A DNA stretch of 64,000 nt from assembly GCA_963712665.1 (NCBI GenBank), contig CAVQIV010000026.1, forward strand, positions 257,045-321,044, given 5' to 3'. Made by a program: the position numbers and the translations under genes. This DNA is from Thermoanaerobaculaceae bacterium. Lineage in GTDB: Bacteria; Acidobacteriota; Thermoanaerobaculia; Multivoradales; UBA5704. This document shows, in pieces, positions 1 through 64,000 of this stretch; position 1 is the first letter of the stretch; each line of letters opens with the position of its first letter. The notes beneath the pieces were generated by a model. The model was not told where the DNA came from, made no database searches, and worked only from the letters and a program-made list of their open reading frames with translations.

Positions 1-1349
1 GCGGAGTGATCCGGATGGAGGACCTCGACGCTCCCCGGCCGCGTTCGATCGCCTATACCGGCTTTCAGGGCTTGTCGAGCGACCGCATCCTGTGCGTGAC
101 GGAAGACCGCCGGGGCTTCATCTATCTCGGCCACGGCCGGGGTATCGACCAGCTCGATCCCCAGACCGGCCGCATCCGCACCCTGACCGCGGCAGACGGA
201 CTGCCTTCGAGAGTCGTCAACGTGGCGTTTCGCGCCCATGACGGCAGCCTCTGGTTCGGAACCCCCTCGGGGCCGTCGCGCTACCTGCCGGAAGTCCCCC
301 GCGTCGAGGCGCCGCCGCCCATCTTCCTGAGCGCCGTGCGGATCGGCGGAGTGCCCACGCCGCTGCCGCCGCTCGGCCTGCACGACTTCGCGGGTCTTAC
401 GCTGCCGGCCGAACGCAATCAGGTGGAAGCTCGCTTCATCGGCATCAGCTTCGCGTACGGCGCCGGCCTGCGGTACCAATATAAACAGGCAGGCTCGGCG
501 GCCGGCTGGAGTGAGCCGCGGACGGAGCGCTCCGTGTTGCTGGGCAATCTCGCGCCGGGCAACTATCGCTTTTTGTTCCGCGCGGTGACGCCCGGCAACG
601 TGGTGAGCCCCTCCCCCGCCACGCTCTCGTTCACCCTGTTGCCGCCTTTCTGGCAGCGCTGGTGGTTCGTGCTCCTCGTCGCTTCAGTCGCCGCGGTGAT
701 CGGCTGGTCTCTTCACCGCGTCCAGGTGGCGCGCCTGCTGGAGCTCGAGCGCGTACGCACCCGCATCGCCGCCGATCTGCACGACGACCTGAGCTCGAGT
801 CTGTCGCGGATTTCGATCCTTTCCGAGCTGGGCCGGCACCGGATGGCGGATCCTGAAGCGCAGGAGGCTACGATTCTCGGTCAGATCGGCGAGACCGCGC
901 GTGAGCTCATCGAGGCCACGGGTGACATCGTCTGGGCCATCGACACGCGCCGTGGTGATCTGGAAAGTCTGCTGGCCCGCATCCGGCGTTTCGCGGGGGA
1001 CCTGCTGGAGGCGCGGGGTGTCAGCGTTGTTTTCGCCGCTCCCCCGCGGGCTGCCGAGATCGTGCTGCACCCCGAGATGAAAAGGGAGCTGTATTTGGTG
1101 CTCAAGGAAGCGCTCCACAACGTGGCCAAACACGCCCAGGCCCGAGAGGTATGGATCGAGGTCGTGGCGACGGGCCGCGAGCTCGTGGCCGAAGTGCGAG
1201 ACGACGGCGTCGGGTTTGCGGAGGGCAACGGCCACTCCGGCAACGGCCTGCGCAACCTCCGGGAGCGCGCGGCGAGGATCAGCGGCCGGCTTGCGGTCGA
1301 TTCGGCGCCCGGCCAGGGCACCCGCGTACGATTGAGCCTGCGCCTGTGA
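1..1349 (+). CDS. sensor histidine kinase, 5' end outside window (Y_Y_Y-type sensor C-terminus, TM, HisKA_3-like domain, HATPase)
   Basis: ORF 6..1349 is open to the window edge. TM segment WWFVLLVASVAAVIGW; H-box RIAADLHDDLSS; ATPase motifs HNVAKHA, RDDGVGF, GNGLRNLRERA. A NarL-type regulator follows 20 nt downstream. Confidence 0.85.
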   Translation, partial: GVIRMEDLDAPRPRSIAYTGFQGLSSDRILCVTEDRRGFIYLGHGRGIDQLDPQTGRIRTLTAADGLPSRVVNVAFRAHDGSLWFGTPSGPSRYLPEVPRVEAPPPIFLSAVRIGGVPTPLPPLGLHDFAGLTLPAERNQVEARFIGISFAYGAGLRYQYKQAGSAAGWSEPRTERSVLLGNLAPGNYRFLFRAVTPGNVVSPSPATLSFTLLPPFWQRWWFVLLVASVAAVIGWSLHRVQVARLLELERVRTRIAADLHDDLSSSLSRISILSELGRHRMADPEAQEATILGQIGETARELIEATGDIVWAIDTRRGDLESLLARIRRFAGDLLEARGVSVVFAAPPRAAEIVLHPEMKRELYLVLKEALHNVAKHAQAREVWIEVVATGRELVAEVRDDGVGFAEGNGHSGNGLRNLRERAARISGRLAVDSAPGQGTRVRLSLRL

Positions 1350-1369
1350 GGCGGTAGGATGAAAAGATT

Positions 1370-2017
1370 ATGATCGAGCAAGACCGCATCCGCGTGGTGA
1401 TCGTGGAAGACGACCGGATTGCCCGCGAAGGCCTCCGGATGCTGGTGGACGGCACGCCCGGCTACCGTTGCAACGCCGTCTTCGGCTCGGTCGAACAGGC
1501 GCTGGCCGCCCGGGGAGGCGAGCCGCCCGACGTGGTGCTGCTCGACATCAAGCTGCCGGGAATACCGGGCTCGCAGGGCGTCGGCTCATTGCGCGAGCGG
1601 TGGCCCAAGGCGGCGGTCCTCATGCTCACCGCCTTCACCGACGAAGACAAGGTTTTCGAGTCGCTGTGCAACGGCGCCGTCGGCTATCTCCTCAAATCCA
1701 CCCCGCCTGCGCGGTTGCTCGAAGCGGTGCGCGAAGCGCACCACGGGGGCGCACCCATGTCGCCCGAGATCGCGCGCAAAGTGGTGGAGCTCTTCCGGCG
1801 CAACACACCGCCGGTCGCCCTGGACGACGCGCTCGCGCCGCAGGAAGTCCATCTGCTCCGTCTGCTGGCCGAGGGCTGCAGCTATCAGGTCGCGGGCCAT
1901 CAGCTCGGGATCACCATCAACACGGTGCGCAACTACATCCGCAACGTCTACGAGAAGCTCCAGGTCCACACCAAGTCCGCCGCCGTGAGCAAGGCCATGC
2001 GGGCCGGCCTGCTGTGA
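1370..2017 (+). CDS. NarL/LuxR-family response regulator (REC + HTH)
   Basis: ORF 1370..2017. Receiver motifs VVIVEDD, DVVLLDIKLPG, MLTAF; C-terminal LuxR HTH (LAEGCSYQVAGHQLGITINTVRNYIRNVYEKL). Confidence 0.9.
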   Translation: MIEQDRIRVVIVEDDRIAREGLRMLVDGTPGYRCNAVFGSVEQALAARGGEPPDVVLLDIKLPGIPGSQGVGSLRERWPKAAVLMLTAFTDEDKVFESLCNGAVGYLLKSTPPARLLEAVREAHHGGAPMSPEIARKVVELFRRNTPPVALDDALAPQEVHLLRLLAEGCSYQVAGHQLGITINTVRNYIRNVYEKLQVHTKSAAVSKAMRAGLL

Positions 2018-2046
2018 GCGGCAGGAACAGGATCTGAGAAGTACCG

Positions 2047-2823
2047 TCAGCTTTCACTCGCCTCCAACCTCTGGATGAACTCCGGATCGAGCCCCGCCGC
2101 TTCCCGTCCCTCGCGATGAAAGGTCCGGCCCCGGGCCTTGACCGGGCGCAGGGGCCAGGTGAGGTTGGCCTGGAAGGCGTCCCAGGCGGATTGATCCTCT
2201 CCCTTGAAGACCTGGAGCCAGGTCCAACCGAAGCGGACGTGCTCGATTTCGTCGAGGTGGACGCGATCGATCACCGCCGCCGTCTTCGAGTCCCCTGCCC
2301 GGCGCGCGGCCTCGGCGTATTCCTCGGTGTGATCGAGGTTGGCGTTCTCGAAGGTGAGGGACATGGCACAGAGGAAGCGCAAGGGGGTGGTGATGGTCCC
2401 GACCTTGCCCCAGAAGTAGCCGTTCACCGCATAGTCGCCGAAGCGGGCGCCCGCGTCCTCCACCCGTGCGATGTACATGCGGGTATGGCGCTGCTCGTCC
2501 AGGAGGATGCGCACGAGACCGCGGCGGAATTCCGGCGGAGCCTCAGGAAAGGCGAGCAGGGCCCAGGCGAACAGCTCGGCAGCCTGAAGCTCATGGTTGG
2601 CCAGAGCATGCAGGATACGCCGACGCTGCGCCGGATCGTGCATGCCTTCGAGGGATGGCACCGCGATCCGCGTCCGGAACCGCAGGTTGGATGGCCGGCC
2701 CGGCTCCTCGGCCCGGAAGGGAGGGCCGGGATCGGCGTCCGTCAGCTCGCCGGCAGGAGGCGCGAGCTTGACGTCGAGATTCTCGGCAAGGAGGACGGTG
2801 CGGGCGAAGTCGCGGATCTCCAT
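2047..2823 (-). CDS. ferritin-like domain protein (DUF455-like)
   Basis: ORF 2047..2823. Di-iron-type helices HELQAAELFAWALL ... LLDEQRHTRMY ... LDEIEHVRFG. The family call is from memory of DUF455 motifs. Confidence 0.6.
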   Translation of the reverse strand: MEIRDFARTVLLAENLDVKLAPPAGELTDADPGPPFRAEEPGRPSNLRFRTRIAVPSLEGMHDPAQRRRILHALANHELQAAELFAWALLAFPEAPPEFRRGLVRILLDEQRHTRMYIARVEDAGARFGDYAVNGYFWGKVGTITTPLRFLCAMSLTFENANLDHTEEYAEAARRAGDSKTAAVIDRVHLDEIEHVRFGWTWLQVFKGEDQSAWDAFQANLTWPLRPVKARGRTFHREGREAAGLDPEFIQRLEASES

Positions 2824-2957
2824 CGTCAGGTGAACGTTACCGCACTTATCCTGACTGCACCACGCGAAACGGATGGGCCGCGACGGTGAACCTCTGGCGG
2901 CCCCAACCGTCCATGCTCTACCTCTCTCCCGTGTTCGTCCCCCTGAAGTTAGTTAGA

Positions 2958-3335
2958 GCAGAAAACTTCTGGGAAAGATCTTCTCAGCCTCTGAAAGGCC
3001 TTTTAGCCTCAGAAATACTCAATTCGACCTGAGAAAAGACCTTTTGGATCTGGAAAAGGTCTTTCAATCCAGTAATGCTCCGTTGTCTCGGGCAAAGACC
3101 TTTTGGGCAAGCAAAAGATCTTTCTCTCTCGGGGAAAGACTTTTCAAGATCAGAAAAGGTCTTTTCCCCGAGGCAGAGACTCAATCCTCGGGGAAAAGAC
3201 CTTTCGCCTGGGCGTGGAAGTCATTCCGCAGAGAATAGACCTATTGCCACAGGGGAAATGCCTTTTCCGGGTTCTCGACCGCAAATCCGGTCCCGAAAGG
3301 TCTTTTGGGCCGAGAGAAAGGTCTTTTGACCGCGG
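2958..3335. repeat. array of about 19 short palindromic units (core AAAGRYCTTT, e.g. GAAAAGACCTTTT / GAAAAGGTCTTTT / AAAGGCCTTT) spaced 18-23 bp apart, mean about 20 bp
   Basis: Hand-located cores centred near 2965, 2978, 2999, 3017, 3039, 3058, 3077, 3098, 3118, 3139, 3159, 3180, 3198, 3221, 3239, 3261, 3287, 3301 and 3321. The region is markedly AT-richer than its flanks. All six frames carry only short repetitive ORFs. Confidence 0.85.
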
Positions 3336-3615
3336 CACTCCAAGGGTGCCGTTTCTCAGCTTTCCAGGAGGAGGGCGATCCTCCGAAGGCGGGTATGGCA
3401 TCGAACCGGGGCAACAGCCTAGCCCCAGGGTGCTCCTCGGGCGCTTATACGCCACAGCGCATTGCTTTGACGAGGATTCTGAAGAGGTGTAAGCTCGCTC
3501 TAGCCTCAAGAATTCGAGGAGATTAGCTCGATGTCCGCCGCCAAGTCACGATGCTTTTGGACGAAGGGAAGTGACGATATGGCAGTCGAAAGGGTTTGGT
3601 GCTTAGGCGGCGAAG

Positions 3616-4191
3616 GTGGCGAATAGGTTAGGCGCGATAAGGAGCTGTCTGCCAGTGGATAATCAAGCCGGTCCATCGGACGAGCTTCGGCTGTCAAGGG
3701 AGGAGCGTATAGCCGCCATCGCTGTTCCTTTGACGGCTGCTATCGCTCTTCTTGTAGTAGCCGCAGTGCGCATGCCGCGCTCCGACCTGGGAGATTGGGC
3801 TAGCGCTCTTGGCGATATCGGCACATTTATTGTCTCTCTGCTTGGCGCAGCCGCAGCAGTCTGGTGGTGGAAGCATCGTGGCTCTGCCTCCCCCCGCTTG
3901 AAGGTGACTCAGTCTGTCAACATACTACCTTCCACAGGAAGCTACATTCCGCTGTACATTACTGCACACTTGGAAAATGTCGGTGAAGTGCCTGTCGTTC
4001 TCACGAAGTGGTGCTTGTGGGCTACCGACATGCTCCCTCTTCCGCCTACTATCGATGGCCTTCTGAATGCCGATCCGGATCGGTCATGCCGAGACTATCG
4101 GTTGCCGTGGAAGGCAGCTGCAGGCGCAGAATTTGAGATGCCTGAACAGGAAGCACCACGTGTGCGGCCTGGTGAAACCCAGAGGATATAG
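3616..4191 (+). CDS. hypothetical membrane protein (two predicted TM helices plus a C-terminal soluble domain); may continue to about 4326 through frame breaks
   Basis: ORF 3616..4191 with hydrophobic stretches IAAIAVPLTAAIALLVVAAV and IGTFIVSLLGAAAAVWWW. Protein-like reading continues downstream in other frames (REIYSFFPHDSLAKGGGRGWTSITIIELEKEV, stop near 4326). Low-GC segment. Confidence 0.4.
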   Translation: MANRLGAIRSCLPVDNQAGPSDELRLSREERIAAIAVPLTAAIALLVVAAVRMPRSDLGDWASALGDIGTFIVSLLGAAAAVWWWKHRGSASPRLKVTQSVNILPSTGSYIPLYITAHLENVGEVPVVLTKWCLWATDMLPLPPTIDGLLNADPDRSCRDYRLPWKAAAGAEFEMPEQEAPRVRPGETQRI

Positions 4192-4331
4192 GCGGTACTT
4201 TGCGAGTGCCGGCTGACGCGCGGTTGGTCCAGGGAGATCTACTCCTTTTTCCCACATGACAGCCTTGCCAAGGGTGGTGGCCGTGGCTGGACAAGCATCA
4301 CTATTATAGAACTAGAGAAGGAGGTTTAAGC

Positions 4332-4427
4332 ATGGAGCGAGAACGTGAAGGAGACAGAGATCGTCGTCCATTCGATCAACCCGATCGCTATCCAGATGCA
4401 GATCTTCCCTACGACCTCCCGGGCTGA
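4332..4427 (+). CDS. small ORF (31 aa, MEREREGDRDRRPFDQPDRYPDADLPYDLPG) with a strong Shine-Dalgarno; could extend to 4521 with a +1 shift
   Basis: AAGGAGG lies 7 nt upstream of ATG 4332. Not in the ORF track because it is under 60 aa. No recognisable family. Confidence 0.25.
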   Translation: MEREREGDRDRRPFDQPDRYPDADLPYDLPG

Positions 4428-4728
4428 TCCGGATGTCAAAAAAAGAGACCTTCCTACGATCCTCCGCATCGCGATGAGCCGCCAGAGCGCGGTCGGAGAT
4501 GAATGGGTGATCATCGCCTAACCCGTGGGCCTCAACCGGAGCGCCGCCTCCTGGCCGCTGAGCAGCATCTCAGTCGGTGCCGGCCAGTGAGATACCACGG
4601 AGAATCAGGGCACATTGGAGCTTAAGGCAGGGCGAGCATCCGACGGCTCAACCGCGAGTGGGCCGCAGTGCTTCTCCGGAAAGAGAAAACACAATTCACA
4701 CTAACGGCCACAACTTCGGGAGGGTCCC

Positions 4729-4945
4729 ATGGAACTGAAGACTCCGCAGGCGCAAGACGTCAGGAAACAGCTCGTCTACACTCCGGGTGCGTTGTCCTCC
4801 TTCCGGGACCTGGTCCAGTTCCTCGAGGCCAGCGAGTACATGCTGGCCCAGCTCATGATGCAGAACAAGATCTGGGTCGGAAATCCACCTAAGAATCCCG
4901 GCGGCTCTGGTGAGATCGAGTTCGGTCTGATCCCTTACTGGGTCC
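4729..4945 (+). CDS. probable N-terminal part of the downstream metallophosphoesterase, separated from it by a frame break near 4930-4950
   Basis: ORF 4729..5064 reads protein-like up to ...EIEFGLIPYW. The frame of ORF 5091..6167 is already open and protein-like from about 4914 (IVIADYLDSHEVTKFLWNLLETLLPAQIDSTKYAALIAAVKGQGL) but has no start codon there. Confidence 0.4.
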
Positions 4946-5090
4946 ACAACCCGCCATCGTCATCGCTGATTACCTCGACAGCCATGAGGTCACCAAGTTC
5001 CTTTGGAACCTGCTCGAGACTCTGCTGCCGGCGCAGATCGACTCCACGAAATATGCCGCCCTGATCGCGGCCGTTAAGGGGCAGGGGCTG

Positions 5091-6167
5091 GTGACCGCGG
5101 ACGGCTCGATCTATGGCACGGCTACTTACGAGCAACTCGATCCGGGCTGGATCTGGGGAGCGATCAACTATCTCATTGTCAAGTACGCCGGTGGCCTGGC
5201 GCCTTTCAGCACGACCAGCGTCAGCCCCATTACGCTCACCGGCAGCTCTCCCGATCAGGTGGTCCTCGCCTTGGTCGGCGATTGGGGCACGGGAGTGTAC
5301 CCTGGGGGCGTGGCCACGGACGTCCTCCAGCAGATCACTGATCTGAGCCCGGACTACATCATCCACCTGGGAGACGTCTACTATTCCGGCACGGCCGGCG
5401 ATTTCCTTCCGCTGCACGAGGAGAAGAACAACTTCGTGAATCTCTGGCCGGTGTCGACGCCGTCCTTCACGCTCAACTCGAACCATGAGATGTACGCCGG
5501 CGCCAAGGGTTACTTCGGGGTCGCGCTCGCCAACAGCCGCTTCTCCAAGCAGAAGAAAACCAGCTATTTCGCCCTGCAATACGGCGGCTGGACGCTGCTG
5601 GGCCTGGACAGCGCATACTTTTCGACCTCACCGTTGTACATGCTCGGCTCCATCGGCGGCGCTATGGGAACCCAGGCGAAGTGGATCCAGAAGCTGGGGC
5701 TCTCTGCCCAGAACGTGATCGTGCTCAGCCATCACACCGGATTGACCTTCGACGGGTCCTCGGAGCTGAGCCTGTGGGGAGAGGTCAATGCCGCTCTCGG
5801 GGGCGATCCAGCGGCGTGGTACTGGGGGCATATCCACAACGGGATCGTCTACAAAACTCCAACGGTGACTGGCCGGAAGACCCTGGCCCGCTGCCTCGGG
5901 CATGGCGCCCTCCCCTTCGGCCAGGCTTGGGGTCTCGTCAACGCCCCCTACGTCTCGTACTACGCCAACACCTTGAATCCCAACGGTGGCGGCGTGCGGG
6001 TCTACAACGGCTTCGCCCTCTTGACCATCACCAAGCAGGGAACGGTGACGGAGGCGTTCTATCAGCAGGACACCGCGCAGCCCGTCTACACGAACAGCTA
6101 CAGCCTGCCCTCAAATCGCTCGGCCAAGCCGAGGAGGAGCCCCAGGGCCAGGACACGGAGGGGCTAG
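5091..6167 (+). CDS. calcineurin-like metallophosphoesterase
   Basis: ORF 5091..6167. Motifs GDWGTG, HLGDVYYSG, NSNHEMY, VLSHH, WGHIHNG. The last roughly 14 codons read into a degenerate copy of the 7973-8166 repeat. Confidence 0.8.
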   Translation: MTADGSIYGTATYEQLDPGWIWGAINYLIVKYAGGLAPFSTTSVSPITLTGSSPDQVVLALVGDWGTGVYPGGVATDVLQQITDLSPDYIIHLGDVYYSGTAGDFLPLHEEKNNFVNLWPVSTPSFTLNSNHEMYAGAKGYFGVALANSRFSKQKKTSYFALQYGGWTLLGLDSAYFSTSPLYMLGSIGGAMGTQAKWIQKLGLSAQNVIVLSHHTGLTFDGSSELSLWGEVNAALGGDPAAWYWGHIHNGIVYKTPTVTGRKTLARCLGHGALPFGQAWGLVNAPYVSYYANTLNPNGGGVRVYNGFALLTITKQGTVTEAFYQQDTAQPVYTNSYSLPSNRSAKPRRSPRARTRRG

Positions 6168-6301
6168 CCGGGATGGGGGGAGATGGACGTCTGGGGAACG
6201 TTGTTGCAGAGAGGCAGCAAATCTGGGGTAGAATCGGCGAAATTTCAGAGGAGGCCGTCATGCCCATTGGAAGCTTGTTGCTGCCCGGCGTTGCATCGGC
6301 T
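6128..6301. repeat. copy 1 of a duplicated divergent-promoter module (about 175-195 bp, roughly 85% identical by eye to 7973-8166)
   Basis: Shared strings include GAGGAGCCCCAGGGCCAGGACACGGAGG, GCAGAGAGGCAG, GGGTAGAATCGGCGAAA, AGGAGGCCGTCATGCCC and CTGCCCGGCGT. This copy carries a decayed version (ATG->ACG plus a stop) of the N-terminus of the minus-strand gene seen at 8050. Confidence 0.8.
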
Positions 6302-6817
6302 GTCGCGGTGTTCATCGTGAGTGCCCTCGTCCACATGGTTCTGAGGTATCACCGGGCCGACTTCAAGCGGCTCCCGGACGAGGATTCGGTCGCCGCGGCC
6401 GTGCGCAAGGCCGCCCCGTCTCCCGGCGTCTACTTCATCCCCTACTGCGCCGAGATGTCCCAGATGAAGGATCCCGCCTTTCGCAAGAAGTTCGAGGAGG
6501 GTCCGGTCGTAAGCCTCGTCGTCCGGCGCAACGGTCCGCCGGCCCTCGGCAAGGGCCTGGCGCAGTGGTTCCTGTTCTGCCTCCTGGTGAGCTTCGTCGT
6601 CGCCTATGTGGCGCGCCATACGCTCACCTTCGGAGCTCCTGGCCAGGCGGTGATGCGCCTCACCGGGACCGTCGCCTTCGCTGCCTACGCCTTCGGGTAC
6701 CTTCAGAATTCCATCTGGGAGGGAATCCCCTGGTCCAACGCGCTGCGCGGTCTCATCGACGCCGTGCTGTACGCCCTGACGACCGGGCTCGTGTTCCGCT
6801 GGCTCTGGCCGGCGTGA
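6260..6817 (+). CDS. conserved-looking hypothetical membrane protein (about 185 aa, 4 TM)
   Basis: ATG 6260 is in frame within ORF 5681..6817 and preceded by AGGAGG. Hydrophobic helices at the N-terminus, middle (WFLFCLLVSFVVAYV) and C-terminus. Confidence 0.6.
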   Translation: MPIGSLLLPGVASAVAVFIVSALVHMVLRYHRADFKRLPDEDSVAAAVRKAAPSPGVYFIPYCAEMSQMKDPAFRKKFEEGPVVSLVVRRNGPPALGKGLAQWFLFCLLVSFVVAYVARHTLTFGAPGQAVMRLTGTVAFAAYAFGYLQNSIWEGIPWSNALRGLIDAVLYALTTGLVFRWLWPA

Positions 6818-6848
6818 GGCGCGGCGGGCGGCGGGAATCCGCCAGCCG

Positions 6849-6971
6849 CTACAGTTCGTCGCCGGGCTCGGGAGGAGTATCAGGTACCTTGGCAAGCACG
6901 GCCAGGAACTTCTCCCGGCTCCCGCGTCGGGCTCTTTCCTCGAGGTAATCCACCGTCAGGAGGGCCGCCAT
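6849..6971 (-). CDS. small ORF (40 aa, MAALLTVDYLEERARRGSREKFLAVLAKVPDTPPEPGDEL), possible antitoxin-type fragment
   Basis: Its ATG lies 1 nt after the stop of the 70-aa gene upstream. Its C-terminal ...FLxxLxKVPDxxPExxDEL resembles tails of small TA-associated proteins (from memory). Not in the ORF track because it is under 60 aa. Confidence 0.3.
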   Translation of the reverse strand: MAALLTVDYLEERARRGSREKFLAVLAKVPDTPPEPGDEL

Positions 6972-6972
6972 C

Positions 6973-7185
6973 TCAGCCTCTCTCGGTTCGCCGCTGTTTG
7001 ATCTCGGAGATGAGATCTTCCAAAGTCATTCCGGCATAGATCTCCCTCCGATCCTCCGTATAATTTCCCGTGCCCGAAGTAAACTGGTTGATAAATCGAA
7101 CGGCGTTCGCGACTCCGAGCTCGCGGTACAGGAGGCGGATGGCTTCTTGGTTGATTTCAGCGAGAGGCTTCAATGGGAGTGTCAT
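6973..7185 (-). CDS. 70-aa protein translationally coupled downstream of a PIN toxin (putative cognate antitoxin/partner)
   Basis: ORF 6973..7185. ATGA overlap with the PIN gene stop. Low-GC cassette. Confidence 0.5.
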   Translation of the reverse strand: MTLPLKPLAEINQEAIRLLYRELGVANAVRFINQFTSGTGNYTEDRREIYAGMTLEDLISEIKQRRTERG

Positions 7186-7622
7186 AGTCCTAGCTCCACG
7201 ATTAGCTCCAAAGGAGATACCACCTTAGTTCCCTCAATCATCATGCTCTTGGCCTTGCGAAGGAGCTTGTCATCACAGGTGCAGAAGAAATCGGCTCCTG
7301 CTTCGATGGCTGATGCGAGATGAAGGGCATCCAAGGGTGATATTCCAAGATCTCGCAAATTGCCTGCCCGTTCGAGGACGGCTTCGGTTGCATCGATATA
7401 GCTCGTGGCCTTTGACAGCGCCTCGTAAGCGTGAGTGCTCCGTAGGGGATCTTGTATCCGTTCGATCTCAAACTGCAAGACCTCTGACGCAACCAACGTA
7501 ATCTGACCCTCGCTGCACTCTGTGAGGACTGCCAGGACCGCCTCCGCTTCGAGGTGGATCCGGGCATGCGACTTGATGTCCCAGGGACGCTCAAGGCTGC
7601 AGGTGTCAAGGTAGACCCTCAT
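7182..7622 (-). CDS. PIN-domain ribonuclease (VapC-like toxin)
   Basis: ORF 7182..7622. Acidic PIN residues in MRVYLDTC, SEVLQFEIE, DALHLASA and CTCDD. Confidence 0.85.
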   Translation of the reverse strand: MRVYLDTCSLERPWDIKSHARIHLEAEAVLAVLTECSEGQITLVASEVLQFEIERIQDPLRSTHAYEALSKATSYIDATEAVLERAGNLRDLGISPLDALHLASAIEAGADFFCTCDDKLLRKAKSMMIEGTKVVSPLELIVELGL

Positions 7623-8050
7623 GTCAGCGTGCCCCAGGCAACAGAAATCCTACCACTCCGCTTCGACAGCGAGCAAGTTCTCACCCCTGCCAGCGAGGTG
7701 ATCCCGTCGTCAGGAGGCCGGATCAGCCGCAGCCCTGCGGCGGCCACCAGGTTGAGCAGCACGAAGGCGAGGGCGGCGTTGAAGACGATCAGAGCCAGGG
7801 CAGTGTAGACAGCCCGGAAGCGCTGGAAGAGGCTCGAGAGGGTGGCTCTCTCGCCCGCCGGCGCCCACGGCCCGAGGAAGCTCGGGGCCAGGACCACGGT
7901 CCCCACGATCACCATCAGCCACTGGCGCTCGCCGAACCCTGGCGCGCCGATCCCCAACGCGTCCGCTCCCAGGCCGAGGAGGAGGAGCCCCAGGGCCAGG
8001 ACACGGAGGGTCCAGAGGAGGGGCTTGCCGGGATTGGAGGGGATGGACAT
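7619..8050 (-). CDS. hypothetical membrane protein, probably 3'-truncated by insertion of the PIN cassette
   Basis: ORF 7619..8050. N-terminal TM-rich part (LRVLALGLLLLGL, WLMVIVGTVVLAP, ALALIVFNAALAFVLLNLVAA). The last roughly 30 aa fall in the low-GC cassette and end in an ATGA overlap with the PIN start. Confidence 0.45.
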   Translation of the reverse strand: MSIPSNPGKPLLWTLRVLALGLLLLGLGADALGIGAPGFGERQWLMVIVGTVVLAPSFLGPWAPAGERATLSSLFQRFRAVYTALALIVFNAALAFVLLNLVAAAGLRLIRPPDDGITSLAGVRTCSLSKRSGRISVAWGTLT

Positions 8051-8166
8051 AGGGGAAACGTTATCGCAGAGAGGCAGAAATTTTTAGGGTAGAATCGGCG
8101 AAACTTTGTAGGACAGGAGGCCGTCATGCCCCTTGGAAGCCTGTCGCTGCCCGGCGTCGTTTCGGC
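7973..8166. repeat. copy 2 of the duplicated divergent-promoter module (see 6128-6301)
   Basis: Contains the intact start of gene 7619..8050. It also holds only the first roughly 14 codons (MPLGSLSLPGVVSA) of a paralogue of the 6260 membrane gene. Confidence 0.8.
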
Positions 8167-8192
8167 TGGGTACTTTGGATGGGGAGGTACTC

Positions 8193-8411
8193 TTGACTCG
8201 CATCCTTGAGGCTGTCTACGAAGATGGTGTGCTGAGGCCGCTGGAAGATCCAGGGCTGAAGGAGCACCAGCACGTCCTGCTCGAGATCCGGACCGAGCCA
8301 GAGGAGCATGCCTCATCAGCACTCGAGGCATGGCATCGGGTTTATGAGGGGCTGCCTGAAGACGATATCGCTGAGATCGAGGCCATCGCCCTGGATCGGA
8401 GCCATTTCTGA
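8193..8411 (+). CDS. DUF104/AF2212-like antitoxin family protein
   Basis: TTG 8193 is in frame in ORF 8133..8411 with GGAGG 5 nt upstream. N-terminus ILEAVYEDGVLRPLEDPGLKEHQHVLLEI matches the xxEAVYENGVLKPLE signature (from memory). Confidence 0.55.
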   Translation: MTRILEAVYEDGVLRPLEDPGLKEHQHVLLEIRTEPEEHASSALEAWHRVYEGLPEDDIAEIEAIALDRSHF

Positions 8412-8523
8412 TAACCTGATTGCCGCCACGGCTCTCGTGCATGGCCTGCAGCTCGTGACTGAAAATCCCTCCCATTTCAGCCGCATCCCCGATCTCGTCT
8501 TCGAGGGTTGGCGCTCCTCCTGA
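8404..8523 (+). pseudogene. C-terminal remnant of a PIN (VapC) toxin gene
   Basis: ORF 8308..8523 ends ...DNLIAATALVHGLQLVTENPSHFSRIPDLVFEGW, a typical VapC C-terminus. The N-terminal two thirds of a PIN domain are absent. Confidence 0.6.
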
Positions 8524-8550
8524 TCTTTGGGGCAAAATCGCCGCCGGCAC

Positions 8551-9519
8551 CTAGGCCCTCTCCATATAGCCGTTGCCGACGACTTTCAGCAAGACGCGGC
8601 CCACGGTGGGATCGGTACGCTCGTGGATCGGCTTGACCACGCATCCTTCCCGGACGTGGTCGGCGCCGGGGACGAGGCTGGGGCCTTCCGCCAACTCCAG
8701 GATGCGGTCGAGCTCGAATGGGACGGCCTCGGCGATCGTAGGCACCCAGGGGAGGCCGAAGGGGATCGATGCTTCACGAGCCTCCTGGGGGTCCTTCCAT
8801 TCGCTGCCGGCCAGGATATCGAAAGCGGCAAACCGGACCTGGCCCTTCGTCGTGCCGTACTTCAGGTCCTGGACCTGGCCGTAGACCTCGCCGTAGACGG
8901 TGACGCCCGGGTTGGCCGCCAGGAAGTCACGCAGCCCCTGGGTCTCGCGCAGCGCCCGCCACCAGAGGTTGTCGTCGGACTCCTTTTTCCACTCCGTGCG
9001 GGAGCCGCAGAAGAAGCCGCCCTCTTCCAGGTAGGTGAAGCGACCGTTCGCGCCGTGAACTTTCTCACTGACGAACACGGGTTCCCCTGGAATGAAAACG
9101 GTTGCATATCGACGCAAGCTATCAACATCGAACGACGGTCGATACCCGGGAGGCGGCTTGATCGATTCTCCTCCCGTGCTGAACGGCAGGGGTGGATCGT
9201 AGTGCGTCACCCCCAGCAACGGGGCCACGTCGTCGCCGATCGCCGATCCTTCGGGAGCTGGCACCAGCAATCCCATGCTGATGATCCCGCGGAGCCGGCG
9301 GACCTTGATCCTGCGGTGTCCGTCGAGGAAGGCGAACTCGGGCGTGTCGGGGACCACGGAATCCGGCGGAATGTAGGCGCCGATCTCGCGACCGGTCCAG
9401 TCCGCGGTGCGGACGCAGACGGTGTAGCCATCGAAGACGCGGACGACGGACAGCGAATCCGCGTTGGGATGGGGCTCCAGGTGAACGGGGACGACTTCGA
9501 CTCGGTGTGTGCTGTTCAT
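8551..9519 (-). CDS. ATP-dependent RNA ligase, DraRnl (DRB0094)/Rnl5-like: N-terminal tRNA-binding-type OB domain plus Rnl2-like nucleotidyltransferase domain
   Basis: ORF 8551..9540; ATG at 9519 has the better RBS spacing. HPNADSLSVVRV resembles the PheT/EMAP-type OB motif. SEKVHGANG matches ligase motif I (T4 Rnl2 EKIHGTN). Confidence 0.75.
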   Translation of the reverse strand: MNSTHRVEVVPVHLEPHPNADSLSVVRVFDGYTVCVRTADWTGREIGAYIPPDSVVPDTPEFAFLDGHRRIKVRRLRGIISMGLLVPAPEGSAIGDDVAPLLGVTHYDPPLPFSTGGESIKPPPGYRPSFDVDSLRRYATVFIPGEPVFVSEKVHGANGRFTYLEEGGFFCGSRTEWKKESDDNLWWRALRETQGLRDFLAANPGVTVYGEVYGQVQDLKYGTTKGQVRFAAFDILAGSEWKDPQEAREASIPFGLPWVPTIAEAVPFELDRILELAEGPSLVPGADHVREGCVVKPIHERTDPTVGRVLLKVVGNGYMERA

Positions 9520-9595
9520 GAATGGCTCCAATCCAGGCAATCCTCCCCCCGCCTGGGTTTTCGAAGTATACTACCTTGGATTCCTCGGAGTATCC

Positions 9596-9856
9596 ATGAG
9601 CCAGGTAGAAATGATTGAACGACAGATCGAGCAGCTCTCGCAGGAAGAGTTGGCCAGATTCCGAGAGTGGTTCGCGAGGTATGACGCGGAGGCTTGGGAC
9701 CAGCAGTTCGAACAAGACGTCCAGGCCGGTAAGCTCGACGCTCTCGCTGAACGTGCACTTCGGTCGGTTGGCTCTAGGCCGTTTTCCCCCTGCTCTTCCC
9801 CCGCCGCTTGCCAGGCTTCTCCTCATCGATCTCCTGCCAGAAATCCTCGTGGCTGA
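9596..9856 (+). CDS. small addiction-module-type protein; C-terminus probably replaced or overlapped by the convergent Phd gene
   Basis: ATG 9596 within ORF 9509..9856. MSQVEMIERQIEQLSQEELARFREWFARYDAEAWDQQFEQDVQAGKLDALAERALR resembles small TA-associated proteins. The last roughly 28 aa overlap 9774-10076 on the other strand and look non-native. Confidence 0.4.
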   Translation: MSQVEMIERQIEQLSQEELARFREWFARYDAEAWDQQFEQDVQAGKLDALAERALRSVGSRPFSPCSSPAACQASPHRSPARNPRG

Positions 9857-10076
9857 TTCCCTCTCCTTCGCGGATCTGCTGGCGCGAGGTCTCCAGGATA
9901 GCCCGCAAGCGAACCGAGTGGGCCAGGACCAGGCGTTCGAGCTCCTCGTCGTCCCGCACGGCCAGCAAGGCGGCGACCGCCTTGCCGTTGCGCGTGACGA
10001 CCACCAGCCCCTGTTCGCTCTCCTTCAGATAGGCGCTGAACTGGGCCTTGACTTCTGCGACCGAGGCGATCTTCAA
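9774..10076 (-). CDS. Phd/YefM-family antitoxin
   Basis: TTG 10076 is in frame in ORF 9774..10214 and overlaps the toxin stop (TTTGA). KIASVAEVKAQFSAYLKESEQGLVVVTRNGKAVAALLAV is a typical Phd/YefM N-terminus. Confidence 0.8.
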   Translation of the reverse strand: MKIASVAEVKAQFSAYLKESEQGLVVVTRNGKAVAALLAVRDDEELERLVLAHSVRLRAILETSRQQIREGEGISHEDFWQEIDEEKPGKRRGKSRGKTA

Positions 10077-10239
10077 AGCTCTACCTCCTCTCCGCCGATG
10101 ACCAGGCGATCCCGCTCCTTGACGCCGATCGCCAGGATGTACACCTTGTGGTTCTCCCGGTCGATCTCGTAGAAAGCCCGGAACCGATTGTCGGGACCGA
10201 ATCGCAGCTCCCATTGCGCCTCGAAGACGGCAGGTTGCT

Positions 10240-10337
10240 GCAGTGGCTTGCGGTTCCTGGTCTCAGCATCTGGCTCGAACAGCAACTGCTCCTGGAGGGT
10301 CTCGCGAATCAACGAGTAATGCTGCCGCTCGATGGCC
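10240..10337. repeat. direct repeat, copy 1 (98 bp; 97/98 identical to 10501-10598)
   Basis: GCAGTGGCTTGCGGTTCCTGGTCTCAGCATCTGGCTCGAACAGCAACTGCTCCTGGAGGGTCTCGCGAATCAACGAGTAATGCTGC(C/T)GCTCGATGGCC occurs twice at an offset of 261 bp. Confidence 0.95.
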
Positions 10338-10500
10338 GAAGGTGTGTTGATTTTTTTTTGTGTTGTTTAGGTGTTTTGTTTTTTGTTGTGTTGTTAGGTT
10401 GTATTTTTGTGGTTTTTTTGGTTGTTTTTGTAGTTAGTTTGGTATTGTTTGTTGGGATTGTTTTGTAGCTTTTATTGTGTTTTGTAGATGGTAGGTTGTT
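10338..10500. other. 163-nt G/T-rich tract with a single C (10469): hypermutated copy of toxin-gene sequence 10083-10239 plus about 14 nt of gene sequence 5' of the repeat
   Basis: Hand alignment of 10396-10500 to 10131-10239 is colinear with one 1-nt deletion. Every difference is plus-strand C->T or A->T, and all G and T are retained. Confidence 0.9.
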
Positions 10501-10598
10501 GCAGTGGCTTGCGGTTCCTGGTCTCAGCATCTGGCTCGAACAGCAACTGCTCCTGGAGGGTCTCGCGAATCAACGAGTAATGCTGCTGCTCGATGGCC
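10501..10598. repeat. direct repeat, copy 2 (see 10240-10337)
   Basis: See copy 1. Confidence 0.95.
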
Positions 10599-10761
10599 CG
10601 AAAGGTGCTGCTTGACTTCGGGCGCGTAGACCAGGGAGTAGGGTTGCCGCCTCACCATGGTGACCAGAATTGTGACTATCGAAGCTTTGCTTGTCAACCG
10701 CCCGACTGTGGAGGGCAAAATCGCGAGGGGGCCGCGTCGCGGCCCCCTCAATCCTCAGAAC

Positions 10762-13497
10762 CTAATACCGCACGATCGCCGACAGCACCAACGCCCGAGG
10801 GGGCGAGAGCTGGGTGGGCTGGCCGAAGGCCGGGTTGTTGGAAGGCTTCAGCAGCGGGTTGGGACCCGGGTTTGCAGGATCGAGCGGTGAGTTCAAGAGG
10901 TAGCGGTCGTCCACTTGTAGCGCCACCTGCTGGTTGAAGAGGTTGGTGATGCGCGCTTCGAGCTCCACTCCGGTGCGGCCGAAGCGCAGCTCGTAGGAGG
11001 TGAGCAGGTCGACGTTCAGCCAGTCTTCCATGCGCCGCGAGCCCGCAGGCTCCAGATACCGGAAGTAGCTGCTGGTTACGTTGGCCGACGGTTGCGCCCG
11101 GGCCTCCCAGGCGCCGCCGCTCTGGTAGCGGACGTAGGTGCCGACGCGCAGCCGGTTCATGGGCTCGATGGTGGCGAAGATCTTGGCGAGATGGGTGCGG
11201 TCGCCGCGCAGCAGGCCGTTCCTGTTGTCGGTGATCAGCACGCCCGGACCGTCCTGGAGGATGGAGGAGTTGTAGAAGAGAGAGTCGGCGTAGTCGATGT
11301 CCCAATTCCCCTTCAGGCGGCTCCAGGTGTAGCTGGCGTTCATCCAGAGGTGCATGAAGCGGTCGTTCGCGGGCCGGCGGTTGAGCTCCAGGGTGGCGGC
11401 CGTGTAGCGCCGGTAGGCGCCCGGGAGCTGGCCGACGTGGAAGGGACCGTTGCCGAGGCCGTCGGCGCTGATGTCCTCGAAGATGTTCTTGACGTTGCGG
11501 TACATCCCCCAGACCTCCGCCGACCAGATGTTGCCCAGGGGTCGGGCGTAGCCGACGAGGAATTCGTCGGTGAACATCGGATCGATCCCCTTGTCGATCG
11601 TCTTGGTCTGGGTATTGGCGGCCGGCACTTCGGAGATGAGGTTGCCGGCGGCGTCGAAGGTGGCCCGGGTGGTGAAGATGCGGGTCGGCGAGCCGGCGCG
11701 GGTCAAGGACTTGTTATCGGTGTTGAAGTAGCGGCCGGCGCTGGCGTACACCTTGTCGCCCCGCTGCGGATCGAGCACGTGGGAGATGCCGAGCCGCGGC
11801 TGGATCTCCTGACCCCAGTCGAAGGTGAGGATCTTCTTCTTCACCTTGGTGCCCGGCGTAGACCCCAGGGCCTCGCCGTAGTAGTCGTCCTTGTTGACCA
11901 GGAGACCGGCGGTGAGGGTGGTGCGCTCGCCCAGGGCCATCTGGTCCTGGAGGAAGGCGCCGTAGGTCTTGGCGCGGCCGGTGTGCGGCGGCTGGATGGA
12001 GTTGTAGGTGGCCGTGAACCGCTGAGTGGTGGCGCTCCAGGTGATGGCCCCCCAGCCGTTGCCCACCCGCCGCAGGACCTCCTCGTTCTGGTCGTAGTTG
12101 ATGCCGGCCCGGACGTCGTGCCTCGTCTCACCCAGGCTGACGAAGCGCTGCAGGCTGAGCCGCGCCTCGTCGCGCTTGAAGTCCTGGAAGTTGTTGAGGC
12201 TCGCGCCGCCCACGGTCTGGCCGGGAGCCGTGGCGCCACCGATGATGCGGTCCGGCGTGGTCGAGAACTGTCCCACCAGGTCCGGGCGGGCGGCGTTGAA
12301 GGCCGGCTTATAGCCGAGGTCGGTGATGGGGATGCCCGAGTTCTCCTCTTTGTTGTGGTTGAGCTTGAGCTCGACCAGGCTGTCCGCCGACAGGTTCCAG
12401 GTCCAGGCGACGGTGCCCAGCAGGTAGTCGGTCGAATCGTCGGTCGCCACGCTCGGGTGAGTGCTGACGCCGATACCCGAGTTCTTCGTCGTGGTGTCGC
12501 GCGAGCGCACGGCCGCGGCGATGAAGTGGGTCGAGGTCGGGTTGGCCGTCAGCTTGCCGAAGTACTCGTCGGTCTCCTCCTTGCGGTCCGGCACCGTGCC
12601 GAGGTTGTTGGTGCGGTCGAGGAGGGTCTCGCTGGGCTGGCCCGCGGAAGCGTAGAACCAGAAGCGGTCGCGCAGGATGGGCCCGCCGAGCGAGCCGGCC
12701 AGCAGGCTGCGTTCCAGGGTGTTCTGGAAGCTCGGGATCTTGCTGTCGGACACGAAGCTCTTCGATTGGTTTTCGCCCCGGAGCTGGCCGTGGAAGTCGT
12801 TGGTTCCCGAGCGGGTGATGGCGTTGACCACCATGCCGGCCGAGCGGCCGTATTCGGCGGAGATGCCGCCGCGCTTGATGCTCACCTCGGCGATGTCGAG
12901 CTCCGTGACGTTGGGCAGGATGTCCCCGTAGTGGGGGTTGGTGACGTTGATGCCGTCGATGAGATAGGTGTTGTCCATGCGCGCCGCGCCGGCGTTGGGC
13001 GCCAGGCGGCCGTTCTCGGAGACGCCGGGCGCGAGCTGGAAGAGCCCTTTGTAGGTGCGCGGCACGGGCAGGTCCTCGACCTTATCGCTGCTGTAGTTGA
13101 CCTGGATGTCGCTCGACTTGACGTCGATGATCGGCAGGGCTGCGGTGACGGTGATCTCCTCGGCGACGGACGGCTTGATCGCCAGCTCGACCTGGGTGTC
13201 GCGGTCGAGGGCGACGACGGCCGGCTGCTTGACGCTGCCCATGCCGGACAGCTCGGCCGTCACCTCGTACTCGCCGGGCGGCAGGCGCAGGATGCTGAAC
13301 GCGCCTTTGTCGTCCGTCACGGCCGTGCGGCCGGCGGGCAGGAGCGGACCCCTCGCCGTCACCGTGACGCCGGGTAGCGGCGCGCCGGCGGCGTCGTGGA
13401 CCGTGCCGGAGATCGAGCCGGTGACCTGCGCGAACGCGGCCCCGGCCGGGAAGATCAGGACGAGCAGACAGAGATAGAAGATCAACCTTCTGGACAT
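10762..13497 (-). CDS. TonB-dependent receptor-like outer-membrane protein with N-terminal carboxypeptidase-regulatory-like domain
   Basis: ORF 10762..13497 (911 aa). Signal peptide; CarboxypepD_reg motif SGTVHDAAGAPLPGVTVTA...DDKGAFSILRLPPGEYEV; plug and barrel; C-terminal aromatic residue (…AIVRY). Confidence 0.9.
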   Translation of the reverse strand: MSRRLIFYLCLLVLIFPAGAAFAQVTGSISGTVHDAAGAPLPGVTVTARGPLLPAGRTAVTDDKGAFSILRLPPGEYEVTAELSGMGSVKQPAVVALDRDTQVELAIKPSVAEEITVTAALPIIDVKSSDIQVNYSSDKVEDLPVPRTYKGLFQLAPGVSENGRLAPNAGAARMDNTYLIDGINVTNPHYGDILPNVTELDIAEVSIKRGGISAEYGRSAGMVVNAITRSGTNDFHGQLRGENQSKSFVSDSKIPSFQNTLERSLLAGSLGGPILRDRFWFYASAGQPSETLLDRTNNLGTVPDRKEETDEYFGKLTANPTSTHFIAAAVRSRDTTTKNSGIGVSTHPSVATDDSTDYLLGTVAWTWNLSADSLVELKLNHNKEENSGIPITDLGYKPAFNAARPDLVGQFSTTPDRIIGGATAPGQTVGGASLNNFQDFKRDEARLSLQRFVSLGETRHDVRAGINYDQNEEVLRRVGNGWGAITWSATTQRFTATYNSIQPPHTGRAKTYGAFLQDQMALGERTTLTAGLLVNKDDYYGEALGSTPGTKVKKKILTFDWGQEIQPRLGISHVLDPQRGDKVYASAGRYFNTDNKSLTRAGSPTRIFTTRATFDAAGNLISEVPAANTQTKTIDKGIDPMFTDEFLVGYARPLGNIWSAEVWGMYRNVKNIFEDISADGLGNGPFHVGQLPGAYRRYTAATLELNRRPANDRFMHLWMNASYTWSRLKGNWDIDYADSLFYNSSILQDGPGVLITDNRNGLLRGDRTHLAKIFATIEPMNRLRVGTYVRYQSGGAWEARAQPSANVTSSYFRYLEPAGSRRMEDWLNVDLLTSYELRFGRTGVELEARITNLFNQQVALQVDDRYLLNSPLDPANPGPNPLLKPSNNPAFGQPTQLSPPRALVLSAIVRY

Positions 13498-13605
13498 CGA
13501 GCACCTCCTCCGGTGGCGTCACCCCGACGAAAGGGTGACGATGGCATGTATTCCAAGGATGTTGATCGTAGCATGGCGGGGATCTCTCCTGTAGACTCAT
13601 TCTTA

Positions 13606-14870
13606 ATGATGAATAGATACGCTCGGCTCTCCTGCCTCCTGGCCCTTGGCCTGCTCTCCGCGACCGCTGCCCTGGCCCAGCCCGGTGGTCTTCTCCCCGG
13701 TCCGCTGCCGCTGTTCCCGGCGGACAACTGGTGGAACGTGGACGTCAGCTCCGCGCCGCGTCGATCCCGGGAGCGCGGGCTACATCAACTTCATTGGGGG
13801 CAACGTCGGGCTCCACCCGGACTTCGGGGGCGACGCGGGCGACGTTTCCGGACATCTACGGCATGGTCTACGTCTCGGTACCGGGGACTCAAGCCCTGGT
13901 GCCCGTCACCTTCGTGGAGTTCGGGGGGGAGAGCGATGCTGGGGCTCCCGGCCGGCCGGCGGGCTATCCCATCCCGCCCGAGGCCAAGACCCAGGCCAGG
14001 TGGATCGAGGGCGGCCAGCCCGGCACCGGCTCGGGCGGCGACCGCCACATGCTGATCGTGGATCGCGACAACCGTATCCTCTACGAGCTCTATCACACCC
14101 ACTGGAGCTCGACCCACGGACGCTGGGAGGCGGGGTCCGGGGCGGTCTTCCCGCTGACTTCGAATCTCCGCCGGCCCGAGGGGTGGACGAGCGCGGACGC
14201 GGCGGGGCTCGCCATCCTCCCCGGCCTGGTGCGCTGGGACGAGGTGTTCGGTGCGGATTCCATCCGGCACGCCTTCCGCTTCACGGTGGAGGAGTCGAAC
14301 GGCTACGTCTTCCCCGCCTCTCACGACGCCGGCGGCACGCCCGGGGCCCTGCCCATGGGCGCCCGGCTGCGGCTCAAGGCGGGAAAGGACATCTCCGGCT
14401 ACCCGCCCGAGGTGCGGAAGATCTTCCAGGCGATGAAGACCTACGGGCTGATCGTGGCCGACAACGGCTCCAACATGTACATCACCGGCACCTACGACAC
14501 CCGCTGGGACAACGACGTGCTCAATCCCGCCTTCGCCAGTCTGCGGGCGAGCGACTTCGAGGTGGTGAAGCTCGGCTGGCAGCCCGCGGAGAGCCCGGCC
14601 GACTGTCTGCCGGGCGATACGCGGCTCTGCCTCTCCAGCGGCCGGTTCCAGGTGGAGGCCCAGTGGTGGACGGGAGCCGGCAACGGTCCGGGCCACGCCG
14701 TGGGTCTCACCTCCGACACGGGCTACTTCTGGTTCTTCGACGCCAGCAACGTGGAAGTGGTGGTGAAGGTGCTCGACGCCTGCACCTTCAACCAGCGCTT
14801 CTGGGTCTTTGCCGGCGGCCTCACCAACGTGCGGGTACGCCTCACCGTGACCGACACGACACCGGGGTAG
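13606..14870 (+). CDS. secreted conserved hypothetical protein; reading frame broken twice (near 13750 and 13840)
   Basis: Signal peptide MMNRYARLSCLLALGLLSATAALA in ORF 13396..14055. Continues as VDPGSAGYINFIGGNVGLHPDFGGDAGD in ORF 13646.., then as the long protein-like body in ORF 13731..14870. Confidence 0.6.
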
Positions 14871-14974
14871 TGAAGACCTACGAGAACCCCCAGGGGCGGG
14901 CCTTCCAGCCGGTGCAGGACACGAACGCCTTCGCCACCTGCCGGTAGAGGCCGCCGCCGGGCCCTCACCCCTGT

Positions 14975-15082
14975 CCCCTCTCCCACCGCACTCCCCCCGA
15001 CCGGGAGAGGGGAACGTGAGCTGAGGTGTTGTTGCCTTCTCCCTCTTCTCCCGGTTGGGGGGAGTGCGAGGGGAGAAGAGGG
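14975..15082. terminator. pair of inverted REP/BIME-like hairpins between convergent genes (probable bidirectional terminator)
   Basis: Hairpin 1: CCCCTCTCCC (14975-84) pairs with GGGAGAGGGG (15003-12). Hairpin 2: CCCTCTTCTCCC (15041-52) pairs with GGGAGAAGAGGG (15071-82). The two 18-nt loops are near reverse complements of each other. Confidence 0.55.
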
Positions 15083-15100
15083 CCGGGGTGATGAGGGGTC

Positions 15101-17396
<2,296 letters not shown>

Positions 17397-17475
17397 GAGA
17401 CGGGTTTCCTCCGGCACGGCCCGCGATCAGGCGGTGCATGGGTTGGGATGAAGCGGGGAGATTCTAGCGTCTGGA

Positions 17476-20034
17476 ATGGGTCGCATAGCGATCTGGAGAG
17501 ATACGAATTTGGCGGCGGAAGGTTCGAAGCTTTCAAGAGTGGATCTGCGGGGCCGGCTGGCGCGCTGCTCCGTGGACGCGCTGCTATGGACGATGAGTCT
17601 CTTCTGCGGCTGGACGGGCGCGTTCCTGCTGGTGGCGCCCCACCGGTTCCAGACCCCGCCCTACCGGGCCCTCCTCCCGTTCGGCGTCTGGTGGGGGACC
17701 CTGGCGCTGTGCTCCGGCGTGGGGCTGCTCGCGGTGGCCGTGCTGCGCCCGCGCCGCTGGGTGGCCCTCTGCGTCCACGGTCTGGCCGGTCTGACCCTGC
17801 TGGCGCTCGCCGTCAGCTTCGGGCAGGTCGGGGGGTGGACGGGGATGATCGTCTACACCCTCCTCGCCGTGGGGACGTTCTTCGCCGGCCTGCTGCCGCG
17901 GGCCCGGACGGTCATCGAAGGCGGGGACCTCTTCGGGCTCCTGATGGGGTTGATCGCCGCCCTGACGGGCCTGCTGATGCTGATGGCCCCGAGCCTGTTC
18001 CTCAACTCGCTCTATCCCTTGGAGCGGCCCTACCGTCTGCTCCTCGGCCTGATCCTGCTCCTCGTCGGTCCCCTCCTGGCCTACGTGAACCTGGCCTCCG
18101 GACGCAGGAGGCGGGAGGTGTGGATCGTCCACCTGCTGGCCGGCGCCGCCTTCCTGGTCGTCGGCGCTCTGTTCGCGCTGCCTGCCCGTGCCTGGACGGG
18201 GCTGGCCCTCTACTGGGGGGGTGGGGCCGTGGTGGCGGTCCTCCCCTGGCTGCGCGGCTGGCTCGCGGCCATGGACACCTCGGCCCTGCGCGCCCGGCTC
18301 TCGCTCGCCCTGGCCATCGCTTCGACGGTGGCGCTCATCCTGGCCACGGCGCTGGTCACGGCCCAGGAGGAACGCCTGGCGGAGGGCCAGGCGGCCGAGG
18401 TGCAGAGGATCGAGGCCCAGGCCATCGCCCAGAACGTCTCCGACTTCGTGGAGATGAGCGCCGCCCGCACCTTCGCCATCGCCGCCCTGGCAGGACAGGC
18501 GACGATGGCGCCCGAGAGACAGGAGATGCTCCTCGCAGGCTCCCGCCGGTCCTATCCGGACGTGACCGCCTTCCGCACCCTCGATCCCGAGGGCCGGGTG
18601 ATCGCCGCGGCAGGCGGGCCCCTGCCTCCCCGCCTGCTGCGCAACCTTGCCCAGGGGATGGAGCGGGAGAGGGAGCCACGGATCCAACTCCTCGCCGTCA
18701 AAGTCGCGGACCGGCCGATGCTGCTCCTCGGCGCTCCCATCCGCGACGACGCGGGAACACTGGCCGGCCTGCTGGTGGCGGCCTATGACTCCGAAGCGCT
18801 GGGCCAGCGCCTCGCCCGCCCGGGATCCAGCGTCTCCGTGGCCAATGGTCGCGGCGAGCTCATCTCCAACCGTAACGAGGTTCCCCCCACCCTGCCGCAG
18901 CTCCCGCCCTTGCCGAAGGGTTGGGACAGAACGGTTCTGGCGGGCCATCCGGTGAGGCCGTTGGGAGGTGTGGCGGGCTTCGCCGTGGTACCGGGGATCG
19001 ACTGGGTGGTGGCGGTCGAGCGTCCTCGGGCCGCCGCCCTGGCGGGGGTGCGCAGCGGCCGGGACCTCGCCTTCCTGCTCCTCCTGGTCGTCGTCCCCCT
19101 GGCGGTGCTCTTCGGCATCCTCGCGGCCCTGCGCATCGCCCGTCCTCTCCAGACCCTCTCCGGAGCGGTGGACGAGCTGACCGCGGGCAATCTCGAGGCA
19201 CCGCTGGACGAGGGGAGCAAGATCACCGAGGTGGCACGCCTCTCGACCGCCTTCCGCGAGATGCGCGACCGCCTGGCGGCCCGCACCCGGGAGAGCGAAC
19301 GGCTCGCCGCCGAGCTGCGGGCCCGGGCCGATGCCCTGGCCGAGGCCGACCGCCGCAAGGACGAGTTCCTGGCCATGCTGGCCCACGAGCTGCGCAATCC
19401 GCTGGGCGCCATCGCCAACGCCTCCTACTTGCTGGAGCAGCTCGGGCCCACACCGGCCATGGAGAAGGGGGTGGCGATCATCCGGCGCCAGATCCAGCAC
19501 CTGGTGCGCCTGGTGGACGACCTGCTTGACGTGTCGCGGATCACTCGCGGCAAGGTGGAGCTGCGGCGGGAGCCCCTGGACCTGGGGGAGATCGTGCGCA
19601 ACGCGGTCGAGACCATACGTCTGCTGGCCGAGGCCAAGTCCCAGAGCCTGGAGCTGGATCTCTCTCCGGAGCCGCTGCCCGCGGTGGGGGACGCCACGCG
19701 CCTGGACCAGGTGATGGCCAACCTCCTGCGCAATGCCGTGAAGTTCACCGGCGAAGGCGGGCATATTGAGATCACGGCCGAGCGGGTCAATGCCCACGAG
19801 GCGGTGATCAAAGTCCGCGACAACGGCATCGGCATGACCGCCGACCTGCTCCCCCGGGTCTTCGACCTCTTCGCCCAGGGCGAGCAGGCCCTCGACCGTT
19901 CCGGAGCGGGCCTCGGCATCGGCCTCACCCTGGTGCGCAGCTTGGTAGAGCTCCACGGCGGCCGCGTCGAAGCCAGGAGCGACGGCACCGGGATGGGAAG
20001 CGAGCTCGAGGTGCGGCTGCCGCTGACGGCTTAG
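17476..20034 (+). CDS. membrane sensor histidine kinase (multi-TM N-terminus, extracytoplasmic sensor domain, HAMP, HisKA, HATPase)
   Basis: ORF 17476..20034 (852 aa). HAMP segment; H-box FLAMLAHELRNPL; N and G boxes (NLLRNAVKFT, DNGIGM, GLGIGL). Confidence 0.9.
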   Translation: MGRIAIWRDTNLAAEGSKLSRVDLRGRLARCSVDALLWTMSLFCGWTGAFLLVAPHRFQTPPYRALLPFGVWWGTLALCSGVGLLAVAVLRPRRWVALCVHGLAGLTLLALAVSFGQVGGWTGMIVYTLLAVGTFFAGLLPRARTVIEGGDLFGLLMGLIAALTGLLMLMAPSLFLNSLYPLERPYRLLLGLILLLVGPLLAYVNLASGRRRREVWIVHLLAGAAFLVVGALFALPARAWTGLALYWGGGAVVAVLPWLRGWLAAMDTSALRARLSLALAIASTVALILATALVTAQEERLAEGQAAEVQRIEAQAIAQNVSDFVEMSAARTFAIAALAGQATMAPERQEMLLAGSRRSYPDVTAFRTLDPEGRVIAAAGGPLPPRLLRNLAQGMEREREPRIQLLAVKVADRPMLLLGAPIRDDAGTLAGLLVAAYDSEALGQRLARPGSSVSVANGRGELISNRNEVPPTLPQLPPLPKGWDRTVLAGHPVRPLGGVAGFAVVPGIDWVVAVERPRAAALAGVRSGRDLAFLLLLVVVPLAVLFGILAALRIARPLQTLSGAVDELTAGNLEAPLDEGSKITEVARLSTAFREMRDRLAARTRESERLAAELRARADALAEADRRKDEFLAMLAHELRNPLGAIANASYLLEQLGPTPAMEKGVAIIRRQIQHLVRLVDDLLDVSRITRGKVELRREPLDLGEIVRNAVETIRLLAEAKSQSLELDLSPEPLPAVGDATRLDQVMANLLRNAVKFTGEGGHIEITAERVNAHEAVIKVRDNGIGMTADLLPRVFDLFAQGEQALDRSGAGLGIGLTLVRSLVELHGGRVEARSDGTGMGSELEVRLPLTA

Positions 20035-20068
20035 AGGCGCTATACTTTTGCGCGGAGGTGCTGAGGAC

Positions 20069-20317
20069 ATGCAATCGATGAGAGTTACCAAGGCCTACGA
20101 GGAGGTGATCGACTTCATCGCCGCAGAAAGTCCCAGCAAAGTGGTCGCTTTCCGTCCCTCCGAGGCCGTCAAAGCACGGGTCCGCGAGCTCCTCAACCGC
20201 GAGAAAACAGGCACCTTGAACCCTGAGGAGACCGCCGAGCTGGACAATTATCTCCGGCTGGAGCACATCATGCGTCTGGCGAAGGCACGGGCCAAGAAGT
20301 ACCTCTCAACAGACTAG
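20069..20317 (+). CDS. small helical protein upstream of an HNH nuclease (possible cognate partner)
   Basis: ATG 20069 in ORF 20048..20317. Ends 6 nt before the HNH gene. Lower-GC patch. Confidence 0.5.
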   Translation: MQSMRVTKAYEEVIDFIAAESPSKVVAFRPSEAVKARVRELLNREKTGTLNPEETAELDNYLRLEHIMRLAKARAKKYLSTD

Positions 20318-20323
20318 CGTCCG

Positions 20324-20776
20324 GTGAGCACCACCTACATTGGTGCCGAGCTCCGGCAACTCGTCGCGAACCGTGCGGGACGGCTCTGCGAGTATTGCCT
20401 ATTACATGAAGAAGATATGTTTTTCGGCTGTGAAGTGGATCACATCATCAGTGAAAAGCATGGCGGAGGCTCAACTGCAGAGAATCTCGCCTACGCATGC
20501 CTGGCTTGCAATCGGAACAAGGGAAGCGACATTTCATCCATCGTACCGGGCACCCGCGAGCTGGTCCGCCTTTTTAATCCTCGGACCGATCGCTGGGCGG
20601 ACCACTTCCGGCTGGATATGGATGGCATCACGATCGTCCCATTGACACAGATCGGGGAGGCGACTTCAAGGATCCTTCGCTTCAATGACGGCGAGCGTCT
20701 GCTGGAACGCGAGGCCTTGCGGATTATGGGCAGATATCCTACAGAGCCCGCAGCGAAGCGCATCTCCCCGAAGTAA
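20324..20776 (+). CDS. HNH endonuclease
   Basis: ORF 20324..20776. CEYC...EVDHIISEKHGG...NLAYACLACNRNKG matches the HNH/zinc-finger pattern. Confidence 0.85.
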   Translation: MSTTYIGAELRQLVANRAGRLCEYCLLHEEDMFFGCEVDHIISEKHGGGSTAENLAYACLACNRNKGSDISSIVPGTRELVRLFNPRTDRWADHFRLDMDGITIVPLTQIGEATSRILRFNDGERLLEREALRIMGRYPTEPAAKRISPK

Positions 20777-20792
20777 GAGAGGAGAAATCACG

Positions 20793-21545
20793 ATGTCGAT
20801 CGAAAAACCCGAGGACCTGGAAAAGCTGAGTGAGGTGGGCCGGATCGTCGGCCTGACGATTCAGGAGGTGAAGCGGTACGTGCGGCCGGGGATCACCACG
20901 GCTGAGCTGGATGAGGTGGGCGAGCGCTTCCTGGCCGCTCATGGAGCGCATGCGGCGCCGCGGCGGACCTATGGATTCCCGGGCTCCATCATGATCAGCG
21001 TCAACGACGAAGTGGTGCACAGCGTTCCGGGTGACCGCCGCATCCAGGCGGGGGATCTGGTGAAGATCGACATCACGGCGGAGCGGGACGGCTACTTCGC
21101 CGATGCCGCGATCACCGTGGCCGTGCCGCCGGTCGAGAACCTGCAGCACAACATCATCCAGGCCGCCCAGTCGGCCTTCCGCAAGGGGGCCCGGGTGGCT
21201 CGCGCGGGAAACCGGGTGAACGACATCGGCCGGGCGGTGGAGACCGAGGTCCGGCGCCGGGGCTTCACCGTGCTCCGCGAGCTCTCCGGCCACGGCGTGG
21301 GCCGCTCCATCCACGAGGAGCCGGAGGTGCCGAACGTCTACGATCCCAGAAGCTCCCGCCGCTTGACCGAGGGATTGGTGCTCACCATCGAGCCCATCAT
21401 CGCCAACGGCGCCTCCCACGTGAAAGTGGACGGCGACCGCTGGACCACCCGCACCGTGGACGGCAGCCTCTCCGCTCACTACGAGCACACGCTGGTCATC
21501 ACCCGAGATCGGCCGATCCTGGTGACGCAGGTGGCGGAAGGGTAG
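20793..21545 (+). CDS. map: type I methionine aminopeptidase
   Basis: ATG 20793 (RBS GAGAGGAG) in ORF 20685..21545. Motifs FPGSIMISVNDEVVH, DLVKIDI, GHGVGRSIHEEP, LTIEP, YEHT. Confidence 0.95.
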   Translation: MSIEKPEDLEKLSEVGRIVGLTIQEVKRYVRPGITTAELDEVGERFLAAHGAHAAPRRTYGFPGSIMISVNDEVVHSVPGDRRIQAGDLVKIDITAERDGYFADAAITVAVPPVENLQHNIIQAAQSAFRKGARVARAGNRVNDIGRAVETEVRRRGFTVLRELSGHGVGRSIHEEPEVPNVYDPRSSRRLTEGLVLTIEPIIANGASHVKVDGDRWTTRTVDGSLSAHYEHTLVITRDRPILVTQVAEG

Positions 21546-21546
21546 T

Positions 21547-22728
21547 CTAGCCGGCCACGTCGAACTGCGTCCGCACGGGCGCGCCGTGGGCGAAGGCGGG
21601 GCGGTCGAGGGCGAAGAGGGGGAGGGGGGCGCGATCAGCGAGGATCGTTTCGGCGGCGTACTCGCCCAGGGCGGGGCCGAGCTTGAAGCCGTGGCCGGAG
21701 CCGCCGCCTAAGAGCCAGACGTTCGCGGCATGGGGGTGGCGGTCGAAGAGGAGGTGGCCGTCGGGGGTGTTCTCGTACTGGCAGACCCGGGCTTCTACCA
21801 GCGGGGCGCGGGCGAGGTCGGGGAAGCGGCGGGCCACGGCGGCGCGGGAGGCTTCGAGGAGAGAGGGGGTGACGGTGCGCTCGGCGGTGGTGGGGTCGAG
21901 GGGCTCGCCCCGGGTGTCGTCCGCCACCTTGAAGCCGCGGTGCTCGTTGCCGGGGATGCCGTAATAGATCCGCTCGCTGCTCAGGTCGATCCACACTGGG
22001 CAGGCGCCCTCCTGGAAGCGGCGGTCGCCGGGTGGCGTACCGAGGTAGAAGACCTCCTGGCGGGTGGAGAGGAGCCGGCGCTCGCCGATCACTTCGGGGA
22101 AGAGACCGCCGAGCCACGGTCCGCAGGCGAAGACGTAGAGGTCCGCGGCTAGGGTGGAGCCATCGGAGAGGTCGAGATGCTCCAGGCGATCCTTCTGGAA
22201 AGGACCGGGCGCGGCAGCCGCGATCCTAACCTCCCCTCCCTCGGCAACGACCGCCGCGGCTACGGCCTGGCAGGCGCGGCGGGCGAGGAGATAGCCGGCT
22301 TCCTCTTCGAGGTGGATGCTCGCGACACCGTCGAAATCGATCTGGGGGAAACGGTGGCGGGCCTCGGAGAGGCTCAGCTCGGCGATGGCCAGGCCGGCTT
22401 CGGCGAGCAGGGGGAGCGAGGAGCGGACGTAGCCGTCGTCCTCTCCGCTCATCCAGAGGCAGCCGGTGCGCCGGTAGAGGGGCACGCCCCAGCGCGCCTC
22501 GGCCTCGCGCCAGAGGGGGAAGGCGCGGGCCACCCAGTCCACGTAGACCTTGTCGGGTCCGTAGACACCGCGGATGATCCGCGTCTCGCCTCCCGAGCTG
22601 GAGCGGGAGTGGCCGGGACCCCAGGCGTCCAGCAGGGTGACGCGGGCGCCCCGGCGGCGCAGCTCCAGGGCTGTCCAGCCGCCGAAGACGCCGGCGCCGA
22701 TGACCGCGATGTGAGGGGAAGAGGACAT
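21547..22728 (-). CDS. FAD-dependent oxidoreductase (DAO/sarcosine-oxidase-like)
   Basis: ATG 22728 in ORF 21547..22812. Dinucleotide fold IAVIGAGVFGGWTALELRRRGARVTLLD; C-terminal GGSGHGFK. Confidence 0.85.
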   Translation of the reverse strand: MSSSPHIAVIGAGVFGGWTALELRRRGARVTLLDAWGPGHSRSSSGGETRIIRGVYGPDKVYVDWVARAFPLWREAEARWGVPLYRRTGCLWMSGEDDGYVRSSLPLLAEAGLAIAELSLSEARHRFPQIDFDGVASIHLEEEAGYLLARRACQAVAAAVVAEGGEVRIAAAAPGPFQKDRLEHLDLSDGSTLAADLYVFACGPWLGGLFPEVIGERRLLSTRQEVFYLGTPPGDRRFQEGACPVWIDLSSERIYYGIPGNEHRGFKVADDTRGEPLDPTTAERTVTPSLLEASRAAVARRFPDLARAPLVEARVCQYENTPDGHLLFDRHPHAANVWLLGGGSGHGFKLGPALGEYAAETILADRAPLPLFALDRPAFAHGAPVRTQFDVAG

Positions 22729-22732
22729 TCCT

Positions 22733-23639
22733 TTACATAGACCCTTGGGTGGAGAGCACCCCATGCCGGCCGCGGACAGGAGCGTAATACATCGGACAGG
22801 CAGGGAGCGCACTCTGGCGCTGCCGCTCGGCGAGGAGCTTCGCCCAGGGGGACGCAGCGCAGGCCCGCCGTTTTCGCTTGCCGCAGGAAGGTCCGGAAAT
22901 CCTCGGCGTAGGGTCCGCCCTCCAACTCGGAGTGGAGAGTGAAGACGGGCCAGGAGGATCGCGCCGCCTCCTCCACCATGGCCGCGAAAAAAGGAGGCGC
23001 CTCCGAGAAGGTGTCCCCCAAGGCCTCATCCAGGGTCGGAAGGGTGGCGGGGACCTGGGGCGTCTTCAGGGTCCGGCCTCGTACGACCGGGAGGAACGGC
23101 TCGGTGCCCCGGCAGTCGGTCGCATAGGCGAGTCCATAGGTCTCCTCGTGGAGCAGGGCATCGTCGCTGGTCAGCCAGGCTGGAGCCGCGTAGGTGCGAG
23201 GGGTTTCGCCGAAGATGGATTGATAGGCGCGGAACCCCTTGTCGAGCTCGCCGGCCGTCCGCTCGGGAGGGAAGCGGAGGAGGCGGTCCTGCCACTTCCG
23301 GTGATCCCAGGCGTGGACACCCGTTTCGTGACCTTCGTCGCGAATCCGGCGGGCGATCTCCGGGAAGGCGGTGGCGATGGGGCGCGAGGGGAGGAGAGTC
23401 CCCGAGAGAATGGTGCGCAGGCCATAGACCCGGGCCGCGCCCGTACGGGTCATCTTGCGCAGGAATCCCGGACGCAGGGCGTTGAGCACCGCGAGGCCGC
23501 TCCTGTCCGGTCCCATGGAGAGGTAGAAGGTGGCCTTCACCCCTTCTTCCTTCATGACGTCGAGCAGCCGGGGAACGCCGAGGCGCATGCCGTCGTGGGT
23601 GTCGACGTCGACCCGCAGGCCGAGCACCGGGGGAGTCAT
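22733..23639 (-). CDS. arnD: polysaccharide deacetylase family, ArnD-like 4-deoxy-4-formamido-L-arabinose-phosphoundecaprenol deformylase; one frame break near 22870
   Basis: [17 protein letters not shown]...ATFYLSMGPD...HAWDH in ORF 22449..23906. The C-terminus continues in ORF 22733..23029. ATGA overlap with the upstream arnA(DH). Confidence 0.75.
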
Positions 23640-24672
23640 GCCAGAGCGCCCGTGCGCTGCCAGTCTTCGAGGAAGGCCTCGTAGGTGCGCTCCAGGGCCT
23701 CGTCGAGGGTGGTCTCCGGGTTCCAGCCCAGAAGGCGCCGCGCCTTCTCGATCGACGGCTTGCGCGCCACGATGTCCTGGTAGCCCTTGCCGAAGTAGGC
23801 GTCGGAGCTGACCTCCTCCAGGCGCGCCGGCACGAAGCCGGGGAGGGTGTCGCGATGGAGCTCGTGGATGGCCGCCAGCTTCTGCGCCAGCTCGATCACC
23901 GAGCACTCGTTTTTGGGGTTGCCGATGTTGTAGATCTCGCCGTCGCAGACGCCGCCGGGGTTCTCGATGATGCCATCAGCGGGTCGATGCCGTCGTCGAT
24001 GTAGGTGAAGGCGCGCTTCTGCTTGCCGCCGTCGACCAGCTTGATGGGCTCGCCGCGCACGATGTTGCCGAGGAACTGGGTGAGCACGCGCGAGGTGCCT
24101 TCCTTGGCGGCGTAGATGTCGTCGAGCCGCGGGCCGATCCAGTTGAACGGCCGGAAGCAGCGTGTAGCGAGCTCCTCCTGCTGGCCGTAGGCGTCGATGA
24201 CGCGGTCCATGAGCTGCTTGGAGCAGGCGTAGATCCAGCGCTGCTTGTCGATCGGGCCGTAGACCAGAGGGCTCGAGGTCTCGTCGAACTCCTCGTCGGG
24301 GCACATGCCGTAGACCTCGGAGGTCGAGGGGAAGACGAGCCGCTTGCGGTACTTCACGCAGACGCGGACGATCGGCAGGTTCTCCTCGAAGTCGAGCTCG
24401 AAGACCCGCAGCGGCTCCTTGACGTAGGTGGCCGGCGTCGCGATCGCGACGAGCGGCAGCACCACGTCGCACTTCTTGACGTGGTACTCGATCCACTCCT
24501 TGTTGATCGTGATGTCGCCTTCGAGGAAGTGGAACTGCGGGTGGCCCAGGGAGTGGTCGAGCTTGGAGGAGGCGATGTCCATCCCATAGACGTGCCAGTC
24601 GGTCGTGGTGACGATGCGATGGGTCAAGGCATTGCCGATGAAGCCGTTGACCCCGAGGATGAGCACGTTCAT
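23636..24672 (-). CDS. arnA: UDP-glucuronate decarboxylase/oxidase (ArnA C-terminal dehydrogenase domain as a separate gene); one frame break near 23975
   Basis: [16 protein letters not shown]...STSEVYG...YACSKQL in ORF 23896..24687. The C-terminus (GEIYNIGNP...[15 protein letters not shown]) is in ORF 23636..24496. GGAGG lies 8 nt upstream of ATG 24672. Confidence 0.85.
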
Positions 24673-24686
24673 GGACGAAACCTCCA

Positions 24687-25610
24687 TCAGGAGCCGAGAC
24701 GCTCGCCGGGCGTGATGCCCATGGTCAGAGCCAGGGAGCAGGCGGGCAGCTCGGGCTGCCCTTCGAGCTGCAGAGTGACGAGCCGGACCGCAGTATCTCC
24801 GTCGTGGCCAGCCGCCACGGTCATGCCGTCCGCGTCGACCGTGACGACCGTACCTGGCTCAGCGCTCACCCCGGCGACCGGCAGGGCCCACCAGACCAGG
24901 AGCCGGCGACCCCGCAGCGTGGTGAAGGCTCCGGGATAGGGGTGGGTCACGGCGCGCACCAGATCATAGATGCGGCCGGCGGGCCACGACCAGTCGATGC
25001 GCCCGTCGGCCGGCTTGCGCCCGCCGCGATAGGAGCCCTGGGAGAGGTCGAGGGGCACGGCCTGCGCCGTCCCCGCTGCGAGAGCCGGGAGGGCGCGGTC
25101 GAGGAGGCGCCGGGCGGCGTGCTCCAGCTTGCCGTAGAGGGTGAAGGCGGTGTCCGCGGGATCGATCGCCACCCGCTCCTGATCCACCAGGGCGCCGGCG
25201 TCCGGCTTCTCCGCCATGTAGTGGAGGGAGGCGCCGGTCTCCCTCTCCCCCTCGACCAGCACCCAGTTGACGGGCGCCCGGCCGCGGTAGCGGGGCAGGA
25301 GCGAGCCGTGCAGGTTGAGGGCTCCCCTCCCTGCCTGAGCGAGCACTGCGGGCGGGATCATGAGGCGATAGTAGAAGGAGAAGAGGAAGTCCGGCGCATA
25401 CGAGGCCACGAGGTCCCGCACGGCCGGGTCCTTCGCGTCCTCCGGATAATGCACCGGGATGCCCCGGGCCTCCGCGCGGGCGGCCAGCGACTCCCACCAG
25501 ATTTCCTCGTGGGGGTCGTCGCGATGGGTGAGGACGGCGGCCACCTCGAAACCGTGGGCGAGCAGGGCGTCGAAGCCCAGGCAGCCCATGGTGTGGTAGC
25601 CCATCACCAC
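24687..25610 (-). CDS. arnA: UDP-4-amino-4-deoxy-L-arabinose formyltransferase (ArnA N-terminal domain), in frame with arnC upstream
   Basis: [34 protein letters not shown]...[18 protein letters not shown] aligns with E. coli ArnA 1-300 (from memory). No stop codon separates it from the ArnC C-terminus in ORF 24687..25853. Confidence 0.85.
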
Positions 25611-26595
25611 CGTTCGCGTCCCTTCACTCGGCGTCTCCACCCCGCCGGGGGCTCCGACGCCGTCGCGGATCACCTGGCGGACGATGAAGCGGGGCCGGTG
25701 GCGCACCTGCTGATAGATCCGCCCCACGTACTCGCCCAGGAGGCCGATGGCGAAGAGCTGGGTCCCGAGGAAGAAGAAGACCAGGGCGAAGAGGGTGAAG
25801 ACGCCGCTGACCGCCCAGCTCTGACCGTAGATCAGCCGGCCGGCGATCAGCACCGAGGCCGAGGACCATGGAGATGACCGCCATCACGACGCCGACTCCC
25901 ATGGTGACGCGCAGGGGGAGCACGGAGAAGCTGGTCATCAGGTCGAACTGCAGCCGGACGAGCTTCAGGAAGCTGTACTTGCTGGTGCCGTGGTGGCGTT
26001 CGTCGTGAGCCACCGGCACCTCGGTGACGCGGCCGGCGAACAGGTCGGCGAGCACGGGGATGAAGGTCGAGATCTCCCGCGACGAGGCGAGCACCTTGAC
26101 CACCGGCCGGCGGTAGGCCCGCAGCATGCAGCCGTAGTCGGTGAGCTGGACGCCGGTCGCGACGGCGGTCATCCGGTTGATGATCCGCGAGGCCACGCGG
26201 CGCAGCAGGGGGTCCTGGCGGTGGACGCGCACCGAGCCCACCACGTCGTAGCCCTCCTCCATCTTGGCCACCAGCTTGGGGATCTCCTCCGGCGGGTTCT
26301 GCAGGTCGGCATCCAAGGTGACGACGACCTCGCCGCGGCAGACCTCGAAGCCGGCGAAGACGGCGGCGTGCTGGCCGTAGTTGCGGTTGAAGTCCACCAC
26401 CACGAGGTGGGGATCGCGGGCCGAGGCCTCCTCGAGAAGGGCGAGCGAGCGGTCACGGCTGCCGTCGTTGACCAGCACGACCTCGTAGGGCTTCCCCAGG
26501 GGGACCAGGGTGCGGGTGAGCCGGTCCAGCAGCTCCGGGAGGTTCTCCTCCTCGTTGAACACGGGAATGACCACGGAAAGGTAGGGATCGGCCAT
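25611..26595 (-). CDS. arnC: undecaprenyl-phosphate 4-deoxy-4-formamido-L-arabinose transferase (GT2, ArnC); one frame break near 25860; apparently fused to the formyltransferase
   Basis: MADPYLSVVIPVFNEEENL...VNDGSRD...LDADLQNPPEEI in ORF 25624..26721. TM C-terminus GLLGEYVGRIYQQVRHRPRFIVRQVI is in ORF 24687..25853. Confidence 0.85.
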
Positions 26596-26609
26596 GCGCA
26601 GTCCTCCCT

Positions 26610-27789
26610 TCAGTCCCTGGCGTGCACGAGCACGTCCTTCACGGCGTCCACCACGTAGCGCACGTCGTCCTCCGTCATCATGGGGAAGAGCGGCAGCGAG
26701 CAGATGCGGTCCGAGGCCCACTCCGCTTTCGGCAGCGAGCCCGCCACCTCAGGGTACTTGCCGGCGTAGTAGGGCTGGGTGTGGACGGCCCGGAAGTGGA
26801 GGCCGGTGCCCACGTTGCGCTGCCTCAGGGCAGCCATGAATTGATCTCGCGTCATCCCGGCCGCGTCCAGCACCTTGACCACGTAGAGGTGCCAGGTGTG
26901 GAAATGATCGTAGGACGGCACGCCCGGCCGGCCGATCTCCGGCACTTCGGCGAAGAGCTCGTGATAGAGGGCTGCCAGCTCGCGCCGCCGGGCGTTGAAC
27001 TCGTCCACCGAGGCGAGCTGGTGGATGCCGAGCGCGGCCTGGATGTCCATGAAGTTGTACTTGAACCCCGGCAGCACGATCTCCACCTGCGGCGTCCCTC
27101 CCTCGGCGTAGCGGTTCCAGGCCTGCTTTTCGAGGCCATGAAAGCGCAGGGCCCGCGAGCTTCCTCGCGAGGTCGGGATCGGAGAGGGTGAGCATGCCGC
27201 CCTCGCCGGTCGTCATGTTCTTGATGGGATGGAAGGAGAAGACGGACAGGCGGTCGAAGAGCCCCACGTGCCGTCCTTTGTAGAGGGTCCCCACGCCGTG
27301 GGCCGCGTCCTCGAAGATCCACAGTGAATGCCGGCGGGCGATCTCGAGCAGCGGGTCCATGTCGCACGGAGCGCCCCCGAAGTGGACGGGGAGGATGCCC
27401 ACCGTCCGCTCGGTGATCGCCGCCTCGACGGCCGCGGGATCGATCTGCAGGGTGTCGGGATCGATCTCCACGAACACCGACGTGCCGCCCAGCGCCTCCA
27501 CCATGTTGGCGGTGGCGGCCCAGGTCATGGTGGTGATGATCACCTCGTCCCCCGGCTTCACCCCAAGGGCGATGAGCCCGATGTGGAGGCCGCCCGTGGC
27601 CGAGGAGACGGCGAGCACCTCGGGCGCGCCCACGTAGGCGGCGAAGTCCTTCTCGAAGCGCTCGGCCTTGGGGCCGGTGGTGATCCAGCCCGAACGCAGG
27701 GTGTCCACGACCTCGTCGATCTCCAGTTGGCGGATGGTCGGCCGGGAGAAAGGCAGGAAGGTGTCGCGCTTCACGAAGGGCTTGGACAT
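26610..27789 (-). CDS. arnB: UDP-4-amino-4-deoxy-L-arabinose--oxoglutarate aminotransferase (DegT/ArnB family); one frame break near 27140
   Basis: ORF 26749..27789 (FLPFSRP...SATGGLH...FSFHPIKNMTTGEGG) continues in ORF 26610..27086 (LRFHGLEKQAWNRY inferred, then FKYNFMDIQAALG...). Confidence 0.9.
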
Positions 27790-27816
27790 TTCGGGGAAGT
27801 CTCCGGAACCGGGCGG

Positions 27817-29500
27817 TCAGACCGCCGGACGGTTGGTCATCAACAGGAGCTTATCCTGCTCCAGGAGGATCGGGCCCGGCTCCAGCCCGAACGTCTTCAT
27901 GCTGTCGAGGTCTCTCTTCTCCAGCACCAGGTAGACGGTCTTCGGCGAGCTCCAGAGGTTGCGGAATTCCGCTCCGCTGGGGAAGCGGCGAAGGCGCTCT
28001 GCGGGCGGCAGGTGATCGATGCCCCAGCCGAGCTCGCCCCGGAACTGAGCGACGCCGATCTGCCGGTCGAGATAGACCGTCAGGCTCGGCGGATAGTAGC
28101 GGAAGGAGTAGACCTCGTCCCCCGGCCGCAGCCGCGCGTTGAGCACGCCGGCGATCTCCTTGGAGCTGCGGTAGCGGCCCACCCGGTGGCCCGCCGCCCA
28201 CATGCAGCCGATGAGCAGCGCTGCCGCGAGAGCCAGGGCCGCGAGGCCTCTCCTCCGCCAGCCGAAGACAGTCGCGCTCAATGCGGCAGCCAGGGTCGAG
28301 ATCGCGAAAGCGAGCAGAACGGGCGATACCTCCGGCGAGTACCGCGCCACCCGGCCGAGCCCCGCCCAGAGGAACGGGAGGGCCAGCACGAAAAGGACCA
28401 CGGCTCCTGTCAGGAAGCCTCCGCGCGCCCAGGCGCGGGTCCGCCCGGCTTCGTTCGCCGCCCTCTCCAAGGTCAGGGCGAAGAGCACCGCCAGGGGGAG
28501 GCAGGCCGGCAACACGTAGGGAATGAGCTTCGAGTGGGACGCCGAGAAGAAGAGGAAGACGAAGCCGGCCCAGACCGTCAGGAACACCAGCTCCGGCCGC
28601 TCCCGCCACCAGCCGCGCCGGAACAGGGTGAAGCCTGCGGGCAGCAGGCCCGACCAGGGGAGGAGCCCCAGCAGCAGCACCGGCGCGAAATACCAGAACG
28701 GCTCCTCCCGCATGGCCTCGGGGGTGGTGTAGCGCAGGAGGTGCTCGTGGACGAAATAGAACCAGAGGAACTCCGGATTGCGCCGCGCGGCCAGCACGTG
28801 CCAGGGCACGGCGATGGCCAGGAACAGCGCAACTCCTCCCACCCAGGGGACGCGCAGCAGGAGCCGCCACCGCCGGGTGAGCAGTAAGTAGAAGAAGATC
28901 ACCGCCCCGGGGATGAGGAAACCGACCAGTCCCTTGGTGAGGGTGGCGAGCGCGGCAGAGGCGAAGACGCCGTACCAGAGGAGCCGCTCCCCCCGCGCTC
29001 CCCTCTCCCGCTCCTGGGCCAGCCAGAAGCACGTCAGGGTGGCGCTCAAGAAGAAGGTGAGCGTCATGTCGATGATGTTGGAGCGGGCAAGGGCGACATA
29101 GAGCGGGGCGGTGCCGAGGAAGACGGCGGCCAGCAGACCCCCTCCCCTTCCGCCCACTGACCGGCCGAGGGCCCAGGCGAGACCCAGGCCCGCCAGCCCC
29201 AGGACGGCGCTCGCCAGCCGGACAGGCTGTCTCCGTGCGGCCGAGCACCGCCATCGCGCCTGCGTTCAGCCAGTAGTAGAGCGGCGGCTTCTCCAGATAG
29301 AGGACGCCATTGAGCCGCGGCGTCACGAAGTCGTGGCGCGCCAGCATTTCGCGCGGGATCTCGGCGTAGCGCCCCTCGTCCGGATCGAGCAGGGGGATGG
29401 ACCCCAGGCCGCCGAAGAAGAGGAGGAAGGCGCAGACGGCGAGCAGGAGCCGGGCGGGCCAGCCCAGAGAACGGGCGAAGAGGAATGGCGGCTCAGACAT
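27817..29500 (-). CDS. arnT: GT-C family 39 glycosyltransferase, ArnT-like L-Ara4N transferase; one frame break near 29190
   Basis: N-terminus MSEPPFLF...LDPDEGRYAEIPREMLARHDFVTPRLNGVLYLEKPPLYYW is in ORF 27851..29620; the remainder is in ORF 27817..29157. It is the first arn gene in the co-directional string that runs from the MSOX-like gene to the FAD oxidoreductase. Confidence 0.8.
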
Positions 29501-30638
29501 GGACTCGCGCGCGAAGACTCGGCCGAGCCAACGCAAACGGAAGAATGTCGTGTGTCGTTTTCCCATCGAGAGCGAGCTGCGCCATGATTTCACCCACGAC
29601 GCTGCAGAACTTGAAGCCATGGCCCGAGAATCCAGCCGCGATGGCGACCTGTCGATGGGCAGGATGCAGGTCTAGGATGAAATGAGCATCGGGGGTGTTC
29701 GTGAAGATACAGGTCTTCATTGCCATCGTCGGGCCGTCGGCATCGGGGAAGTACTTTCTGATGCCTTTCCGCAGGGCTTTTTCGTCCGCGGGATGGCAGT
29801 CCCGATCCATCTGATCAGGGTCGATGCGCTGCCGCCGATGGTAGTACTTGCCCATTTTGAATCCGGGCACTGAATAGACCGGGAAACCGTAGAATTTTCC
29901 CTCCGGCGCCTCCAGGTTGAAGATGGGGAAAGCTCCCAACGCGAAGTGCTCCGGATGCCGCAGGGGCTGCGTCCAGAGGAGCACCTGCCGCTGGGGGACC
30001 GCGACGGGCTTCAGGGCTGGGATCACAGACGCCGCCCAAGGACCTGCCGTAACGATCAGTTTTCGGGCCCGGTAGGTCCGCTTTTCGGTGGCGACCGACA
30101 CCGCGCCGTGCGCGACCTCCCAGTGCACGACACGTTCTCGCCCGTGGACTTCGGCGCCTGATTCCTGGGCAGCTTGCACATAGGCGACGATGCATCGTTC
30201 CGGCAAAAGAAAACCGGACTCCGGCTGAAAGACGCCGACCATCTCTTCCCCCAGGTGATAGGCGGGGAAGCGCTCGTTCACCGCGCGATGATTCAACACC
30301 TCATGCGGCAACTGGTGGATCGCGCAGGATTCCAGGACGCCTCGGACGGTTTCACTGTCCTTGGCGCCGGCATCGAAGCCGCCCGTGATGATCAGCAGGC
30401 GCTCGCCCGTGCGGTCCTCCAACTCGCGCCAGAGCTCGTAGGCCCGCCGCATCAAGGGCACGTAGTGCGGCCCCTCGGCATACCCCAGACGGATGATCCG
30501 GCTGACCCCGTGGGACGAGCCCAATTCGTGCGGGATGTCGAACTGCTCCAAGCCCAGCACGGAAGCGTTGCGGCGCGCGAGGTGATACACCGCCGCACTG
30601 CCCATTCCGCCAACGCCGATGACGATGACGTCATACAT
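29493..30638 (-). CDS. monomeric sarcosine oxidase / N-methyl-L-tryptophan oxidase family flavoprotein
   Basis: ATG 30638 in ORF 29493..30812. MYDVIVIGVGGMGSAAVYHLARR...GFSGHGFKF. Overlaps the arnT start by 8 nt. Confidence 0.85.
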   Translation of the reverse strand: MYDVIVIGVGGMGSAAVYHLARRNASVLGLEQFDIPHELGSSHGVSRIIRLGYAEGPHYVPLMRRAYELWRELEDRTGERLLIITGGFDAGAKDSETVRGVLESCAIHQLPHEVLNHRAVNERFPAYHLGEEMVGVFQPESGFLLPERCIVAYVQAAQESGAEVHGRERVVHWEVAHGAVSVATEKRTYRARKLIVTAGPWAASVIPALKPVAVPQRQVLLWTQPLRHPEHFALGAFPIFNLEAPEGKFYGFPVYSVPGFKMGKYYHRRQRIDPDQMDRDCHPADEKALRKGIRKYFPDADGPTMAMKTCIFTNTPDAHFILDLHPAHRQVAIAAGFSGHGFKFCSVVGEIMAQLALDGKTTHDILPFALARPSLRARVHV

Positions 30639-30642
30639 GGCG

Positions 30643-32055
30643 CTAGCGGTGACGCTCGACCACCTGGGCGCGGAGGCGCTGGAACTCTTCGTCCTGGCGG
30701 AAATCGGCGAAGGCGCCCCGGTCCAGCGTGGAGGGATCGGAGAGCCCTTTGTCCACGGCGGTGTGCAGGGACTCCAGGGCTTTCTTGCGTCCGGCCTTCC
30801 CCTTGCGGGCATAGACCGACGCGATCTCCGCCCACACGCCTGGATTGTCGGGGACGATCTCGGTACCGAGGGTGAGCACGAAGGCGGCGCGGTCGTATTC
30901 TTTCTTTTCGAGGTACGACTGCGGCAGGTAGAACGTCATCTGCCCCAGGTAGGTGTTGAGGATCCGCTTGGCGGCGAGGCTCTCCTCGAGATCGCCGGAC
31001 GCGGCGCGCTTCTTGAGCTCCGGGATCTTGAGCTCGGCCGCGATCTGCGCCACGGTCACCGGCTCATTGCCCGGATTGTCGAGCGCCAGGATCCCCGGGG
31101 CTCGCGCAAGGATCTCCTTGTCGCGGCGGTCCCGCTCCGCGCGCTCGCGCAGCTCCTGCTGGCACGCCGGCGAGGCGGCGAGGGCCGCGGCCTCGCGCTC
31201 GGCCTCGGCGACGTCGTGCAGTCCAACATAGTCGAAGGCCATCGCGGACCAGGTGTGGAGAGCGTCCGCGGGATGGGCAGCCGCGCGCGCCCGGGCCCGG
31301 TCACGAGCCCATTCCGCCTCGATGAGCGCGGGATTCTTCTCCTTCTTCCCGCTCTTCATCGCCTGCAGCTCCATCCAGCCGACCGCCTGGGTGAGGAGAT
31401 CGGCCGGCGGCCAGTCGTGGGGACCGGAGAAATGCTCGATGCGGTGCGGGAGGCCGAGGGCTTTCATGGCCTTGTCGAGGTCGTTCATCTCGTAGTAATT
31501 GAAGTCGCGGTCGCCGACCGTGCCGAAGAAGGCGAATGGATTGTCCTTCTTCGGCGGCGATCCGAAGGGGAAGCCGGCGCCGGCGCCGATGACGCCGGCG
31601 ATCGTCCCGGGCGCGGTCAAGGCCAGGATGCAGGCGAAGCGCACCGTGCCGGAGTGGCCCGCGGCATAGACGCGGGAGTCGTCGATGGCGAAGCGGGCAT
31701 GGGTGTCGGCCCACAGCGCGTGCAGGGCGGTGAAGTTGGGCTCCATGGGCCCGTCGCTCGCCGTGTTCCACGAGCTGACCACGATCCAGCCATAGGTCTC
31801 GGCCGCGGTCTGAAAGAGCTCGGCCACCCGCCGGCCGTCTTTGCTGGCGTCGAAGGCATAGAGGATGGGCCAGCGGCGCTCCGGCGTGTAGGTGGAGGGG
31901 AGATAGAGGGCATAGGACTGATCCGGCTGGCCAATGCAGGGAGCTCTCTCGACCAGCACCCCCCGAGGCAGCTCGGCAGGCCGGGCTGGTGGAGCGGGCT
32001 CCGCCGCGAGACCCAAGGCCGTGAAGGCGAGCCCGCTTGCCAGAGCGAGGAGCAT
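30643..32055 (-). CDS. secreted alpha/beta-hydrolase-fold esterase-like protein with helical (TPR-like) C-terminal half
   Basis: ORF 30643..32055. Signal peptide; YALYLPSTY...PILYAFD...YAAGHSGT nucleophile-elbow-like motif. Confidence 0.6.
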   Translation of the reverse strand: MLLALASGLAFTALGLAAEPAPPARPAELPRGVLVERAPCIGQPDQSYALYLPSTYTPERRWPILYAFDASKDGRRVAELFQTAAETYGWIVVSSWNTASDGPMEPNFTALHALWADTHARFAIDDSRVYAAGHSGTVRFACILALTAPGTIAGVIGAGAGFPFGSPPKKDNPFAFFGTVGDRDFNYYEMNDLDKAMKALGLPHRIEHFSGPHDWPPADLLTQAVGWMELQAMKSGKKEKNPALIEAEWARDRARARAAAHPADALHTWSAMAFDYVGLHDVAEAEREAAALAASPACQQELRERAERDRRDKEILARAPGILALDNPGNEPVTVAQIAAELKIPELKKRAASGDLEESLAAKRILNTYLGQMTFYLPQSYLEKKEYDRAAFVLTLGTEIVPDNPGVWAEIASVYARKGKAGRKKALESLHTAVDKGLSDPSTLDRGAFADFRQDEEFQRLRAQVVERHR

Positions 32056-32063
32056 ACCGGGAC

Positions 32064-32687
32064 CTACTCGCCGGCGGGGTAAGTGGCGGAGCCGCTCAGG
32101 AGGTCGGTCAGCGAGCGGCGGCCGGAGAGGAGGCTGGGCAGGCCCAGCAGGGCGGCGGTGAGGAGATTTCCCAGCCAGCGGCGGGCAGCCTGATCGAAGG
32201 TCAGGGGCTCGCCGTCGCGGTTGCGGGAGGAGATCCCTGCCCAGGCCATCCCTAAGGTCTGGCCCCAGAAGGCCAGGGGCAGCACGATGTAGAGGAAGGA
32301 GAAGGAGGCCAGGAAGAGGGCCAGCGCCGGCCAGTCCCGGATGGGGTCCGGCTTGACGCCCATCCAGCGGGTGCCGAGGAGGACTCCCACCAGCACGGCG
32401 GCGTGCACCATCAGGTCCGCCAGCCCGGAGCCCAGGCGCGAGCCGCGGCGCGCGAATTCATGGGTGGGAGAGGCCTCCAGCTCATTCACCTCATGGGTCG
32501 GCTCGGGATCGGGCACCGCCACCGGTCCGCTCCGCGTGGCCAGGGGAAGCTCGGCGGGGCGCGCCTCACGGCGGGGCCGCTCCGGCTTCTTGCGCAGGGT
32601 CGGCTCGGGTGCCCGCTCGGGACCGCTCAAGGGGAGGTCGAAGAGCAGGGGCTCGTCCGGCTCGTTCGGTTGGTCCGGTCGTCGCAT
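32064..32687 (-). CDS. RDD-family membrane protein
   Basis: ATG 32687 overlaps the upstream stop (TGATG) in ORF 32064..32960. C-terminal RDD-type TM domain (LADLMVHAAVLVG...GQTLGMAWAGISSRNRDGEPLTF). Confidence 0.75.
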   Translation of the reverse strand: MRRPDQPNEPDEPLLFDLPLSGPERAPEPTLRKKPERPRREARPAELPLATRSGPVAVPDPEPTHEVNELEASPTHEFARRGSRLGSGLADLMVHAAVLVGVLLGTRWMGVKPDPIRDWPALALFLASFSFLYIVLPLAFWGQTLGMAWAGISSRNRDGEPLTFDQAARRWLGNLLTAALLGLPSLLSGRRSLTDLLSGSATYPAGE

Positions 32688-34747
32688 CAGCGGAACGGCA
32701 GGTATTTCACGTAGATCCGGTAGAGGAGGTCCTTGGGCCGGTCCTGGTACGCCTGGGCGAACTGCAGGTGGCGGCGGACGGGCGGATCGTCCTGGAGCTC
32801 CAGGGCCTGTTGGAGCTTCTTCACCGCCTCCGTCGTGTCGTTGCGCTGCAGGTCGAGCACCGCCAGATTGTAATAGGAATCGACCAGGAGCTGGGTGACG
32901 TCGCGGTTGGCGGGGTCGGCCTCGTGCTGCGTCCACATGTCCTGCACCACGAATGCCCACTCGTGCTGGCGGAAGAGGTCGACGTCCTTGGCCAGCGGCT
33001 CCAGCTTCTGCTTGACGTCGGCCAGGAGCTGGGCGTCGTCGCCGTCGAGCTTGGCGATGGCACCCGCCTGCTCCAGCCGGCTGAGGGCCTTCAAATAGGT
33101 CCGCTCCGCGTGGGCCTGGCGGGCCAGGGAGAGGAGCTCGGCCCGCCGCGCGTCGCCCACGCCCGCGGCCGGGGCCGTTCCGGGTGCCGCTCCCGGAGTC
33201 GCGGCCACGGCCGGGCTACCCTCGGCGGCCGGCGGGGCCCCGCCGCTCCACTCGGCGATCAGCTTCTGGGCTTCGCTGTAGTGGGGGTCGGTGGGCGGGA
33301 TGCGGCGGAGCTGGTTGAGGGCGATGGCAGTCCTGCCCCCTTTGTGCAGCCGCTGGGCGCGGGCAATAGGGTCCTGGGAGGGGGTGGGGGCGGCCGTCTC
33401 ATCCGGCTGGGAGTTGGGGAACATCTGGTCCCGGTTCTGGAGGTAGTACCAGACACCTACGATCACCAGGAGCAGCACGGCGCCGCCCACCAGAAGGAAG
33501 AGGCGGCGGGCGCGGCGCGGATCGCGGCGGGTGGCCGGCTTGCGGGCCGGTCGCCGCTCGGGCTTGACGTCTTCCAGAGGCTCGGGGGGGACCAGGATCT
33601 CTTCCTGGAGATCGTGACCGCCGATGTCCGGGAGCGGGGTGAGAGGCAGCGTGGGCTCGGACGTGGGAGCGGCGGCCGGCTTCGGGCGCGGCACGCTCCC
33701 GGCATCGAGCTGCTGCAGGTATTCGCGCGCCGCGAAGTATCCCGGCTGGATCTCCAGCACCCGTTCGAAGGCCTGGCGGGCTGCCGCCGTGTCGCCGGCC
33801 TCCAGACGGGACAGGCCGTCGTGGAAGATCTCCTCCACCTGGCGCTCGCTCTCGGCCTTGAGCTTGCGGGCCGCCTCGATGCGCCGCGAGGCCTCCTGGT
33901 GGTCGATGTCGATGAGGAAGATGCGGGACCAGGCGTCGATGGCTCCCTGGGGATCGCCGGCGTCATACGCGGCCTGCCCCTCGCCGAGGAGCTCGCGGAT
34001 GCGCCGGTCGCTCTCGGAATCGCCGCCGCCGGAGGCGAGGCTCGCGGGCATCGCCGAGGAGAGGAGGGGGGGAGGGATCTCGATCGCCGGTGCCGGGCCG
34101 GTCGCCGTCCAGTTCGCTACGGGACTCGTGCTGCGCTCCCGCTCCAACTCGGCGATGCCCGGATGGGTGGGGTCGAGCGAGCGGGCCTTGTCGAGCAGGC
34201 GGCTCACCTCGTCGGTCTGGCCGGCCTGGAGGGCCTGCCGGGCCGAGCCCAGGAACTTGAGGACGTACGGCTCCGCTTCCATCTTCTCCTGGGCGGCGGC
34301 GAGGATGCGCTGGAGCTCCGGATCGTCGGCGATGGCGGCCTGCGCGCCCTGGGCCCGGGTCATCAGCTCCTGGAACCGGCGCTGGTCGGCGAGCTCCTGG
34401 AGCTCGGCGCGCAGGGAGATGTCCATGCCCGGCAGCCCCGGGAGGTTCCCCGGGAGCAGGTCGGGAAGGTCGAGGCTCAGGTTGTCCAGGTCGGCGAAGG
34501 GGTCGAGGGCCGGCGAGGCGCCTCCGGGCATCAGGTCGTGGACGTCGACCGGACCGGCGCTCGCCCGCAGCCGCTCCTGGAGCACGTGGGCGGGCTCGAA
34601 CTGCGGGTCCATGCGCAGCACGAAGTCGCAGCCCAGCAGCGCCTCCTGGCGGTTGCCGTCACGCGCCAACTCGAGCGTCTGCTCGAACGTGCTGAGGAGA
34701 CGCTGTTTGACTTCGGGGGACAGGGAGGGGTTCCCAGTGTAGTTCAT
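32687..34747 (-). CDS. TPR-repeat protein with a central TM helix
   Basis: ORF 32687..34747 (686 aa). Repeated TPR-like helices; TM LFLLVGGAVLLLVIVGVWYYL. Confidence 0.75.
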   Translation of the reverse strand: MNYTGNPSLSPEVKQRLLSTFEQTLELARDGNRQEALLGCDFVLRMDPQFEPAHVLQERLRASAGPVDVHDLMPGGASPALDPFADLDNLSLDLPDLLPGNLPGLPGMDISLRAELQELADQRRFQELMTRAQGAQAAIADDPELQRILAAAQEKMEAEPYVLKFLGSARQALQAGQTDEVSRLLDKARSLDPTHPGIAELERERSTSPVANWTATGPAPAIEIPPPLLSSAMPASLASGGGDSESDRRIRELLGEGQAAYDAGDPQGAIDAWSRIFLIDIDHQEASRRIEAARKLKAESERQVEEIFHDGLSRLEAGDTAAARQAFERVLEIQPGYFAAREYLQQLDAGSVPRPKPAAAPTSEPTLPLTPLPDIGGHDLQEEILVPPEPLEDVKPERRPARKPATRRDPRRARRLFLLVGGAVLLLVIVGVWYYLQNRDQMFPNSQPDETAAPTPSQDPIARAQRLHKGGRTAIALNQLRRIPPTDPHYSEAQKLIAEWSGGAPPAAEGSPAVAATPGAAPGTAPAAGVGDARRAELLSLARQAHAERTYLKALSRLEQAGAIAKLDGDDAQLLADVKQKLEPLAKDVDLFRQHEWAFVVQDMWTQHEADPANRDVTQLLVDSYYNLAVLDLQRNDTTEAVKKLQQALELQDDPPVRRHLQFAQAYQDRPKDLLYRIYVKYLPFR

Positions 34748-34845
34748 CAGCGGCGCAGGTTTCTGCTGTTTTTGAAGGCCGGGCGTATCCTAGCAGAGGA
34801 TCTCTCCGGCGTCCAACCTTCGGCAGTTGCTATACATTTCCACCT

Positions 34846-35742
34846 GTGCCGCCGCTCGAATGCGTCCCCAACTTCAGCGAGGGCCGACGCCCGGAGGTGG
34901 TGGCGCGGCTGGCCGCCGCGGCCTCGTCGCCGCCGGGGGTGCGGCTGCTCGACGTCTCGTCCGATCCCGACCACAACCGTTCGGTGCTGACCTTGGCCGG
35001 CGAGGCCGAAGGATTGATCCAGGGGCTCCTGGCCCTCTACGAGGTGGCGCTCGCCGAGATCGACCTGACGCGCCACCAGGGGGTCCACCCCCGGGTGGGA
35101 GCCGTGGACGTGGTGCCTTTCGTCCCCCTGGGGGATACGCCCATGGCCGCGGCCGTCGGGGCGGCCGAGCGGCTCGGCGCCGAGGTGGCGCGACGCTTCG
35201 ACCTGCCCGTCTACCTCTATGAGCGCGCGGCGCGCCTCCCGGAGAGGGCGGCGCTCGCCACGATCCGCCGCGGCCAGTTCGAGGGCTTCGCCGCAAAGCT
35301 CCAGGACCCCTCGTGGGCTCCGGACTTCGGGCCGGCGCGGGTCCACCCCACGGCGGGCGTCACGGTCGTCGGCGCTCGGTTCTTCCTCATTGCTTTCAAC
35401 GCCGTGCTCGACACGCCGGACGTGGCCGTGGCCCGCGCCGTGGCCCGCCGGGTCCGGGAATCGGGGGGCGGGCTGCCGGCGGTGCGGGCGATGGGGGTCT
35501 ATCTCGCGAGCCGGGACCGCGCCCAGGTGAGCATGAACCTGGTGGATTTCCGCTGCACCCCCGTCCTCCTCGCCCTGGAGCGGGTGCGGGAGGAGGCCGC
35601 GGCTCTGGGAGCGCGGGTGGTGGAGTCGGAGCTGATCGGTCTCATGCCGGAGGAGGCGGCCCTGGGGGTCGCCCGCGATGCCCTGCTGCTCCCGGGCTTC
35701 CCCGCTCTCATCGAGGATCGTCTGGGGGGGCGGATTCCCTGA
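34846..35742 (+). CDS. ftcD: glutamate formimidoyltransferase
   Basis: ORF 34846..35742. N-terminus LECVPNFSEGRR...DPDHNRSV is typical of FTCD_N. Confidence 0.9.
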   Translation: MPPLECVPNFSEGRRPEVVARLAAAASSPPGVRLLDVSSDPDHNRSVLTLAGEAEGLIQGLLALYEVALAEIDLTRHQGVHPRVGAVDVVPFVPLGDTPMAAAVGAAERLGAEVARRFDLPVYLYERAARLPERAALATIRRGQFEGFAAKLQDPSWAPDFGPARVHPTAGVTVVGARFFLIAFNAVLDTPDVAVARAVARRVRESGGGLPAVRAMGVYLASRDRAQVSMNLVDFRCTPVLLALERVREEAAALGARVVESELIGLMPEEAALGVARDALLLPGFPALIEDRLGGRIP

Positions 35743-37160
35743 GCGCCGCCAGCACGCGGTGGGGCATGCCGTCGAACGAGCCGGACGACATGGTCACCAC
35801 CACGCTCCCCTCCCGCGCCTCCTCCAGGCTCCGGCGCAGCACGGCGTCGTTGTCGGCGCAGACCTCGGAGGGGACGCCGGCCGCCGACAGCTCCGCGGCC
35901 AGGGTCCGTGAAGTCCAGCCGCTCCTCGGGCGCCAAGCGGCCGTTGTGGAAGATGGGAGCGAAGAGCACGCGGTCGGCGCCGGCGAAGGCCTCGCGGTAG
36001 GGCGCGAAGAAGAAGCCGCGGCCGGCGGTCAAGCTCCGGGGCTCGAAGAGGGTCACCAGGCGCCGGCCAGGGTAGCGCTGGCGCAGAGCCGCGAGCGTCT
36101 TCTCCACGGCCGTGGGGTGATGGGCGAAGTCGTCGACCACGATCACCCCCCGGGCCGTACCCAGCTCTTCGAGGCGGCGCTTGACGCCGTGGAAGTTGCC
36201 CAGGGCCGCCGCCACGTCCGCGGCGGGAATCCCGTCGCGGCGGGCCGCGGCCCAGACGGCGAGGCAGTTCGCCACGTTGTGGTCGCCGGCGAGGGGGAGG
36301 GTGATCTCGACCTCCTCGCCTGACTCGACGTCACGGACCCGGAAGCGGCTCCCCTCCGGCAGAGCTTCGATCTCCCCGAGCGGGTGGAGGTCGTTGCCCG
36401 GCTCCAGGCCATAGAAGATCGTGCGGCAGCGGGCCCCGGCCGCGAGCTCCCGCACCTTGGGGCTGTCCCCACAGGCGACCAGCAGGCCGTCTGCGGGCAG
36501 CAGGGCGAGGAGGCAGGCGTAGGCCTCCCACAGGGCCTCGGGCGTGGGGTAGAGGTCGGCGTGGTCGTACTCGGCGCTCGTGAGCAGCAGGGTCTCGGGC
36601 CGGTAGTGGAGGAACTTGGCGCCGCGATCGAAGTAGGCGGCGTTGTACTCGTCCCCCTCGACGATGAAGCGGTCCCCCTCGCCGTCGCGGAAGCTCGCGG
36701 GCAGGTCGCGGGGAGCGCCACCGATCAGGTAGCCCGGGTCCCGGCCGCAGGCCGTCCACACCCAGGCCGCAATGGCCGTGGTGGTGGTCTTGCCGTGGGT
36801 GCCGGACACCACCAGCGAGCGGTGGTGCGCGAGGAAGAAGCGGGCCAGGGCCTGCGGCATGGAGAGGATGGGCAGGTCTAGCCGCTCGGCCTCGACCGCC
36901 TCCGGGTTGTTGCGGTGGATGGCGTTGCCGATGATTACCAGATCAGGCCGGACCAGGTCGGGACGAGGCTCGAGATGCGCGGGGTCGTACCCGGCCAGCG
37001 GATGGATCCCTGCCCGCTCGAGCAGCGTGCTCATGGGAGGATAGAGGGGACCGTCGGTGCCTCGCACGCTATGGCCCTGCTCTTGCAGAAGGCACGCGAG
37101 CGGTGCCATCCCCGTGCCTCCGATCGCCAGGCAGTAGATGTTGAGTTTCGTTGACGTCAC
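35708..37160 (-). CDS. mpl: UDP-N-acetylmuramate:L-alanyl-gamma-D-glutamyl-meso-DAP ligase; one frame break near 35905
   Basis: GTG 37160 in ORF 35499..37511. IGGTGMAPLA...VSGTHGKTTTT...EGDEYN...DDFAHHP. The C-terminus (LAAELSAAGVPSEV...SGSFDGM) is in another frame and stops at 35708, overlapping the ftcD 3' end. Confidence 0.85.
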
Positions 37161-37238
37161 CGTGGGAATTTCTCGTTTTCGGGCCGGGAGTGTAGCATTT
37201 CTGGAGCTTTCATCCACCTCGAAGAAGGAGCAGGCCGT

Positions 37239-38255
37239 ATGCAACGACACATGAAGACCGTCATTCTGGCACTCTGCGCCGCCTTTTTGGTCGCGGCCGT
37301 CCTCTCTGCGGACGGCAAGCCCAAGGCGGTCGCGGCCGAGCCGATCAAGGACATGGGCACCGTGGCCAAGGGGGACAAGGTCGCGGCCGACTTCGAGATC
37401 CGCAACGAGGGCGACGCCGTCCTCGAGATCTCGAACGTGCAGCCCGCCTGCGGCTGCACGGTGGCCGACTTCGACAAGACCGTCGCTCCGGGCAAGACGG
37501 GCAAGGTGCACGCGGTGGTGGACACCGCATCGTTCAACGGCCCGATCACCAAGGGCGTCACCGTCTTCACCAACGATCCGGCCAATCCGCAGATCGAGCT
37601 GACGCTGCGGGCCAAAGTGGAGCCCTACATCTCCATCAAGCCGGGCTACGCCCGCTACATCACCGTCCAGGGCGAGTCCAAGGAGGGCAACATCGTCCAG
37701 ACCCTGTGGAGCCCGGACGGCACCCCCATGGCGATCACCTCGGTCGACTCCCCCTATCCCTATCTCAAGGTCTCATTCCGCGAGGCCCTGCCGATGGAGA
37801 GCATCCCCGAGGCCAAGGGCAACAAGCAGTGGCGGGTCGAGATGAAGCTCGCGAACGACGCCAAGGTCGGTCCGCTGGCGGATTACGTCACCATCCACAC
37901 CACCCATCCGAAGCAGAAGCTGGTGCAGGTCCCCGTCTCCGGCTTCGTGCGGCCGGTGATGGCGGTCACCCCGCCGGTCGGCGATTTCGGCCAGATCGAG
38001 CTCAAGGAGCCGCTCAGGAAGTCTCTCTCCGTCAAGAACTTCGCTACCGAGCCGATCAAGCTCACCAGCGTCGACTCCAGCTTGAAGGGGGTCGAGGCCA
38101 AGGTCGAGCCGCTGGAGGAGGGGCGGGAGTACTCCATCCGCCTCACCTTGAGCCCCGAGCTCGGCAAGGGCCCGTTCGCCGGCAAGCTGACCCTCCACAC
38201 CGACAGCCCCAAGATGCCGCAGCTCGAGGTGGAGCTCAAGGGAATCATCCTCTAG
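37239..38255 (+). CDS. DUF1573 domain-containing secreted protein
   Basis: ORF 37239..38255. FEIRNEGDAVLEISNVQPACGCTVADFDKTVAPGKTGKV is the DUF1573 signature; signal peptide present. Confidence 0.8.
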   Translation: MQRHMKTVILALCAAFLVAAVLSADGKPKAVAAEPIKDMGTVAKGDKVAADFEIRNEGDAVLEISNVQPACGCTVADFDKTVAPGKTGKVHAVVDTASFNGPITKGVTVFTNDPANPQIELTLRAKVEPYISIKPGYARYITVQGESKEGNIVQTLWSPDGTPMAITSVDSPYPYLKVSFREALPMESIPEAKGNKQWRVEMKLANDAKVGPLADYVTIHTTHPKQKLVQVPVSGFVRPVMAVTPPVGDFGQIELKEPLRKSLSVKNFATEPIKLTSVDSSLKGVEAKVEPLEEGREYSIRLTLSPELGKGPFAGKLTLHTDSPKMPQLEVELKGIIL

Positions 38256-38277
38256 AGCCGGATCGCCCTTTCGTTCG

Positions 38278-39103
38278 CTACGGCCGGCCCCACATCTCCT
38301 TCTCGGGCTTGGGTGCGGCCGGCCGCCGGCGGTCCTTGTTGAGGATTCCGGAGAGGTCCGCGAGCGTGGGGGCGAGGGCCGCGTTCTGGATTGCGGCCAG
38401 CTCGGCGATCCCCTGGAAGGCGAGGTCCACCAGGGCGTCCATCTCGTCCCGCCGGAAGCTGCGCTTCTCTCCCGTCCCCTGGATCTCCACCAGCGAGCCG
38501 GCGGCGGTGGCCACGACGTTCATGTCCACCTCGGCCGCCTGGTCTTCGACGTATTCGAGGTCGAGCAGGGGGATGCCCCCCACGATCCCCACCGAGACGG
38601 CGGCGAGCTGATCGCGCAGCGGCCAGGCCGGGATCTCGCGGGTCATTAGCAGGCGGGCCAGGGCCTGCACCGCGGCGACGTAGGCGCCGGTGATGGCGGC
38701 GGTACGGGTGCCGCCGTCGGCCTGGAGGACGTCGCAGTCGAGGGTCAGGGTGCGCTCCGGCATGGCCGCGAGGTCCACCACCGCCCGCAGGCTGCGGCCG
38801 ATGAGCCGCTGGATCTCGGCCGTCCGTCCCGACGGCTTCCCCTGGGAGACCTCACGGCTGGTACGGGTGTGGGTGGCCCGCGGCAGCATCGAGTACTCGG
38901 CCGTGAGCCAGCCCTCGCCAGTGTCCTTCCTGAACGGGGGGCACCCGGTTCTCGACGCTCGCCGCCACCAGGACGCGGGTGTCGCCGACCGAGATCAGGG
39001 CCGAGCCTTCGGCGAACTTGAGGACGCCGGTCTCGATTTTGACCGGACGCAGGGCGTTCGCGGCCCGGCCGCCGGGACGGATAGGGGGATTGCTCGCGTT
39101 CAT
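38278..39103 (-). CDS. rph: ribonuclease PH; one frame break in a G6/C6 homopolymer (38936-38941)
   Basis: ORF 38852..39163 ([13 protein letters not shown]...[21 protein letters not shown]) plus ORF 38278..38889 ([12 protein letters not shown]...[19 protein letters not shown]...[14 protein letters not shown]). Confidence 0.9.
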
Positions 39104-39270
39104 GGCCTGCATTCTATCCGCACCCTCTCTTCCGGTCTTCCCGCAAGAACTTTGAGGCGCCACTCATCCGCTCGGGCCTGCCGCTGCGTACTCCCCGACG
39201 AAAGGGGCTGGGTGAGAGCCGGCTTCGCGACAAAAACTTCGAGCCCGACAAGACAAAAGGAGGAGGAATC

Positions 39271-40764
39271 GTGAAGATGCGCGTGGTATTTGTCCTGTTG
39301 ATCCTCATCGCCGGCTTAGGGTTGGTCCCCGCCCAGGCTTCGAGCCACCGGGAGGCGCCGGCCATCACCGAGATGCCCAAGGTGGACGGGACCGACTTCT
39401 ACATGTTCCGCAGCTACGAGACCGGGCGCGACGGCTACGTCACCCTGGTCGCCAACTACCTGCCGCTCCAGGACGCCTACGGCGGCCCCAACTACTTCTC
39501 CCTGGATCCCGACGCGCTCTACCGCATCCTCGTCGACAACACGGGCGACGGCGTGGAGGACGTGACCTTCCAGTTCCGCTGCGGCCAGGCGCTGGCGGAC
39601 ATCAAGCTGCCGGTGGGCGGCAAGCAGGTCTCGGTGCCGCTGATCAACGTCGGTGCGATCTCCGGCGGCCCGGGGCACCCGGATGCCACGCTGAACCGGC
39701 GGGAGAGCTGCAACCTGGGTGTCTTCCGGGGGCGGGTCAACGAGCGCAGCCACTGCCAGCTCGTCTCGGACGCCACCACCCACGGCACCACCTTCGACAA
39801 GCCGGTGGACAACATCGGCGAGAAGTCGATCGCCGACTACGCCGCCTATTCGCGCCAGTTCATCCGCGACATCAGCATCCCCGGCTGCACCGGCACCGGC
39901 CGCGTCTTCATCGGCCAGCGCAAGGACTCCTTCGCCGTCAACCTCGGCGAGGTCTTCGACCTGGTGAACATCGCCAACCCCCTGGGGCCTCGCGACGCCG
40001 AGCCCGACGCTCTGGCGGACAAGAACGTCACCGCCTTCATCCTCGAAGTCCCGGCCGCCTGCCTGACCAAGGGCTCCAACCCGGTCATCGGCGGCTGGAC
40101 GACGGCCCTGCTGCCCCGCAACCGCACGTTGAAAAACAACCCGAGCTTCGACAAGCCCGCCACCAGCCGGGGCGACTACGTGCAGGTCTCGCGCCTCGGC
40201 ATGCCGCTGGTCAACGAGGTGGTGATCGGCCTCAAGGACAAGAACCTGTTCAACGCCGCGACTCCCGAGGGTGACGCGGCCCTCGCCACCTACGTGACCA
40301 ACCCCACGCTGCCGGCCATCCTGGAGATCCTCTTCGGCTCCGCCGGCGTCAAGGCGCCCACCAACTTCCCCCGCACCGACCTGGTGGCGGCCTTCGCCAC
40401 CGGCGTCCAGGGCCTGAACTTCCTCTCGGACGGCAAGCCGCACGAGCTGCTGCGCCTCAACACCTCCATCGCGCCCACGGCCGCCGGCTCCCAGAAAAAC
40501 CTCGGCGTCTTGGGCGGCGACAACGCCGGCTTCCCCAACGGCCGCCGCCCGGGCGACGACGTGGTGGACATCGAGCTGCGGGTGGCCATGGGCGTGCTGT
40601 GCCACGCCTTCCCCGGGGTCTTCTGCTCGCCCGCGGACGCGCCCTCGGGCAACCTGCCGTTCACTGACGGGACCCTCCAGGACGTCAGCCAGTTCGACAC
40701 CACCTTCCCCTACCTGCGCACGCCGCTGCCGGGCTCGCCCAACGGCCCCAACGGCATTCACTAG
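39271..40764 (+). CDS. DUF4331 domain-containing secreted protein
   Basis: ORF 39271..40764. Signal peptide followed by the SSHREAP motif. Confidence 0.85.
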   Translation: MKMRVVFVLLILIAGLGLVPAQASSHREAPAITEMPKVDGTDFYMFRSYETGRDGYVTLVANYLPLQDAYGGPNYFSLDPDALYRILVDNTGDGVEDVTFQFRCGQALADIKLPVGGKQVSVPLINVGAISGGPGHPDATLNRRESCNLGVFRGRVNERSHCQLVSDATTHGTTFDKPVDNIGEKSIADYAAYSRQFIRDISIPGCTGTGRVFIGQRKDSFAVNLGEVFDLVNIANPLGPRDAEPDALADKNVTAFILEVPAACLTKGSNPVIGGWTTALLPRNRTLKNNPSFDKPATSRGDYVQVSRLGMPLVNEVVIGLKDKNLFNAATPEGDAALATYVTNPTLPAILEILFGSAGVKAPTNFPRTDLVAAFATGVQGLNFLSDGKPHELLRLNTSIAPTAAGSQKNLGVLGGDNAGFPNGRRPGDDVVDIELRVAMGVLCHAFPGVFCSPADAPSGNLPFTDGTLQDVSQFDTTFPYLRTPLPGSPNGPNGIH

Positions 40765-40775
40765 AGGACGATGTG

Positions 40776-41594
40776 ATGTCTCCGCTTCGCAGACTCGGGA
40801 CTGCCGTGCCCGCCCTGGCCCTGGCCCTGCTCGCCGGCCCTGACCTCTGGGCTCACGACTTCTGGATCGAGCCCTCGACCTTCCGGCCGGCCGTGGCTCA
40901 GCGCATGGCCGTGCGGTTGCGGGTGGGCCAGGAATTCCGCGGCGATCCCGTACCCCGCATCCCGAGTCTGCTGAAGCGGTTCACGCTCGTGGGTCCCGCC
41001 GGCGAGATGGACGTGCCAGGGGTGCCCAACACGGAGCCGGCGGGTTTTCTCTCCATCCCGGCTCCGGGCCTCTACATGGTCGTCTACGCCGGCAATCCCG
41101 AGCCCGTGCAGCTCGATCCCCAGAAGTTCAACGACTACCTGGGGCAGGAAGGGCTGGAGAAGATCGCCGAGCTGCGGGAGAAGCGGGGGGAGACCGGCGC
41201 GCCGGCCAGGGAGATCTTCTCCCGCTGTGCCAAGGCGCTGCTGGCCGTCGGGGGCTCTACCACCGGCTCCGGCTGGGACCGGCCCCTGGGGCTGCGCCTG
41301 GAGATCGTACCGGAGGCGAATCCATATATGCTTCAGGGCGGTGGGAAGCTGCCGGCGCGCCTGCTCTATCAGGGCAAGCCCCTCCCGGGGGCGCTGGTGG
41401 TGGCGTTCACCAAGGACCGGCCCGCGGCCAAGGTCTCGGCCCGGTCGGACGGTGAGGGGCGGGTCGCCTTAGAGCTCGACCGGCCGGGCACGTGGCTGGT
41501 GAAAGCCGTGCACATGATCCCCGCGGCCCGGGAGTCCGGCGCCGACTGGGAGAGCTTCTGGGCCTCGCTGACCTTCCAGGTCACGGGGCCTTAA
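40776..41594 (+). CDS. DUF4198 domain-containing periplasmic protein (NikM-like)
   Basis: ORF 40773..41594. Signal peptide followed by AHDFWIEP. Confidence 0.8.
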   Translation: MSPLRRLGTAVPALALALLAGPDLWAHDFWIEPSTFRPAVAQRMAVRLRVGQEFRGDPVPRIPSLLKRFTLVGPAGEMDVPGVPNTEPAGFLSIPAPGLYMVVYAGNPEPVQLDPQKFNDYLGQEGLEKIAELREKRGETGAPAREIFSRCAKALLAVGGSTTGSGWDRPLGLRLEIVPEANPYMLQGGGKLPARLLYQGKPLPGALVVAFTKDRPAAKVSARSDGEGRVALELDRPGTWLVKAVHMIPAARESGADWESFWASLTFQVTGP

Positions 41595-41622
41595 AGACAG
41601 GGAGAGATTCAAACCAGCATTC

Positions 41623-42183
41623 ATGGACGCGAGGGACGCGGAGGATCGCCAGCTCATGAGCCGTGTGGCAACACGGGACGGTGCGGCTTTCGCGCGCCTG
41701 TTCGAGATCCACGCCCCCGTCACGCTGGGCCTGTTGAGCCGCATTCTGGGCCGGCGGATGGAGGCGGAGGAGGTCTTGCAGGAGGTGTTCCTCCAGGTCT
41801 GGATGCAGGCCGATCGCTACGAAGCCGACCGCTCTACACCCCGGGGATGGATCCTCATGCTCGCCCGCTCCCGCGCCCTCGACCGCCTCCGCCGCCGCGA
41901 CTCCTCCCGCCGCCGGGAGGAGACGGTGGGAGAGGAGATGGAGGACGCCGTGGCGCCCCTCGGCACCGAGCGGCTGGAGGTCCTGGAGCGCCGGCGCCGG
42001 GTGACGAACGCCCTCGAAGCCCTCTCCCCGGACCAGCGCCGCTGCATCGAGCTGGCCTTTTTCGAGGGGCTCACCCACACCCAGATCGCCGATCGCCTCG
42101 CGGCCCCCCTGGGCACCGTCAAATCCCGCATCCTCCTGGGGATGAACAAGCTCCGGCAGACCCTGAGCGGAGAGCTGCAATGA
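41623..42183 (+). CDS. ECF-subfamily RNA polymerase sigma-70 factor
   Basis: ORF 41623..42183. Region 2 (VLQEVFLQVW) and region 4 HTH (GLTHTQIADRLAAPLGTVKSRI). Confidence 0.9.
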   Translation: MDARDAEDRQLMSRVATRDGAAFARLFEIHAPVTLGLLSRILGRRMEAEEVLQEVFLQVWMQADRYEADRSTPRGWILMLARSRALDRLRRRDSSRRREETVGEEMEDAVAPLGTERLEVLERRRRVTNALEALSPDQRRCIELAFFEGLTHTQIADRLAAPLGTVKSRILLGMNKLRQTLSGELQ

Positions 42184-42997
42184 CCGCCGCGCCGCACTCC
42201 GCCCGCTTCGAGGAGCTTCCTCCCCGCCTATGCCCTGGGCGCGCTGGATGGAGACGACCTGCGCGAGCTCGAGGAGCACCTCGCCGGCGGCTGCGCCGAG
42301 TGCCAGCGCCAACTCGACCTCTGGAACCGGGACCTGGAGGCGCTGGCGGAGTCGGTGATGCCCATCGAGCCCTCGGAGACGACCCGCGCCCGGGTGCTGC
42401 GGCTGGCCACGGGCTCAGCGAGGCAGGGACCGCAGCCGTCGCGCCGGCTCCCCGCCGCCTGCCGCGCTGGCTCCCCCTGGCCGCGGCGGCCCTGCTCGCC
42501 CTGGCCGTCTGGGGAGTGGCTGGACAGGTCCGGCTGCGGGGGGAGCTCGAACGTCTGACCACGGAGCGGAACCGTCTGGAACGGCAGGTGGCGGAGCTGG
42601 ATCGTGAGGTGGATCTCGTGCGCGCCGAGGCCCGGCAGGCGAACCAGGCCCTCCAGGTCCTCGCCGCCCCGGGCGTCCAGTCGATCGTCATGACGGGACT
42701 GGGACCGACCCCGAACGCCGCGGGCCGCACCTACATCAATCCCCGTACCCGCGATGCCCTCTTCTACGCCTTCGACCTGCCGGCCCTGCCGGGGGAGAAG
42801 ACCTACGAGCTCTGGTACATCGCCGGCGGCAAGCCGGTCCCGGCCGGCACCTTCGCCGTGGACGCGCGGGGCACGGCCAGCGTCCGCGTCGAGCAGTGCA
42901 GGTGGTGGACGTCAAGGACATCCAGGCCTGGGCCGTGACCGTCGAGCCCGCGGGCGGCGTGCCCCAGCCCACGGGCGCCATGGTGCTCAAGGGCTGA
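42180..42997 (+). CDS. anti-sigma factor (zinc-finger N-terminus, TM, RskA-like C-terminal domain); three frame breaks (near 42220, 42455, 42895)
   Basis: ATGA overlap with the sigma gene. AYALGALDGDDLRELEEHLAGGCAECQRQL, then TM LPLAAAALLALAVWGV, then YELWYIAGGKPVPAGTF...WAVTVEPAGGVPQPTGAMVLKG, spread over three frames. Confidence 0.7.
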
Positions 42998-43024
42998 GCC
43001 ACCTTCTGCTACAGTTGCGGGCGC

Positions 43025-44026
43025 GTGGCCGAGACGCCCCCCCTCCTCGCACGGCTGAGAGCCCGGGCTGCCGCAATCCCGAGCCCGGCCGTCGTCGTGC
43101 TCGCCGAGGGGCAGGACCCCCGGGTGGTGGCCGCGGCCGAGCGCGCCACGGCTCTGGGCCTCGCCAGGACGGAGGTGGTGGGCTCGCCGGCCGTCGTGGC
43201 CGCCGCGGCCGAGGCCGCCGGGGTCCCGCTCACCGTGCCGGTGCTCGATCCGGCCGTGGATCCCGACCTTCCTGCCCTCGCTGCCTTCCTGGGGGACCGC
43301 GTCAAGGCCCTCGATCCCTCCCAGGCTCTGGCCCAGGCCAGCAATCCTCTCCTCTATGCGGCGTTGCGCGTGGCTGTGGGTGAGGCGGACGGCGCCGTGA
43401 TGGGGGCGCTCGCCACCACTGCCGACACCCTGCGCGCCGCCCTGCGCTCCATCGGCCCCCGGCCGGGGCTCAAGGTGGTCTCCTCGTGCTTCCTCATGGT
43501 CCTGCCGGACGACCGCGGGCTCATCTACAGCGACTGCGGCGTGGTGCCCGATCCCGGGCCCGAGGAGCTGGCGGACATCGCCGAGGCCGCGGCAACGAGC
43601 TGCCGGGTGCTGCTCGACGAGGAGCCGCGCGTCGCCCTCCTCTCCTTCTCCACCCTGGGCAGCGCCCGCCACCCCCGGGTGGACAAGGTCCGCGCCGCCG
43701 TCGAGGTGCTGCGGGCGCGGGGGGTGGGGTTCCTGGTAGACGGCGAGCTCCAGGCCGACGCCGCCCTGGTGCCCCACGTGGCCGAGCGCAAGGCGCCGGG
43801 GAGCCCGGTGGCGGGCCGGGCCAACGTGCTGGTCTTCCCCGATCTCGACGCCGGCAACATCTCCTACAAGCTCACCGAGCGGCTCGCCGGCGCGCGGGCC
43901 GTGGGGCCGCTCCTCCAGGGGCTTGCCCGGCCCTTGAACGACCTGTCCCGGGGGTGCTCGGTGGAGGACGTCGTGGACGTCATCGCGGTCACGGCTCTGG
44001 ACGCGGCCGCACGGAGGCAGACATGA
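43025..44026 (+). CDS. pta: phosphate acetyltransferase
   Basis: ORF 43025..44026. ...SDCGVVPDP...LSFSTLGSA...[11 protein letters not shown]...[17 protein letters not shown]. Confidence 0.9.
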
Positions 44027-45312
44027 AAGTTCTGGTGGTGGGAGGCGGCGCGCGCGAGCACGCCCTGTGCTGGAAGCTGCGGCAAAGCCCGCTTTTGACC
44101 GAGCTCTATTGCGCTCCGGGCAACCCGGGCATCGCCGCCCTGGCTGACCGGGTGCCGCTCGTCCCCGAGGAGGTGCAGCGGCTGGCGGACTTCGCCACCG
44201 AGCTCAAGATCGACCTCACGGTCGTGGGGCCGGAGCTCCCCTTGACCCTGGGGATCGCGGACGAATTCGCCAACCGCGGCCTCGCCCTCTTCGGCCCCAC
44301 CCAGCGCGCCGCCGAGATCGAGGGGAGCAAGGTGTTCGCCAAGCAGTTCATGGAGCGGCACGGCATCCCCACGGCGCCCTTCGAGGTCATCCACGACGCC
44401 GCGGCGGCGCGCGCGGCCGCCGGCCGCTTCGGGTTCCCCGTGGTGCTCAAGGCCGACGGTCTCGCCGCGGGCAAGGGGGTGCTGATCGTAGAGGACGCCT
44501 CCGAGCTGGAGGACGCCCTCCGCACCCTGTTCGAGGAGCGCCAGTTTGGCATCAGTGCCGACCGGGTGGTGGTGGAGGCCTTCCTGTCCGGCGAGGAGGT
44601 GTCGTTCATGGCCCTCTGCGACGGCGAGCACGTGCTGCCGCTGGCCACCGCCCGCGACTACAAGCGGATCGGCGACGGCGACACCGGCCCCAACACCGGC
44701 GGCATGGGAGCCCACAGCCCGTCGGGCGGCCTCTCGGCCGAGGCGGGAGCCACGGTGGTGGAGACCATCCTGCACCCCACCATAGCCGGCCTCGCCGCCG
44801 AGGGACGACCGTTCATCGGCGTCCTCTATGCCGGTCTGATGCTCACCTCCGAGGGGCCCCGGGTGCTGGAGTTCAACGCCCGCTTCGGCGACCCGGAAGC
44901 CCAGGTGGTGATGCTCCGGCTGGAGGACGACCTCCTCCCCGTCCTGGCCGCCGGGGCGGCGGGGAAGCTCGAGGCCCGGCGCCTCTCCTTCCGCCGGGAG
45001 GTCGCGGCCTGTGTCGTTTTGGCGAGCCCCGGCTATCCTGGCCGGCCCCTCCAGGGCGAGCCCATCCGCGGCCTCGATCGCGCGGCGGCCCTGCCGGGGG
45101 TCGAGATCTTCCACGCCGGCACCGCCCTCGCAGACAACGAGCTGGTGAGCGCCGGTGGTCGCGTCCTCTCCGTCTGCGCTCTCGATCCCGACCTCGCGGG
45201 CGCGCTCCGGAAGGCTTATGCCGCCGTCGCCGAGATCGACTGGCCCGGCAAGGTCTACCGCCACGACATCGGCCGCCGGCTCCTCGATCAGGCTCCGCTC
45301 GCCGGATCGTGA
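44023..45312 (+). CDS. purD: phosphoribosylamine--glycine ligase
   Basis: ATG 44023 overlaps the pta stop. [19 protein letters not shown]...GPNTGGMGA... Confidence 0.95.
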
Positions 45313-45455
45313 TAGCGTGACGGGTCCCTCGTTGACGCCGGGACCTGCTACTGCCACAATGGGTTAGCGTTTTCGAGCCTTTCACCAAGCCAGCGGCTGG
45401 TATCCTTCCTGCATAGGTTGTCAGATCGCTGTTGCACATGGAATGGACGTAACTC

Positions 45456-46196
45456 ATGAGTGGATGTAGCGGTTGTGCTTTCAAAGGGATGTCGACGGCC
45501 GTGGAGGACGCGTTCGTCGGCGTACGGTTTCGTGAAGAGACGAATCTGACGCTCTGCTCGACGGGCGGTCGCATCTACGCCCGGGGGGACCAAGTGGTGG
45601 TGGATCTGGAGTCCGGGCCGACCTTCGGCCACGTCGAGCAGTCTCCGATGCCGGTCTTCAAGCCGTGCCAGAAGTCGAGCGCCCGGCCCATCCTGCGGCC
45701 GGCCGACGCCACGGACGTCTCCGCCTACGACCGGCAGAGCCAGAACGAGGTCAGCGGCAAGCTCTACGCCCAGGAGCGCTCCAGGAGCCTCGGCCTGGAC
45801 ATGAAGATCTCCCTGGTGGACTTCTCCCTGAACGGCAAGAAAGCAACTTTTTACTTCACCTCCGAAGGGAGGGTGGACTTCCGACAACTGGTGCGCGACC
45901 TGTCGAGCCGGTTCTCCGTGCGGGTGAAGATGGTGCAGGTCGGCGCGCGCGACGAGGCCGGGCTGATCGGCGGCATCGGCATCTGCGGCCGGACCCTCTG
46001 CTGCTCGACCTGGCTCAAAGACTTCCGGCCGATCTCCATCCAGATGGCCAAGCGGCAGAACCTGAGCCTCAACCCCTCCAAGATCTCCGGGCAGTGCGGG
46101 CGGCTCCTCTGCTGCCTGGCCTACGAGGACGACCAGTACCGGACCCGGACGCCGGACGAGCGGTCGGCGGCGGCAGCGGCGCTACCCACAGCTTAG
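45456..46196 (+). CDS. PSP1 domain protein (RicT/YaaT-like)
   Basis: ORF 45456..46196. C-terminal cysteine-rich PSP1 motif [10 protein letters not shown]...[13 protein letters not shown]. Confidence 0.85.
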
Positions 46197-46212
46197 GAAT
46201 CTCATCGCCCCA

Positions 46213-46566
46213 ATGGAACCCAAAATGGCCAATCGCAAACTGATACGCCCGGACATGAACGAGCTCAAGAAGGAGCTGCCCGCCCGCAGCGTGCGCCGCA
46301 AGCAGTCGCCGCCGGAGCAGACCAACGCCGAGGAGTTCTACTACTTGAAGCAGATGGCGGCGAAGACGCCGATGGTGGTGGTCCTGACCGACGGCGAGGA
46401 GCTGCGGGGGTGGATCGAGTGGTACGACAAGGGGGCCCTCAAGCTCAACCGCTACCAGGGACCCAACCTCCTGATCCAGAAGCACTTCATCCGTTACATG
46501 TTCAAGGAGGAAGAGCTCAAACGGCGGGGCAAGCGCAACGGCAGCAGCGGCGACGAGGACCGGTGA
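46213..46566 (+). CDS. Sm/Hfq-like RNA-binding protein (tentative)
   Basis: ORF 46213..46566. [20 protein letters not shown]...[11 protein letters not shown] resembles the Sm1/Sm2 pattern. Similarity was judged by eye only. Confidence 0.45.
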
Positions 46567-47600
46567 CCGACCCCTCGCCGCCGCCTCCGGCGCGCCCCAT
46601 CCTCGCCCTCACCCAGGGAGATCCCGCGGGCATCGGACCCGAGATCCTCCTCAAGCTCTTCCTGGAGACCCCGTCCGCCCTTCCCTGGCAGCCCCTCCTG
46701 GTGGCGGAGCGGGCCGCTCTGGAGACCCTCCGTTCCGCCCTCCCCGGGGCTCCCTGGGACCGCCTGACCTATCTCTCCTCGGCGCCGGCCACCCGCCAGG
46801 ACCTCCCCGCCGAGGGCATTCCGGTGCTGGATCCCGTGGGTCACCCCCGCACCGTCACCCCCGGCAGCTCGGGACCGGCGGACGCCGCCGGGGCCATGGC
46901 GGCCTTGGACCTCGGCATCGAGCTCGTGGACTGCGGCGTGGCCGACGCCCTGGTGACCGCGCCGGTGAGCAAGGAGTCGATCGCCCGCCATCACCTCCCC
47001 GGCTTCGTGGGGCATACGGACTACCTGGCCGAGGTCTGCGGCCTGGAGCGCTATGGGCGGGACTATCTGATGGCCTTCCTCGCTCCCGAGCTGCAGGTGG
47101 CCCTGCTCAACGTCCACCTCCCCCTGCGCGAGGCCCTGGACGGGATCACCGGCGAGGCGGTCGCGGAGGCCCTCGACTGCCTGAACCGCCATGCCGGGGG
47201 CAAGATCGCCCTCGCCGGCTTGAACCCCCACGCCGGGGAGGGGGGCCTCCTGGGCAGCGAGGAGGGCGAGGTGCTCGTCCCCGCGGTGGCGGCGGCCCGC
47301 GAGCAGGGGATCGACGTCCGCGGCCCCGAGAGCGCCGACTCGCTCTTCGCCCGCGCCCGCCGCGGCGAGTTCGACTGGGTGCTGGCTCTCTACCACGACC
47401 AGGGCCTCATCGCCGTCAAGACCTCCTCCTTCGGCCTCGCCACCAACTGGACGCTCGGCCTCCCGTTCCTGCGCACCTCTGTCGATCACGGCACGGCCTT
47501 CCCCCTGGCCGGCCGCGGCCTCGCCGACGCCGCTCCCCTGGCGGCGGTGGTGGAGACGACCTTGAAGCTGATCGCGGGGGAGCTGCCGAAGGGGCGCTAG
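46563..47600 (+). CDS. pdxA: 4-hydroxythreonine-4-phosphate dehydrogenase
   Basis: GTG 46563 in ORF 46410..47600. [13 protein letters not shown]...GHTDYLA...NPHAGEGG...YHDQGL. Confidence 0.9.
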
Positions 47601-48334
47601 CTTGGCCGTCTCGGCCGTCTCGGCCGTCTCGCCACGGCCAGCAGCGAGTCCCCGAACGCCGGTGTGTGCACCACCCGGCCGATCATCCGCAGGGGCTTCA
47701 AGAACTTCGTCCCTTCACCCACGGAGCAGAAGTTGGACTCGGTGATCAGGGTCTCGACCTCGAAGCCGGCACCCACAAGCCCTTCACGCAGCATGCGGGG
47801 GGTGAACATGTGGATGTGGGTGGGGTCCTGGTACCAGGCCCAGCGCTTGCCGAGGAGGGGGCGGGCCAGGCTGTGGGCGTTCAAGGTGATGACGAAGAGC
47901 TTCCCCCCGGGCTTCAGGCACCGGCGGCAGCTCTCCAGAGTGACGGCGTAGTCCTGCAGGTGCTCGATGACGTCGAGCAGGGTGATCGCGTCGAAATGCT
48001 CGTCGGGGAAGGGGAAGGGCTCTTCCGCCCCCTGCTCGACCACCTCGCCCCGGATCCTCTGCCGCGCCTGCTCGACGGCGTGGCCGGAGAGCTCGATGCC
48101 GTGCGCCTCGTAGCCCGCCTTCTCCAGCGCCGCGAGGAAGAAGCCGTAGCCCGCGCCCACGTCCAGCACCCGGCCACCCTTCACTCCGTGGTCGCGCAGC
48201 AGGCCCACCAGATAGCCAAGGTACTTGACCTTGCCCGGGTGGAGCTGGAAGTACTCGCGATCGAAATAACCGGGCTCGTGCACGGGCGGCGATGCTAGCA
48301 CCGGCTTCGCGCCTGTGCTAACAATCCCGCCCAT
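47597..48334 (-). CDS. class I SAM-dependent methyltransferase (start uncertain: 48346, 48334, 48301 or 48283)
   Basis: ORF 47597..48388. Motif I VLDVGAGYGFF. Confidence 0.8.
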   Translation of the reverse strand: MGGIVSTGAKPVLASPPVHEPGYFDREYFQLHPGKVKYLGYLVGLLRDHGVKGGRVLDVGAGYGFFLAALEKAGYEAHGIELSGHAVEQARQRIRGEVVEQGAEEPFPFPDEHFDAITLLDVIEHLQDYAVTLESCRRCLKPGGKLFVITLNAHSLARPLLGKRWAWYQDPTHIHMFTPRMLREGLVGAGFEVETLITESNFCSVGEGTKFLKPLRMIGRVVHTPAFGDSLLAVARRPRRPRRPS

Positions 48335-50459
48335 GTTTTGGCCCATGTTCTGGGTGGATCTGCTGGGAGCCGCGCTGACGCTCGTCACGCTGGGCTTCCT
48401 CTTCCTGGGAGGTTATCTCGCCGCCCTGCTCCTGCTGGGGGAGGGCGGCGCCCGCGATCCGCTCACCCTGGCCATCGCCTCCCTCCTCCTTGCCACCGCC
48501 GAGGCCTTGGGGATCGGCCTGCTGCTGGGTGGGCTGGGGCTCCTGCGGTTCGACCTGGCCCTGGCGCTTCAGGCGATCATCACCCTGCTCCTGCTGCTGC
48601 GCCTGCGCAAAGCGCCTCCCCCGGGTGGAGTGGAGGGACCGGCGCGGGCCATCGCCGGCCGCTCCTGGGCGATCGTCCGCGAGCACCCGGCCCTGTCGAT
48701 CCTGACGTTGCACGCCGTGGCGAGCGAGGCGTTGCGCGGCCTGCTGCGCCCGCCCCTGTCGTGGGACAGCCTGATGTACCACCTGCTGCTCACCGGCACC
48801 TGGCTGCGCGACCGCAACCTCTTCCCGGTAATTGGCAACATCCCCGTCAACTACTACGGCTACGTCCCGGCCAACGGCTCGGTCTGGTTCTGGTGGTGGA
48901 TGGCGCCGTCGCACAGCGAGCTCTACGTCAACCTGGCGCCCCTCCCTCACTGGCTGCTGTTGGGGCTCGCGGTAGGCGCCATCGCCCGCCAGCTCGGGGC
49001 CCGGCGGCACTGGCCGCTGGCCTCGTTCCTGGTGCTGCTCACGCCCACCGTGATCCGGTTCGTGGCCACCGAATACGTGGACGTCTTCCTGGCCGCGGTC
49101 TTCCTGGCCGCGACCTTCTTTGCCCTGCGCTGGCTGCGGGAGCCGGACTGGCGCTTCGCCGTGCTGGTGGGTGCGGGCCTCGGGTTGGCCGCGGGCGCCA
49201 AGGTACTGGGCATCCCCTACGCCCTGGCCCTGGCCGGGCTGGCGGTGCTGCTCGCCCGCGGCGCCTGGGGCCGGCGTGCCGTCCAGATCGTGGCCGCGCT
49301 GCTGGTGGCCGGACTCCTGGGGAGCTTCTTCTACCTGCGCAACGTGGCCCTGGGCACGGAGCCGCTGGCCATCACCTGCGAGAAGACGTCGAGCGGTCCG
49401 GCCAACGCCAATACGCCCTCGATCCCGCGCAAGAACTCGGTGGTCGATCTCTGGCGGCCGATGATCCACGAGGGGCAGCTCCTGGACTCCTTCCTGGGCA
49501 TCACCCGGCCGCAGTCGCTGGAGCTGGGGGTGGGGCCGCAGGCGTTCGTGCTGCTGCTGGCGATCCTCGTCCTCCCGTTCGGAATGGGCCGCGAGGGGTG
49601 GCGGGAGAGCCTGCTGGTGACCGGGCAGATCTGGGCCGAGCTCGCCTTCTGGCTGCTCGTCCCCTTCGCCAGCTCCCACCACGTCTTCGCCAACATCCGG
49701 TATCTGATCCCGGGGCTCGGCCTCGCCTTCGCCGGCGCCGTGGTCCTGGCCGAGCGCCGGGGGGTGCGCGACCTCTGGATGGAGGGGATCGCTCTCGCCT
49801 TTCTGGCCCAGGGTCTGCTCCAGCTCCATGCCGAGATGCCGCGGGAGGCCCGGCTGGCCCTGGCCGCGGCGGACCTCATGGCCGTGGCCCTCGCTTTTTC
49901 CCCGGCCCTGCGGGCCTTCGCCGTCCGCCGCCGGCGCGAGCTGGTCCTGGCGGCGGTGGTCCTGGCCCTCCTCGTGGCACCCGCCCTCGCCCGCTTCCGG
50001 GTCGCGGACCGGGAGCGGGCCTTCACCACCGAATTCACGGCCCACGCCACCATCGCGCGCTTCCTGGCCCCAGGCTGGGGCTGGCTCGAAGAGCACGGCG
50101 AGGACGGCAACGTCGCGGCCGTCAGCGAGCCGAACAACTACTTCATGTATCCGGCCATGGGGACCCGACTGGAGCGGGACGTCCGCTACGTCAACGTCAA
50201 TCGCGCCAACCGGCCCCTCGCCGTCCAGTACCCAGAGTGCCAGCCGCGGGTCGATCCCTCGGCCGAGGCCTGGATCGAGAACCTGACGGCCCAACGCATC
50301 CGCTGGGTGCACCTCTCCCGCTACCCGGGCTTCGAGTTTCCCCTCGAGCAGCGCTGGGCCGAGGCGAACCCCGGGCTTTTCGCGCTGCGCTTCGAGGACA
50401 AGTCCAACCTGATCTACGAGCTCCTGCCCTCAATCACCCCCACCCAGCCGCCCCCGTAG
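48333..50459 (+). CDS. large polytopic membrane protein, GT-C/PMT_2-like glycosyltransferase candidate
   Basis: ORF 48315..50459 (714 aa) with more than 10 hydrophobic helices and a soluble C-terminal domain. The family assignment is only by architecture. Confidence 0.55.
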   Translation: MFWPMFWVDLLGAALTLVTLGFLFLGGYLAALLLLGEGGARDPLTLAIASLLLATAEALGIGLLLGGLGLLRFDLALALQAIITLLLLLRLRKAPPPGGVEGPARAIAGRSWAIVREHPALSILTLHAVASEALRGLLRPPLSWDSLMYHLLLTGTWLRDRNLFPVIGNIPVNYYGYVPANGSVWFWWWMAPSHSELYVNLAPLPHWLLLGLAVGAIARQLGARRHWPLASFLVLLTPTVIRFVATEYVDVFLAAVFLAATFFALRWLREPDWRFAVLVGAGLGLAAGAKVLGIPYALALAGLAVLLARGAWGRRAVQIVAALLVAGLLGSFFYLRNVALGTEPLAITCEKTSSGPANANTPSIPRKNSVVDLWRPMIHEGQLLDSFLGITRPQSLELGVGPQAFVLLLAILVLPFGMGREGWRESLLVTGQIWAELAFWLLVPFASSHHVFANIRYLIPGLGLAFAGAVVLAERRGVRDLWMEGIALAFLAQGLLQLHAEMPREARLALAAADLMAVALAFSPALRAFAVRRRRELVLAAVVLALLVAPALARFRVADRERAFTTEFTAHATIARFLAPGWGWLEEHGEDGNVAAVSEPNNYFMYPAMGTRLERDVRYVNVNRANRPLAVQYPECQPRVDPSAEAWIENLTAQRIRWVHLSRYPGFEFPLEQRWAEANPGLFALRFEDKSNLIYELLPSITPTQPPP

Positions 50460-52226
50460 CCTCAAGCCCGCCCGATTCCCCGGGTCCAGCTCCAGCAGCC
50501 GCTGGTTGAGCTCTCTCGCCTTGGGGAGGTCCCCCCGGCGGGCGGCGAGCAGGGCGGCGTTCTGGAGCGCGGGCAGGTTCTGGGGATTGAGGGCGAGGGC
50601 GCGGCCCAGGTGGAGCTCCGCCTGGTCGAGATCGCCCATCGCCAGATAGACGCCCCCCAGATTGCTCTCGACGTCGTCCGACCGGGGCTCCAGGATTGCG
50701 GCGCGCTGGTAGAAGCGGAGGGCTGTGGCCCAGTCCCCCTGTCTTGCTGCGAGGTTGCCGAGGTTGAGGCAGGCGAGGAAGTCCTTGGGATTGAGGATGA
50801 ACGCCGCCTTGTAGTGCTCCCGGGCCTCGTCGCTCCGTCCCTGCTCGTCATAGAGCCGTCCCAGGTTGTAGTGTACGAGGTCCATCCGCGGCTCGAAGCC
50901 CACGATCCGGGGCAGGAGGAGCGCCGCGAGGCCGATCCCCGCCAGGCCCGCGGCCCGCCGCCGGCTGCCCGTCCTCCAGGCCTCTCTCAAGGCTGCGAGA
51001 GTCACTCCCCCCAAAATGAGGAGGGCCGGCACCCCTGGCAGCCGATAGCGGGAGAAGAGGAAGAAGATCACCGTCGAGAGCATCCAGCCGACGAGGAAGA
51101 GCAGGGCGGGAGCCAAGGCGCCGAGCCGCCGTCGGGCGAGGACGAGCCCCGCCAAGGCGAGGATCACGGCGCCGCCGAATTCGAGCAGCGGCAGCCGGAG
51201 GACCGGGGAGAGTGTCTTCACGTAGTAGTAGTCCACCGCGTCCGGCCACTCGTACCAGCTCCAGAACATGCCGAGCTTGTGGACCTGAAGGCGGAGGAAC
51301 TCTCCGGGCTCCTGCCGCGCCCAGACCAGGGCCCGGCCCAGCCAGTAGCGGGAGACCTCGCCGGCCGAGAGCCGCCGGCCCGCGGCCTGCTCGGCCAGCC
51401 GTACCGGCTCCCGCCGCTCCAAAGCCGGGATCTGCTTGCCCGGGACGATGGGCTGATAGGTGCCGTCCGCCTGCGGGTTGTTGCCGATGTAGAAGTTCAC
51501 GCCCCCCTGGAAGGTGGTGGGAAGGAAATCCCCACCTACCAGCCCGTTCCGCAGCGCCACCGGCAGCAGGGCGAGGACGAGGCCCGCGAGCAGGGCTCCA
51601 CCCCTTCGGAGCAACGCTCGTCCCCCTCCCTCCCGGGTCCAGGCCAAGGGCAGCAGGAAGGGGATGAGGAGCAGGGCGTTCTCCCGCAGCAGGGCCAGGA
51701 TGCCCAGCAGAGCCCCAGCCGTCAGCCAGCGGCCCACCCCTGGATGGGATCGGGCCGCAGCCAGTGCCCAGAGGAGGAACGAGGTCACGGCCACGGCGGG
51801 CGACTCCTTGAGGAACTGCGCGTCATAGAAGAGGAAGGGGCCGTAGACCGCCGCCAGCAGGGCCGCCCCGAGACCCACGCTTTCGCCCCCCATCTCACGC
51901 CCGGCCCGGTAGAGGGCATAGCATCCGGCCACGGCGAGACCGATCTGGACGAGATAGACCGCGTCCAGGCTCCGCCCGCAGAGGACGTAGAGAACGGCCA
52001 GGAGATAGGGGTAGAGGGGAGCCTGGAAGAAGACCTGGGAGCCCAGCCAGTCCCCGGCCGCGATCCCCTGCGCCCAGCGGTCGTACTCCTGGCTGTCCAT
52101 GACCAGCCAGGCGAAGAACGGCTGATCCCGCACCGCCCACCAGTGCGCGAGCCGCAACCCGAGCGCCAGTGCCAGGATGGCCCCGAGGGCGAGGAGAAGC
52201 CGGCGGGAGGGCCGCTGCGGTTCCAT
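50430..52226 (-). CDS. GT-C (family 39/PMT_2-like) glycosyltransferase with C-terminal TPR repeats
   Basis: ATG 52226 in ORF 50430..52991. Polytopic N-terminal part; C-terminal TPRs (YNLGRLYDEQGRSDEAREHYKAAFILNP..., NLGGVYLAMGDLDQAELHL). Confidence 0.75.
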   Translation of the reverse strand: MEPQRPSRRLLLALGAILALALGLRLAHWWAVRDQPFFAWLVMDSQEYDRWAQGIAAGDWLGSQVFFQAPLYPYLLAVLYVLCGRSLDAVYLVQIGLAVAGCYALYRAGREMGGESVGLGAALLAAVYGPFLFYDAQFLKESPAVAVTSFLLWALAAARSHPGVGRWLTAGALLGILALLRENALLLIPFLLPLAWTREGGGRALLRRGGALLAGLVLALLPVALRNGLVGGDFLPTTFQGGVNFYIGNNPQADGTYQPIVPGKQIPALERREPVRLAEQAAGRRLSAGEVSRYWLGRALVWARQEPGEFLRLQVHKLGMFWSWYEWPDAVDYYYVKTLSPVLRLPLLEFGGAVILALAGLVLARRRLGALAPALLFLVGWMLSTVIFFLFSRYRLPGVPALLILGGVTLAALREAWRTGSRRRAAGLAGIGLAALLLPRIVGFEPRMDLVHYNLGRLYDEQGRSDEAREHYKAAFILNPKDFLACLNLGNLAARQGDWATALRFYQRAAILEPRSDDVESNLGGVYLAMGDLDQAELHLGRALALNPQNLPALQNAALLAARRGDLPKARELNQRLLELDPGNRAGLRLRGRLGGGD

Positions 52227-52313
52227 GGAGGGGATTACTCTGGCACAGATCTCCGCCTGCTGACGCCCGGCCGTGCTACCATTTCCCGGTTTCTTCCCAA
52301 CCTGGAGCATGCC

Positions 52314-52952
52314 ATGGCGACCGTTGAATTCACAGGCAACTACGACGATCTTTCGACCGACCGCGGTTATCAATTCAAGTTCTATTGCGAGAAGTGCGGC
52401 AACGGCTACATGTCGACCTTCAAGAGCTCGAAGCTCGGCATGGCCGCCTCGGCGGCCTCGGTGGCCAGCAACCTCCTGGGGGGGCTCTTCGGCCGCGTCT
52501 CCGACACCGCCTACGAGATCCAGCGCGCCGTGGGCGGCCCGGCCCACGACGCCGCCCTGAGGGAGGCAGTGGCGGAGATCCGCCCCCTGTTCAAGCAGTG
52601 CACCCGCTGCGGCCGCTGGGTCTGCGGGCCGGTCTGCTTCAACGAGAGGGCCGGGCTCTGCGAATACTGCGCGCCCGACATGGACGAGGAGATCGCCTCC
52701 GCCCAGGCCGAAGCTGCCAAGCAGCAGGCCTTCGAGAAGGCCCAGCAAGTGGACTGGATGAAGGGCCGGGACCTGGGCCAGGTCACCGGCACCACCTGCA
52801 AAGCCTGCAACGCCAAGCTCGCCGCCGGAGCCAAATTCTGCCCCGAGTGCGGCACCCCCACCACCGCGGTGAAGAAACACTGCACCGGCTGCGGCGTCCA
52901 GATCGAGGGCAACCCCCGGTTCTGCCCCGAGTGCGGGCAGAAGCTGGCGTAG
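52314..52952 (+). CDS. zinc-ribbon domain protein (several CxxC pairs)
   Basis: ATG 52314 in ORF 50610..52952. CEKCG, CTRCGRWVC, CEYC, CKACN..CPECG, CTGCG..CPECG. Confidence 0.7.
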   Translation: MATVEFTGNYDDLSTDRGYQFKFYCEKCGNGYMSTFKSSKLGMAASAASVASNLLGGLFGRVSDTAYEIQRAVGGPAHDAALREAVAEIRPLFKQCTRCGRWVCGPVCFNERAGLCEYCAPDMDEEIASAQAEAAKQQAFEKAQQVDWMKGRDLGQVTGTTCKACNAKLAAGAKFCPECGTPTTAVKKHCTGCGVQIEGNPRFCPECGQKLA

Positions 52953-52960
52953 GCCCGGCG

Positions 52961-52997
52961 AGGATCTTGAGGTCATAGATTGTGACCTCAAGATCCT
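52961..52997. terminator. perfect 15-bp-stem hairpin between convergent genes; member (a) of the TTGAGGT...ACCTCAA palindrome family
   Basis: AGGATCTTGAGGTCA tagattg TGACCTCAAGATCCT. Lies 9 nt after the zinc-ribbon gene stop and 4 nt before the ORF6N stop. Confidence 0.6.
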
Positions 52998-53000
52998 TTC

Positions 53001-53519
53001 TCAACGCTCCAGCTCCTGGAAACCGATCCGTCGGGTCCCTCTCTTCGTCGGCTCCATCATCTGGCGAAGGGCGTCGAACACCACGGTGAACTGGCCGTCG
53101 TATTTCTTCTCCAGCTCGTCGAACCTCCGGACGAGGTCGGCTCGGGAGGTCATCTCCCGCCGGAGGCGGACGAAGGCCCGCATGATCTCGATGTTGACCC
53201 GCACCGCCCTCTCGCTGCGGAGGACGCTCGACAGCATGGCCACCCCCTGCTCGGTGAAGGCATAGGGCAGGAATCTGCGGCCGCCCCAACTTGAGGTTCC
53301 AAATTGGAACCTCAAGATTTCGACTTCCTCAGGAGTCAATTGGAACATAAAGTCAATAGGAAAGCGGTCCAGGTTACGCTTCATGGCCTTGATGAGGTTC
53401 TTGGTCTCCACTCCGTAGAGAGCGGCGATGTCCTTGTCCAGCATGACCCTCTCCCCCCGCACGACCAGGATCGCGTGCTCGATCCTCTCCGCGGGCAGCA
53501 ACGCCTGAGTCTCATCCAT
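53001..53519 (-). CDS. ORF6N (KilA-N-related) domain protein
   Basis: ATG 53519 in ORF 53001..53612. [39 protein letters not shown]...[25 protein letters not shown]. Lower-GC cassette. Confidence 0.85.
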
Positions 53520-53542
53520 GGCAGGCCCCCTCCCTGGGGCGA

Positions 53543-53567
53543 TTGAGGTACCAGATTGGCACCTCAA
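53543..53567. promoter_or_regulatory. palindrome (c) TTGAGGTACCAGATTGGCACCTCAA, 24 nt upstream of the ORF6N start (candidate operator)
   Basis: Read directly. Near-identical to palindrome (d). Confidence 0.5.
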
Positions 53568-53726
53568 AGCTGGAGACCATCTCCAGCAGGGGCCGCGATG
53601 GGCTCTCCCCATCTATATAAACGGAAAATCCTTCGCTCATCGCTCAACTATTTTCGCCGGAGAGGGATTTCGGGCCCGGCTGACCGTCCAGCTCATCCTT
53701 TGAGGCTACAAAATTGCCCCCTCCAA

Positions 53727-53753
53727 TTTGAGGTACCAATTTGGCACCTCAAA
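53727..53753. promoter_or_regulatory. palindrome (d) TTTGAGGTACCAATTTGGCACCTCAAA, overlapping the stop codon of the flippase-like gene
   Basis: Read directly. An extra half-site TTTGAGGCT lies at about 53698. Confidence 0.5.
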
Positions 53754-54672
53754 CGCCATCGCCCCGCCGCCCTGCCAGCCACCGCGCCAGGAACGGCACG
53801 GCCAGCAGCCCCAGCAGCACCGCGAACCATAGCGTCGCCCCGCGGGTGACGAGGGTCACGGAGCTGGCGTCCGCCGTGTCCAGTCCCTGGGAGTGGAGGA
53901 GGGCGGCGAGGGCTCCCTCGGCGGCGCCGAGACCGCCGGGGAGCATGGAGAGGGCGCCCAGGAAGGTGGAGCCCGTGTAGTTGAAGAGGGAGAGGAGAAG
54001 CCCGGCCTTCGGCGCGTACTGCCGCACCACCAGGAAGAAGCCCACCCCCTCCGCTCCCCACGCCAGCACCGACAGCGCCAGCGCGAAGAAGAGGAGCCCC
54101 GGGGAGAGGAGCGACCGCAGCCGCTCGTAGAGCTCCTCCAGGCGGGGCACCCGCGGACCCAGGACAGGAAGCCTCGCCAGGACGCGGAAGAGCAGCGCCG
54201 CCACGCTCCGCCAAGTGAGCGCCGCCACGGCCACGGCCACCCCGGCGATTCCCGCCGCGGCGATCCAGGGTCCTCCGGGGAAGGGGAGGGCCCCGAGGGC
54301 GATCAGCAGCAGCACGCCCAGGAGGTCCGTCACCCGCTCGGCCAAGACCGCAGGCACCACCTTGAGCGCCGGCCCGCCCCCCAGCTCCCGCACCAGCCAG
54401 GCCTTGCCCAGCTCTCCGGCCTTGCCCGGCGTCACCGAGAGGAGGAATCCGGCGAGGAACACGGCCAGGCTGCGCCCCGGCGGCAGGCGCACCTCCAGCC
54501 GGCGGAGGTAGACCTGCCAGCGGCTGAAGCGCAGGGCATAATTGAGGAGCGAGAGGGAGAGGACGGGGATCAGCAGCCGGACGTCGAATCCCGAGAGGCT
54601 CCGCGCCAGCTCGGCCGGATTCGCCGAGAGGGCGAGCCCGACGACGACCAAAACGCCCAGACCCAGCGGCAC
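53749..54672 (-). CDS. flippase-like / lysylphosphatidylglycerol-synthase-TM (UPF0104) family membrane protein (start uncertain)
   Basis: ORF 53749..54990; the first plausible start after the upstream stop is GTG 54672. Motif LLSVTPGKAGELGKAWLV. Confidence 0.7.
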   Translation of the reverse strand: MPLGLGVLVVVGLALSANPAELARSLSGFDVRLLIPVLSLSLLNYALRFSRWQVYLRRLEVRLPPGRSLAVFLAGFLLSVTPGKAGELGKAWLVRELGGGPALKVVPAVLAERVTDLLGVLLLIALGALPFPGGPWIAAAGIAGVAVAVAALTWRSVAALLFRVLARLPVLGPRVPRLEELYERLRSLLSPGLLFFALALSVLAWGAEGVGFFLVVRQYAPKAGLLLSLFNYTGSTFLGALSMLPGGLGAAEGALAALLHSQGLDTADASSVTLVTRGATLWFAVLLGLLAVPFLARWLAGRRGDGV

Positions 54673-54722
54673 CAGCAGCCGGCGGCCGAGCCGCTCCAGC
54701 CCTGAGCCCTCCTCGCCGGCGC

Positions 54723-55838
54723 TCAGGCCGCCTTCTCTTCTTCCCGGACCGCCTCGGGATACTGCTCGAACAGGCGCATCCACTTGCTGGTCTTCTTGTA
54801 GTGGTCGATGCGGCGCTTGCCCACCGTCGGGTACCAGGCGAAGTCGTGGTAGAAGTACGAGCCGAATACGAAGAAGTAGACGAGCGGCGTGCGGAACAGC
54901 AGCTTCTGGATCCCTTTGAGCGGCCCGAACCACACCAGGTCGCCGAAGCGGGAGACGGCGTTGTCCCCTACCGAGAAGTGGAAGTTCCACTTCGAGACGT
55001 CCTCGCCCACCACCTCGATGTCCCGCGGATCGCCCACGCCCAGGCCGGCGTCATGGGCCAGCCGGATGTAGGGGATCGACATGGGATCGAAGCCCATCAC
55101 CTTGGCCGCCACGGCGTCGATGGCCACCTGGTCGCCCGAGGCCATCATGAAGTCCTTCTCGACCGGGATCATCGTCCGCGGCCCCGGGCCGTTGCCGCAG
55201 GTCGTGCCGTCCATCACCGCGAAGAGGCCGGAGTGGATCTCCTTCTGGATGGTCAGGAGGTCCACCAGCGTCTCGTGGATGTAGGAGTGGGTGTAGTGCC
55301 GGCGGGTGTTGAGCAGGCCGCCGAAGGCGTTTTTCATGGCGCCCGTGGTGGTGGTGTAGATGTGGCACTTCACCGTCGGCAGGTGGACGATGTTCTTGCC
55401 GAGGAAGAACTCGGGGATGGTGATTCCCTCGGGGTAGATCTTCGGCAGCACCAGCATCTTCCCCTTGGGCTGGTAGGTGATCCACTTGAGGTCGTCCGCG
55501 AAGCAGTTGTAGCGCACGGGCACGCCGTACTTGTCCAGCACCGGCAGGTAGCGGTTGAGCCGCTCGCCCTTCTTGGGATCGGTGACGACGGTGTTGTTCT
55601 GCACGCAGACCTGGTCCGTGTACCCGTCGGCGCGCAGCTTCTGGATGGTCCCCTCGAGCTGCCAGGGGGTGGTATTGGCCCCCGGGAACGGGAAGTGCCA
55701 GGAGATGTTGTCCTTGAGGATCGTGGTGGCGCCCGGCGCGAGATAGCGCTCAACCTCCGCCAGCTCCATGGTGCGCCCCACGTCCGCGAGGACGTTCTCG
55801 GGGTTGGTCTTCAAGACGGCGACACGCGCTTTGGCCAT
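54723..55838 (-). CDS. DUF362 domain-containing protein
   Basis: ATG 55838 in ORF 54723..55913. VAVLKTNPENV...ILKDNISW...DGTTCGNGPGP. C-terminal hydrophobic tail. Confidence 0.85.
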   Translation of the reverse strand: MAKARVAVLKTNPENVLADVGRTMELAEVERYLAPGATTILKDNISWHFPFPGANTTPWQLEGTIQKLRADGYTDQVCVQNNTVVTDPKKGERLNRYLPVLDKYGVPVRYNCFADDLKWITYQPKGKMLVLPKIYPEGITIPEFFLGKNIVHLPTVKCHIYTTTTGAMKNAFGGLLNTRRHYTHSYIHETLVDLLTIQKEIHSGLFAVMDGTTCGNGPGPRTMIPVEKDFMMASGDQVAIDAVAAKVMGFDPMSIPYIRLAHDAGLGVGDPRDIEVVGEDVSKWNFHFSVGDNAVSRFGDLVWFGPLKGIQKLLFRTPLVYFFVFGSYFYHDFAWYPTVGKRRIDHYKKTSKWMRLFEQYPEAVREEEKAA

Positions 55839-55939
55839 GAACAGGGCTCCGGATCGATGGATGATTGCCGCGCCGCGGCGACGCGGGACTGACATTATAG
55901 CCCCCTCATTCAAGTCTCGTGCCCTACCGGGGAGGCTCC

Positions 55940-56268
55940 GCCCTCGCGAATTCTCGTCCCGCCCTCGCGAATTCTGGGTGCGCCCTCGCGAGTTTTCTTC
56001 GCGCCCTCGCGAGTTTCATATGGAAATTCGCGAGTTATATATGGGCCCTCGCGAGGGCGTTACGAGAACTCGTGAGGGCCGGTCCGCCCCTCGCGGGTTC
56101 TATATGAAAACTCGCGGATTACATATGGGCCCTCGCCAGGGCGCTACGAGAATTCGCGAGGGCGCGAAGAAAACTCGCGAGGGCCGGACGAAAACTCGCG
56201 AGGGCGCGGCGAGAATTCGCCGGGGGGCGGACGAAATTCGCGAGGGGGGGCGGCTATACTCGCCAGCC
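55940..56268. repeat. 16-unit tandem array with exact 21-bp phasing of a palindromic core (C)TCGCGAG
   Basis: T of TCG at 55944, 55965, 55986, 56007, 56028, 56049, 56070, 56091, 56112, 56133, 56154, 56175, 56196, 56217 and 56238 (all spaced 21), then 56260 (spaced 22). Units 1-4 read GCCCTCGCGA(A/G)TT; units 11-15 are the reverse-complement form (A/G)AA(A/T)TCGCGAGGGC; unit 6 is the full 14-bp palindrome GCCCTCGCGAGGGC (56045-58). Confidence 0.95.
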
Positions 56269-56271
56269 GTC

Positions 56272-56730
56272 ATGCGAGCACGCTGGCAGCCTCGGGTGGC
56301 CCTCATCCTGGTGGCGGTCTACCTGCTGATCGCGATTCCGGTGGGGGTGCGCAAGACCTTCCTCCTCCTGCGGGCGTCGGCGAAGACGGTGGGCGAACCG
56401 GTCAAGGCCTTGCGTCCGCGGATCTTCGGCCGGGGGTACGTGGCCGCGATCGAGGAGATCCGGCGCGCGATCCCCGAGGACGAGCCCTACCTGCTGAGCG
56501 AGCTAGACGAGAGGGACTCCCGGCTCTGGGTGCGCTTCGATCTCCTGCCGCGCCGCGCCATCTTCTTGCGCAGCGGGGGATCGCCCGAGGAGGGATTCGA
56601 CTGCTGGCGGGAGCAGGTCCGCTGGGAGGTGGTGGCGACGGGCATCAACCGGCCGCCCCTGTTGCGGGAGCGGCCCGTCACGGTGCCGCCGGGCTGCCCG
56701 CCGGCGCCCTGGCGGGAGCGGCAGCGGTGA
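56272..56730 (+). CDS. hypothetical N-terminally membrane-anchored protein; start could lie upstream inside the repeat array (in-frame ATG at 56020)
   Basis: ATG 56272 is in frame in ORF 55768..56730. MRARWQPRVALILVAVYLLIAIPVGV is a signal-anchor. Confidence 0.5.
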   Translation: MRARWQPRVALILVAVYLLIAIPVGVRKTFLLLRASAKTVGEPVKALRPRIFGRGYVAAIEEIRRAIPEDEPYLLSELDERDSRLWVRFDLLPRRAIFLRSGGSPEEGFDCWREQVRWEVVATGINRPPLLRERPVTVPPGCPPAPWRERQR

Positions 56731-58151
56731 CCGCCGGCTCGGTGGCCGCCAACCTCGGCGGGGTGGCGCTCTTCGCGGTCCCCGGGCTGGGCCTCGCCGA
56801 GCTGCTCGCGCCCTTGCGGCGGCTCTCCCTCGCCCGCCGCCTCGGCTATGCCTACCTGTTGGGCATCCTGGCGGTCGGCGGCTCCCTCTTCGCCGCCTCC
56901 CACCTGTTCGGGGTGCCGCTGCACCGGCCGGCCATCGCGGTCGTCGTCCTCGTGCCGGCGGTGGCGGGACTGAGCGCATGGCTCTGGCGCCGCCGGCGGA
57001 GCGGATCCGCGGGGCCCGCGCTTCCGGCGAGCCGCTGGCAGCTCCTGGCGGCGCTCGCGATCACCCTGGTCTTCCTCGGACCGCTGACGTCCGCGTTGAC
57101 GGCGCCGCTGGCGGATTGGGATGGGCGGATGACCTGGAGCCCCCTAGCGTCCTACATGCGCCAGGAGGGGACGGTCGACGCCTCGGTGCTGCGGGACGCC
57201 CGCTGGTACGTCGTGCACCCGCGCTACCCGCCTCTGGTGCCGCTGGCGCAGGTCGCGGTGCAGGAGACTTTCGGGGCCGGTGAGGACGAGCAGGACTATC
57301 GGGCGGTCTACATCGGCTTCCTGGTGGCGCTGGTGCTCGTCATCCACGACGGCGCGCGGCGGGGGGCCGGCCCCCTCGCGGCTGCCCTGGCCACCCTCTG
57401 TGCCGCCCTGCCGCCCTTCCTGAGCTACGGCTACGGCGGGGGCGGCGCCAACTCGGCCTACAGCGACCTGGCGCTCGCGGGCTTCTATGGCGCGGCGCTG
57501 GTGCCGCTCCTGCTCGCGCGGCCGGCCCTGTCGTCCGGATTCGTGGCCGGCTGCCTGCTGGCCGGCGCGGTGCTGACGAAGAACGAAGGCACACTGCTCG
57601 CCCTGGCCGCCCTGCTGCTGGCATCCGAGCGGCTGTTGCGCCGCCGGCGCGATCCGGTGGCCGGCCCTCGCACCCTGGCCTGGTTCGCCGCTGCCGCGGG
57701 GCCGGTGCTGGCGGCCGTGGCGCTCCTCGCCTCCTGGCGGGCCGCCATCCCGAACCGCGACGACGAGGACTACTTCGCCGTCCTCCGGCTGCCGGACCTG
57801 GTGAGCGGCGCCTTCACGCGGCTGCCGGTGATCGTCCCCTGGACCTTGCACTGGACGTTCCGGAGTGCCGAATGGCTGGGTTTCTGGTGGCTCTTCCTCG
57901 CCGTTCTGCTCCTCGGCGCCTACGCCCTGCGTCGCCCCCGGGTCCGCCGCCTGCTGCTCGCCGGCCTCGTCCCCGCCGCCATCGGCTGGGCGGCCTACGC
58001 GGTGAGCCCACGGCTCCCCGATCTCATCGGCGAGACCTGGGACCGGTTCCTCGTGGATGGTCTGGTGGCGCTGAGCTTCGTCTTCTCCTGTGCCCTGGGG
58101 CACCTGCTGCGCCGCCGGCGACCTACCCCTGGTACGGCACCCGCTCCTTGA
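56727..58151 (+). CDS. polytopic membrane protein, GT-C/ArnT-like glycosyltransferase candidate
   Basis: ORF 56727..58151 (474 aa). GTGA overlap with the upstream gene. At least 10 hydrophobic helices. Confidence 0.55.
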   Translation: MTAGSVAANLGGVALFAVPGLGLAELLAPLRRLSLARRLGYAYLLGILAVGGSLFAASHLFGVPLHRPAIAVVVLVPAVAGLSAWLWRRRRSGSAGPALPASRWQLLAALAITLVFLGPLTSALTAPLADWDGRMTWSPLASYMRQEGTVDASVLRDARWYVVHPRYPPLVPLAQVAVQETFGAGEDEQDYRAVYIGFLVALVLVIHDGARRGAGPLAAALATLCAALPPFLSYGYGGGGANSAYSDLALAGFYGAALVPLLLARPALSSGFVAGCLLAGAVLTKNEGTLLALAALLLASERLLRRRRDPVAGPRTLAWFAAAAGPVLAAVALLASWRAAIPNRDDEDYFAVLRLPDLVSGAFTRLPVIVPWTLHWTFRSAEWLGFWWLFLAVLLLGAYALRRPRVRRLLLAGLVPAAIGWAAYAVSPRLPDLIGETWDRFLVDGLVALSFVFSCALGHLLRRRRPTPGTAPAP

Positions 58152-59010
58152 TCCTGTTGAACCCCAGCCGGCTGAACAGCTCTTCGACCCGGGCGGGATC
58201 GGCACCCCGGAATTCGAGGTCTTTCAAGGTCGCCTCGACCCCGGGGACCTCGCGGGCGACGGTGGCGAGCTGCTTGGAGAGGAAGGCGATGTCGCGGCTG
58301 GCGACGAGCTTGGCGTGGAGGGATTTGGCGCCGCGGAGGGCGGGGACGAGCCCGGGGAGCTCGTTGAGCCTGGCGTAGAGGTCCTCCAGGTGGCCGAAGC
58401 GGGCGAGGAGCTCGGCCGCGGACTTGCCGCCGATCCCTTTCACCCCCGGGATGTTGTCCACCGTGTCGCCGGCCAGGCCCAGGTAGTCGGTGATCTGGTC
58501 CGGCCGCACGCCGAACTTCTCGAAGACGGCGGCGGCGTCGAGGCGGAGCCCCTTCCCGAAGTCGAGGAGGGTGAAGCGGTCGTTCACGAGTTGGGAGAGG
58601 TCCTTGTCGGAGGTGACGATGACGGCGCCGTGGCCGTCCTTCTCGAGGCGGGTGCAGAGGGCGCCGATCAGGTCGTCCGCCTCGTAGCGGTCGTCGACGA
58701 AGGTGGCCGCGCCCAGGGCGGCGGCGATCTCCTCGCAGGCCGTGAGCTGGGCTTCGAGCTCGGGCGGCGGCAGCACCCGCTGGGCTTTGTAAGCCGGAAA
58801 GAAGTCGTTGCGGAAGCTCGAATTGAGGCTGCGGTCGAAGGTCACGGCGAGGTGGGTGGGCTTCTCGTCCGCGATCAGCTTCAGGAGGAACGAGGTGAAG
58901 CCGTAGGAGGCTGCCGCGGGCTCACCCGCAGGGGTCTTGATGCTCGACGGCAAGGAGAAGTGGGCCCGGAAGATGTACGGGCTCGCATCCACCAGATAGA
59001 CGGTCGCCAT
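58123..59010 (-). CDS. 5'-3' exonuclease / flap endonuclease (Pol I N-terminal-domain-like)
   Basis: ORF 58123..59010. VYLVDASPYIFRAHF...YEADDLIG...VTSDKDLSQL...GDTVDNIPGVKGIGGKSA. Confidence 0.9.
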   Translation of the reverse strand: MATVYLVDASPYIFRAHFSLPSSIKTPAGEPAAASYGFTSFLLKLIADEKPTHLAVTFDRSLNSSFRNDFFPAYKAQRVLPPPELEAQLTACEEIAAALGAATFVDDRYEADDLIGALCTRLEKDGHGAVIVTSDKDLSQLVNDRFTLLDFGKGLRLDAAAVFEKFGVRPDQITDYLGLAGDTVDNIPGVKGIGGKSAAELLARFGHLEDLYARLNELPGLVPALRGAKSLHAKLVASRDIAFLSKQLATVAREVPGVEATLKDLEFRGADPARVEELFSRLGFNRIKERVPYQG

Positions 59011-59019
59011 GGGGATCGA

Positions 59020-60129
59020 TCAGGCTCCGAAGAAGCTGCGCACGGCCGCTCCCACCGCCTCCAGCTCCTCGTTGGTCAGCTCGGGGAAGACGGGGAGGCA
59101 GAGCACCTCCTGGGCCGCGGCGGTCGCCACCGGCAGGTCGCCGTCCTCGACGTTCACCAGGCCGGCCAGGGCAGGCTGCTGGTGGAGGGGCGAGGGGTAG
59201 TGGACGGCGGAGGCGATGCCGGCGGCCTTGAGGTGGGCCATCAGCTCGTCGCGGTGGGCCGTGCGGACCGTGAACTGATGGTAGACGGAGCGCACCTCGG
59301 GGCGGTCCGGCAGGAGCTTCAGGTCGCCCACGCCGGCCAAGGCGCCGTGGTAGCGGCAGGCGATCTCCCCCCGGCGGGCGTTGTCCTCGTCGAGCAGCGC
59401 CAGGCGGCAGTTGAGGACGGCGGCCTGCAGGCTGTCGAGCCGGCTGTTGGTGCCCACGGCCACGTGATGGTAGCGGCCGGCCTGGCCCTGGTTGCCGAGG
59501 GTCCGCACCCGCTCGACCAGGTCGCGGTCGTTGCCCGTGACGGCGCCGCCGTCGCCGAAGCAGCCGAGGTTCTTGGTGGGGTAGAAGCTCCAGGCCGCGA
59601 GCTGGCCGAAGCCCCCCACCCGCTTGCCCTTCCAGCGGGCGCCGTGGGCCTGGGCCGCGTCCTCCACCAGCCACAAGCCGTGGTGCTGGCAGAGGGCGAG
59701 GAGGGCGTCGACGTCGAAGGGCCGGCCATAGAGATGGACGCCGAGGATCCCCACCGTCCGCTCCGTGACGCGGGCCGCGGCGTCCGTCGGATCGAGGTTC
59801 AGGGTCTCAGGATCGACGTCGGCGAAGACCACCTGGCCGCCCAGCAGGGCCACGGCCTCGGCGGTGGCGAAAAAGCTGAAGGCGGGGACGATCACTTCGT
59901 CGCCCGGCTCGAGGCCCAGGGCGCGCAGGGCGAGCACCAGGGCGTCGGTGCCGTTGCCGAGCCCCACGCAGGCCTCGACGCCCAGGTAGGCGGCGAAAGC
60001 GGTCTCGAACTCCCGCACCTCGGGGCCCAGGACGAAGGAGGTCTCGTCGAGGATCTTCCGCCAGCGCTCGTCGAGTTGGGAGGCGATGCGCCGCCGGGTG
60101 CGGCCGAGGTCGAGGATGGGGACGTTCAT
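59020..60129 (-). CDS. DegT/DnrJ/EryC1/StrS-family sugar aminotransferase
   Basis: ORF 59020..60129. ...GNGTDAL...FFATAEAV...SFYPTKNLGCFGDGG... Confidence 0.9.
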   Translation of the reverse strand: MNVPILDLGRTRRRIASQLDERWRKILDETSFVLGPEVREFETAFAAYLGVEACVGLGNGTDALVLALRALGLEPGDEVIVPAFSFFATAEAVALLGGQVVFADVDPETLNLDPTDAAARVTERTVGILGVHLYGRPFDVDALLALCQHHGLWLVEDAAQAHGARWKGKRVGGFGQLAAWSFYPTKNLGCFGDGGAVTGNDRDLVERVRTLGNQGQAGRYHHVAVGTNSRLDSLQAAVLNCRLALLDEDNARRGEIACRYHGALAGVGDLKLLPDRPEVRSVYHQFTVRTAHRDELMAHLKAAGIASAVHYPSPLHQQPALAGLVNVEDGDLPVATAAAQEVLCLPVFPELTNEELEAVGAAVRSFFGA

Positions 60130-60151
60130 GGCGGGGCGGATTCTATCCCGG

Positions 60152-61759
60152 TCACCCTCCAGGCCGCAGGGGATACCGGGTCCACGGCGTGTCGTAGACC
60201 ACGATCTCGTTGCCCCCCATGGTGATGTTGTCCGGGATCTCGAGATGGTGGACGGGCCGGAAGCGGGGGTCGCGGGCCACGCCGGGCACCCAGGAGGGGA
60301 AGACGATGACGTAGTCGGGCCGGCGGCGTTCGATGGCGGCCACCATGGCGTCGTCCCAGGGCATGCCGGCTTCGACGGCCCGCTTCACCTCCTGCCGGAT
60401 CTCCGGGGTGGCGATGCTCGCCAGGTCGATGATCGGGTTGGGGAGCAGGTACTTGATGGCGCCGATGTCGTTGACCGCCAGCACGGCCTCAGGAGGGACC
60501 CGCGCCGCGAGCCAGTGCGCGACGGCCACATCGCTCTCCTCGACATTGGCGACGTTCTGGACGTAGAAGGCCTCGCCCCGGAACAGGGTGGCCGCGGTGG
60601 GGGCGAGGAGCACGCCTGTGCCCAGGGCGGCGAGGGCGATCCGCAAGACCCGCGAGGGGAGCCGGGCCAGGGCGCGCACGGGGCCTTCGAGGCCGAGGAC
60701 TCCCAGGACGATCAGGATGGGAAAAAGAGGGAAGTAGTAGCGCCCGAAGTTGCCCAGCATCAGGGTGGGGCCCGGGGTGAGCACCGAATAGGCGAGCGGC
60801 AGGGCGAAGAGCCAGAGGGCCGGCAGCAGGCCGCGGTCGCGGGGGGTGCCCAGCCGGGCGGCCAAGGCCGTGACCCCCGCGCCGGCGAGCACGGTCATCC
60901 ACGGCTGGGGATGGAAGAACAGGCCCAGGACGTTGAGCAGGTAGCGCGGCTCGGGCAGCAGGTGGTGCCCGCCGCCGCCCCCCTTGGCCGCCCAGGTGGT
61001 GGGCAGGACGGAGCTGCCCGCCCATGCGTAGAAGAGACAGGGGCCGGCCAGGGCGCAGAGAGCGAAGGCCGCGGCCACGAGCAGGGTTCGTAGGGACGGG
61101 GCCCTCCAGCGCAGCGATCCTTCCACAGTACTCGGGGTGAAAATCAGGAAGCGGTCCAGGAAGGCGAGGAGCAGCAGCAGGAGGCCCTCCGGCCGCGCCA
61201 GGACGGCCACGGCGAGGACGGCGATGGAGAGCGGCAGGCGTCGCGGCTCGGCCCGCTCGCGCAGGTGGAGGATGATCCCCGAGAGGGAGAGCAGGATGAA
61301 GAGGGGGATCTCCATACCTGAAAGGGCGGCCCACACCAGCCAGCTCGTGGTCAGGGTGAGCCCCGCCGCGAGGGCCGAGAGGCCGGTGGTGAGGCCCAGC
61401 TCCCGGGCCAGCCGCCGGGTGGCTTCGACGCCGGCGAGGTGAAGGACGATGCCCAGCGCCTTGGTCCAGGCGATCACGCTGCCGGGCAGCAGGAAGAGGA
61501 GGGAGAGGAGAGCGGTCCACAGCGGGGCCGTCGAGCCGGTCACGAGATGGCCGGGGTTGTACGCGAGGCCCAGACCGCGGGCCAGGTTGCGGGCGAACTG
61601 GAGATGGATCCAACTGTCGTCGAGCGGAAAGCCGAGCCCTCCCTTGAGGCGGGCGATCTCCGCCAGCAGGTAGCGCAGGCAGACCACCAGGCCGGCGAGC
61701 GTGAGCAGCAGGCCGGCCGGGAGCCGGCGCGGCGGGTGGACGCCTTCGGGAGCGGTCAT
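60152..61759 (-). CDS. polytopic membrane protein with soluble C-terminal domain, GT-C-like candidate
   Basis: ATG 61759 in ORF 60152..62185. N-terminal FPLDDSWIHLQFARNLARG followed by many TM helices. Confidence 0.55.
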   Translation of the reverse strand: MTAPEGVHPPRRLPAGLLLTLAGLVVCLRYLLAEIARLKGGLGFPLDDSWIHLQFARNLARGLGLAYNPGHLVTGSTAPLWTALLSLLFLLPGSVIAWTKALGIVLHLAGVEATRRLARELGLTTGLSALAAGLTLTTSWLVWAALSGMEIPLFILLSLSGIILHLRERAEPRRLPLSIAVLAVAVLARPEGLLLLLLAFLDRFLIFTPSTVEGSLRWRAPSLRTLLVAAAFALCALAGPCLFYAWAGSSVLPTTWAAKGGGGGHHLLPEPRYLLNVLGLFFHPQPWMTVLAGAGVTALAARLGTPRDRGLLPALWLFALPLAYSVLTPGPTLMLGNFGRYYFPLFPILIVLGVLGLEGPVRALARLPSRVLRIALAALGTGVLLAPTAATLFRGEAFYVQNVANVEESDVAVAHWLAARVPPEAVLAVNDIGAIKYLLPNPIIDLASIATPEIRQEVKRAVEAGMPWDDAMVAAIERRRPDYVIVFPSWVPGVARDPRFRPVHHLEIPDNITMGGNEIVVYDTPWTRYPLRPGG

Positions 61760-61798
61760 CGTGGCAGCGAAGCATACACAACTGGCGGCGACGGGTTT

Positions 61799-63238
61799 AT
61801 GATCGCGGGTCCCATGGCTCTCACCAGTCTCGCGCCCCGGCGCCGGCGGGCGGCCCGCATCGCCCTCTATTCCAGCCTCGTGCTGGTGGGGAGCGTCACC
61901 TGGGGGCTGGTCATGCTCCTCAAGCGCCCTCTCGAGGCGCACCGCAGCGAGGCGTGGGCGCAGGGGGACATCGCCAGCCGGCCTGAGGTGAAGCTGCTCC
62001 AGGAGTACGTGCGGATCGACACCAGCGAGACCACGGGCGATGAGAGGGCCGGCGCGCAGTTCCTGGCCCGCCAGTTCGCCGCCGCCGGCATTCCCTACCG
62101 CATCGAGACGGTGGGGCCGAAGAAGGCCAACCTCTATGCCTGGCTGGACGGCAAGGACCCCCACCCACTGGTGCTTCACAACCACATCGACGTCTCGGCG
62201 GCCGATCCCAAGGAGTGGTTCTCGCCGCCCTTCGAGGCGCGGATCGACGGGCCGTGGATCTACGGCCGCGGCGTCTTCGACATGAAGAGCGTCGCCATCG
62301 CCCAGATGCTGGCCATGATCGAGCTGAAGAAGAGCGGCGTCCCCCTCAACCGCTCTGTGCTCTTCCTCGCCACCAGCAGCGAGGAGCGGGGGAGCCGGCT
62401 AGGGGTGCGGCGCATCCTCCAGCTCGACCCTCAGAGGGTCCGCGGCTTCTGGGCGGTGCTCACCGAGGGCGGCGTGGTCGAGGCCCGGGCACGCGACCAG
62501 ATCAAGTTCTGGGGCACGGAGTTCGCCCAGAAGCGCTATGTCGACCTGGTGGTCTGCGGCAGCGACCGCGAGCGGCTCGAGCAGATCCGGCGGGACCTGC
62601 TGGACCGCGGCCCCACCGAGACCGACCTGCGGCTGACCCCCGAGGCCGCGGCGACCCTCGCCGCCTACGGCCCGACCCGCGACCTGCCGGAGCTGCGAGA
62701 CCTCGCCTCCCATCCCAAGAAGGCGATGGCGGACGTCGCCGCCTACCGCAAGCTGCCCGGCTATCTGCGCTCCATGCTGCGCGACGAGGCGGTGCCGTTC
62801 AAGGTGGCGCCGGCCAAAGGGGGCGGCTACGAGTTGCTGATCAAGTTCCAACTTCTGCCCGGGACTGAGCTGGCGGCGGTGCGGGAGAAGCTCGTCCCGG
62901 GCTGGATGACCTTCGGCCTTACCACGAGGCTCGACGAGCCCGACTCCACCGGCGCCGGCAGCCCCCTCGACCATCCCGTCTTCCAGGGCGTCCAGGCCGC
63001 CCTCCACGACTTCTACCCCGACGCTCCCCAGGGCCCTTACTTTCTGCCCTGGAGCGCCACCGACGCCCGCTTCTTCCGCACCCTCGGGGTGCCCACCTAC
63101 GGCTTCTCTCCCTTCCTCATCATGAGCACCGACACCCTGCAGGTCGATCAGGCCAACGAGCGCCTGGCCCTGCCGGGATTCGTCGACGGCGTCGTCCTCT
63201 ACGCCAAGGTAGTCCGCCGGCTGGTTTCTGACACTTAG
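61799..63238 (+). CDS. M20/M25/M40-family metallopeptidase with N-terminal membrane anchor
   Basis: ATG 61799 in ORF 61439..63238. VLHNHIDV, GRGVFDMK and SSEERG metal-ligand motifs. Confidence 0.85.
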   Translation: MIAGPMALTSLAPRRRRAARIALYSSLVLVGSVTWGLVMLLKRPLEAHRSEAWAQGDIASRPEVKLLQEYVRIDTSETTGDERAGAQFLARQFAAAGIPYRIETVGPKKANLYAWLDGKDPHPLVLHNHIDVSAADPKEWFSPPFEARIDGPWIYGRGVFDMKSVAIAQMLAMIELKKSGVPLNRSVLFLATSSEERGSRLGVRRILQLDPQRVRGFWAVLTEGGVVEARARDQIKFWGTEFAQKRYVDLVVCGSDRERLEQIRRDLLDRGPTETDLRLTPEAAATLAAYGPTRDLPELRDLASHPKKAMADVAAYRKLPGYLRSMLRDEAVPFKVAPAKGGGYELLIKFQLLPGTELAAVREKLVPGWMTFGLTTRLDEPDSTGAGSPLDHPVFQGVQAALHDFYPDAPQGPYFLPWSATDARFFRTLGVPTYGFSPFLIMSTDTLQVDQANERLALPGFVDGVVLYAKVVRRLVSDT

Positions 63239-63317
63239 TGGTAGGCGCCAGTGGCAAATTTTGTCGCGGCTGAAAGTTAACATCAAGAAAACAAAAGACT
63301 TGCAATCGACTGACCCC

Positions 63318-63333
63318 TGGCATCGACCCTGCT
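63318..63333 (+). promoter_or_regulatory. candidate sigma-54 (-24/-12) promoter TGGCAT-N5-CTGCT upstream of the pilin gene
   Basis: TGGCATCGACCCTGCT. The GG and GC dinucleotides (first G of each 12 nt apart) match the spacing in TGGCAC-N5-TTGCW. Lies 77 nt upstream of ATG 63410. Confidence 0.45.
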
Positions 63334-63409
63334 ATATCTCCGGGTGAAATGGAAAGGCTCGCGGATATCCCGGGGGCAAGATGTGAAAACCAGGGGAGGA
63401 GACCCTAAA

Positions 63410-63940
63410 ATGTTGATGAAGATCCGGAACCGTCAAAAGGGCTTCACGCTGATCGAGCTGCTGATCGTGGTGGCGATCATCGGCATCATCGCGGCCCTGC
63501 TCATCCCGAACTTCCTGGATGCCCTGCAGAAGGCGAAGCAGAAGCGGACCGTGGCTGACGTCCGCAACACCGGCACGGCGATGTTCTCGTGGCTGACCGA
63601 CCAGGTCGGCGCGGCCGCGGCCGGCCAGACCGCCACCGAGGTGGACCTGAGCACGGGCTATGGCAGCAGCATGACCGGCGGCGCCGCCGCCTCCATCCTC
63701 GTGCCCCAGTACCTGCAGTCCGTGCCGGACAAGGACGGCTGGAAGCATGACTACGAGTTCTACATGAACACCGGCGACGTGCTCTCGCGCACCGTGCTGG
63801 CCATCCGCTCCTTCGGCCGTGACGGCACGGGCGCCGCCGCCAAGTACACCGTGGTCGGCTTCGATCCCACCGACTACGACCAGGACATCGTCTGGGCCGA
63901 CGGCTTCTTCGTGCGCTGGCCGCAGAAGACGACCCCCTGA
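63410..63940 (+). CDS. prepilin-type N-terminal cleavage/methylation domain protein (type IV pilin / GspG-like pseudopilin)
   Basis: ATG 63410 (RBS GGAGGAG) in ORF 63344..63940. KGFTLIELLIVVAIIGIIAALLIP. Confidence 0.9.
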   Translation: MLMKIRNRQKGFTLIELLIVVAIIGIIAALLIPNFLDALQKAKQKRTVADVRNTGTAMFSWLTDQVGAAAAGQTATEVDLSTGYGSSMTGGAAASILVPQYLQSVPDKDGWKHDYEFYMNTGDVLSRTVLAIRSFGRDGTGAAAKYTVVGFDPTDYDQDIVWADGFFVRWPQKTTP

Positions 63941-64000
63941 TCACTGTTCACGCGCTGTTCACGAAACACTCTCTCCCGTTTGAGGGGGCGCCCCCGGGGC

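Follow-up and report, generated by a model that had tools for sequence, protein, structure and literature searches.

A phased array of short palindromic sites at the edge of strain-specific DNA in a Thermoanaerobaculaceae genome

The array upstream of DUF455

The window analysed here is the whole 64,000-nucleotide stretch of DNA, from a soil member of the Acidobacteriota, and near its left end a minus-strand gene for a ferritin-like DUF455 protein and a plus-strand gene of a rare family diverge from a gap of 790 bp (2824-3615). An array of short inverted repeats lies in this gap, intergenic and close to gene ends. The features of the locus are as follows.

2047 to 2823, minus strand: DUF455 (ferritin-like) gene, start codon 135-151 bp from the array
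2845 to 2898, minus strand: stretch upstream of DUF455 in common with the closest relative, contig L039 (92% at the nucleotide level)
About 2899 to 10768: strain-specific DNA of about 7.9 kb, between DUF455 and a TonB-dependent-receptor-like gene, delimited by synteny
2946 to 2955, minus strand: weak candidate -10 elements TAACTA and TAACTT, picked out by eye; consensus scan negative
2958 to 3335: complete array, 49% G+C, period 20.14 bp, with 18 phase slots or, if the weak palindrome at 2959-2971 is included, 19
2974 to 3003: site pair in slots 0 and 1, AAAGATCTTC and AAAGGCCTTT
3035 to 3064: site pair in slots 3 and 4, AAAGACCTTT and AAAGGTCTTT; 11 nt arms perfectly complementary, with 8 nt between them
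3094 to 3164: four successive sites in slots 6-9, AAAGACCTTT, AAAGATCTTT, AAAGACTTTT and AAAGGTCTTT
3155 to 3204: perfect 19 bp inverted repeat, AAAGGTCTTTTCCCCGAGG / CCTCGGGGAAAAGACCTTT, linking slots 9 and 11 around the decayed slot 10
3235 to 3265: weaker pair in slots 13 and 14, ATAGACCTAT and AAATGCCTTT
3296 to 3326: site pair in slots 16 and 17, AAAGGTCTTT twice
3467 to 3495, plus strand: candidate promoter TTGACG-17-TAAGCT facing the gene at 3616, picked out by eye; below the scan threshold
3616 to 4191, plus strand: first gene of the inserted DNA, a membrane-protein-like ORF of a rare family, with homologues elsewhere that have no array

Nine exact copies of AAAGNNCTTT (equivalently AAAGRYCTTT) occur in the window, all of them within 2994-3326. 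Allowing one mismatch raises the count to 17 sites, a number reached in 0 of 100 shuffles; 12 of the 17 are inside the array (2974-3326), and the remaining five compare with a chance expectation of 4.6 ± 1.9 per window. A least-squares fit to the 12 sites gave a period of 20.14 bp with residuals below 1 bp over 18 slots (2974-3326), and the phase drifts by less than 1 bp across 343 bp. Autocorrelation of the array has maxima at lags of 20 (z = 4.0), 40 (z = 5.9) and 61 bp (z = 5.8), scored relative to 620 other windows of equal length, and is above that of all 1000 of 1000 shuffles. The array is identical, base for base, in L001, an independently assembled metagenome contig of the same strain, and is therefore no assembly artefact.

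The sequence-only reading had described about 19 units with palindromic AAAGRYCTTT cores recurring roughly every 20 bp, and on all of these points it agrees with what was measured, the unit count being 18 slots, or 19 if the weak palindrome CAGAAAACTTCTG at 2959-2971 is taken as a possible further unit. The two repeat checks it proposed came out differently: autocorrelation confirmed the period, but Tandem Repeats Finder did not report the array at 2958-3335, since the core alone, and not the whole unit, is conserved. Neither of the two outcomes that it said would count against it was seen: the peak near 20 bp is significant, and in the 64 kb examined one-mismatch sites outside the array are at chance level, on which count REP-like dispersal was rejected. 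REP, BIME and REPIN sequences resemble the array in being short palindromes of alternating orientation clustered in intergenic DNA. REP elements, however, occur in tens to hundreds of dispersed copies with GTAG or CGTC tags, whereas the window motif is restricted to a single locus in the 64 kb, with palindromes of insufficient length for each to form a hairpin by itself.

The consensus of the array is a 12 bp dyad, AAAAG-RY-CTTTT, and conservation is confined to this 10-12 bp core. Across the 18 aligned slots the core columns carry 1.0-1.6 bits of information and the spacer columns 0.06-0.46 bits, which is at the random level (expectation 0.13 bits per column, 99th percentile 0.50). The two central bases of the core are always purine-pyrimidine (AT, GC, AC or GT), and the array therefore holds sites in both orientations. 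The intact sites are laid out as (0,1) _ (3,4) _ (6,7,8,9) _ (11) _ (13,14) _ (16,17), mostly adjacent and then followed by one decayed slot, giving a super-period of about 60 bp; the decayed slots are 2, 5, 10, 12 and 15, while slot 13 departs from the core at two positions. The higher-order repeats of 40-60 bp and the inverted repeats indicate that the array probably grew by duplication and inversion. Its G+C content of 49% compares with 65-75% across most of the window.

These results confirmed the array as a real, statistically robust, non-coding feature. A coding repeat was ruled out because the period is not a multiple of three, GC1/2/3 is flat in the overlapping ORFs, with no rise at the third position, and those ORFs have no Pfam match, all in line with the earlier description of the array as non-coding. 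CRISPR arrays have 23-50 bp repeats, unique spacers of similar length and cas genes, and the geometry here is wrong for one, with a total unit of 20 bp made up of a 10-12 bp core and 8-10 bp spacers. Searches of the array found no tRNA or tmRNA and no Rfam match at the gathering score, only generic hairpin models with E-values of 0.004-0.8, and a consensus scan of 2700-3800 predicted neither a sigma-70-like promoter nor an intrinsic terminator.

These searches bear on the idea that the array is transcribed and acts as RNA, either as a structured leader of DUF455 or as a sponge that titrates an RNA-binding protein, which we regard as quite improbable. The sponge RNA CsrB titrates CsrA through repeated units, and some 380 nt with about 18 repeated motifs resembles sponges of this type; neighbouring units can pair into stems of 11-19 bp, the fold is far more stable than those of shuffles, and terminator-like hairpins stand by the arrays of three other loci or genomes described below (CALCIK01, L037 and L027). 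Folding relative to shuffles, however, is equally favourable on both strands (z = -5.0 and -5.7), an outcome to be expected of any array of palindromes, and no strand-specific structure was found. The wobble and mismatch patterns likewise favour neither strand, a symmetric core in both orientations indicates recognition of double-stranded DNA, and around the window array there is no Rfam family and no predicted promoter or terminator.

A purely structural role, in which phased A/T-tract curvature or cruciform extrusion would affect a promoter or supercoiling without any dedicated protein, seems very improbable. It draws on the A4/T4 tracts placed every two helical turns in a GC-rich genome, on the perfect 19 bp inverted repeat, and on a predicted end-to-end/contour ratio of 0.835 for the array against a window mean of 0.919 ± 0.054, computed from wedge parameters. 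That value differs from the mean by only about 1.6 standard deviations and is surpassed in several ordinary regions; strong intrinsic curvature was thus not found. Furthermore, curvature does not need the invariant G and C on either side of the R-Y centre, and a period of 20.14 bp loses helical phase over 18 units.

A synteny junction and a second array in the window

Comparison with related contigs showed that the array sits where a conserved gene order has been interrupted. The stretch at 2845-2898 corresponds to the 3' end of the gene upstream of DUF455 in L039 (called at 394-1266 there) together with the short gap before DUF455; the L039 gene is otherwise absent from the window, and nucleotide similarity to L039 stops at 2898. 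The 290 aa product of this gene is 86% identical to an orthologue in L166, an anti-sigma-factor-like protein of 287 aa. In the closest relatives (86-94% protein identity) DUF455 follows this upstream gene by 4-22 bp, and in four related genomes (DUF455 82-83% identical) it lies 27-80 bp behind a TonB-dependent-receptor-like outer-membrane gene. BLASTN places the outer-membrane gene and DUF455 of these relatives at window positions 10767-14946 and 2058-2844, and because the two are adjacent in the four related genomes, the roughly 7.9 kb between them is strain-specific.

The array is the leftmost feature of this strain-specific DNA, 60-75 bp inside the left junction at about 2899, which agrees with its earlier placement at the left border of an accessory patch, as judged by synteny with nine related contigs. 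None of these nine DUF455 contigs has the array, and a tie to the left gene was rejected on that ground; a tie to the right gene was also rejected, its homologues having no upstream array. In the relative L167, coding sequence and no array is found directly upstream of DUF455, and the neighbouring LuxR-type response regulator, present in L167 as well, belongs to the ancestral locus. Having lost its ancestral upstream gene, and with it any promoter that formerly served it, DUF455 in the window needs a new promoter. The candidate -10 elements lie about 20 bp beyond the end of the array in the direction of DUF455 and would put the centre of slot 0 near -36 to -40.

The inserted DNA is lower in G+C than most of the window and also encodes a metallophosphoesterase, a PIN toxin, an RNA ligase, Phd/ParE-type modules and unknown genes. 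None of the ORFs of 2899-10768 scanned against Pfam appeared to serve replication or partition, to encode an integrase or transposase, or to be an obvious regulator. This gene content bears on another reading, to which we assign a low probability: that the array came in with the 7.9 kb insertion as a cis-acting site, such as a partition centromere, an origin iteron field or a multi-site transposase or recombinase end, of an element that is mobile or was once autonomous. The position just inside the junction, the lower G+C and the toxin-antitoxin genes typical of mobile DNA are consistent with it, and the architecture resembles sopC, parC, lambda-type origin iterons and the multi-site ends of Tn7 and Mu. 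Against this, no Rep, ParA, ParB, ParM, ParR, integrase or transposase was detectable in 2899-10768, neither a matching array nor an inverted copy was seen at the other end near 10768, and comparison with 72,556 plasmid and 50,697 phage records revealed nothing similar to the array. The three-site pattern described below had only four matches in viral contigs, and 18 sites are far above the number at known transposon ends. The suggestion of plasmid- or phage-type Rep or ParB-like binding proteins in the sequence-only reading is accordingly not borne out, no such genes having been detected in the insertion and no plasmid or phage similarity.

Two of the systems named above can be compared more closely. 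Origin iterons are accompanied by an adjacent initiator (rep) gene, an AT-rich unwinding region and DnaA boxes. They are 17-22 bp repeats at a period of about two helical turns, as in the array (20.14 bp), but the array sites are dyad-symmetric and of mixed orientation, not direct, and no Rep family was found among the ORFs of 2899-10768 scanned against Pfam. Well-known partition centromeres and operator arrays include F sopC, with 12 repeats of 43 bp and a 16 bp palindrome in each unit, the parC sites of R1 and pSK41, and the heptad arrays of the pSM19035 omega protein, and some of these double as promoter operators. They comprise at least ten phased repeats of a short site, in some cases in mixed orientation, on which a higher-order nucleoprotein complex is built. 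The window array resembles them in the number, phasing and orientation of its sites and may build such a complex, but it is chromosomal, has no neighbouring partition genes and differs in period and motif.

The window holds a second array, which fills another divergent intergenic region and has a different core. Its surroundings are as follows.

55939 to 56268: second array, 16 TCGCGA-core units at a spacing of exactly 21 bp
55835 to 59028: 3.2 kb of extra DNA between DegT and DUF362, with the second array at the DUF362-proximal edge
55899 to 55894, minus strand: perfect TATAAT, about 45 bp from the first unit of the second array, upstream of DUF362

The flanks of the second array's units alternate between GCCC/GGGC and AAAY/RTTT along its length, which reflects flips of orientation. 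In one related species only 48 bp separate a DegT aminotransferase gene from DUF362, and these genes map to window positions 60113-59029 and 55834-53795. The 3.2 kb is extra relative to this single comparator species and may reflect either a gain in the window or a loss in the comparator. Each window array thus stands at the margin of strain-specific DNA by which a conserved gene pair is interrupted, immediately upstream of the displaced gene on the minus strand. The sequence-only reading had drawn a parallel between the two arrays, and the parallel proves even stronger than it had proposed, as the second array is also at a strain-specific edge. The junction association of both arrays is the most interesting and most testable lead from this analysis; with two of two window arrays at synteny breakpoints, it can be examined directly on existing genomes.

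Same-core arrays in other genomes

Other occurrences of the core were sought in 185,579 species genomes with a three-site AAAGRYCTTT pattern (a first spacing of 19-22 bp, then one of 19-43 bp), which gave 37 loci, where fewer than one is expected by chance according to our estimate. Most of the 37 are in Bacteroidota, with 8-15 intergenic units at 20-22 bp, although no preferred period can be deduced from these scans because the pattern itself imposed a spacing of 19-22 bp. The genes beside the Bacteroidota arrays are unrelated (aspartate kinase, LeuRS, SHMT and T9SS cargo proteins), and neither all-against-all BLASTP nor Pfam revealed a conserved partner gene beside the same-core arrays at the 37 genome loci. 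Some matches are of other kinds: the genome matches L016 and L035 are paired terminator hairpins, L005 resembles a coding heptad repeat, and many metagenome matches are 11 bp-period satellites.

As controls, three palindromic cores of equal composition were scanned with the same three-site pattern. In viral contigs AAAGRYCTTT gave four loci, and the control cores gave four, three and one. The view that this core is special across phyla is weakened by the control cores, which form arrays about as often, and its recurrence across phyla is largely a product of the search design. Phased short-palindrome arrays are instead a broad class with many cores. The comparable numbers obtained with control cores also fit the proposal, made from the letters of the window, of a class of arrays with different specificities.

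The same core was also found in two Thermoanaerobaculia genomes (L027 and L037) and in high-GC metagenome contigs (L115, L095, L128 and L056). The arrays of L027, L037 and L115 have the full 12 bp core with GC-rich spacers of 8-9 bp and are at unrelated loci, and comparison of the flanks of the window array with those of L027, L037, L115, L095, L128 and L069 revealed no common sequence and no common leader or tail. Two outward sigma-70-like promoters flank the L037 array (10 of 12 and 9 of 12 consensus matches) and one abuts the L027 array (10 of 12), where 0.1 is expected; beside both arrays the promoter is followed about 100 nt on by a terminator-like hairpin. In L115 about 140 bp lie between the array and a lanthipeptide-precursor-like ORF downstream of it. 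Among the genome loci, two MAGs have an orthologous gene preceded, at a distance of about 115 bp, by a common array of 13 units, in which the core is kept and the spacers have diverged.

A different organization was found in the Bacteroidota MAG CALCIK01 (loci L002-L038), which contains at least eight dispersed and diverged copies (65-79% identity) of an element of 420-450 bp, composed of a short leader, about 10 units and a tail of about 180 bp, with a terminator-like hairpin 3' of the array. This layout agrees with that of the BrickBuilt MITE from Porphyromonas gingivalis, which combines tandem repeats of 23 nt with a leader and a tail, is present in 19 copies, is always intergenic and has bidirectional promoter activity (Klein et al., 2015; PMC4596501). 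BrickBuilt arrays have units of about 20 bp in 1 to 23 copies and are found beside unrelated housekeeping and secreted-protein genes (PMC4596501), and the multi-copy leader-array-tail elements of CALCIK01 are like them in form.

The main rival to the operator reading set out in the next section treats the window array as a minisatellite, selfish or neutral, that may form the inner part of a BrickBuilt-like MITE. It would spread or expand by slippage and recombination and land at, or create, rearrangement junctions, any promoter effect being incidental; we consider this possible, if doubtful. The same core in the CALCIK01 copies, the unrelated housekeeping genes that flank same-core arrays, and the equal frequency with which arbitrary palindromic cores give arrays would all be explained, as would the breakpoint position of both window arrays and the 40-60 bp higher-order repeats and inversions, which point to growth by duplication. 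The window array shares with BrickBuilt its intergenic location and tandem units of about 20 bp. It differs in lying in a 68% G+C Acidobacteriota genome and in having units of mixed orientation, not whole units repeated head to tail, only the 12 bp palindromic core being conserved. Its flanks have no leader, tail or terminal inverted repeats, no inverted repeat joins them, and no flanking sequence is common to the high-GC arrays. There is no second copy of the array within 64 kb, the array is identical in two assemblies, and the retention of core and phase while spacers are not kept is something that passive decay after tandem duplication does not predict. If arrays of this kind are selfish minisatellites, BrickBuilt-type elements would extend beyond Bacteroidota and mark recombination hotspots.

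A proposed phased operator array beside a promoter

The reading we favour, though tentatively, from the sequence features described above is that the array is a set of promoter-proximal, phased operator sites for a putative dimeric protein. It would be a cis-acting DNA element of about 12 intact and 6 decayed dyad sites, which are placed at multiples of about 20 bp, or two helical turns, and would face roughly one side of the helix. Dimers of a single sequence-specific DNA-binding protein may bind these sites cooperatively, with neighbouring sites filled in pairs, so as to form a nucleoprotein platform that would end beside a promoter. That promoter may now drive DUF455, which appears to have been orphaned from its ancestral upstream genes by some 7.9 kb of foreign DNA, and the platform could also act on the diverging island gene at 3616. 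The array would probably have grown by duplication and inversion of a two-site module of 40-60 bp, with core and phase retained afterwards.

We infer protein binding, cooperativity and promoter control from several features in combination. Recognition of double-stranded DNA by a cooperative dimer is suggested because the core is a dyad, the spacers are free, the phase is two turns, sites occur in both orientations and folding shows no strand bias. A dyad core conserved above the level of its spacers and a fixed helical phase are the marks of an operator array, and the array has both; core and phase have been kept while the spacers are random, unlike in minisatellites conserved as whole units. 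Dyad symmetry and both orientations are what a homodimer on double-stranded DNA would give, while the lack of strand preference in folding and of an Rfam match gives no sign of an RNA role. The pairing of intact sites with a super-period of about 60 bp, the recurrence of the same core with outward promoters in the Thermoanaerobaculia arrays, the need of DUF455 for a new promoter, and the second array, reaching to about 45 bp from the TATAAT upstream of DUF362 at the same type of junction, also favour an operator array.

Several observations argue against this reading. No candidate gene for the binding protein was found nearby, including among the inserted-DNA ORFs, the neighbouring LuxR-type regulator being ancestral and present in L167, and the consensus scan found no promoter in 2700-3800, where the -10 candidates were identified only by eye. 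A classical regulon is made less likely by the lack of any common function among the genes beside same-core arrays, and the two window arrays differ in core, so that two separate binding proteins would be required. In the control scans, arrays with arbitrary palindromic cores turned up at a similar frequency, which also fits an origin independent of the particular sequence, for example by hairpin-assisted slippage.

Among activator systems, the closest parallel to a phased operator array is the multi-dimer array of the NarL/FixJ-family regulator BvgA at fha and ptx, with a centre-to-centre distance of about 22 bp. BvgA-type arrays likewise consist of inverted-repeat dimer sites on one helical face at two-turn spacing, and they extend from distant upstream positions as far as the -35 region of promoters whose -35 element is weak or absent. 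They are unlike the window array in number, the known cases having 3-6 dimers against 12-18 here, and we know of no named operator that matches the window motif. The array is best grouped with phased binding-site arrays or prokaryotic minisatellites, as a variant form of either; the mobile-element, RNA and curvature readings rank below the operator and minisatellite readings.

A broader proposal, which we offer as speculation and consider rather unlikely, is that such arrays are portable regulatory cassettes of a kind not described before. In this scheme a phased palindrome array would travel with inserted DNA or be built at its edge, would be coated by a dedicated lineage-specific protein, and would supply or insulate the promoter of a host gene cut from its operon, in Thermoanaerobaculia and possibly in many bacteria, with cores such as AAAAGRYCTTTT and TCGCGA served by different binding proteins. 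Both window arrays match this pattern. Should they indeed be promoter platforms coated with protein, they would illustrate how bacteria recover or shield the expression of genes orphaned by horizontal insertion, and would point to a new DNA-binding protein family in Acidobacteriota, a phylum that has been little studied. The signature of a conserved core with free spacers also provides a way to detect arrays that tandem-repeat finders miss.

Gene contexts upstream of DUF455

The upstream neighbour of the DUF455 gene differs among close relatives, with three contexts seen in the window (2824 onward) and at L039-L045 and L166-L169, loci from other genomes or metagenomes:

Context 1: an outer-membrane receptor gene
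Context 2: a gene resembling an anti-sigma factor where examined
Context 3: the array-bearing insertion

Judged from these sequences, the site directly upstream of DUF455 appears to be a rearrangement hotspot. The first gene of the strain-specific DNA beside the main array (3616-4191, plus strand; 191 aa) belongs to a rare family, represented by 13 proteins in 5.8 billion. All but two of its homologues, the copy from the same strain (178 aa) and another with 181 aa, have 217-284 aa and so exceed the window copy, which may thus carry a truncation or frameshift at its C-terminus. At the metagenome or genome locus L170, a homologue of this gene and a small ORF are preceded by a 680 bp gap that holds a purine-rich stretch (4400-4590) with CCGGGAAG-like motifs every 20-42 bp, which may be a further array with a different core.

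Same-core arrays in other genomes

A 420-450 bp element with an AAAGRYCTTT array is present in the Bacteroidota MAG CALCIK01 in no fewer than eight copies, which have diverged (65-79% identity); they are found at L002, L003, L004, L006, L018, L020, L033 and L038 and built of the following parts:

Leader, about 40 bp: TTTTGTTGACTTTTTGTCGAA
Array, about 10 units of AAAGACCTTTTT, with a period near 20.7 bp
Terminator-like hairpin, between array and tail
Tail, about 180 bp, conserved, ending in CTAAAGGTAGGCAAA

This layout is like that of BrickBuilt, a published Porphyromonas gingivalis MITE with an internal minisatellite. Arrays of 13 units with the same core were found in two different Bacteroidota MAGs:

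L014, 7500-7759
L030, 2539-2819

Both precede an orthologous gene of 225 aa with no assigned function, at a distance of 112-118 bp, and between the two arrays the spacers have diverged while the core is kept.

Three further loci have features that adjoin or follow same-core arrays:

L037, 3256-3383: strong sigma-70-like promoter, then a terminator-like hairpin about 80-110 nt on, adjoining the array
L027, 7890-7739, minus strand: the same arrangement and hairpin distance, adjoining the array
L115, 1581-1913, minus strand: ORF downstream of a 9-unit array

A second CTTTGACA box lies downstream in both the L037 and L027 units, which, from their predicted signals, could be small RNA genes. The product of the L115 ORF includes MKKIDVVRAWKDPFYRSTLTPEEVSQLPVHPAG and, by eye, looks like the leader of a class II (mersacidin-type) lanthipeptide precursor.

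Array 2 and the DegT-DUF362 interval

Upstream of DUF362, the second array of the window and its nearby promoter-like elements are:

55939-56268: array 2, 16 TCGCGA cores at an exact spacing of 21 bp
55899-55894, minus strand: perfect TATAAT
14 bp ahead of the ATG at 56273: TATACT

The orientation of the unit flanks flips along the array, which is at the DUF362-proximal edge of a 3.2 kb segment (55835-59028) that is missing from the DegT-DUF362 interval of one related species.

Repeats of other kinds

Long satellites with the same AAAG..CTTT decamer and an 11 bp period were also observed in metagenome loci (e.g., L053, L073, L099, L118, L162), mostly from marine samples, with 40-50% G+C; a single kb-scale contig can hold as many as 66 sites. 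They differ in kind from the same-core arrays and are possibly of eukaryotic origin.

Within a ParE/RelE-like toxin region of the window, about 260 bp are duplicated in tandem, with these segment pairs:

10340-10505, paired with 10075-10240
10231-10336, paired with 10492-10597

From the start of the second copy, across some 165 bp (10340-10505), T stands at nearly all positions where the first copy has C and at many where it has A, and a 153 bp tract comprises 1 C, 13 A, 44 G and 95 T. The duplication, seen in one assembly, could be an artefact of long-read assembly or a duplicate that underwent strand-specific hypermutation. The remainder of the second copy is 98% identical to the first.

Follow-up and report, generated by a model that had tools for sequence, protein, structure and literature searches.

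The DNA analysed here (the window, 64,000 nucleotides long, with a GC content of 68%) carries a toxin-antitoxin operon in which the antitoxin gene is intact and the toxin gene is split by a direct repeat (Table 1). The TTG start of the antitoxin overlaps the stop codon of the toxin (10073-10075), and the antitoxin is colinear with the 100-aa antitoxins of two loci from JGI soil metagenomes, L013 and L014. A Pfam search with the toxin as query retrieved only Gp49, as a sub-threshold match. When segments A, B, and C are joined and one A is removed from the AAA at 10601-10603, a protein of 107 amino acids is obtained, and it has 1088 homologues at an E value of ≤1e-3, most of them also 107 amino acids long. 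The best of these shows 95% identity over 100% coverage, and many carry PF05016 and the name RelE. This full-length homology of the rebuilt product places the host gene in the RelE/ParE superfamily, as the initial annotation had proposed. In the contig, two lesions disrupt the toxin frame, the 261-nt repeat and the extra A (+1) at 10601-10603, and the earlier description of a split toxin gene beside an intact Phd antitoxin holds. The 79-aa open reading frame of the source record (10073-10312) corresponds to segments A and B, and its protein cluster has a single member.

The closest loci are L013, L014, and L001, the last from an Acidobacteria gp7 metagenome-assembled genome (MAG), and the relatives as a whole belong to the Thermoanaerobaculia and other Acidobacteriota. 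Comparison with related loci, which had been suggested beforehand, revealed a plain and intact toxin-antitoxin pair there, with the cognate antitoxin adjoining the toxin in L001, L013, and L014 as it does in the window. Among 14 related loci there were no base-depleted tracts or similar duplications, the only irregularity being an N-gap in L001. In L013 and L014, a DUF455 gene follows within 20 nt after the antitoxin. In the window, the DUF455 gene lies at 2047-2823, separated from the antitoxin by 6.95 kb of DNA of lower GC content (51 to 64%) that encodes PIN, AF2212-like, metallophosphatase, and RNA ligase proteins and is missing in the closest relatives. The toxin locus therefore stands at the edge of a strain-specific island. 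The flanking genes, one for a 329-aa RNA ligase and the other the 911-aa gene, are clean. No match to known RNA families was found with Rfam between 8 and 12 kb.

Table 1. Features of the toxin-antitoxin locus and of two further genes in the window
Feature	Position	Strand	Remarks
Phd/YefM-type antitoxin gene, 100 aa, TTG start	9774..10075	minus	PF02604, E = 1.5e-10; intact
Toxin gene, RelE/ParE superfamily	10658-10073	minus	Split by head-to-tail repeat at an offset of 261
Segment A, unaltered toxin 3' end	10073..10239	minus	Source of converted copy; matches toxin 3' end of relatives
Segment B, first 98-nt copy	10240..10337	minus	Ancestral CGG (Arg) codon at 10326
Segment c'	10338..10350	.	Apparent C-to-T copy of 10600-10614; GGTGCTGCTTGA to GGTGTGTTGA
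T9 run hiding the duplication junction	10351..10359	.	First bases of A'
Segment A', converted copy of 10085-10239	10351..10500	.	Alignment and substitution table
Segment B', second 98-nt copy	10501..10598	minus	Single C-to-T change at 10587
Segment C, toxin 5' end, ATG 10658-10656	10599..10658	minus	One extra A at 10601-10603
Sigma-70-like promoter, TTGACA-17-CACAAT	10669..10697	minus	Toxin-antitoxin operon; intact; also in L001
911-aa gene, TonB-dependent-receptor-like	10762-13497		Intact; likeness judged from sequence
Glutamate-carboxypeptidase-II-like M28 gene	17396-15104	minus	About 20 consecutive +1 shifts, 17167 to ~15420

A repeat search of the window and a comparison of the blocks recovered the head-to-tail duplication inside the toxin gene at an offset of 261, with 98-nt blocks that are 97/98 identical, just as first described. 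Read along the plus strand, the order is A, B, c', the T9 run, A', B', and C. The one mismatch between B and B' is a C at 10326 against a T at 10587. In the relatives the corresponding Arg codon is CGG or CGA, and therefore the C at 10326 is ancestral and the T at 10587 is a further C-to-T change; on the coding strand it turns Arg CGG into Gln CAG, and the 28 other C's of B' are untouched. Segment c' appears to continue B into C, an assignment made from a short stretch in which the A's are unconverted and two T runs are each one base short. Within the T9 run, c' ends with bases derived from CTTC and A' begins with bases derived from CTCCTCTCC. Since c' is already C-to-T converted, the conversion starts about 13 nt ahead of the junction. 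A' lands at CCTCCTCTCC (10084-10093), and the toxin gene contains no longer polypyrimidine run.

At the boundary between B and C, the relatives read GGCCCGAAGG, the first copy GGCCGAAGG, and the second copy GGCCCGAAAGG, so that neither copy is ancestral. The first copy lacks one C (CC at 10336-10337 against CCC in the relatives), and the second has gained an A (AAA at 10601-10603 against AA), which gives the +1 frameshift. All anomalies of the locus, namely the lost C at 10336-10337, the tract, the C-to-T change at 10587, and the gained A at 10601-10603, fall within approximately one repeat unit (10335-10603). The intact B/C junction deduced for this lineage had no match in JGI metagenomes.

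The tract at 10338-10500 is composed of 99 T, 48 G, 15 A, and a single C, at 10469, in agreement with the initial annotation. It is the sole place in the 64 kb where a 100-nt window contains three C's or fewer, and no G-depleted 100-nt window was found in the 64 kb. The colinearity of the tract with the intact gene, first proposed by hand against 10083-10239, was recovered computationally for 10351-10500 against 10085-10239, gapless from 10405 onwards at an offset of 261. A' aligns with A at a score of 263, whereas the 836 other tiles on both strands that served as background scored at most 118, with a mean of 90.7 (standard deviation, 8.5), which gives z = 20.

The substitutions between A and A' belong to two classes and no others, C-to-T at 51 of 52 C's and A-to-T at 12 of 24 A's, and all G's (42/42) and all T's (32/32) are kept. 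The computed table thus sustains the proposal that only C and A of the plus strand change, with G and T retained and a few 1-nt deletions. These deletions are five in number, all within the first 55 nt of A' and all in T runs created by the conversion. The outcome at A depends on its neighbours: A was converted in 10 of 11 cases when followed by A or T, close to the earlier hand count, in 0 of 7 when followed by G, and in 2 of 6 when followed by C. The preceding base predicts the outcome about equally well (10 of 12 converted after G, 0 of 7 after C or T). The only C of A' that escaped conversion, at 10469, sits in AGCT. On the right, the limit of the tract is 3 nt wide, with the C at 10499 converted and the C at 10502 not, and the proportion of converted C's drops from 51/52 in A' to 1/29 in B' (Fisher's exact test, P = 2e-19). 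Viewed on the coding strand, the changes are G-to-A and T-to-A, with A untouched. The conversion is saturating, set by context, and sharply bounded, and it does not look like random damage. Saturation and sharp ends fit a systematic conversion, whether chemical, by forced misincorporation, or by signal decoding.

The contig that carries the locus is 1,248,910 bp long yet rich in indels, and at least 26 frameshifting indels occur in the 64 kb, so that read-level error is present elsewhere in the window. The clearest case is the M28 peptidase gene, where one G, C, or A at a time is inserted, mostly outside long homopolymers. When stitched, its product of 721 amino acids aligns over residues 46 to 708 with PDB 3fec_A (E = 1e-101). 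Because at least 19 of the shifts run in one direction in a well-conserved protein, they represent consensus error and not natural decay. The shifted peptidase gene lies about 5 kb away from the toxin locus. A +1 shift is also found in ArnB, ArnC, ArnT, and RNase PH, and ArnA has one -1 shift; ArnB is split such that positions 2 to 195 of the Pfam DegT model fall in one open reading frame and positions 216 to 359 in the next. The contig has the appearance of a long-read consensus that is insertion biased and contains locally unpolished patches, the platform itself being judged only from the contig span and the error profile.

Given that the contig is error prone and that the anomalies are confined to one repeat unit, a single-read artefact is the favoured explanation. 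By a modest preponderance of the evidence, the extra bases are a false insertion that stems from one long read, mis-decoded or aberrant, and that escaped polishing, and the genome of the organism more likely lacks the feature. Irregularities occur only inside the inserted unit (10335-10603), and its flanks are clean, as would be expected of an insertion to which no second read contributes. Outside the tract, the inserted copy contains three errors in about 110 nt, which in our judgment resembles the raw error rate of long reads. As the repeat spans only about 269 nt, it must stem from one molecule, by a template switch of a polymerase or by a stretch being read twice. Furthermore, the conversion is saturating, set by context, and switched off within 3 nt, which argues for systematic decoding or chemistry. 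Every run that is undercounted is homopolymeric only after conversion, so the deletions are expected if neighbouring C and T signals were alike. The position at an island edge also counts toward an artefact, because assembly easily goes wrong there when strains are mixed.

Under the artefact explanation, the approximately 262 to 269 extra bases (~10335-10603) would be absent from the genome as the population carries it. The backbone of the draft contig would have been a single aberrant long read, in which part of the molecule had been sequenced twice and decoded wrongly in places, or which came from one odd molecule. Normal reads would then show a clean gap of about 261 nt when aligned at this position; polishing would repair the sequence on either side, and the insertion would stay in place uncorrected. 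In the badly decoded part (10338-10500), only the G and T signals would survive, with C always called T, A called T or A according to its neighbours, and adjacent pyrimidines collapsed into T runs that are too short. The remainder (10501-10603) would have been decoded normally, with errors at the level of a raw read, and the CC and the AAA may have stayed uncorrected through alignment ambiguity beside a long gap. In this scheme we infer both the single-read origin and the mis-decoding.

Systematic, strand-specific base-calling errors of nanopore sequencing have been documented for telomere repeats (bioRxiv 10.1101/2022.01.11.475254). The tract is like such miscalls in that the replacement of bases is strand specific, determined by context, and reproducible, and, as proposed here, like long-read glitches that survive polishing in being a stretch unsupported by normal reads within an indel-rich contig. 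It differs in that the published miscalls concern short tandem repeats or methylated motifs, never a unique coding sequence read twice with C-to-T and A-to-T changes. Three other technical origins were considered and set aside. There is no room for an adapter at the junction, as the bases from 10351 are explained by A and those up to ~10354 by C. A ligation or in-silico chimera would call for two independent fragments that overlap by just 269 nt, which is implausible in a metagenome. A colour-space or two-channel dye failure would alter G or T as well, or yield C-to-G or A-to-G changes.

Several observations speak against an artefact. We know of no described sequencing artefact that combines C-to-T with context-dependent A-to-T changes. 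The usual error of this contig is a +1 insertion, yet the tract shows deletions only. With normal coverage, pileup-based polishers should delete the insertion and mend both position 10587 and the AAA. A toxin gene is a rare site that tolerates or even favours such a lesion, and artefacts have no reason to choose it. Lastly, the landing on a polypyrimidine run and the conversion ahead of the junction better suit a T-rich 3' end that re-anneals on a purine-rich template, a physical event of polymerisation, than a fault in the signal.

The main alternative is a one-off real mutation, which we regard as possible though distinctly less probable. It posits about 270 nt of aberrant plus-strand synthesis, without proofreading and with practically no dCTP and little dATP, in which T had to be placed across from G in the template and, in some contexts, also across from T. 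The enzyme could have been a reverse transcriptase that copied the toxin mRNA, a polymerase of translesion synthesis or NHEJ, or a primase-polymerase. The growing 3' end, rich in T and mismatched, would have detached after GACTTC (10609-10614) and re-annealed on the complement of 10084-10093, where a nascent 3' end consisting only of T could re-pair through T:A and T:G pairs. A would then have been recopied in the same mode until fidelity returned at 10501, leaving behind a late C-to-T change and small indels, and the destruction of the toxin would have been tolerated because the antitoxin remains. The copying error suggested in the initial annotation stands in this form, as the main rival only.

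The appeal of aberrant synthesis is that a single patch covers everything: the conversion from about 13 nt before the junction, an error density that falls with distance, and the sharp end. No polypyrimidine run of the gene is longer than the one at the landing site, and a cDNA of the toxin-antitoxin mRNA would have the same polarity as the converted strand. A dispensable toxin gene as the location fits the survival of the event. Saturating G-to-A hypermutation by reverse transcriptase under dCTP starvation in vitro was reportedly described by Martinez, Vartanian and Wain-Hobson in 1994, and hypermutation under dCTP depletion was an early model for HIV hypermutants. The tract shares with it a near-saturating, one-stranded G-to-A change on the RNA-sense strand (C-to-T in the cDNA), independence of dinucleotide context, and frequent template switching. 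It differs in that the known hypermutation is retroviral or in vitro, that no reverse transcriptase was found in the window, that the A-to-T class is extra, and that integration into a bacterial chromosome is unheard of. To our knowledge, no such C-free synthesis event has been described for bacterial chromosomes.

Further points weigh against real synthesis. The window contains no gene for a reverse transcriptase or an error-prone polymerase, T mispairs poorly with T, and the model gives no reason for the context rule at A. No second example occurs in the 64 kb, where neither further base-depleted tracts nor like duplications were detected, and no independent assembly of the lineage confirms the tract. 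A search for an independent copy of the lineage found none, exact-protein look-ups for three window proteins were likewise negative, and a 43-nt piece of the tract had no match in GTDB species genomes or JGI metagenomes. Moreover, the base-level reliability of the contig is demonstrably poor. Literature searches returned no description of this signature, as an artefact or as biology.

Damage to exposed single-stranded DNA, the mechanism put forward first in the initial annotation, fares worse and is in our view improbable. It supposes a real duplication whose junction was single stranded, where C was deaminated by an ssDNA deaminase or by chemistry, A was damaged (possibly to m1A, etheno-A, or abasic sites), and the lesions were bypassed with insertion of A. 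Only C and A change, whose Watson-Crick faces are vulnerable when DNA is single stranded, and the changes are strand coordinated, with 51 of 51 C-to-T changes on the plus strand and no G-to-A. The GC skew is positive over 10 to 18 kb, which makes it probable that lagging-strand synthesis uses the plus strand as its template and that this strand is transiently single stranded. The sole surviving C lies in the palindrome AGCT, where it could be protected by methylation.

The proportion and the regularity of the changes are what count against damage. A deaminase cluster is partial, biased toward a motif, and of a single class, whereas here 51 of 52 C's are changed whatever their neighbours, together with 12 A-to-T changes and 5 deletions. 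Conversion of 98%, irrespective of the dinucleotide, matches neither the preference of any known deaminase nor a known lesion yield, and bypass of more than 60 lesions in 163 nt would have had to insert A every time. The A's respond in an all-or-none fashion set by their context, and the limit of the tract spans only 3 nt. Since deaminated A pairs with C, A-to-G changes would be predicted, of which none is seen, and no deaminase is present among the window proteins scanned. Clusters of APOBEC-type kataegis and those of DddA and SsdA resemble the tract in being strand-coordinated C-to-T changes tied to single-stranded DNA at breakpoints. Such clusters are sparse (a few to tens of per cent of the C's), biased toward TC or CC, and free of A-to-T, in contrast to the tract, where 98% of the C's in all contexts and half of the A's are changed.

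Several more specific forms of damage or modification were also rejected. Exposure in an R-loop would affect the other strand, since the plus strand is the transcription template. UV is at odds with the conversion of purine-flanked C's as well, and nitrous-acid-type deamination with the absence of A-to-G changes. A restriction-modification signal at AGCT was dismissed, as the motif is not depleted (observed/expected ratio, 1.27).

A programmed system, either diversification with a TR/VR pair like that of a diversity-generating retroelement (DGR) or silencing of repeats by a bacterial analogue of RIP, is hardly credible and is effectively refuted by the substitution table. As with a TR/VR pair, a tract of about 150 nt that differs from its template at particular bases only stands beside an identical block. 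DGRs alter template adenines only, to any base, keep the frame, lie at the 3' end of the target gene, and have a reverse transcriptase and an accessory gene nearby. Here the changes comprise 51 C-to-T and 12 A-to-T on the plus strand, so that they are not limited to the adenines of either strand, and they lead to one target base only. The copy wrecks the reading frame, and neither a reverse transcriptase nor Avd is located nearby. A Pfam scan of the approximately 50 window proteins identified no reverse transcriptase domain, no deaminase, and no Y-family polymerase. Fungal RIP likewise directs C-to-T changes at duplicated DNA and can be dense and strand biased. Unlike the tract, it is eukaryotic and premeiotic, prefers CpA, affects both copies along their length, and produces neither A-to-T changes nor indels; here a single copy is mutated, there is no CpA preference, and the relatives carry a plain intact gene.

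The initial annotation is thus borne out as an observation and only in part as an interpretation. The damage or deaminase part of its mechanism is disfavoured by the 98% conversion, the all-or-none behaviour of A, and the fall from 51/52 to 1/29 within 3 nt, an outcome that stochastic lesions do not produce.

If the tract is the artefact that we favour, it is a warning that long-read metagenome contigs can keep unpolished single-read insertions that mimic hypermutation, and G/T-only tracts beside short tandem repeats could serve as a screen of assemblies. There is a smaller chance that the tract is real DNA and records one episode of C-free synthesis in a cell of a soil Acidobacteriota bacterium (Thermoanaerobaculia-like), for example, during nucleotide-depleting phage defence or starvation. 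In that case, T would have been written opposite G for about 165 nt, and a slip back onto a purine-rich run would have produced the tandem duplication that killed the toxin. It would be the first trace in nature of DNA synthesis forced into a C-free mode by the nucleotide pool and coupled to template switching in a bacterial chromosome, and it would represent a mutation process undescribed in bacteria, in which C, and some A, is changed to T on one strand to saturation over about 160 nt. Such a process would bear on the scars that a collapse of the nucleotide pool or reverse transcription leaves in chromosomes, and on how toxin genes are lost.

The gene for an M28 peptidase resembling glutamate carboxypeptidase II/PSMA is broken by approximately 20 successive +1 frame changes, spaced at about one per 90 nt, and its stitched 721-amino-acid product matches PDB entry 3fec_A from end to end (E = 1e-101). 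The long genes adjoining it are intact, and the affected patch lies where the GC content of the region peaks (69 to 75%). This run of frameshifts looks like an unpolished patch of the consensus with an insertion bias. Isolated +1 frameshifts also occur in ArnB, ArnC, and ArnT of the aminoarabinose-type operon and in RNase PH, while the epimerase part of ArnA carries a -1 shift. Together with those of the peptidase gene, these bring the number of frameshifting indels in the 64-kb window to at least 26, nearly all of them insertions.

Coordinates of the features discussed (window positions)
Feature	Position	Strand or orientation	Remark
6.95-kb lower-GC island	2824-9773		between antitoxin and DUF455 gene
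Direct repeats, 64 and 54 nt, 83-89% identical	6157-6302 and 8017-8168		inside island
Glutamate-carboxypeptidase-II/PSMA-like M28 peptidase gene	15104-17396	-	shifts between 17167 and ~15420
Aminoarabinose-type operon and RNase PH, frameshifted	22449-29800 and 38278-39100	-	
Dense intergenic array, ~21-nt units around CCCTCGCGAG/CTCGCGAGGG	55938-56266	both orientations	

The island beside the antitoxin has a GC content of 51 to 64%, compared with 66 to 70% in its flanks, and separates two genes that adjoin directly in the closest related loci from soil metagenomes (L013 and L014). It carries genes for a metallophosphatase, for PIN and AF2212-like proteins of toxin-antitoxin type, and for an RNA ligase containing an OB fold. 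Its 6.95 kb showed no integrase. The direct repeats inside it lie 1.86 kb apart, and the copy at 8017-8168 is situated immediately upstream of the AF2212-like gene at 8133, overlapping the gene start. These repeats possibly represent duplicated 5' regions belonging to a pair of small paralogous toxin-antitoxin modules.

The intergenic array, which contains inverted arms of 75 to 79 nt with 80 to 85% complementarity, is located upstream of a 474-amino-acid gene at 56727 for which there is no Pfam match. The array may be a repeat element, or else a group of sites bound by a regulator. With regard to word usage, CTAG is strongly rarer than expected across the whole window (23 observed versus 96 expected, a ratio of 0.24).

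AGCT shows no depletion in the window, with an observed/expected ratio of 1.27. The sole C left in the converted tract of the toxin gene, at position 10469, belongs to an AGCT palindrome that corresponds to the ancestral AGCT at 10206-10209. If the conversion was a deamination, this C could be a methyl-protected cytosine; alternatively, it could have survived by chance.

Follow-up and report, generated by a model that had tools for sequence, protein, structure and literature searches.

The array of 21-bp repeats at positions 55940 to 56248 is probably one copy of a lineage-specific, noncoding family of interspersed mosaic repeats carried by a genus-level clade of Thermoanaerobaculia. It was analyzed within a stretch of 64,000 nucleotides from a Thermoanaerobaculaceae bacterium (hereafter, the window). 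A perfectly phased array of palindromes between divergent operons looks like an operator, an origin or a centromere, and the original prediction had likened this array to iterons, to centromeres of the parC/sopC type and to cooperative operators. This false lead is removed here, because the same units in the same layout occur at 30 or more unrelated intergenic loci. The result documents interspersed repeats of one family in a soil lineage that is uncultured and has been little studied. We found no description of the motif, or of repeats in this lineage, in the searchable literature, and the family has apparently not been described previously.

The repeat element (no strand assigned) consists of 15 units of 21 bp, and its period is exact across all 15, with zero phase slip. 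Sixteen phased palindromes had been predicted; the phasing without slip from 55940 was correct, but the count is 15. The right edge is set by the start of the relatives' homology at 56249, and the supposed sixteenth unit (56255, TATACTCGCCAGCCGTCATG) corresponds to a conserved -10 box and short leader that belong to the downstream gene. Likewise, the 8-bp repeat CTCGCGAG, which had been taken as the unit, is exact in only 5 of the 15 units. The conserved core is instead the palindromic hexamer TCGCGA, which is exact in 10 units and carries one or two mismatches in the other 5. Cores spaced as TCGCGA-N15-TCGCGA (at most one mismatch) occur nine times in the window, all inside the array, versus 0.73 expected, and none of 100 shuffles reached nine occurrences. 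The window carries only this one copy of the element.

Four types of unit can be distinguished. F units read GCCC-TCGCGA-RTT, R units are the reverse complement of F, G units have GC arms on both sides of the core, and a units have AT arms on both sides. In these terms, the array in the window reads F F F F a G R F a G R R R R R. The F block (units 1 to 4; 55940 to 56023, plus strand) has the form GCCC-TCGCGA-(A/G)TT, with its GC arm facing outward to the left, and the same block opens five other arrays (L234, L249, L314, L336 and L339). The R block (units 11 to 15; 56150 to 56248, minus strand) has the form AA(A/T/C)-TCGCGA-GGG(C/G), with its GC arm facing outward to the right. The opposite polarity that had been noted for the left four and the right five units is thus correct, as is the statement that units 6 and 10 carry both halves: these two are G units, and units 5 and 9 are a units. 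A perfect 14-mer, GCCCTCGCGAGGGC, lies at 56045, and its counterpart at 56129 has one core mismatch.

Two further features are absent from the original prediction. One is an 84-bp module of four units, F-a-G-R, with the spacers CATATGG/TATATGG, GTTACGA and CGGTCCG. Its first copy (56003 to 56086, no strand assigned) is followed by an old tandem duplicate (56087 to 56170, likewise), and the two copies agree at 84% of positions according to TRF, or at 77% by direct count. The other is that the entire array is an imperfect palindrome of 300 bp, spacers included, whose arms (55941 to 56015 and 56151 to 56225) are 84% complementary. The last units of the array were also recovered in an independent short-read assembly (Logan ERR11593391), which agrees with the window from 56177 onward except for one mismatch (57765) in 3,398 bp. 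The Logan contig ends within the array, an example of how such families break short-read assemblies.

The array is noncoding. As had been noted, the open reading frame from 55768 to 56730 runs through the array and contains an in-frame ATG at 56020, and it could be read as a heptad repeat, (P/T/I)RE(F/G)xx, extending the N terminus of the downstream membrane protein from 55768 or from 56020. The frame is open and in register, and an automatic gene call on the Logan contig (L200) does stretch the membrane-protein gene into the array. However, the open frame is explained by the repetition, in a high-GC genome, of a 21-bp unit that has no stop codon. GC1, GC2 and GC3 of the array all lie between 0.62 and 0.65 in the six frames, versus a GC3 of 0.91 to 0.95 in the flanking genes. 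The 103 homologues of the 152-aa membrane protein are nearly all 145 to 165 aa long, most of them align over 88% to 100% of the query from the equivalent of 56272, and none carries an N-terminal heptad extension. Moreover, array-free relatives retain the -10 box and leader upstream of 56272, and other copies of the repeat sit between convergent genes, where an N-terminal extension is impossible. Translation of the array is therefore refuted, and we assign it a negligible probability. The GC3 values and the homologue lengths bear out the earlier preference for a DNA-level reading over a coding one, and the true start of the membrane-protein gene is 56272, not 55768 or 56020. The automatic call shows that misannotation is a real risk, as the stop-free unit misleads gene callers into a spurious heptad-repeat extension of the downstream gene.

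The array is flanked on the left by a divergently oriented DUF362 gene (54723 to 55838, minus strand; Pfam PF04015, E = 2e-22; GC3 0.95) and on the right by the membrane-protein gene (56272 to 56730, plus strand; GC3 0.93). Each gene has a native promoter element outside the repeat. For the membrane-protein gene, this is the -10 box TATACT (56255 to 56260), followed by an 11-nt leader and the ATG at 56272 (feature 56255 to 56274, plus strand). For the DUF362 gene, it is a -10-like element at 55893 to 55901 on the minus strand, which reads CATTATAGC on the plus strand and TATAAT on the minus strand. The string GGCGGCTATA(T)ACTCGCCAGCCGTCATG, comprising the -10 box, leader and start codon, is kept at two loci without an array (L327 and L328), and most of nine close relatives retain (C)ATTATA ahead of their DUF362 gene. 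An array upstream of DUF362 is found in none of the nine, and a different gene lies beyond (C)ATTATA in each. The DUF362 gene assigns the window to Thermoanaerobaculia (Acidobacteriota); its best relatives have 90% to 96% amino-acid identity, and a 21-bp TCGCGA array was found at none of the 80 loci compared by way of DUF362 orthologues. On the right side, the membrane-protein operon and its -10 box are preserved in relatives with nucleotide identities of 94.5%, 87.6% and 87%. No array occurs in any of them, the upstream gene is different in each, and the alignment of array-free relatives to the window begins at exactly 56249. MFD09730.bin.2.32 and OY969474.1 are among the close relatives without the element. 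Exact-protein look-ups with the DUF362 protein and a 474-aa protein gave no match.

The comparison of orthologous intergenic regions therefore does not support a function tied to this locus, as the array is absent in the closest relatives on both sides. Since the -10 regions of both promoters are present in array-free relatives, the promoters pre-date the array. The array lies exactly at a synteny breakpoint between two native promoters; the neighboring gene differs in array-free relatives, and a clean empty site with both flanks conserved was not recovered. Most likely, the element is a passenger at this locus that parts two pre-existing divergent promoters by about 355 bp, and it need not regulate the promoter of either the DUF362 or the membrane-protein gene. 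The rest of the window is ordinary chromosome, with genes for a PMT_2/TPR glycosyltransferase, a DegT aminotransferase, pdxA, pta, a TonB-dependent receptor and two-component systems. Near the array, the window has no gene of a mobile element and no rep, par or regulator gene.

Searches of other genomes for the unit revealed a family at many loci rather than a locus-specific element. We scanned one genome per species, covering 185,579 species in full, with the pattern GCCCTCGCGARTT-N8-GCCCTCGCGA. This census returned 21 loci, of which 20 belong to five MAGs of Thermoanaerobaculia/Acidobacteriota (BP_60, SMAG_U9264, SMAG_U11742, SMAG_U3534 and SMAG_U3379); the remaining locus, in a planctomycete, is probably a chance match. 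Twelve of the census loci are in BP_60, and a looser scan added three more, such that the strict patterns and looser matches together bring this genome to a minimum of 15 arrays, distributed over 12 or more contigs. Soil metagenomes yielded 10 further loci. In contigs of viruses, in plasmids and in phages, the family pattern had no loci. Orthologous genes of BP_60 and the window are about 87% to 90% identical, which suggests that the carriers form approximately a genus-level group.

Members of the family share a design as well as a unit. A logo of 99 oriented units shows conservation of the 13-bp block AAT-TCGCGA-GGGC. The AAT positions, which were not used to select units, hold 1.2 to 1.4 bits, compared with 0.1 to 0.8 bits in the spacer. 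The spacer is semi-variable and 6 to 8 bp long, with the recurrent types GYTACGA, CGGWCCG, GCAACGA and CATATG. Every unit, as read from its sequence, contributes one A-tract per 21 bp. Across 29 arrays, 182 of 193 core-to-core distances are 21, 42 or 63 bp, and the phase slips, of 20, 41 and 83 bp, all fall one base below a multiple of 21. Of 20 arrays with both F and R units, 17 have the F block on the left and the R block on the right (binomial p = 0.003). This layout is invariant under reverse complementation, and so it is a genuine shared property that places the GC arm outward at both ends. The polarity switch, singled out in the original prediction as informative, is indeed so: the same bipolar layout, in which a forward and a reverse block meet at a palindromic junction unit, recurs in the family, as in FFFFaGRGRRR, FFFGRRGRRRRRR, FFFGGRRGRRRRR, FGRRR and FGRRRRRRRRRRa.

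Sub-modules are shared too. CATATG/TATATGG and GGGC-GYTACGA-GAAT are common to the window and BP_60, in either orientation. The string ATATG had been described as a -10-like feature after units 4, 5, 8 and 9; it is present there, but it is a sub-module of the family that occurs elsewhere in either orientation, not a local -10 box. The first copy of the F-a-G-R module of the window is 90.5% identical to a module in the BP_60 locus L234. This value is similar to that of the flanking genes (87% to 90%), so the module shows no excess conservation between the window and BP_60.

Every array occupies an intergenic position, and the flanking genes are unrelated among loci. The neighbors include ruvB, a thiolase gene, an OPT transporter gene, an alanine-racemase-like gene and genes for Uma2, NYN, TIR, HD-CE, baeRF and DUF433 proteins, among others. 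It had been asked whether a dedicated DNA-binding protein accompanies such arrays; no transposase, RAYT or recurring DNA-binding or regulator gene adjoins any of the 20 arrays checked. RAYT (Y1 transposase) genes are also absent from the window, and no linkage to rep or par genes was seen at the copies checked. Gene ends within 400 bp of arrays comprise 22 3' ends versus 8 5' ends (p = 0.016), and at four loci the array fills the gap between convergent genes; L318, L306, L315 and L312 have convergent neighbors. Such 3'-end bias would be expected if the arrays were intergenic repeats, either tolerated or selfish, or 3'-end elements; operators would not show it.

Some comparisons between orthologous loci reveal how copies change. 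The 390-bp flanks of L315 and L332 are 100% identical on both sides, and the two loci differ only by a clean two-unit indel of 42 bp, which could be a difference between assemblers. L314 (in BP_60) and L336 have flanks that are about 92% identical, and both run from F to R, with 13 versus 12 units whose internal order differs. L325 and L306 are flanked on one side by orthologous genes that are 77% identical. A copy can thus remain at its locus even as it gains, loses and reorders units. Occupation of the L314/L336 site in two genomes, together with the orthologous flank of L325 and L306, means that copies can be old residents, a property that would also fit a host function. The edges of arrays fade outward into degenerate units, and no sharp conserved termini were seen. 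A repeated flank of 2 to 10 bp, as expected of a target-site duplication, was absent at the window array, L249, L314 and L318.

These observations are probably accounted for by a founder that was a bipolar element of approximately F-G-R, 60 to 100 bp long, and that was copied to many intergenic sites. A common bipolar founder would explain both the shared polarity and the shared sub-modules. Whole units would later have been added, lost and rearranged locally within each array, by replication slippage or unequal recombination. The 13-bp block is probably the recognition site of a protein that copies or binds the element, as its sharp conservation implies recognition by some protein. Counting against this explanation, no copying machinery is found at the 20 arrays whose neighbors were checked, sharp termini and target-site duplications were not seen, and copies can be old residents. 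The strong contrast between the conserved 13-mer and the variable spacer also counts against it, as it suggests ongoing selection, which in a purely selfish or neutral element could be explained only if a protein bound it. The 13-mer provides a direct handle for finding the cognate protein, if one exists. Such repeats may also mark points of rearrangement.

Other explanations of the array have to be weighed against a dispersed repeat. A locus-specific iteron, a centromere of the parC/sopC type or a cooperative operator serving the two divergent operons would be in keeping with a period of two helical turns, with a palindromic core and with a position between divergent promoters, and phage partition sites are known that contain opposed clusters of short repeats (PMC7157519; also viral loci of the scan described below). 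This idea is largely refuted, and we consider it very improbable, because the element occurs at so many unrelated loci, mostly at gene 3' ends, because no rep, par or regulator gene is nearby in the window or at other copies, because the nearest relatives lack the array here though the -10 regions of both promoters persist, and because the window is ordinary chromosome. Another possibility is that F and R blocks pair to form a hairpin in RNA or single-stranded DNA, which might act as a bidirectional terminator or a stabilizer of mRNA 3' ends. These are the roles classically given to REP/BIME sequences. Folding of the whole array yields -222.9 kcal/mol (z = -13.6), that of L318, an array between convergent genes, gives a z of -6.9, and the a-type module gives a terminator-like hairpin with a T-rich tail in module copy 1 (56006 to 56034). 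The 3'-end bias of the copies points in the same direction. However, the giant fold of the whole array results from the conserved blocks alone. Of the nine spacer positions, an F spacer and an R spacer mismatch at 4.94 within their own array, versus 4.86 between arrays, and this similarity means that there is no compensatory signal. Arrays that are mostly of one orientation (L306 and L315) fold no better than shuffles (z of -1.9 to -2.7), pairing leaves the preference for F-to-R over R-to-F unexplained, and the array in the window lies upstream of both divergent promoters and so is probably untranscribed. A function at the hairpin level seems quite improbable. A scan found no consensus sigma-70 promoter in the array, Rfam 15 had no match in the window at gathering score, and the sole match by E-value, to SRP (35 bits versus a threshold of 60), is a subthreshold look-alike based on a long hairpin. 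Similarity searches against plasmids and phages returned nothing usable.

The main open alternative to the dispersed-repeat explanation is a host architectural role, which we regard as unlikely, yet less so than any of the foregoing. The phased 13-bp blocks would bind a chromosomal protein (nucleoid-associated, insulator-like or derived from a transposase) that coats one face of the helix from both ends to the junction, and arrays would be kept in order to organize or insulate DNA. Consistent with such a role are the conserved block beside a variable spacer, the retention of phase in about 95% of cases at two helical turns, the conserved polarity, the occupation of orthologous loci in different genomes and the A-tract found once per 21 bp in every unit. 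On the other hand, neither a candidate protein nor any gene linkage emerged from the 20 arrays checked, arrays are gained and lost among close relatives, the number and order of units are free to vary, slips of -1 in phase are tolerated, and the restriction of the family to a few genomes excludes a core function. In a more specific and still less likely form, the bipolar arrays would be dedicated platforms on which a putative protein, bound to AAT-TCGCGA-GGGC, polymerizes along one helical face from both outer ends to the junction. Should that prove true, the arrays would constitute a new chromosomal architectural or insulator element, or else the footprint of a transposition system with at least five strictly phased transposase sites per end.

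Arrays of a similar kind were observed outside the clade. The actinobacterium Metallococcus carri has a similar bipolar array (L163, 3676 to 3920) with a CTCGCGA core and a 21-bp period, and other 21-bp arrays centered on TCGCGA occur in several phyla, as detected by a scan that itself required TCGCGA at 21-bp spacing. This hints at a class wider than the clade, subject to the ascertainment bias of that scan. The generic scan for three TCGCGA cores at 21-bp spacing gave, among the matches listed, mixed arrays from many phyla. These were set aside and not used in considering function, because any 21-bp minisatellite containing TCGCGA qualifies (ascertainment bias). In viral contigs, three phased TCGCGA cores occur at 80 loci versus 26 for the control hexamer ACGCGT, and one phage family inflates the former number.

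The layout of the family, in which direct tandem blocks of an asymmetric unit converge on a palindromic junction, is unlike that of REP/BIME, MIRU, BOX and classical MITE sequences, but it shares properties with each. Bacterial interspersed mosaic elements (BIMEs) are defined with reference to repetitive extragenic palindromes (REPs) (PMC2817692). Like the present family, the REP/BIME sequences of enterobacteria and pseudomonads are dispersed, strictly intergenic and confined to one lineage, they are mosaics of one short unit in both orientations with few linker types, they are enriched at gene 3' ends and between convergent genes, and they vary in unit number. However, BIMEs alternate orientation with each unit, whereas the arrays described here consist of direct tandem blocks with a single switch (for example, FFFGRRGRRRRRR and FGRRRRRRRRRR). 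A REP is an imperfect palindrome of 20 to 40 bp that forms its own hairpin, whereas single units of this family are not hairpins, F and R units being asymmetric (GCCC-TCGCGA-ATT) and only G units palindromic; blocks of a single orientation fold no better than shuffles (z of -1.3 to -1.9). The GTAG or CGTC tag that REP/BIME sequences carry at a fixed position is absent. REPs exceed 100 copies per genome, compared with tens per genome for this family (at least 15 in BP_60 by strict patterns), and a cognate RAYT gene flanked by REPs has no equivalent at the 20 arrays checked or in the window.

The MIRU/VNTR loci of Mycobacterium resemble the family in having the same tandem unit at many intergenic loci and in changing copy number by whole units, as in the 42-bp indel. 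Yet MIRU units are 46 to 100 bp long, have one orientation and lie inside operons, where they overlap stop and start codons, whereas the units described here are 21 bp long, are arranged in bipolar fashion and are mostly found at operon ends. Like the family, MITEs, Correia elements (CREE) and pneumococcal BOX elements, boxA-(boxB)n-boxC, are palindromic overall, 60 to 330 bp long, noncoding and dispersed. BOX-type elements are also modular, with variable internal tandem modules (as boxB), and in the family a shared polarity implies a founder. A MITE, however, has a sharp terminal inverted repeat, a target-site duplication and a cognate transposase, none of which was seen for this family, and MITE and BOX elements have unique ends, whereas these arrays are periodic throughout.

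The TnsB sites of Tn7 and those of Mu attL/attR are about 22 bp long, direct within an end and inverted between ends. The family likewise has asymmetric units of approximately 21 to 22 bp that are direct within an arm and inverted between arms. Ends of the Tn7/Mu type comprise two to four irregularly spaced sites, have a defined dinucleotide at the terminus and are accompanied by 5-bp duplications. The arrays display no such irregular spacing, dinucleotide or duplication, and they have no internal genes. We considered whether F-only and R-only arrays of BP_60 are the two ends of one larger element, but rejected this idea, as arrays on the same contig are 48 to 72 kb apart. The spacer ACGAAAA(T/C) resembles inverted repeats of the Tn3 family and MuA-site sequences; given a misfit in register and the low complexity of the string, we dismissed this likeness as coincidence.

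Phased short repeats are also found in the 22-bp iterons of R6K and pPS10 and in parC of R1. In the actinophage sites parS-L and parS-R, short repeats form two blocks (PMC7157519). Iterons and centromere repeats thus share with the family phased short repeats at approximately two helical turns, sometimes in two blocks, but they occupy single loci linked to rep or par genes on replicons, whereas the family is multi-locus, chromosomal and unlinked to particular genes. As to operator arrays, 22 of the 30 gene ends adjacent to arrays are 3' ends, and no array is present at the promoters orthologous to those of this locus. In the manner of interspersed minisatellites, the same unit occurs at a minimum of 30 loci and varies by whole units (the 42-bp indel, subject to the assembler caveat, and 13 versus 12 units). 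In behavior, the family is thus BIME-, MIRU- or MITE-like, yet it fails the defining tests of each, and we file it as an interspersed intergenic repeat that is a member of no named family.

In a short-read Logan contig that matches the window (L200, from ERR11593391), positions 2845-3396 correspond to window positions 56179-56730. The automatic call of the 152-aa membrane protein on this contig runs upstream through the array as far as the contig end, giving a partial product of 183 aa. A homology search did not return the window's exact 152-aa product among its proteins, and the same over-extension may account for this absence. In public annotations, the membrane-protein gene is probably preceded by a spurious repeat at the N-terminal end.

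On the other side of the array lies the DUF362 gene, and the corresponding spot upstream of its orthologues is occupied by different, unrelated repeats in three relatives. One locus (L005, ~2300-2750) carries clustered small hairpins of the GGGGATGGCCTCGTCCCC type, another (L026, ~5700-5900) has a perfect inverted repeat of 33 bp (GGTCCAGATCCTTCGCTGCGCTCAGGATGACAA...), and the third (L002, ~5700-5900) has a further inverted repeat. The DNA preceding DUF362 thus seems to be a hotspot where repeats insert and rearrangements take place.

At window positions 10340-10463, in a genome of ~68% GC, lies a T/G-rich patch with overlapping tandem periods of 28, 21, 12 and 9 bp (for example, AGGTGTGTTGATTTTTTGTTGTGTTGTT). 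The patch is intergenic and follows the 3' end of a minus-strand TonB-dependent receptor gene (10762-13497); on the strand that encodes the next gene, it is C/A-rich. GC content falls to 0.60-0.62 across a block at approximately 2000-12000, where an RNA ligase carrying a PHA02142 OB-fold is encoded together with a metallophosphatase and DUF455. At 53001-53612, just past the LPG_synthase_TM gene, is an ORF6N/Rha-type gene that resembles a phage antirepressor. Both the region of this gene and the low-GC block may reflect horizontal acquisition.

Accessory or defence-type genes adjoin several arrays of the window's family in two MAGs, BP_60 and SMAG_U9264 (loci L234, L249, L289, L313, L323 and L324). 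These neighbours encode Uma2 nuclease, NYN, TIR_2, HD-CE, baeRF release-factor-like, DUF433 and ADP-ribosylglycohydrolase proteins, and the arrays may be markers of variable regions.

Arrays with a 21-bp period and TCGCGA-type cores were also observed elsewhere. Within the same taxonomic class, other Thermoanaerobaculia MAGs have additional long 21-bp arrays with related cores: 20 units of AAGC-[GT]CGCGA-GGGT-CAAAACG in L238 (7029-7433), and 11-12 units of the near-palindrome GTGTTG-TCGCGA-TTACAC in L089 (3443-3700). These arrays may be distant sub-families. An independent bipolar array with a 21-bp period occurs in Metallococcus carri, a member of the Actinomycetota (L163, 3676-3920). It begins immediately 3' of a stop codon and consists of 8 direct units of CCTCGCGAAACGTCACTAGTT, a short centre and 3 inverted units, with arms that are 76% complementary. 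Its core, period and layout match those of the window's family, but the remainder of the unit is different. In Prevotella and other Bacteroidales MAGs, TCGCGA palindromes occur in sets of exactly three at 21-bp spacing (L099 6238-6290, L171 2895-2950, L093 6039-6090, L245 2026-2080 and L174 6239-6290), with symmetric, AT-rich flanks such as ATTTTCGCGAAAAT and AATTCTCGCGAGAATT. These sets look like tripartite operators and are unrelated to the acidobacterial 21-bp family.

Within the viral contig collection, three TCGCGA sites at 21-bp spacing were found in 80 contigs, compared with 26 for the control palindrome ACGCGT in the same arrangement. Part of this excess is explained by the inclusion of a phage family whose high-GC contigs each carry two opposed repeat clusters, ~211 bp apart (L355 825-1100, L385 70-345, L400 916-1190 and about 10 more IMG/VR contigs). 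Each cluster comprises ~5 repeats of TGTCGCGA (or TCGCGACA), spaced ~10.5 bp. In actinophage parABS systems, 8-bp repeats are organized in a parS-L/parS-R arrangement (PMC7157519), which the opposed viral clusters resemble.
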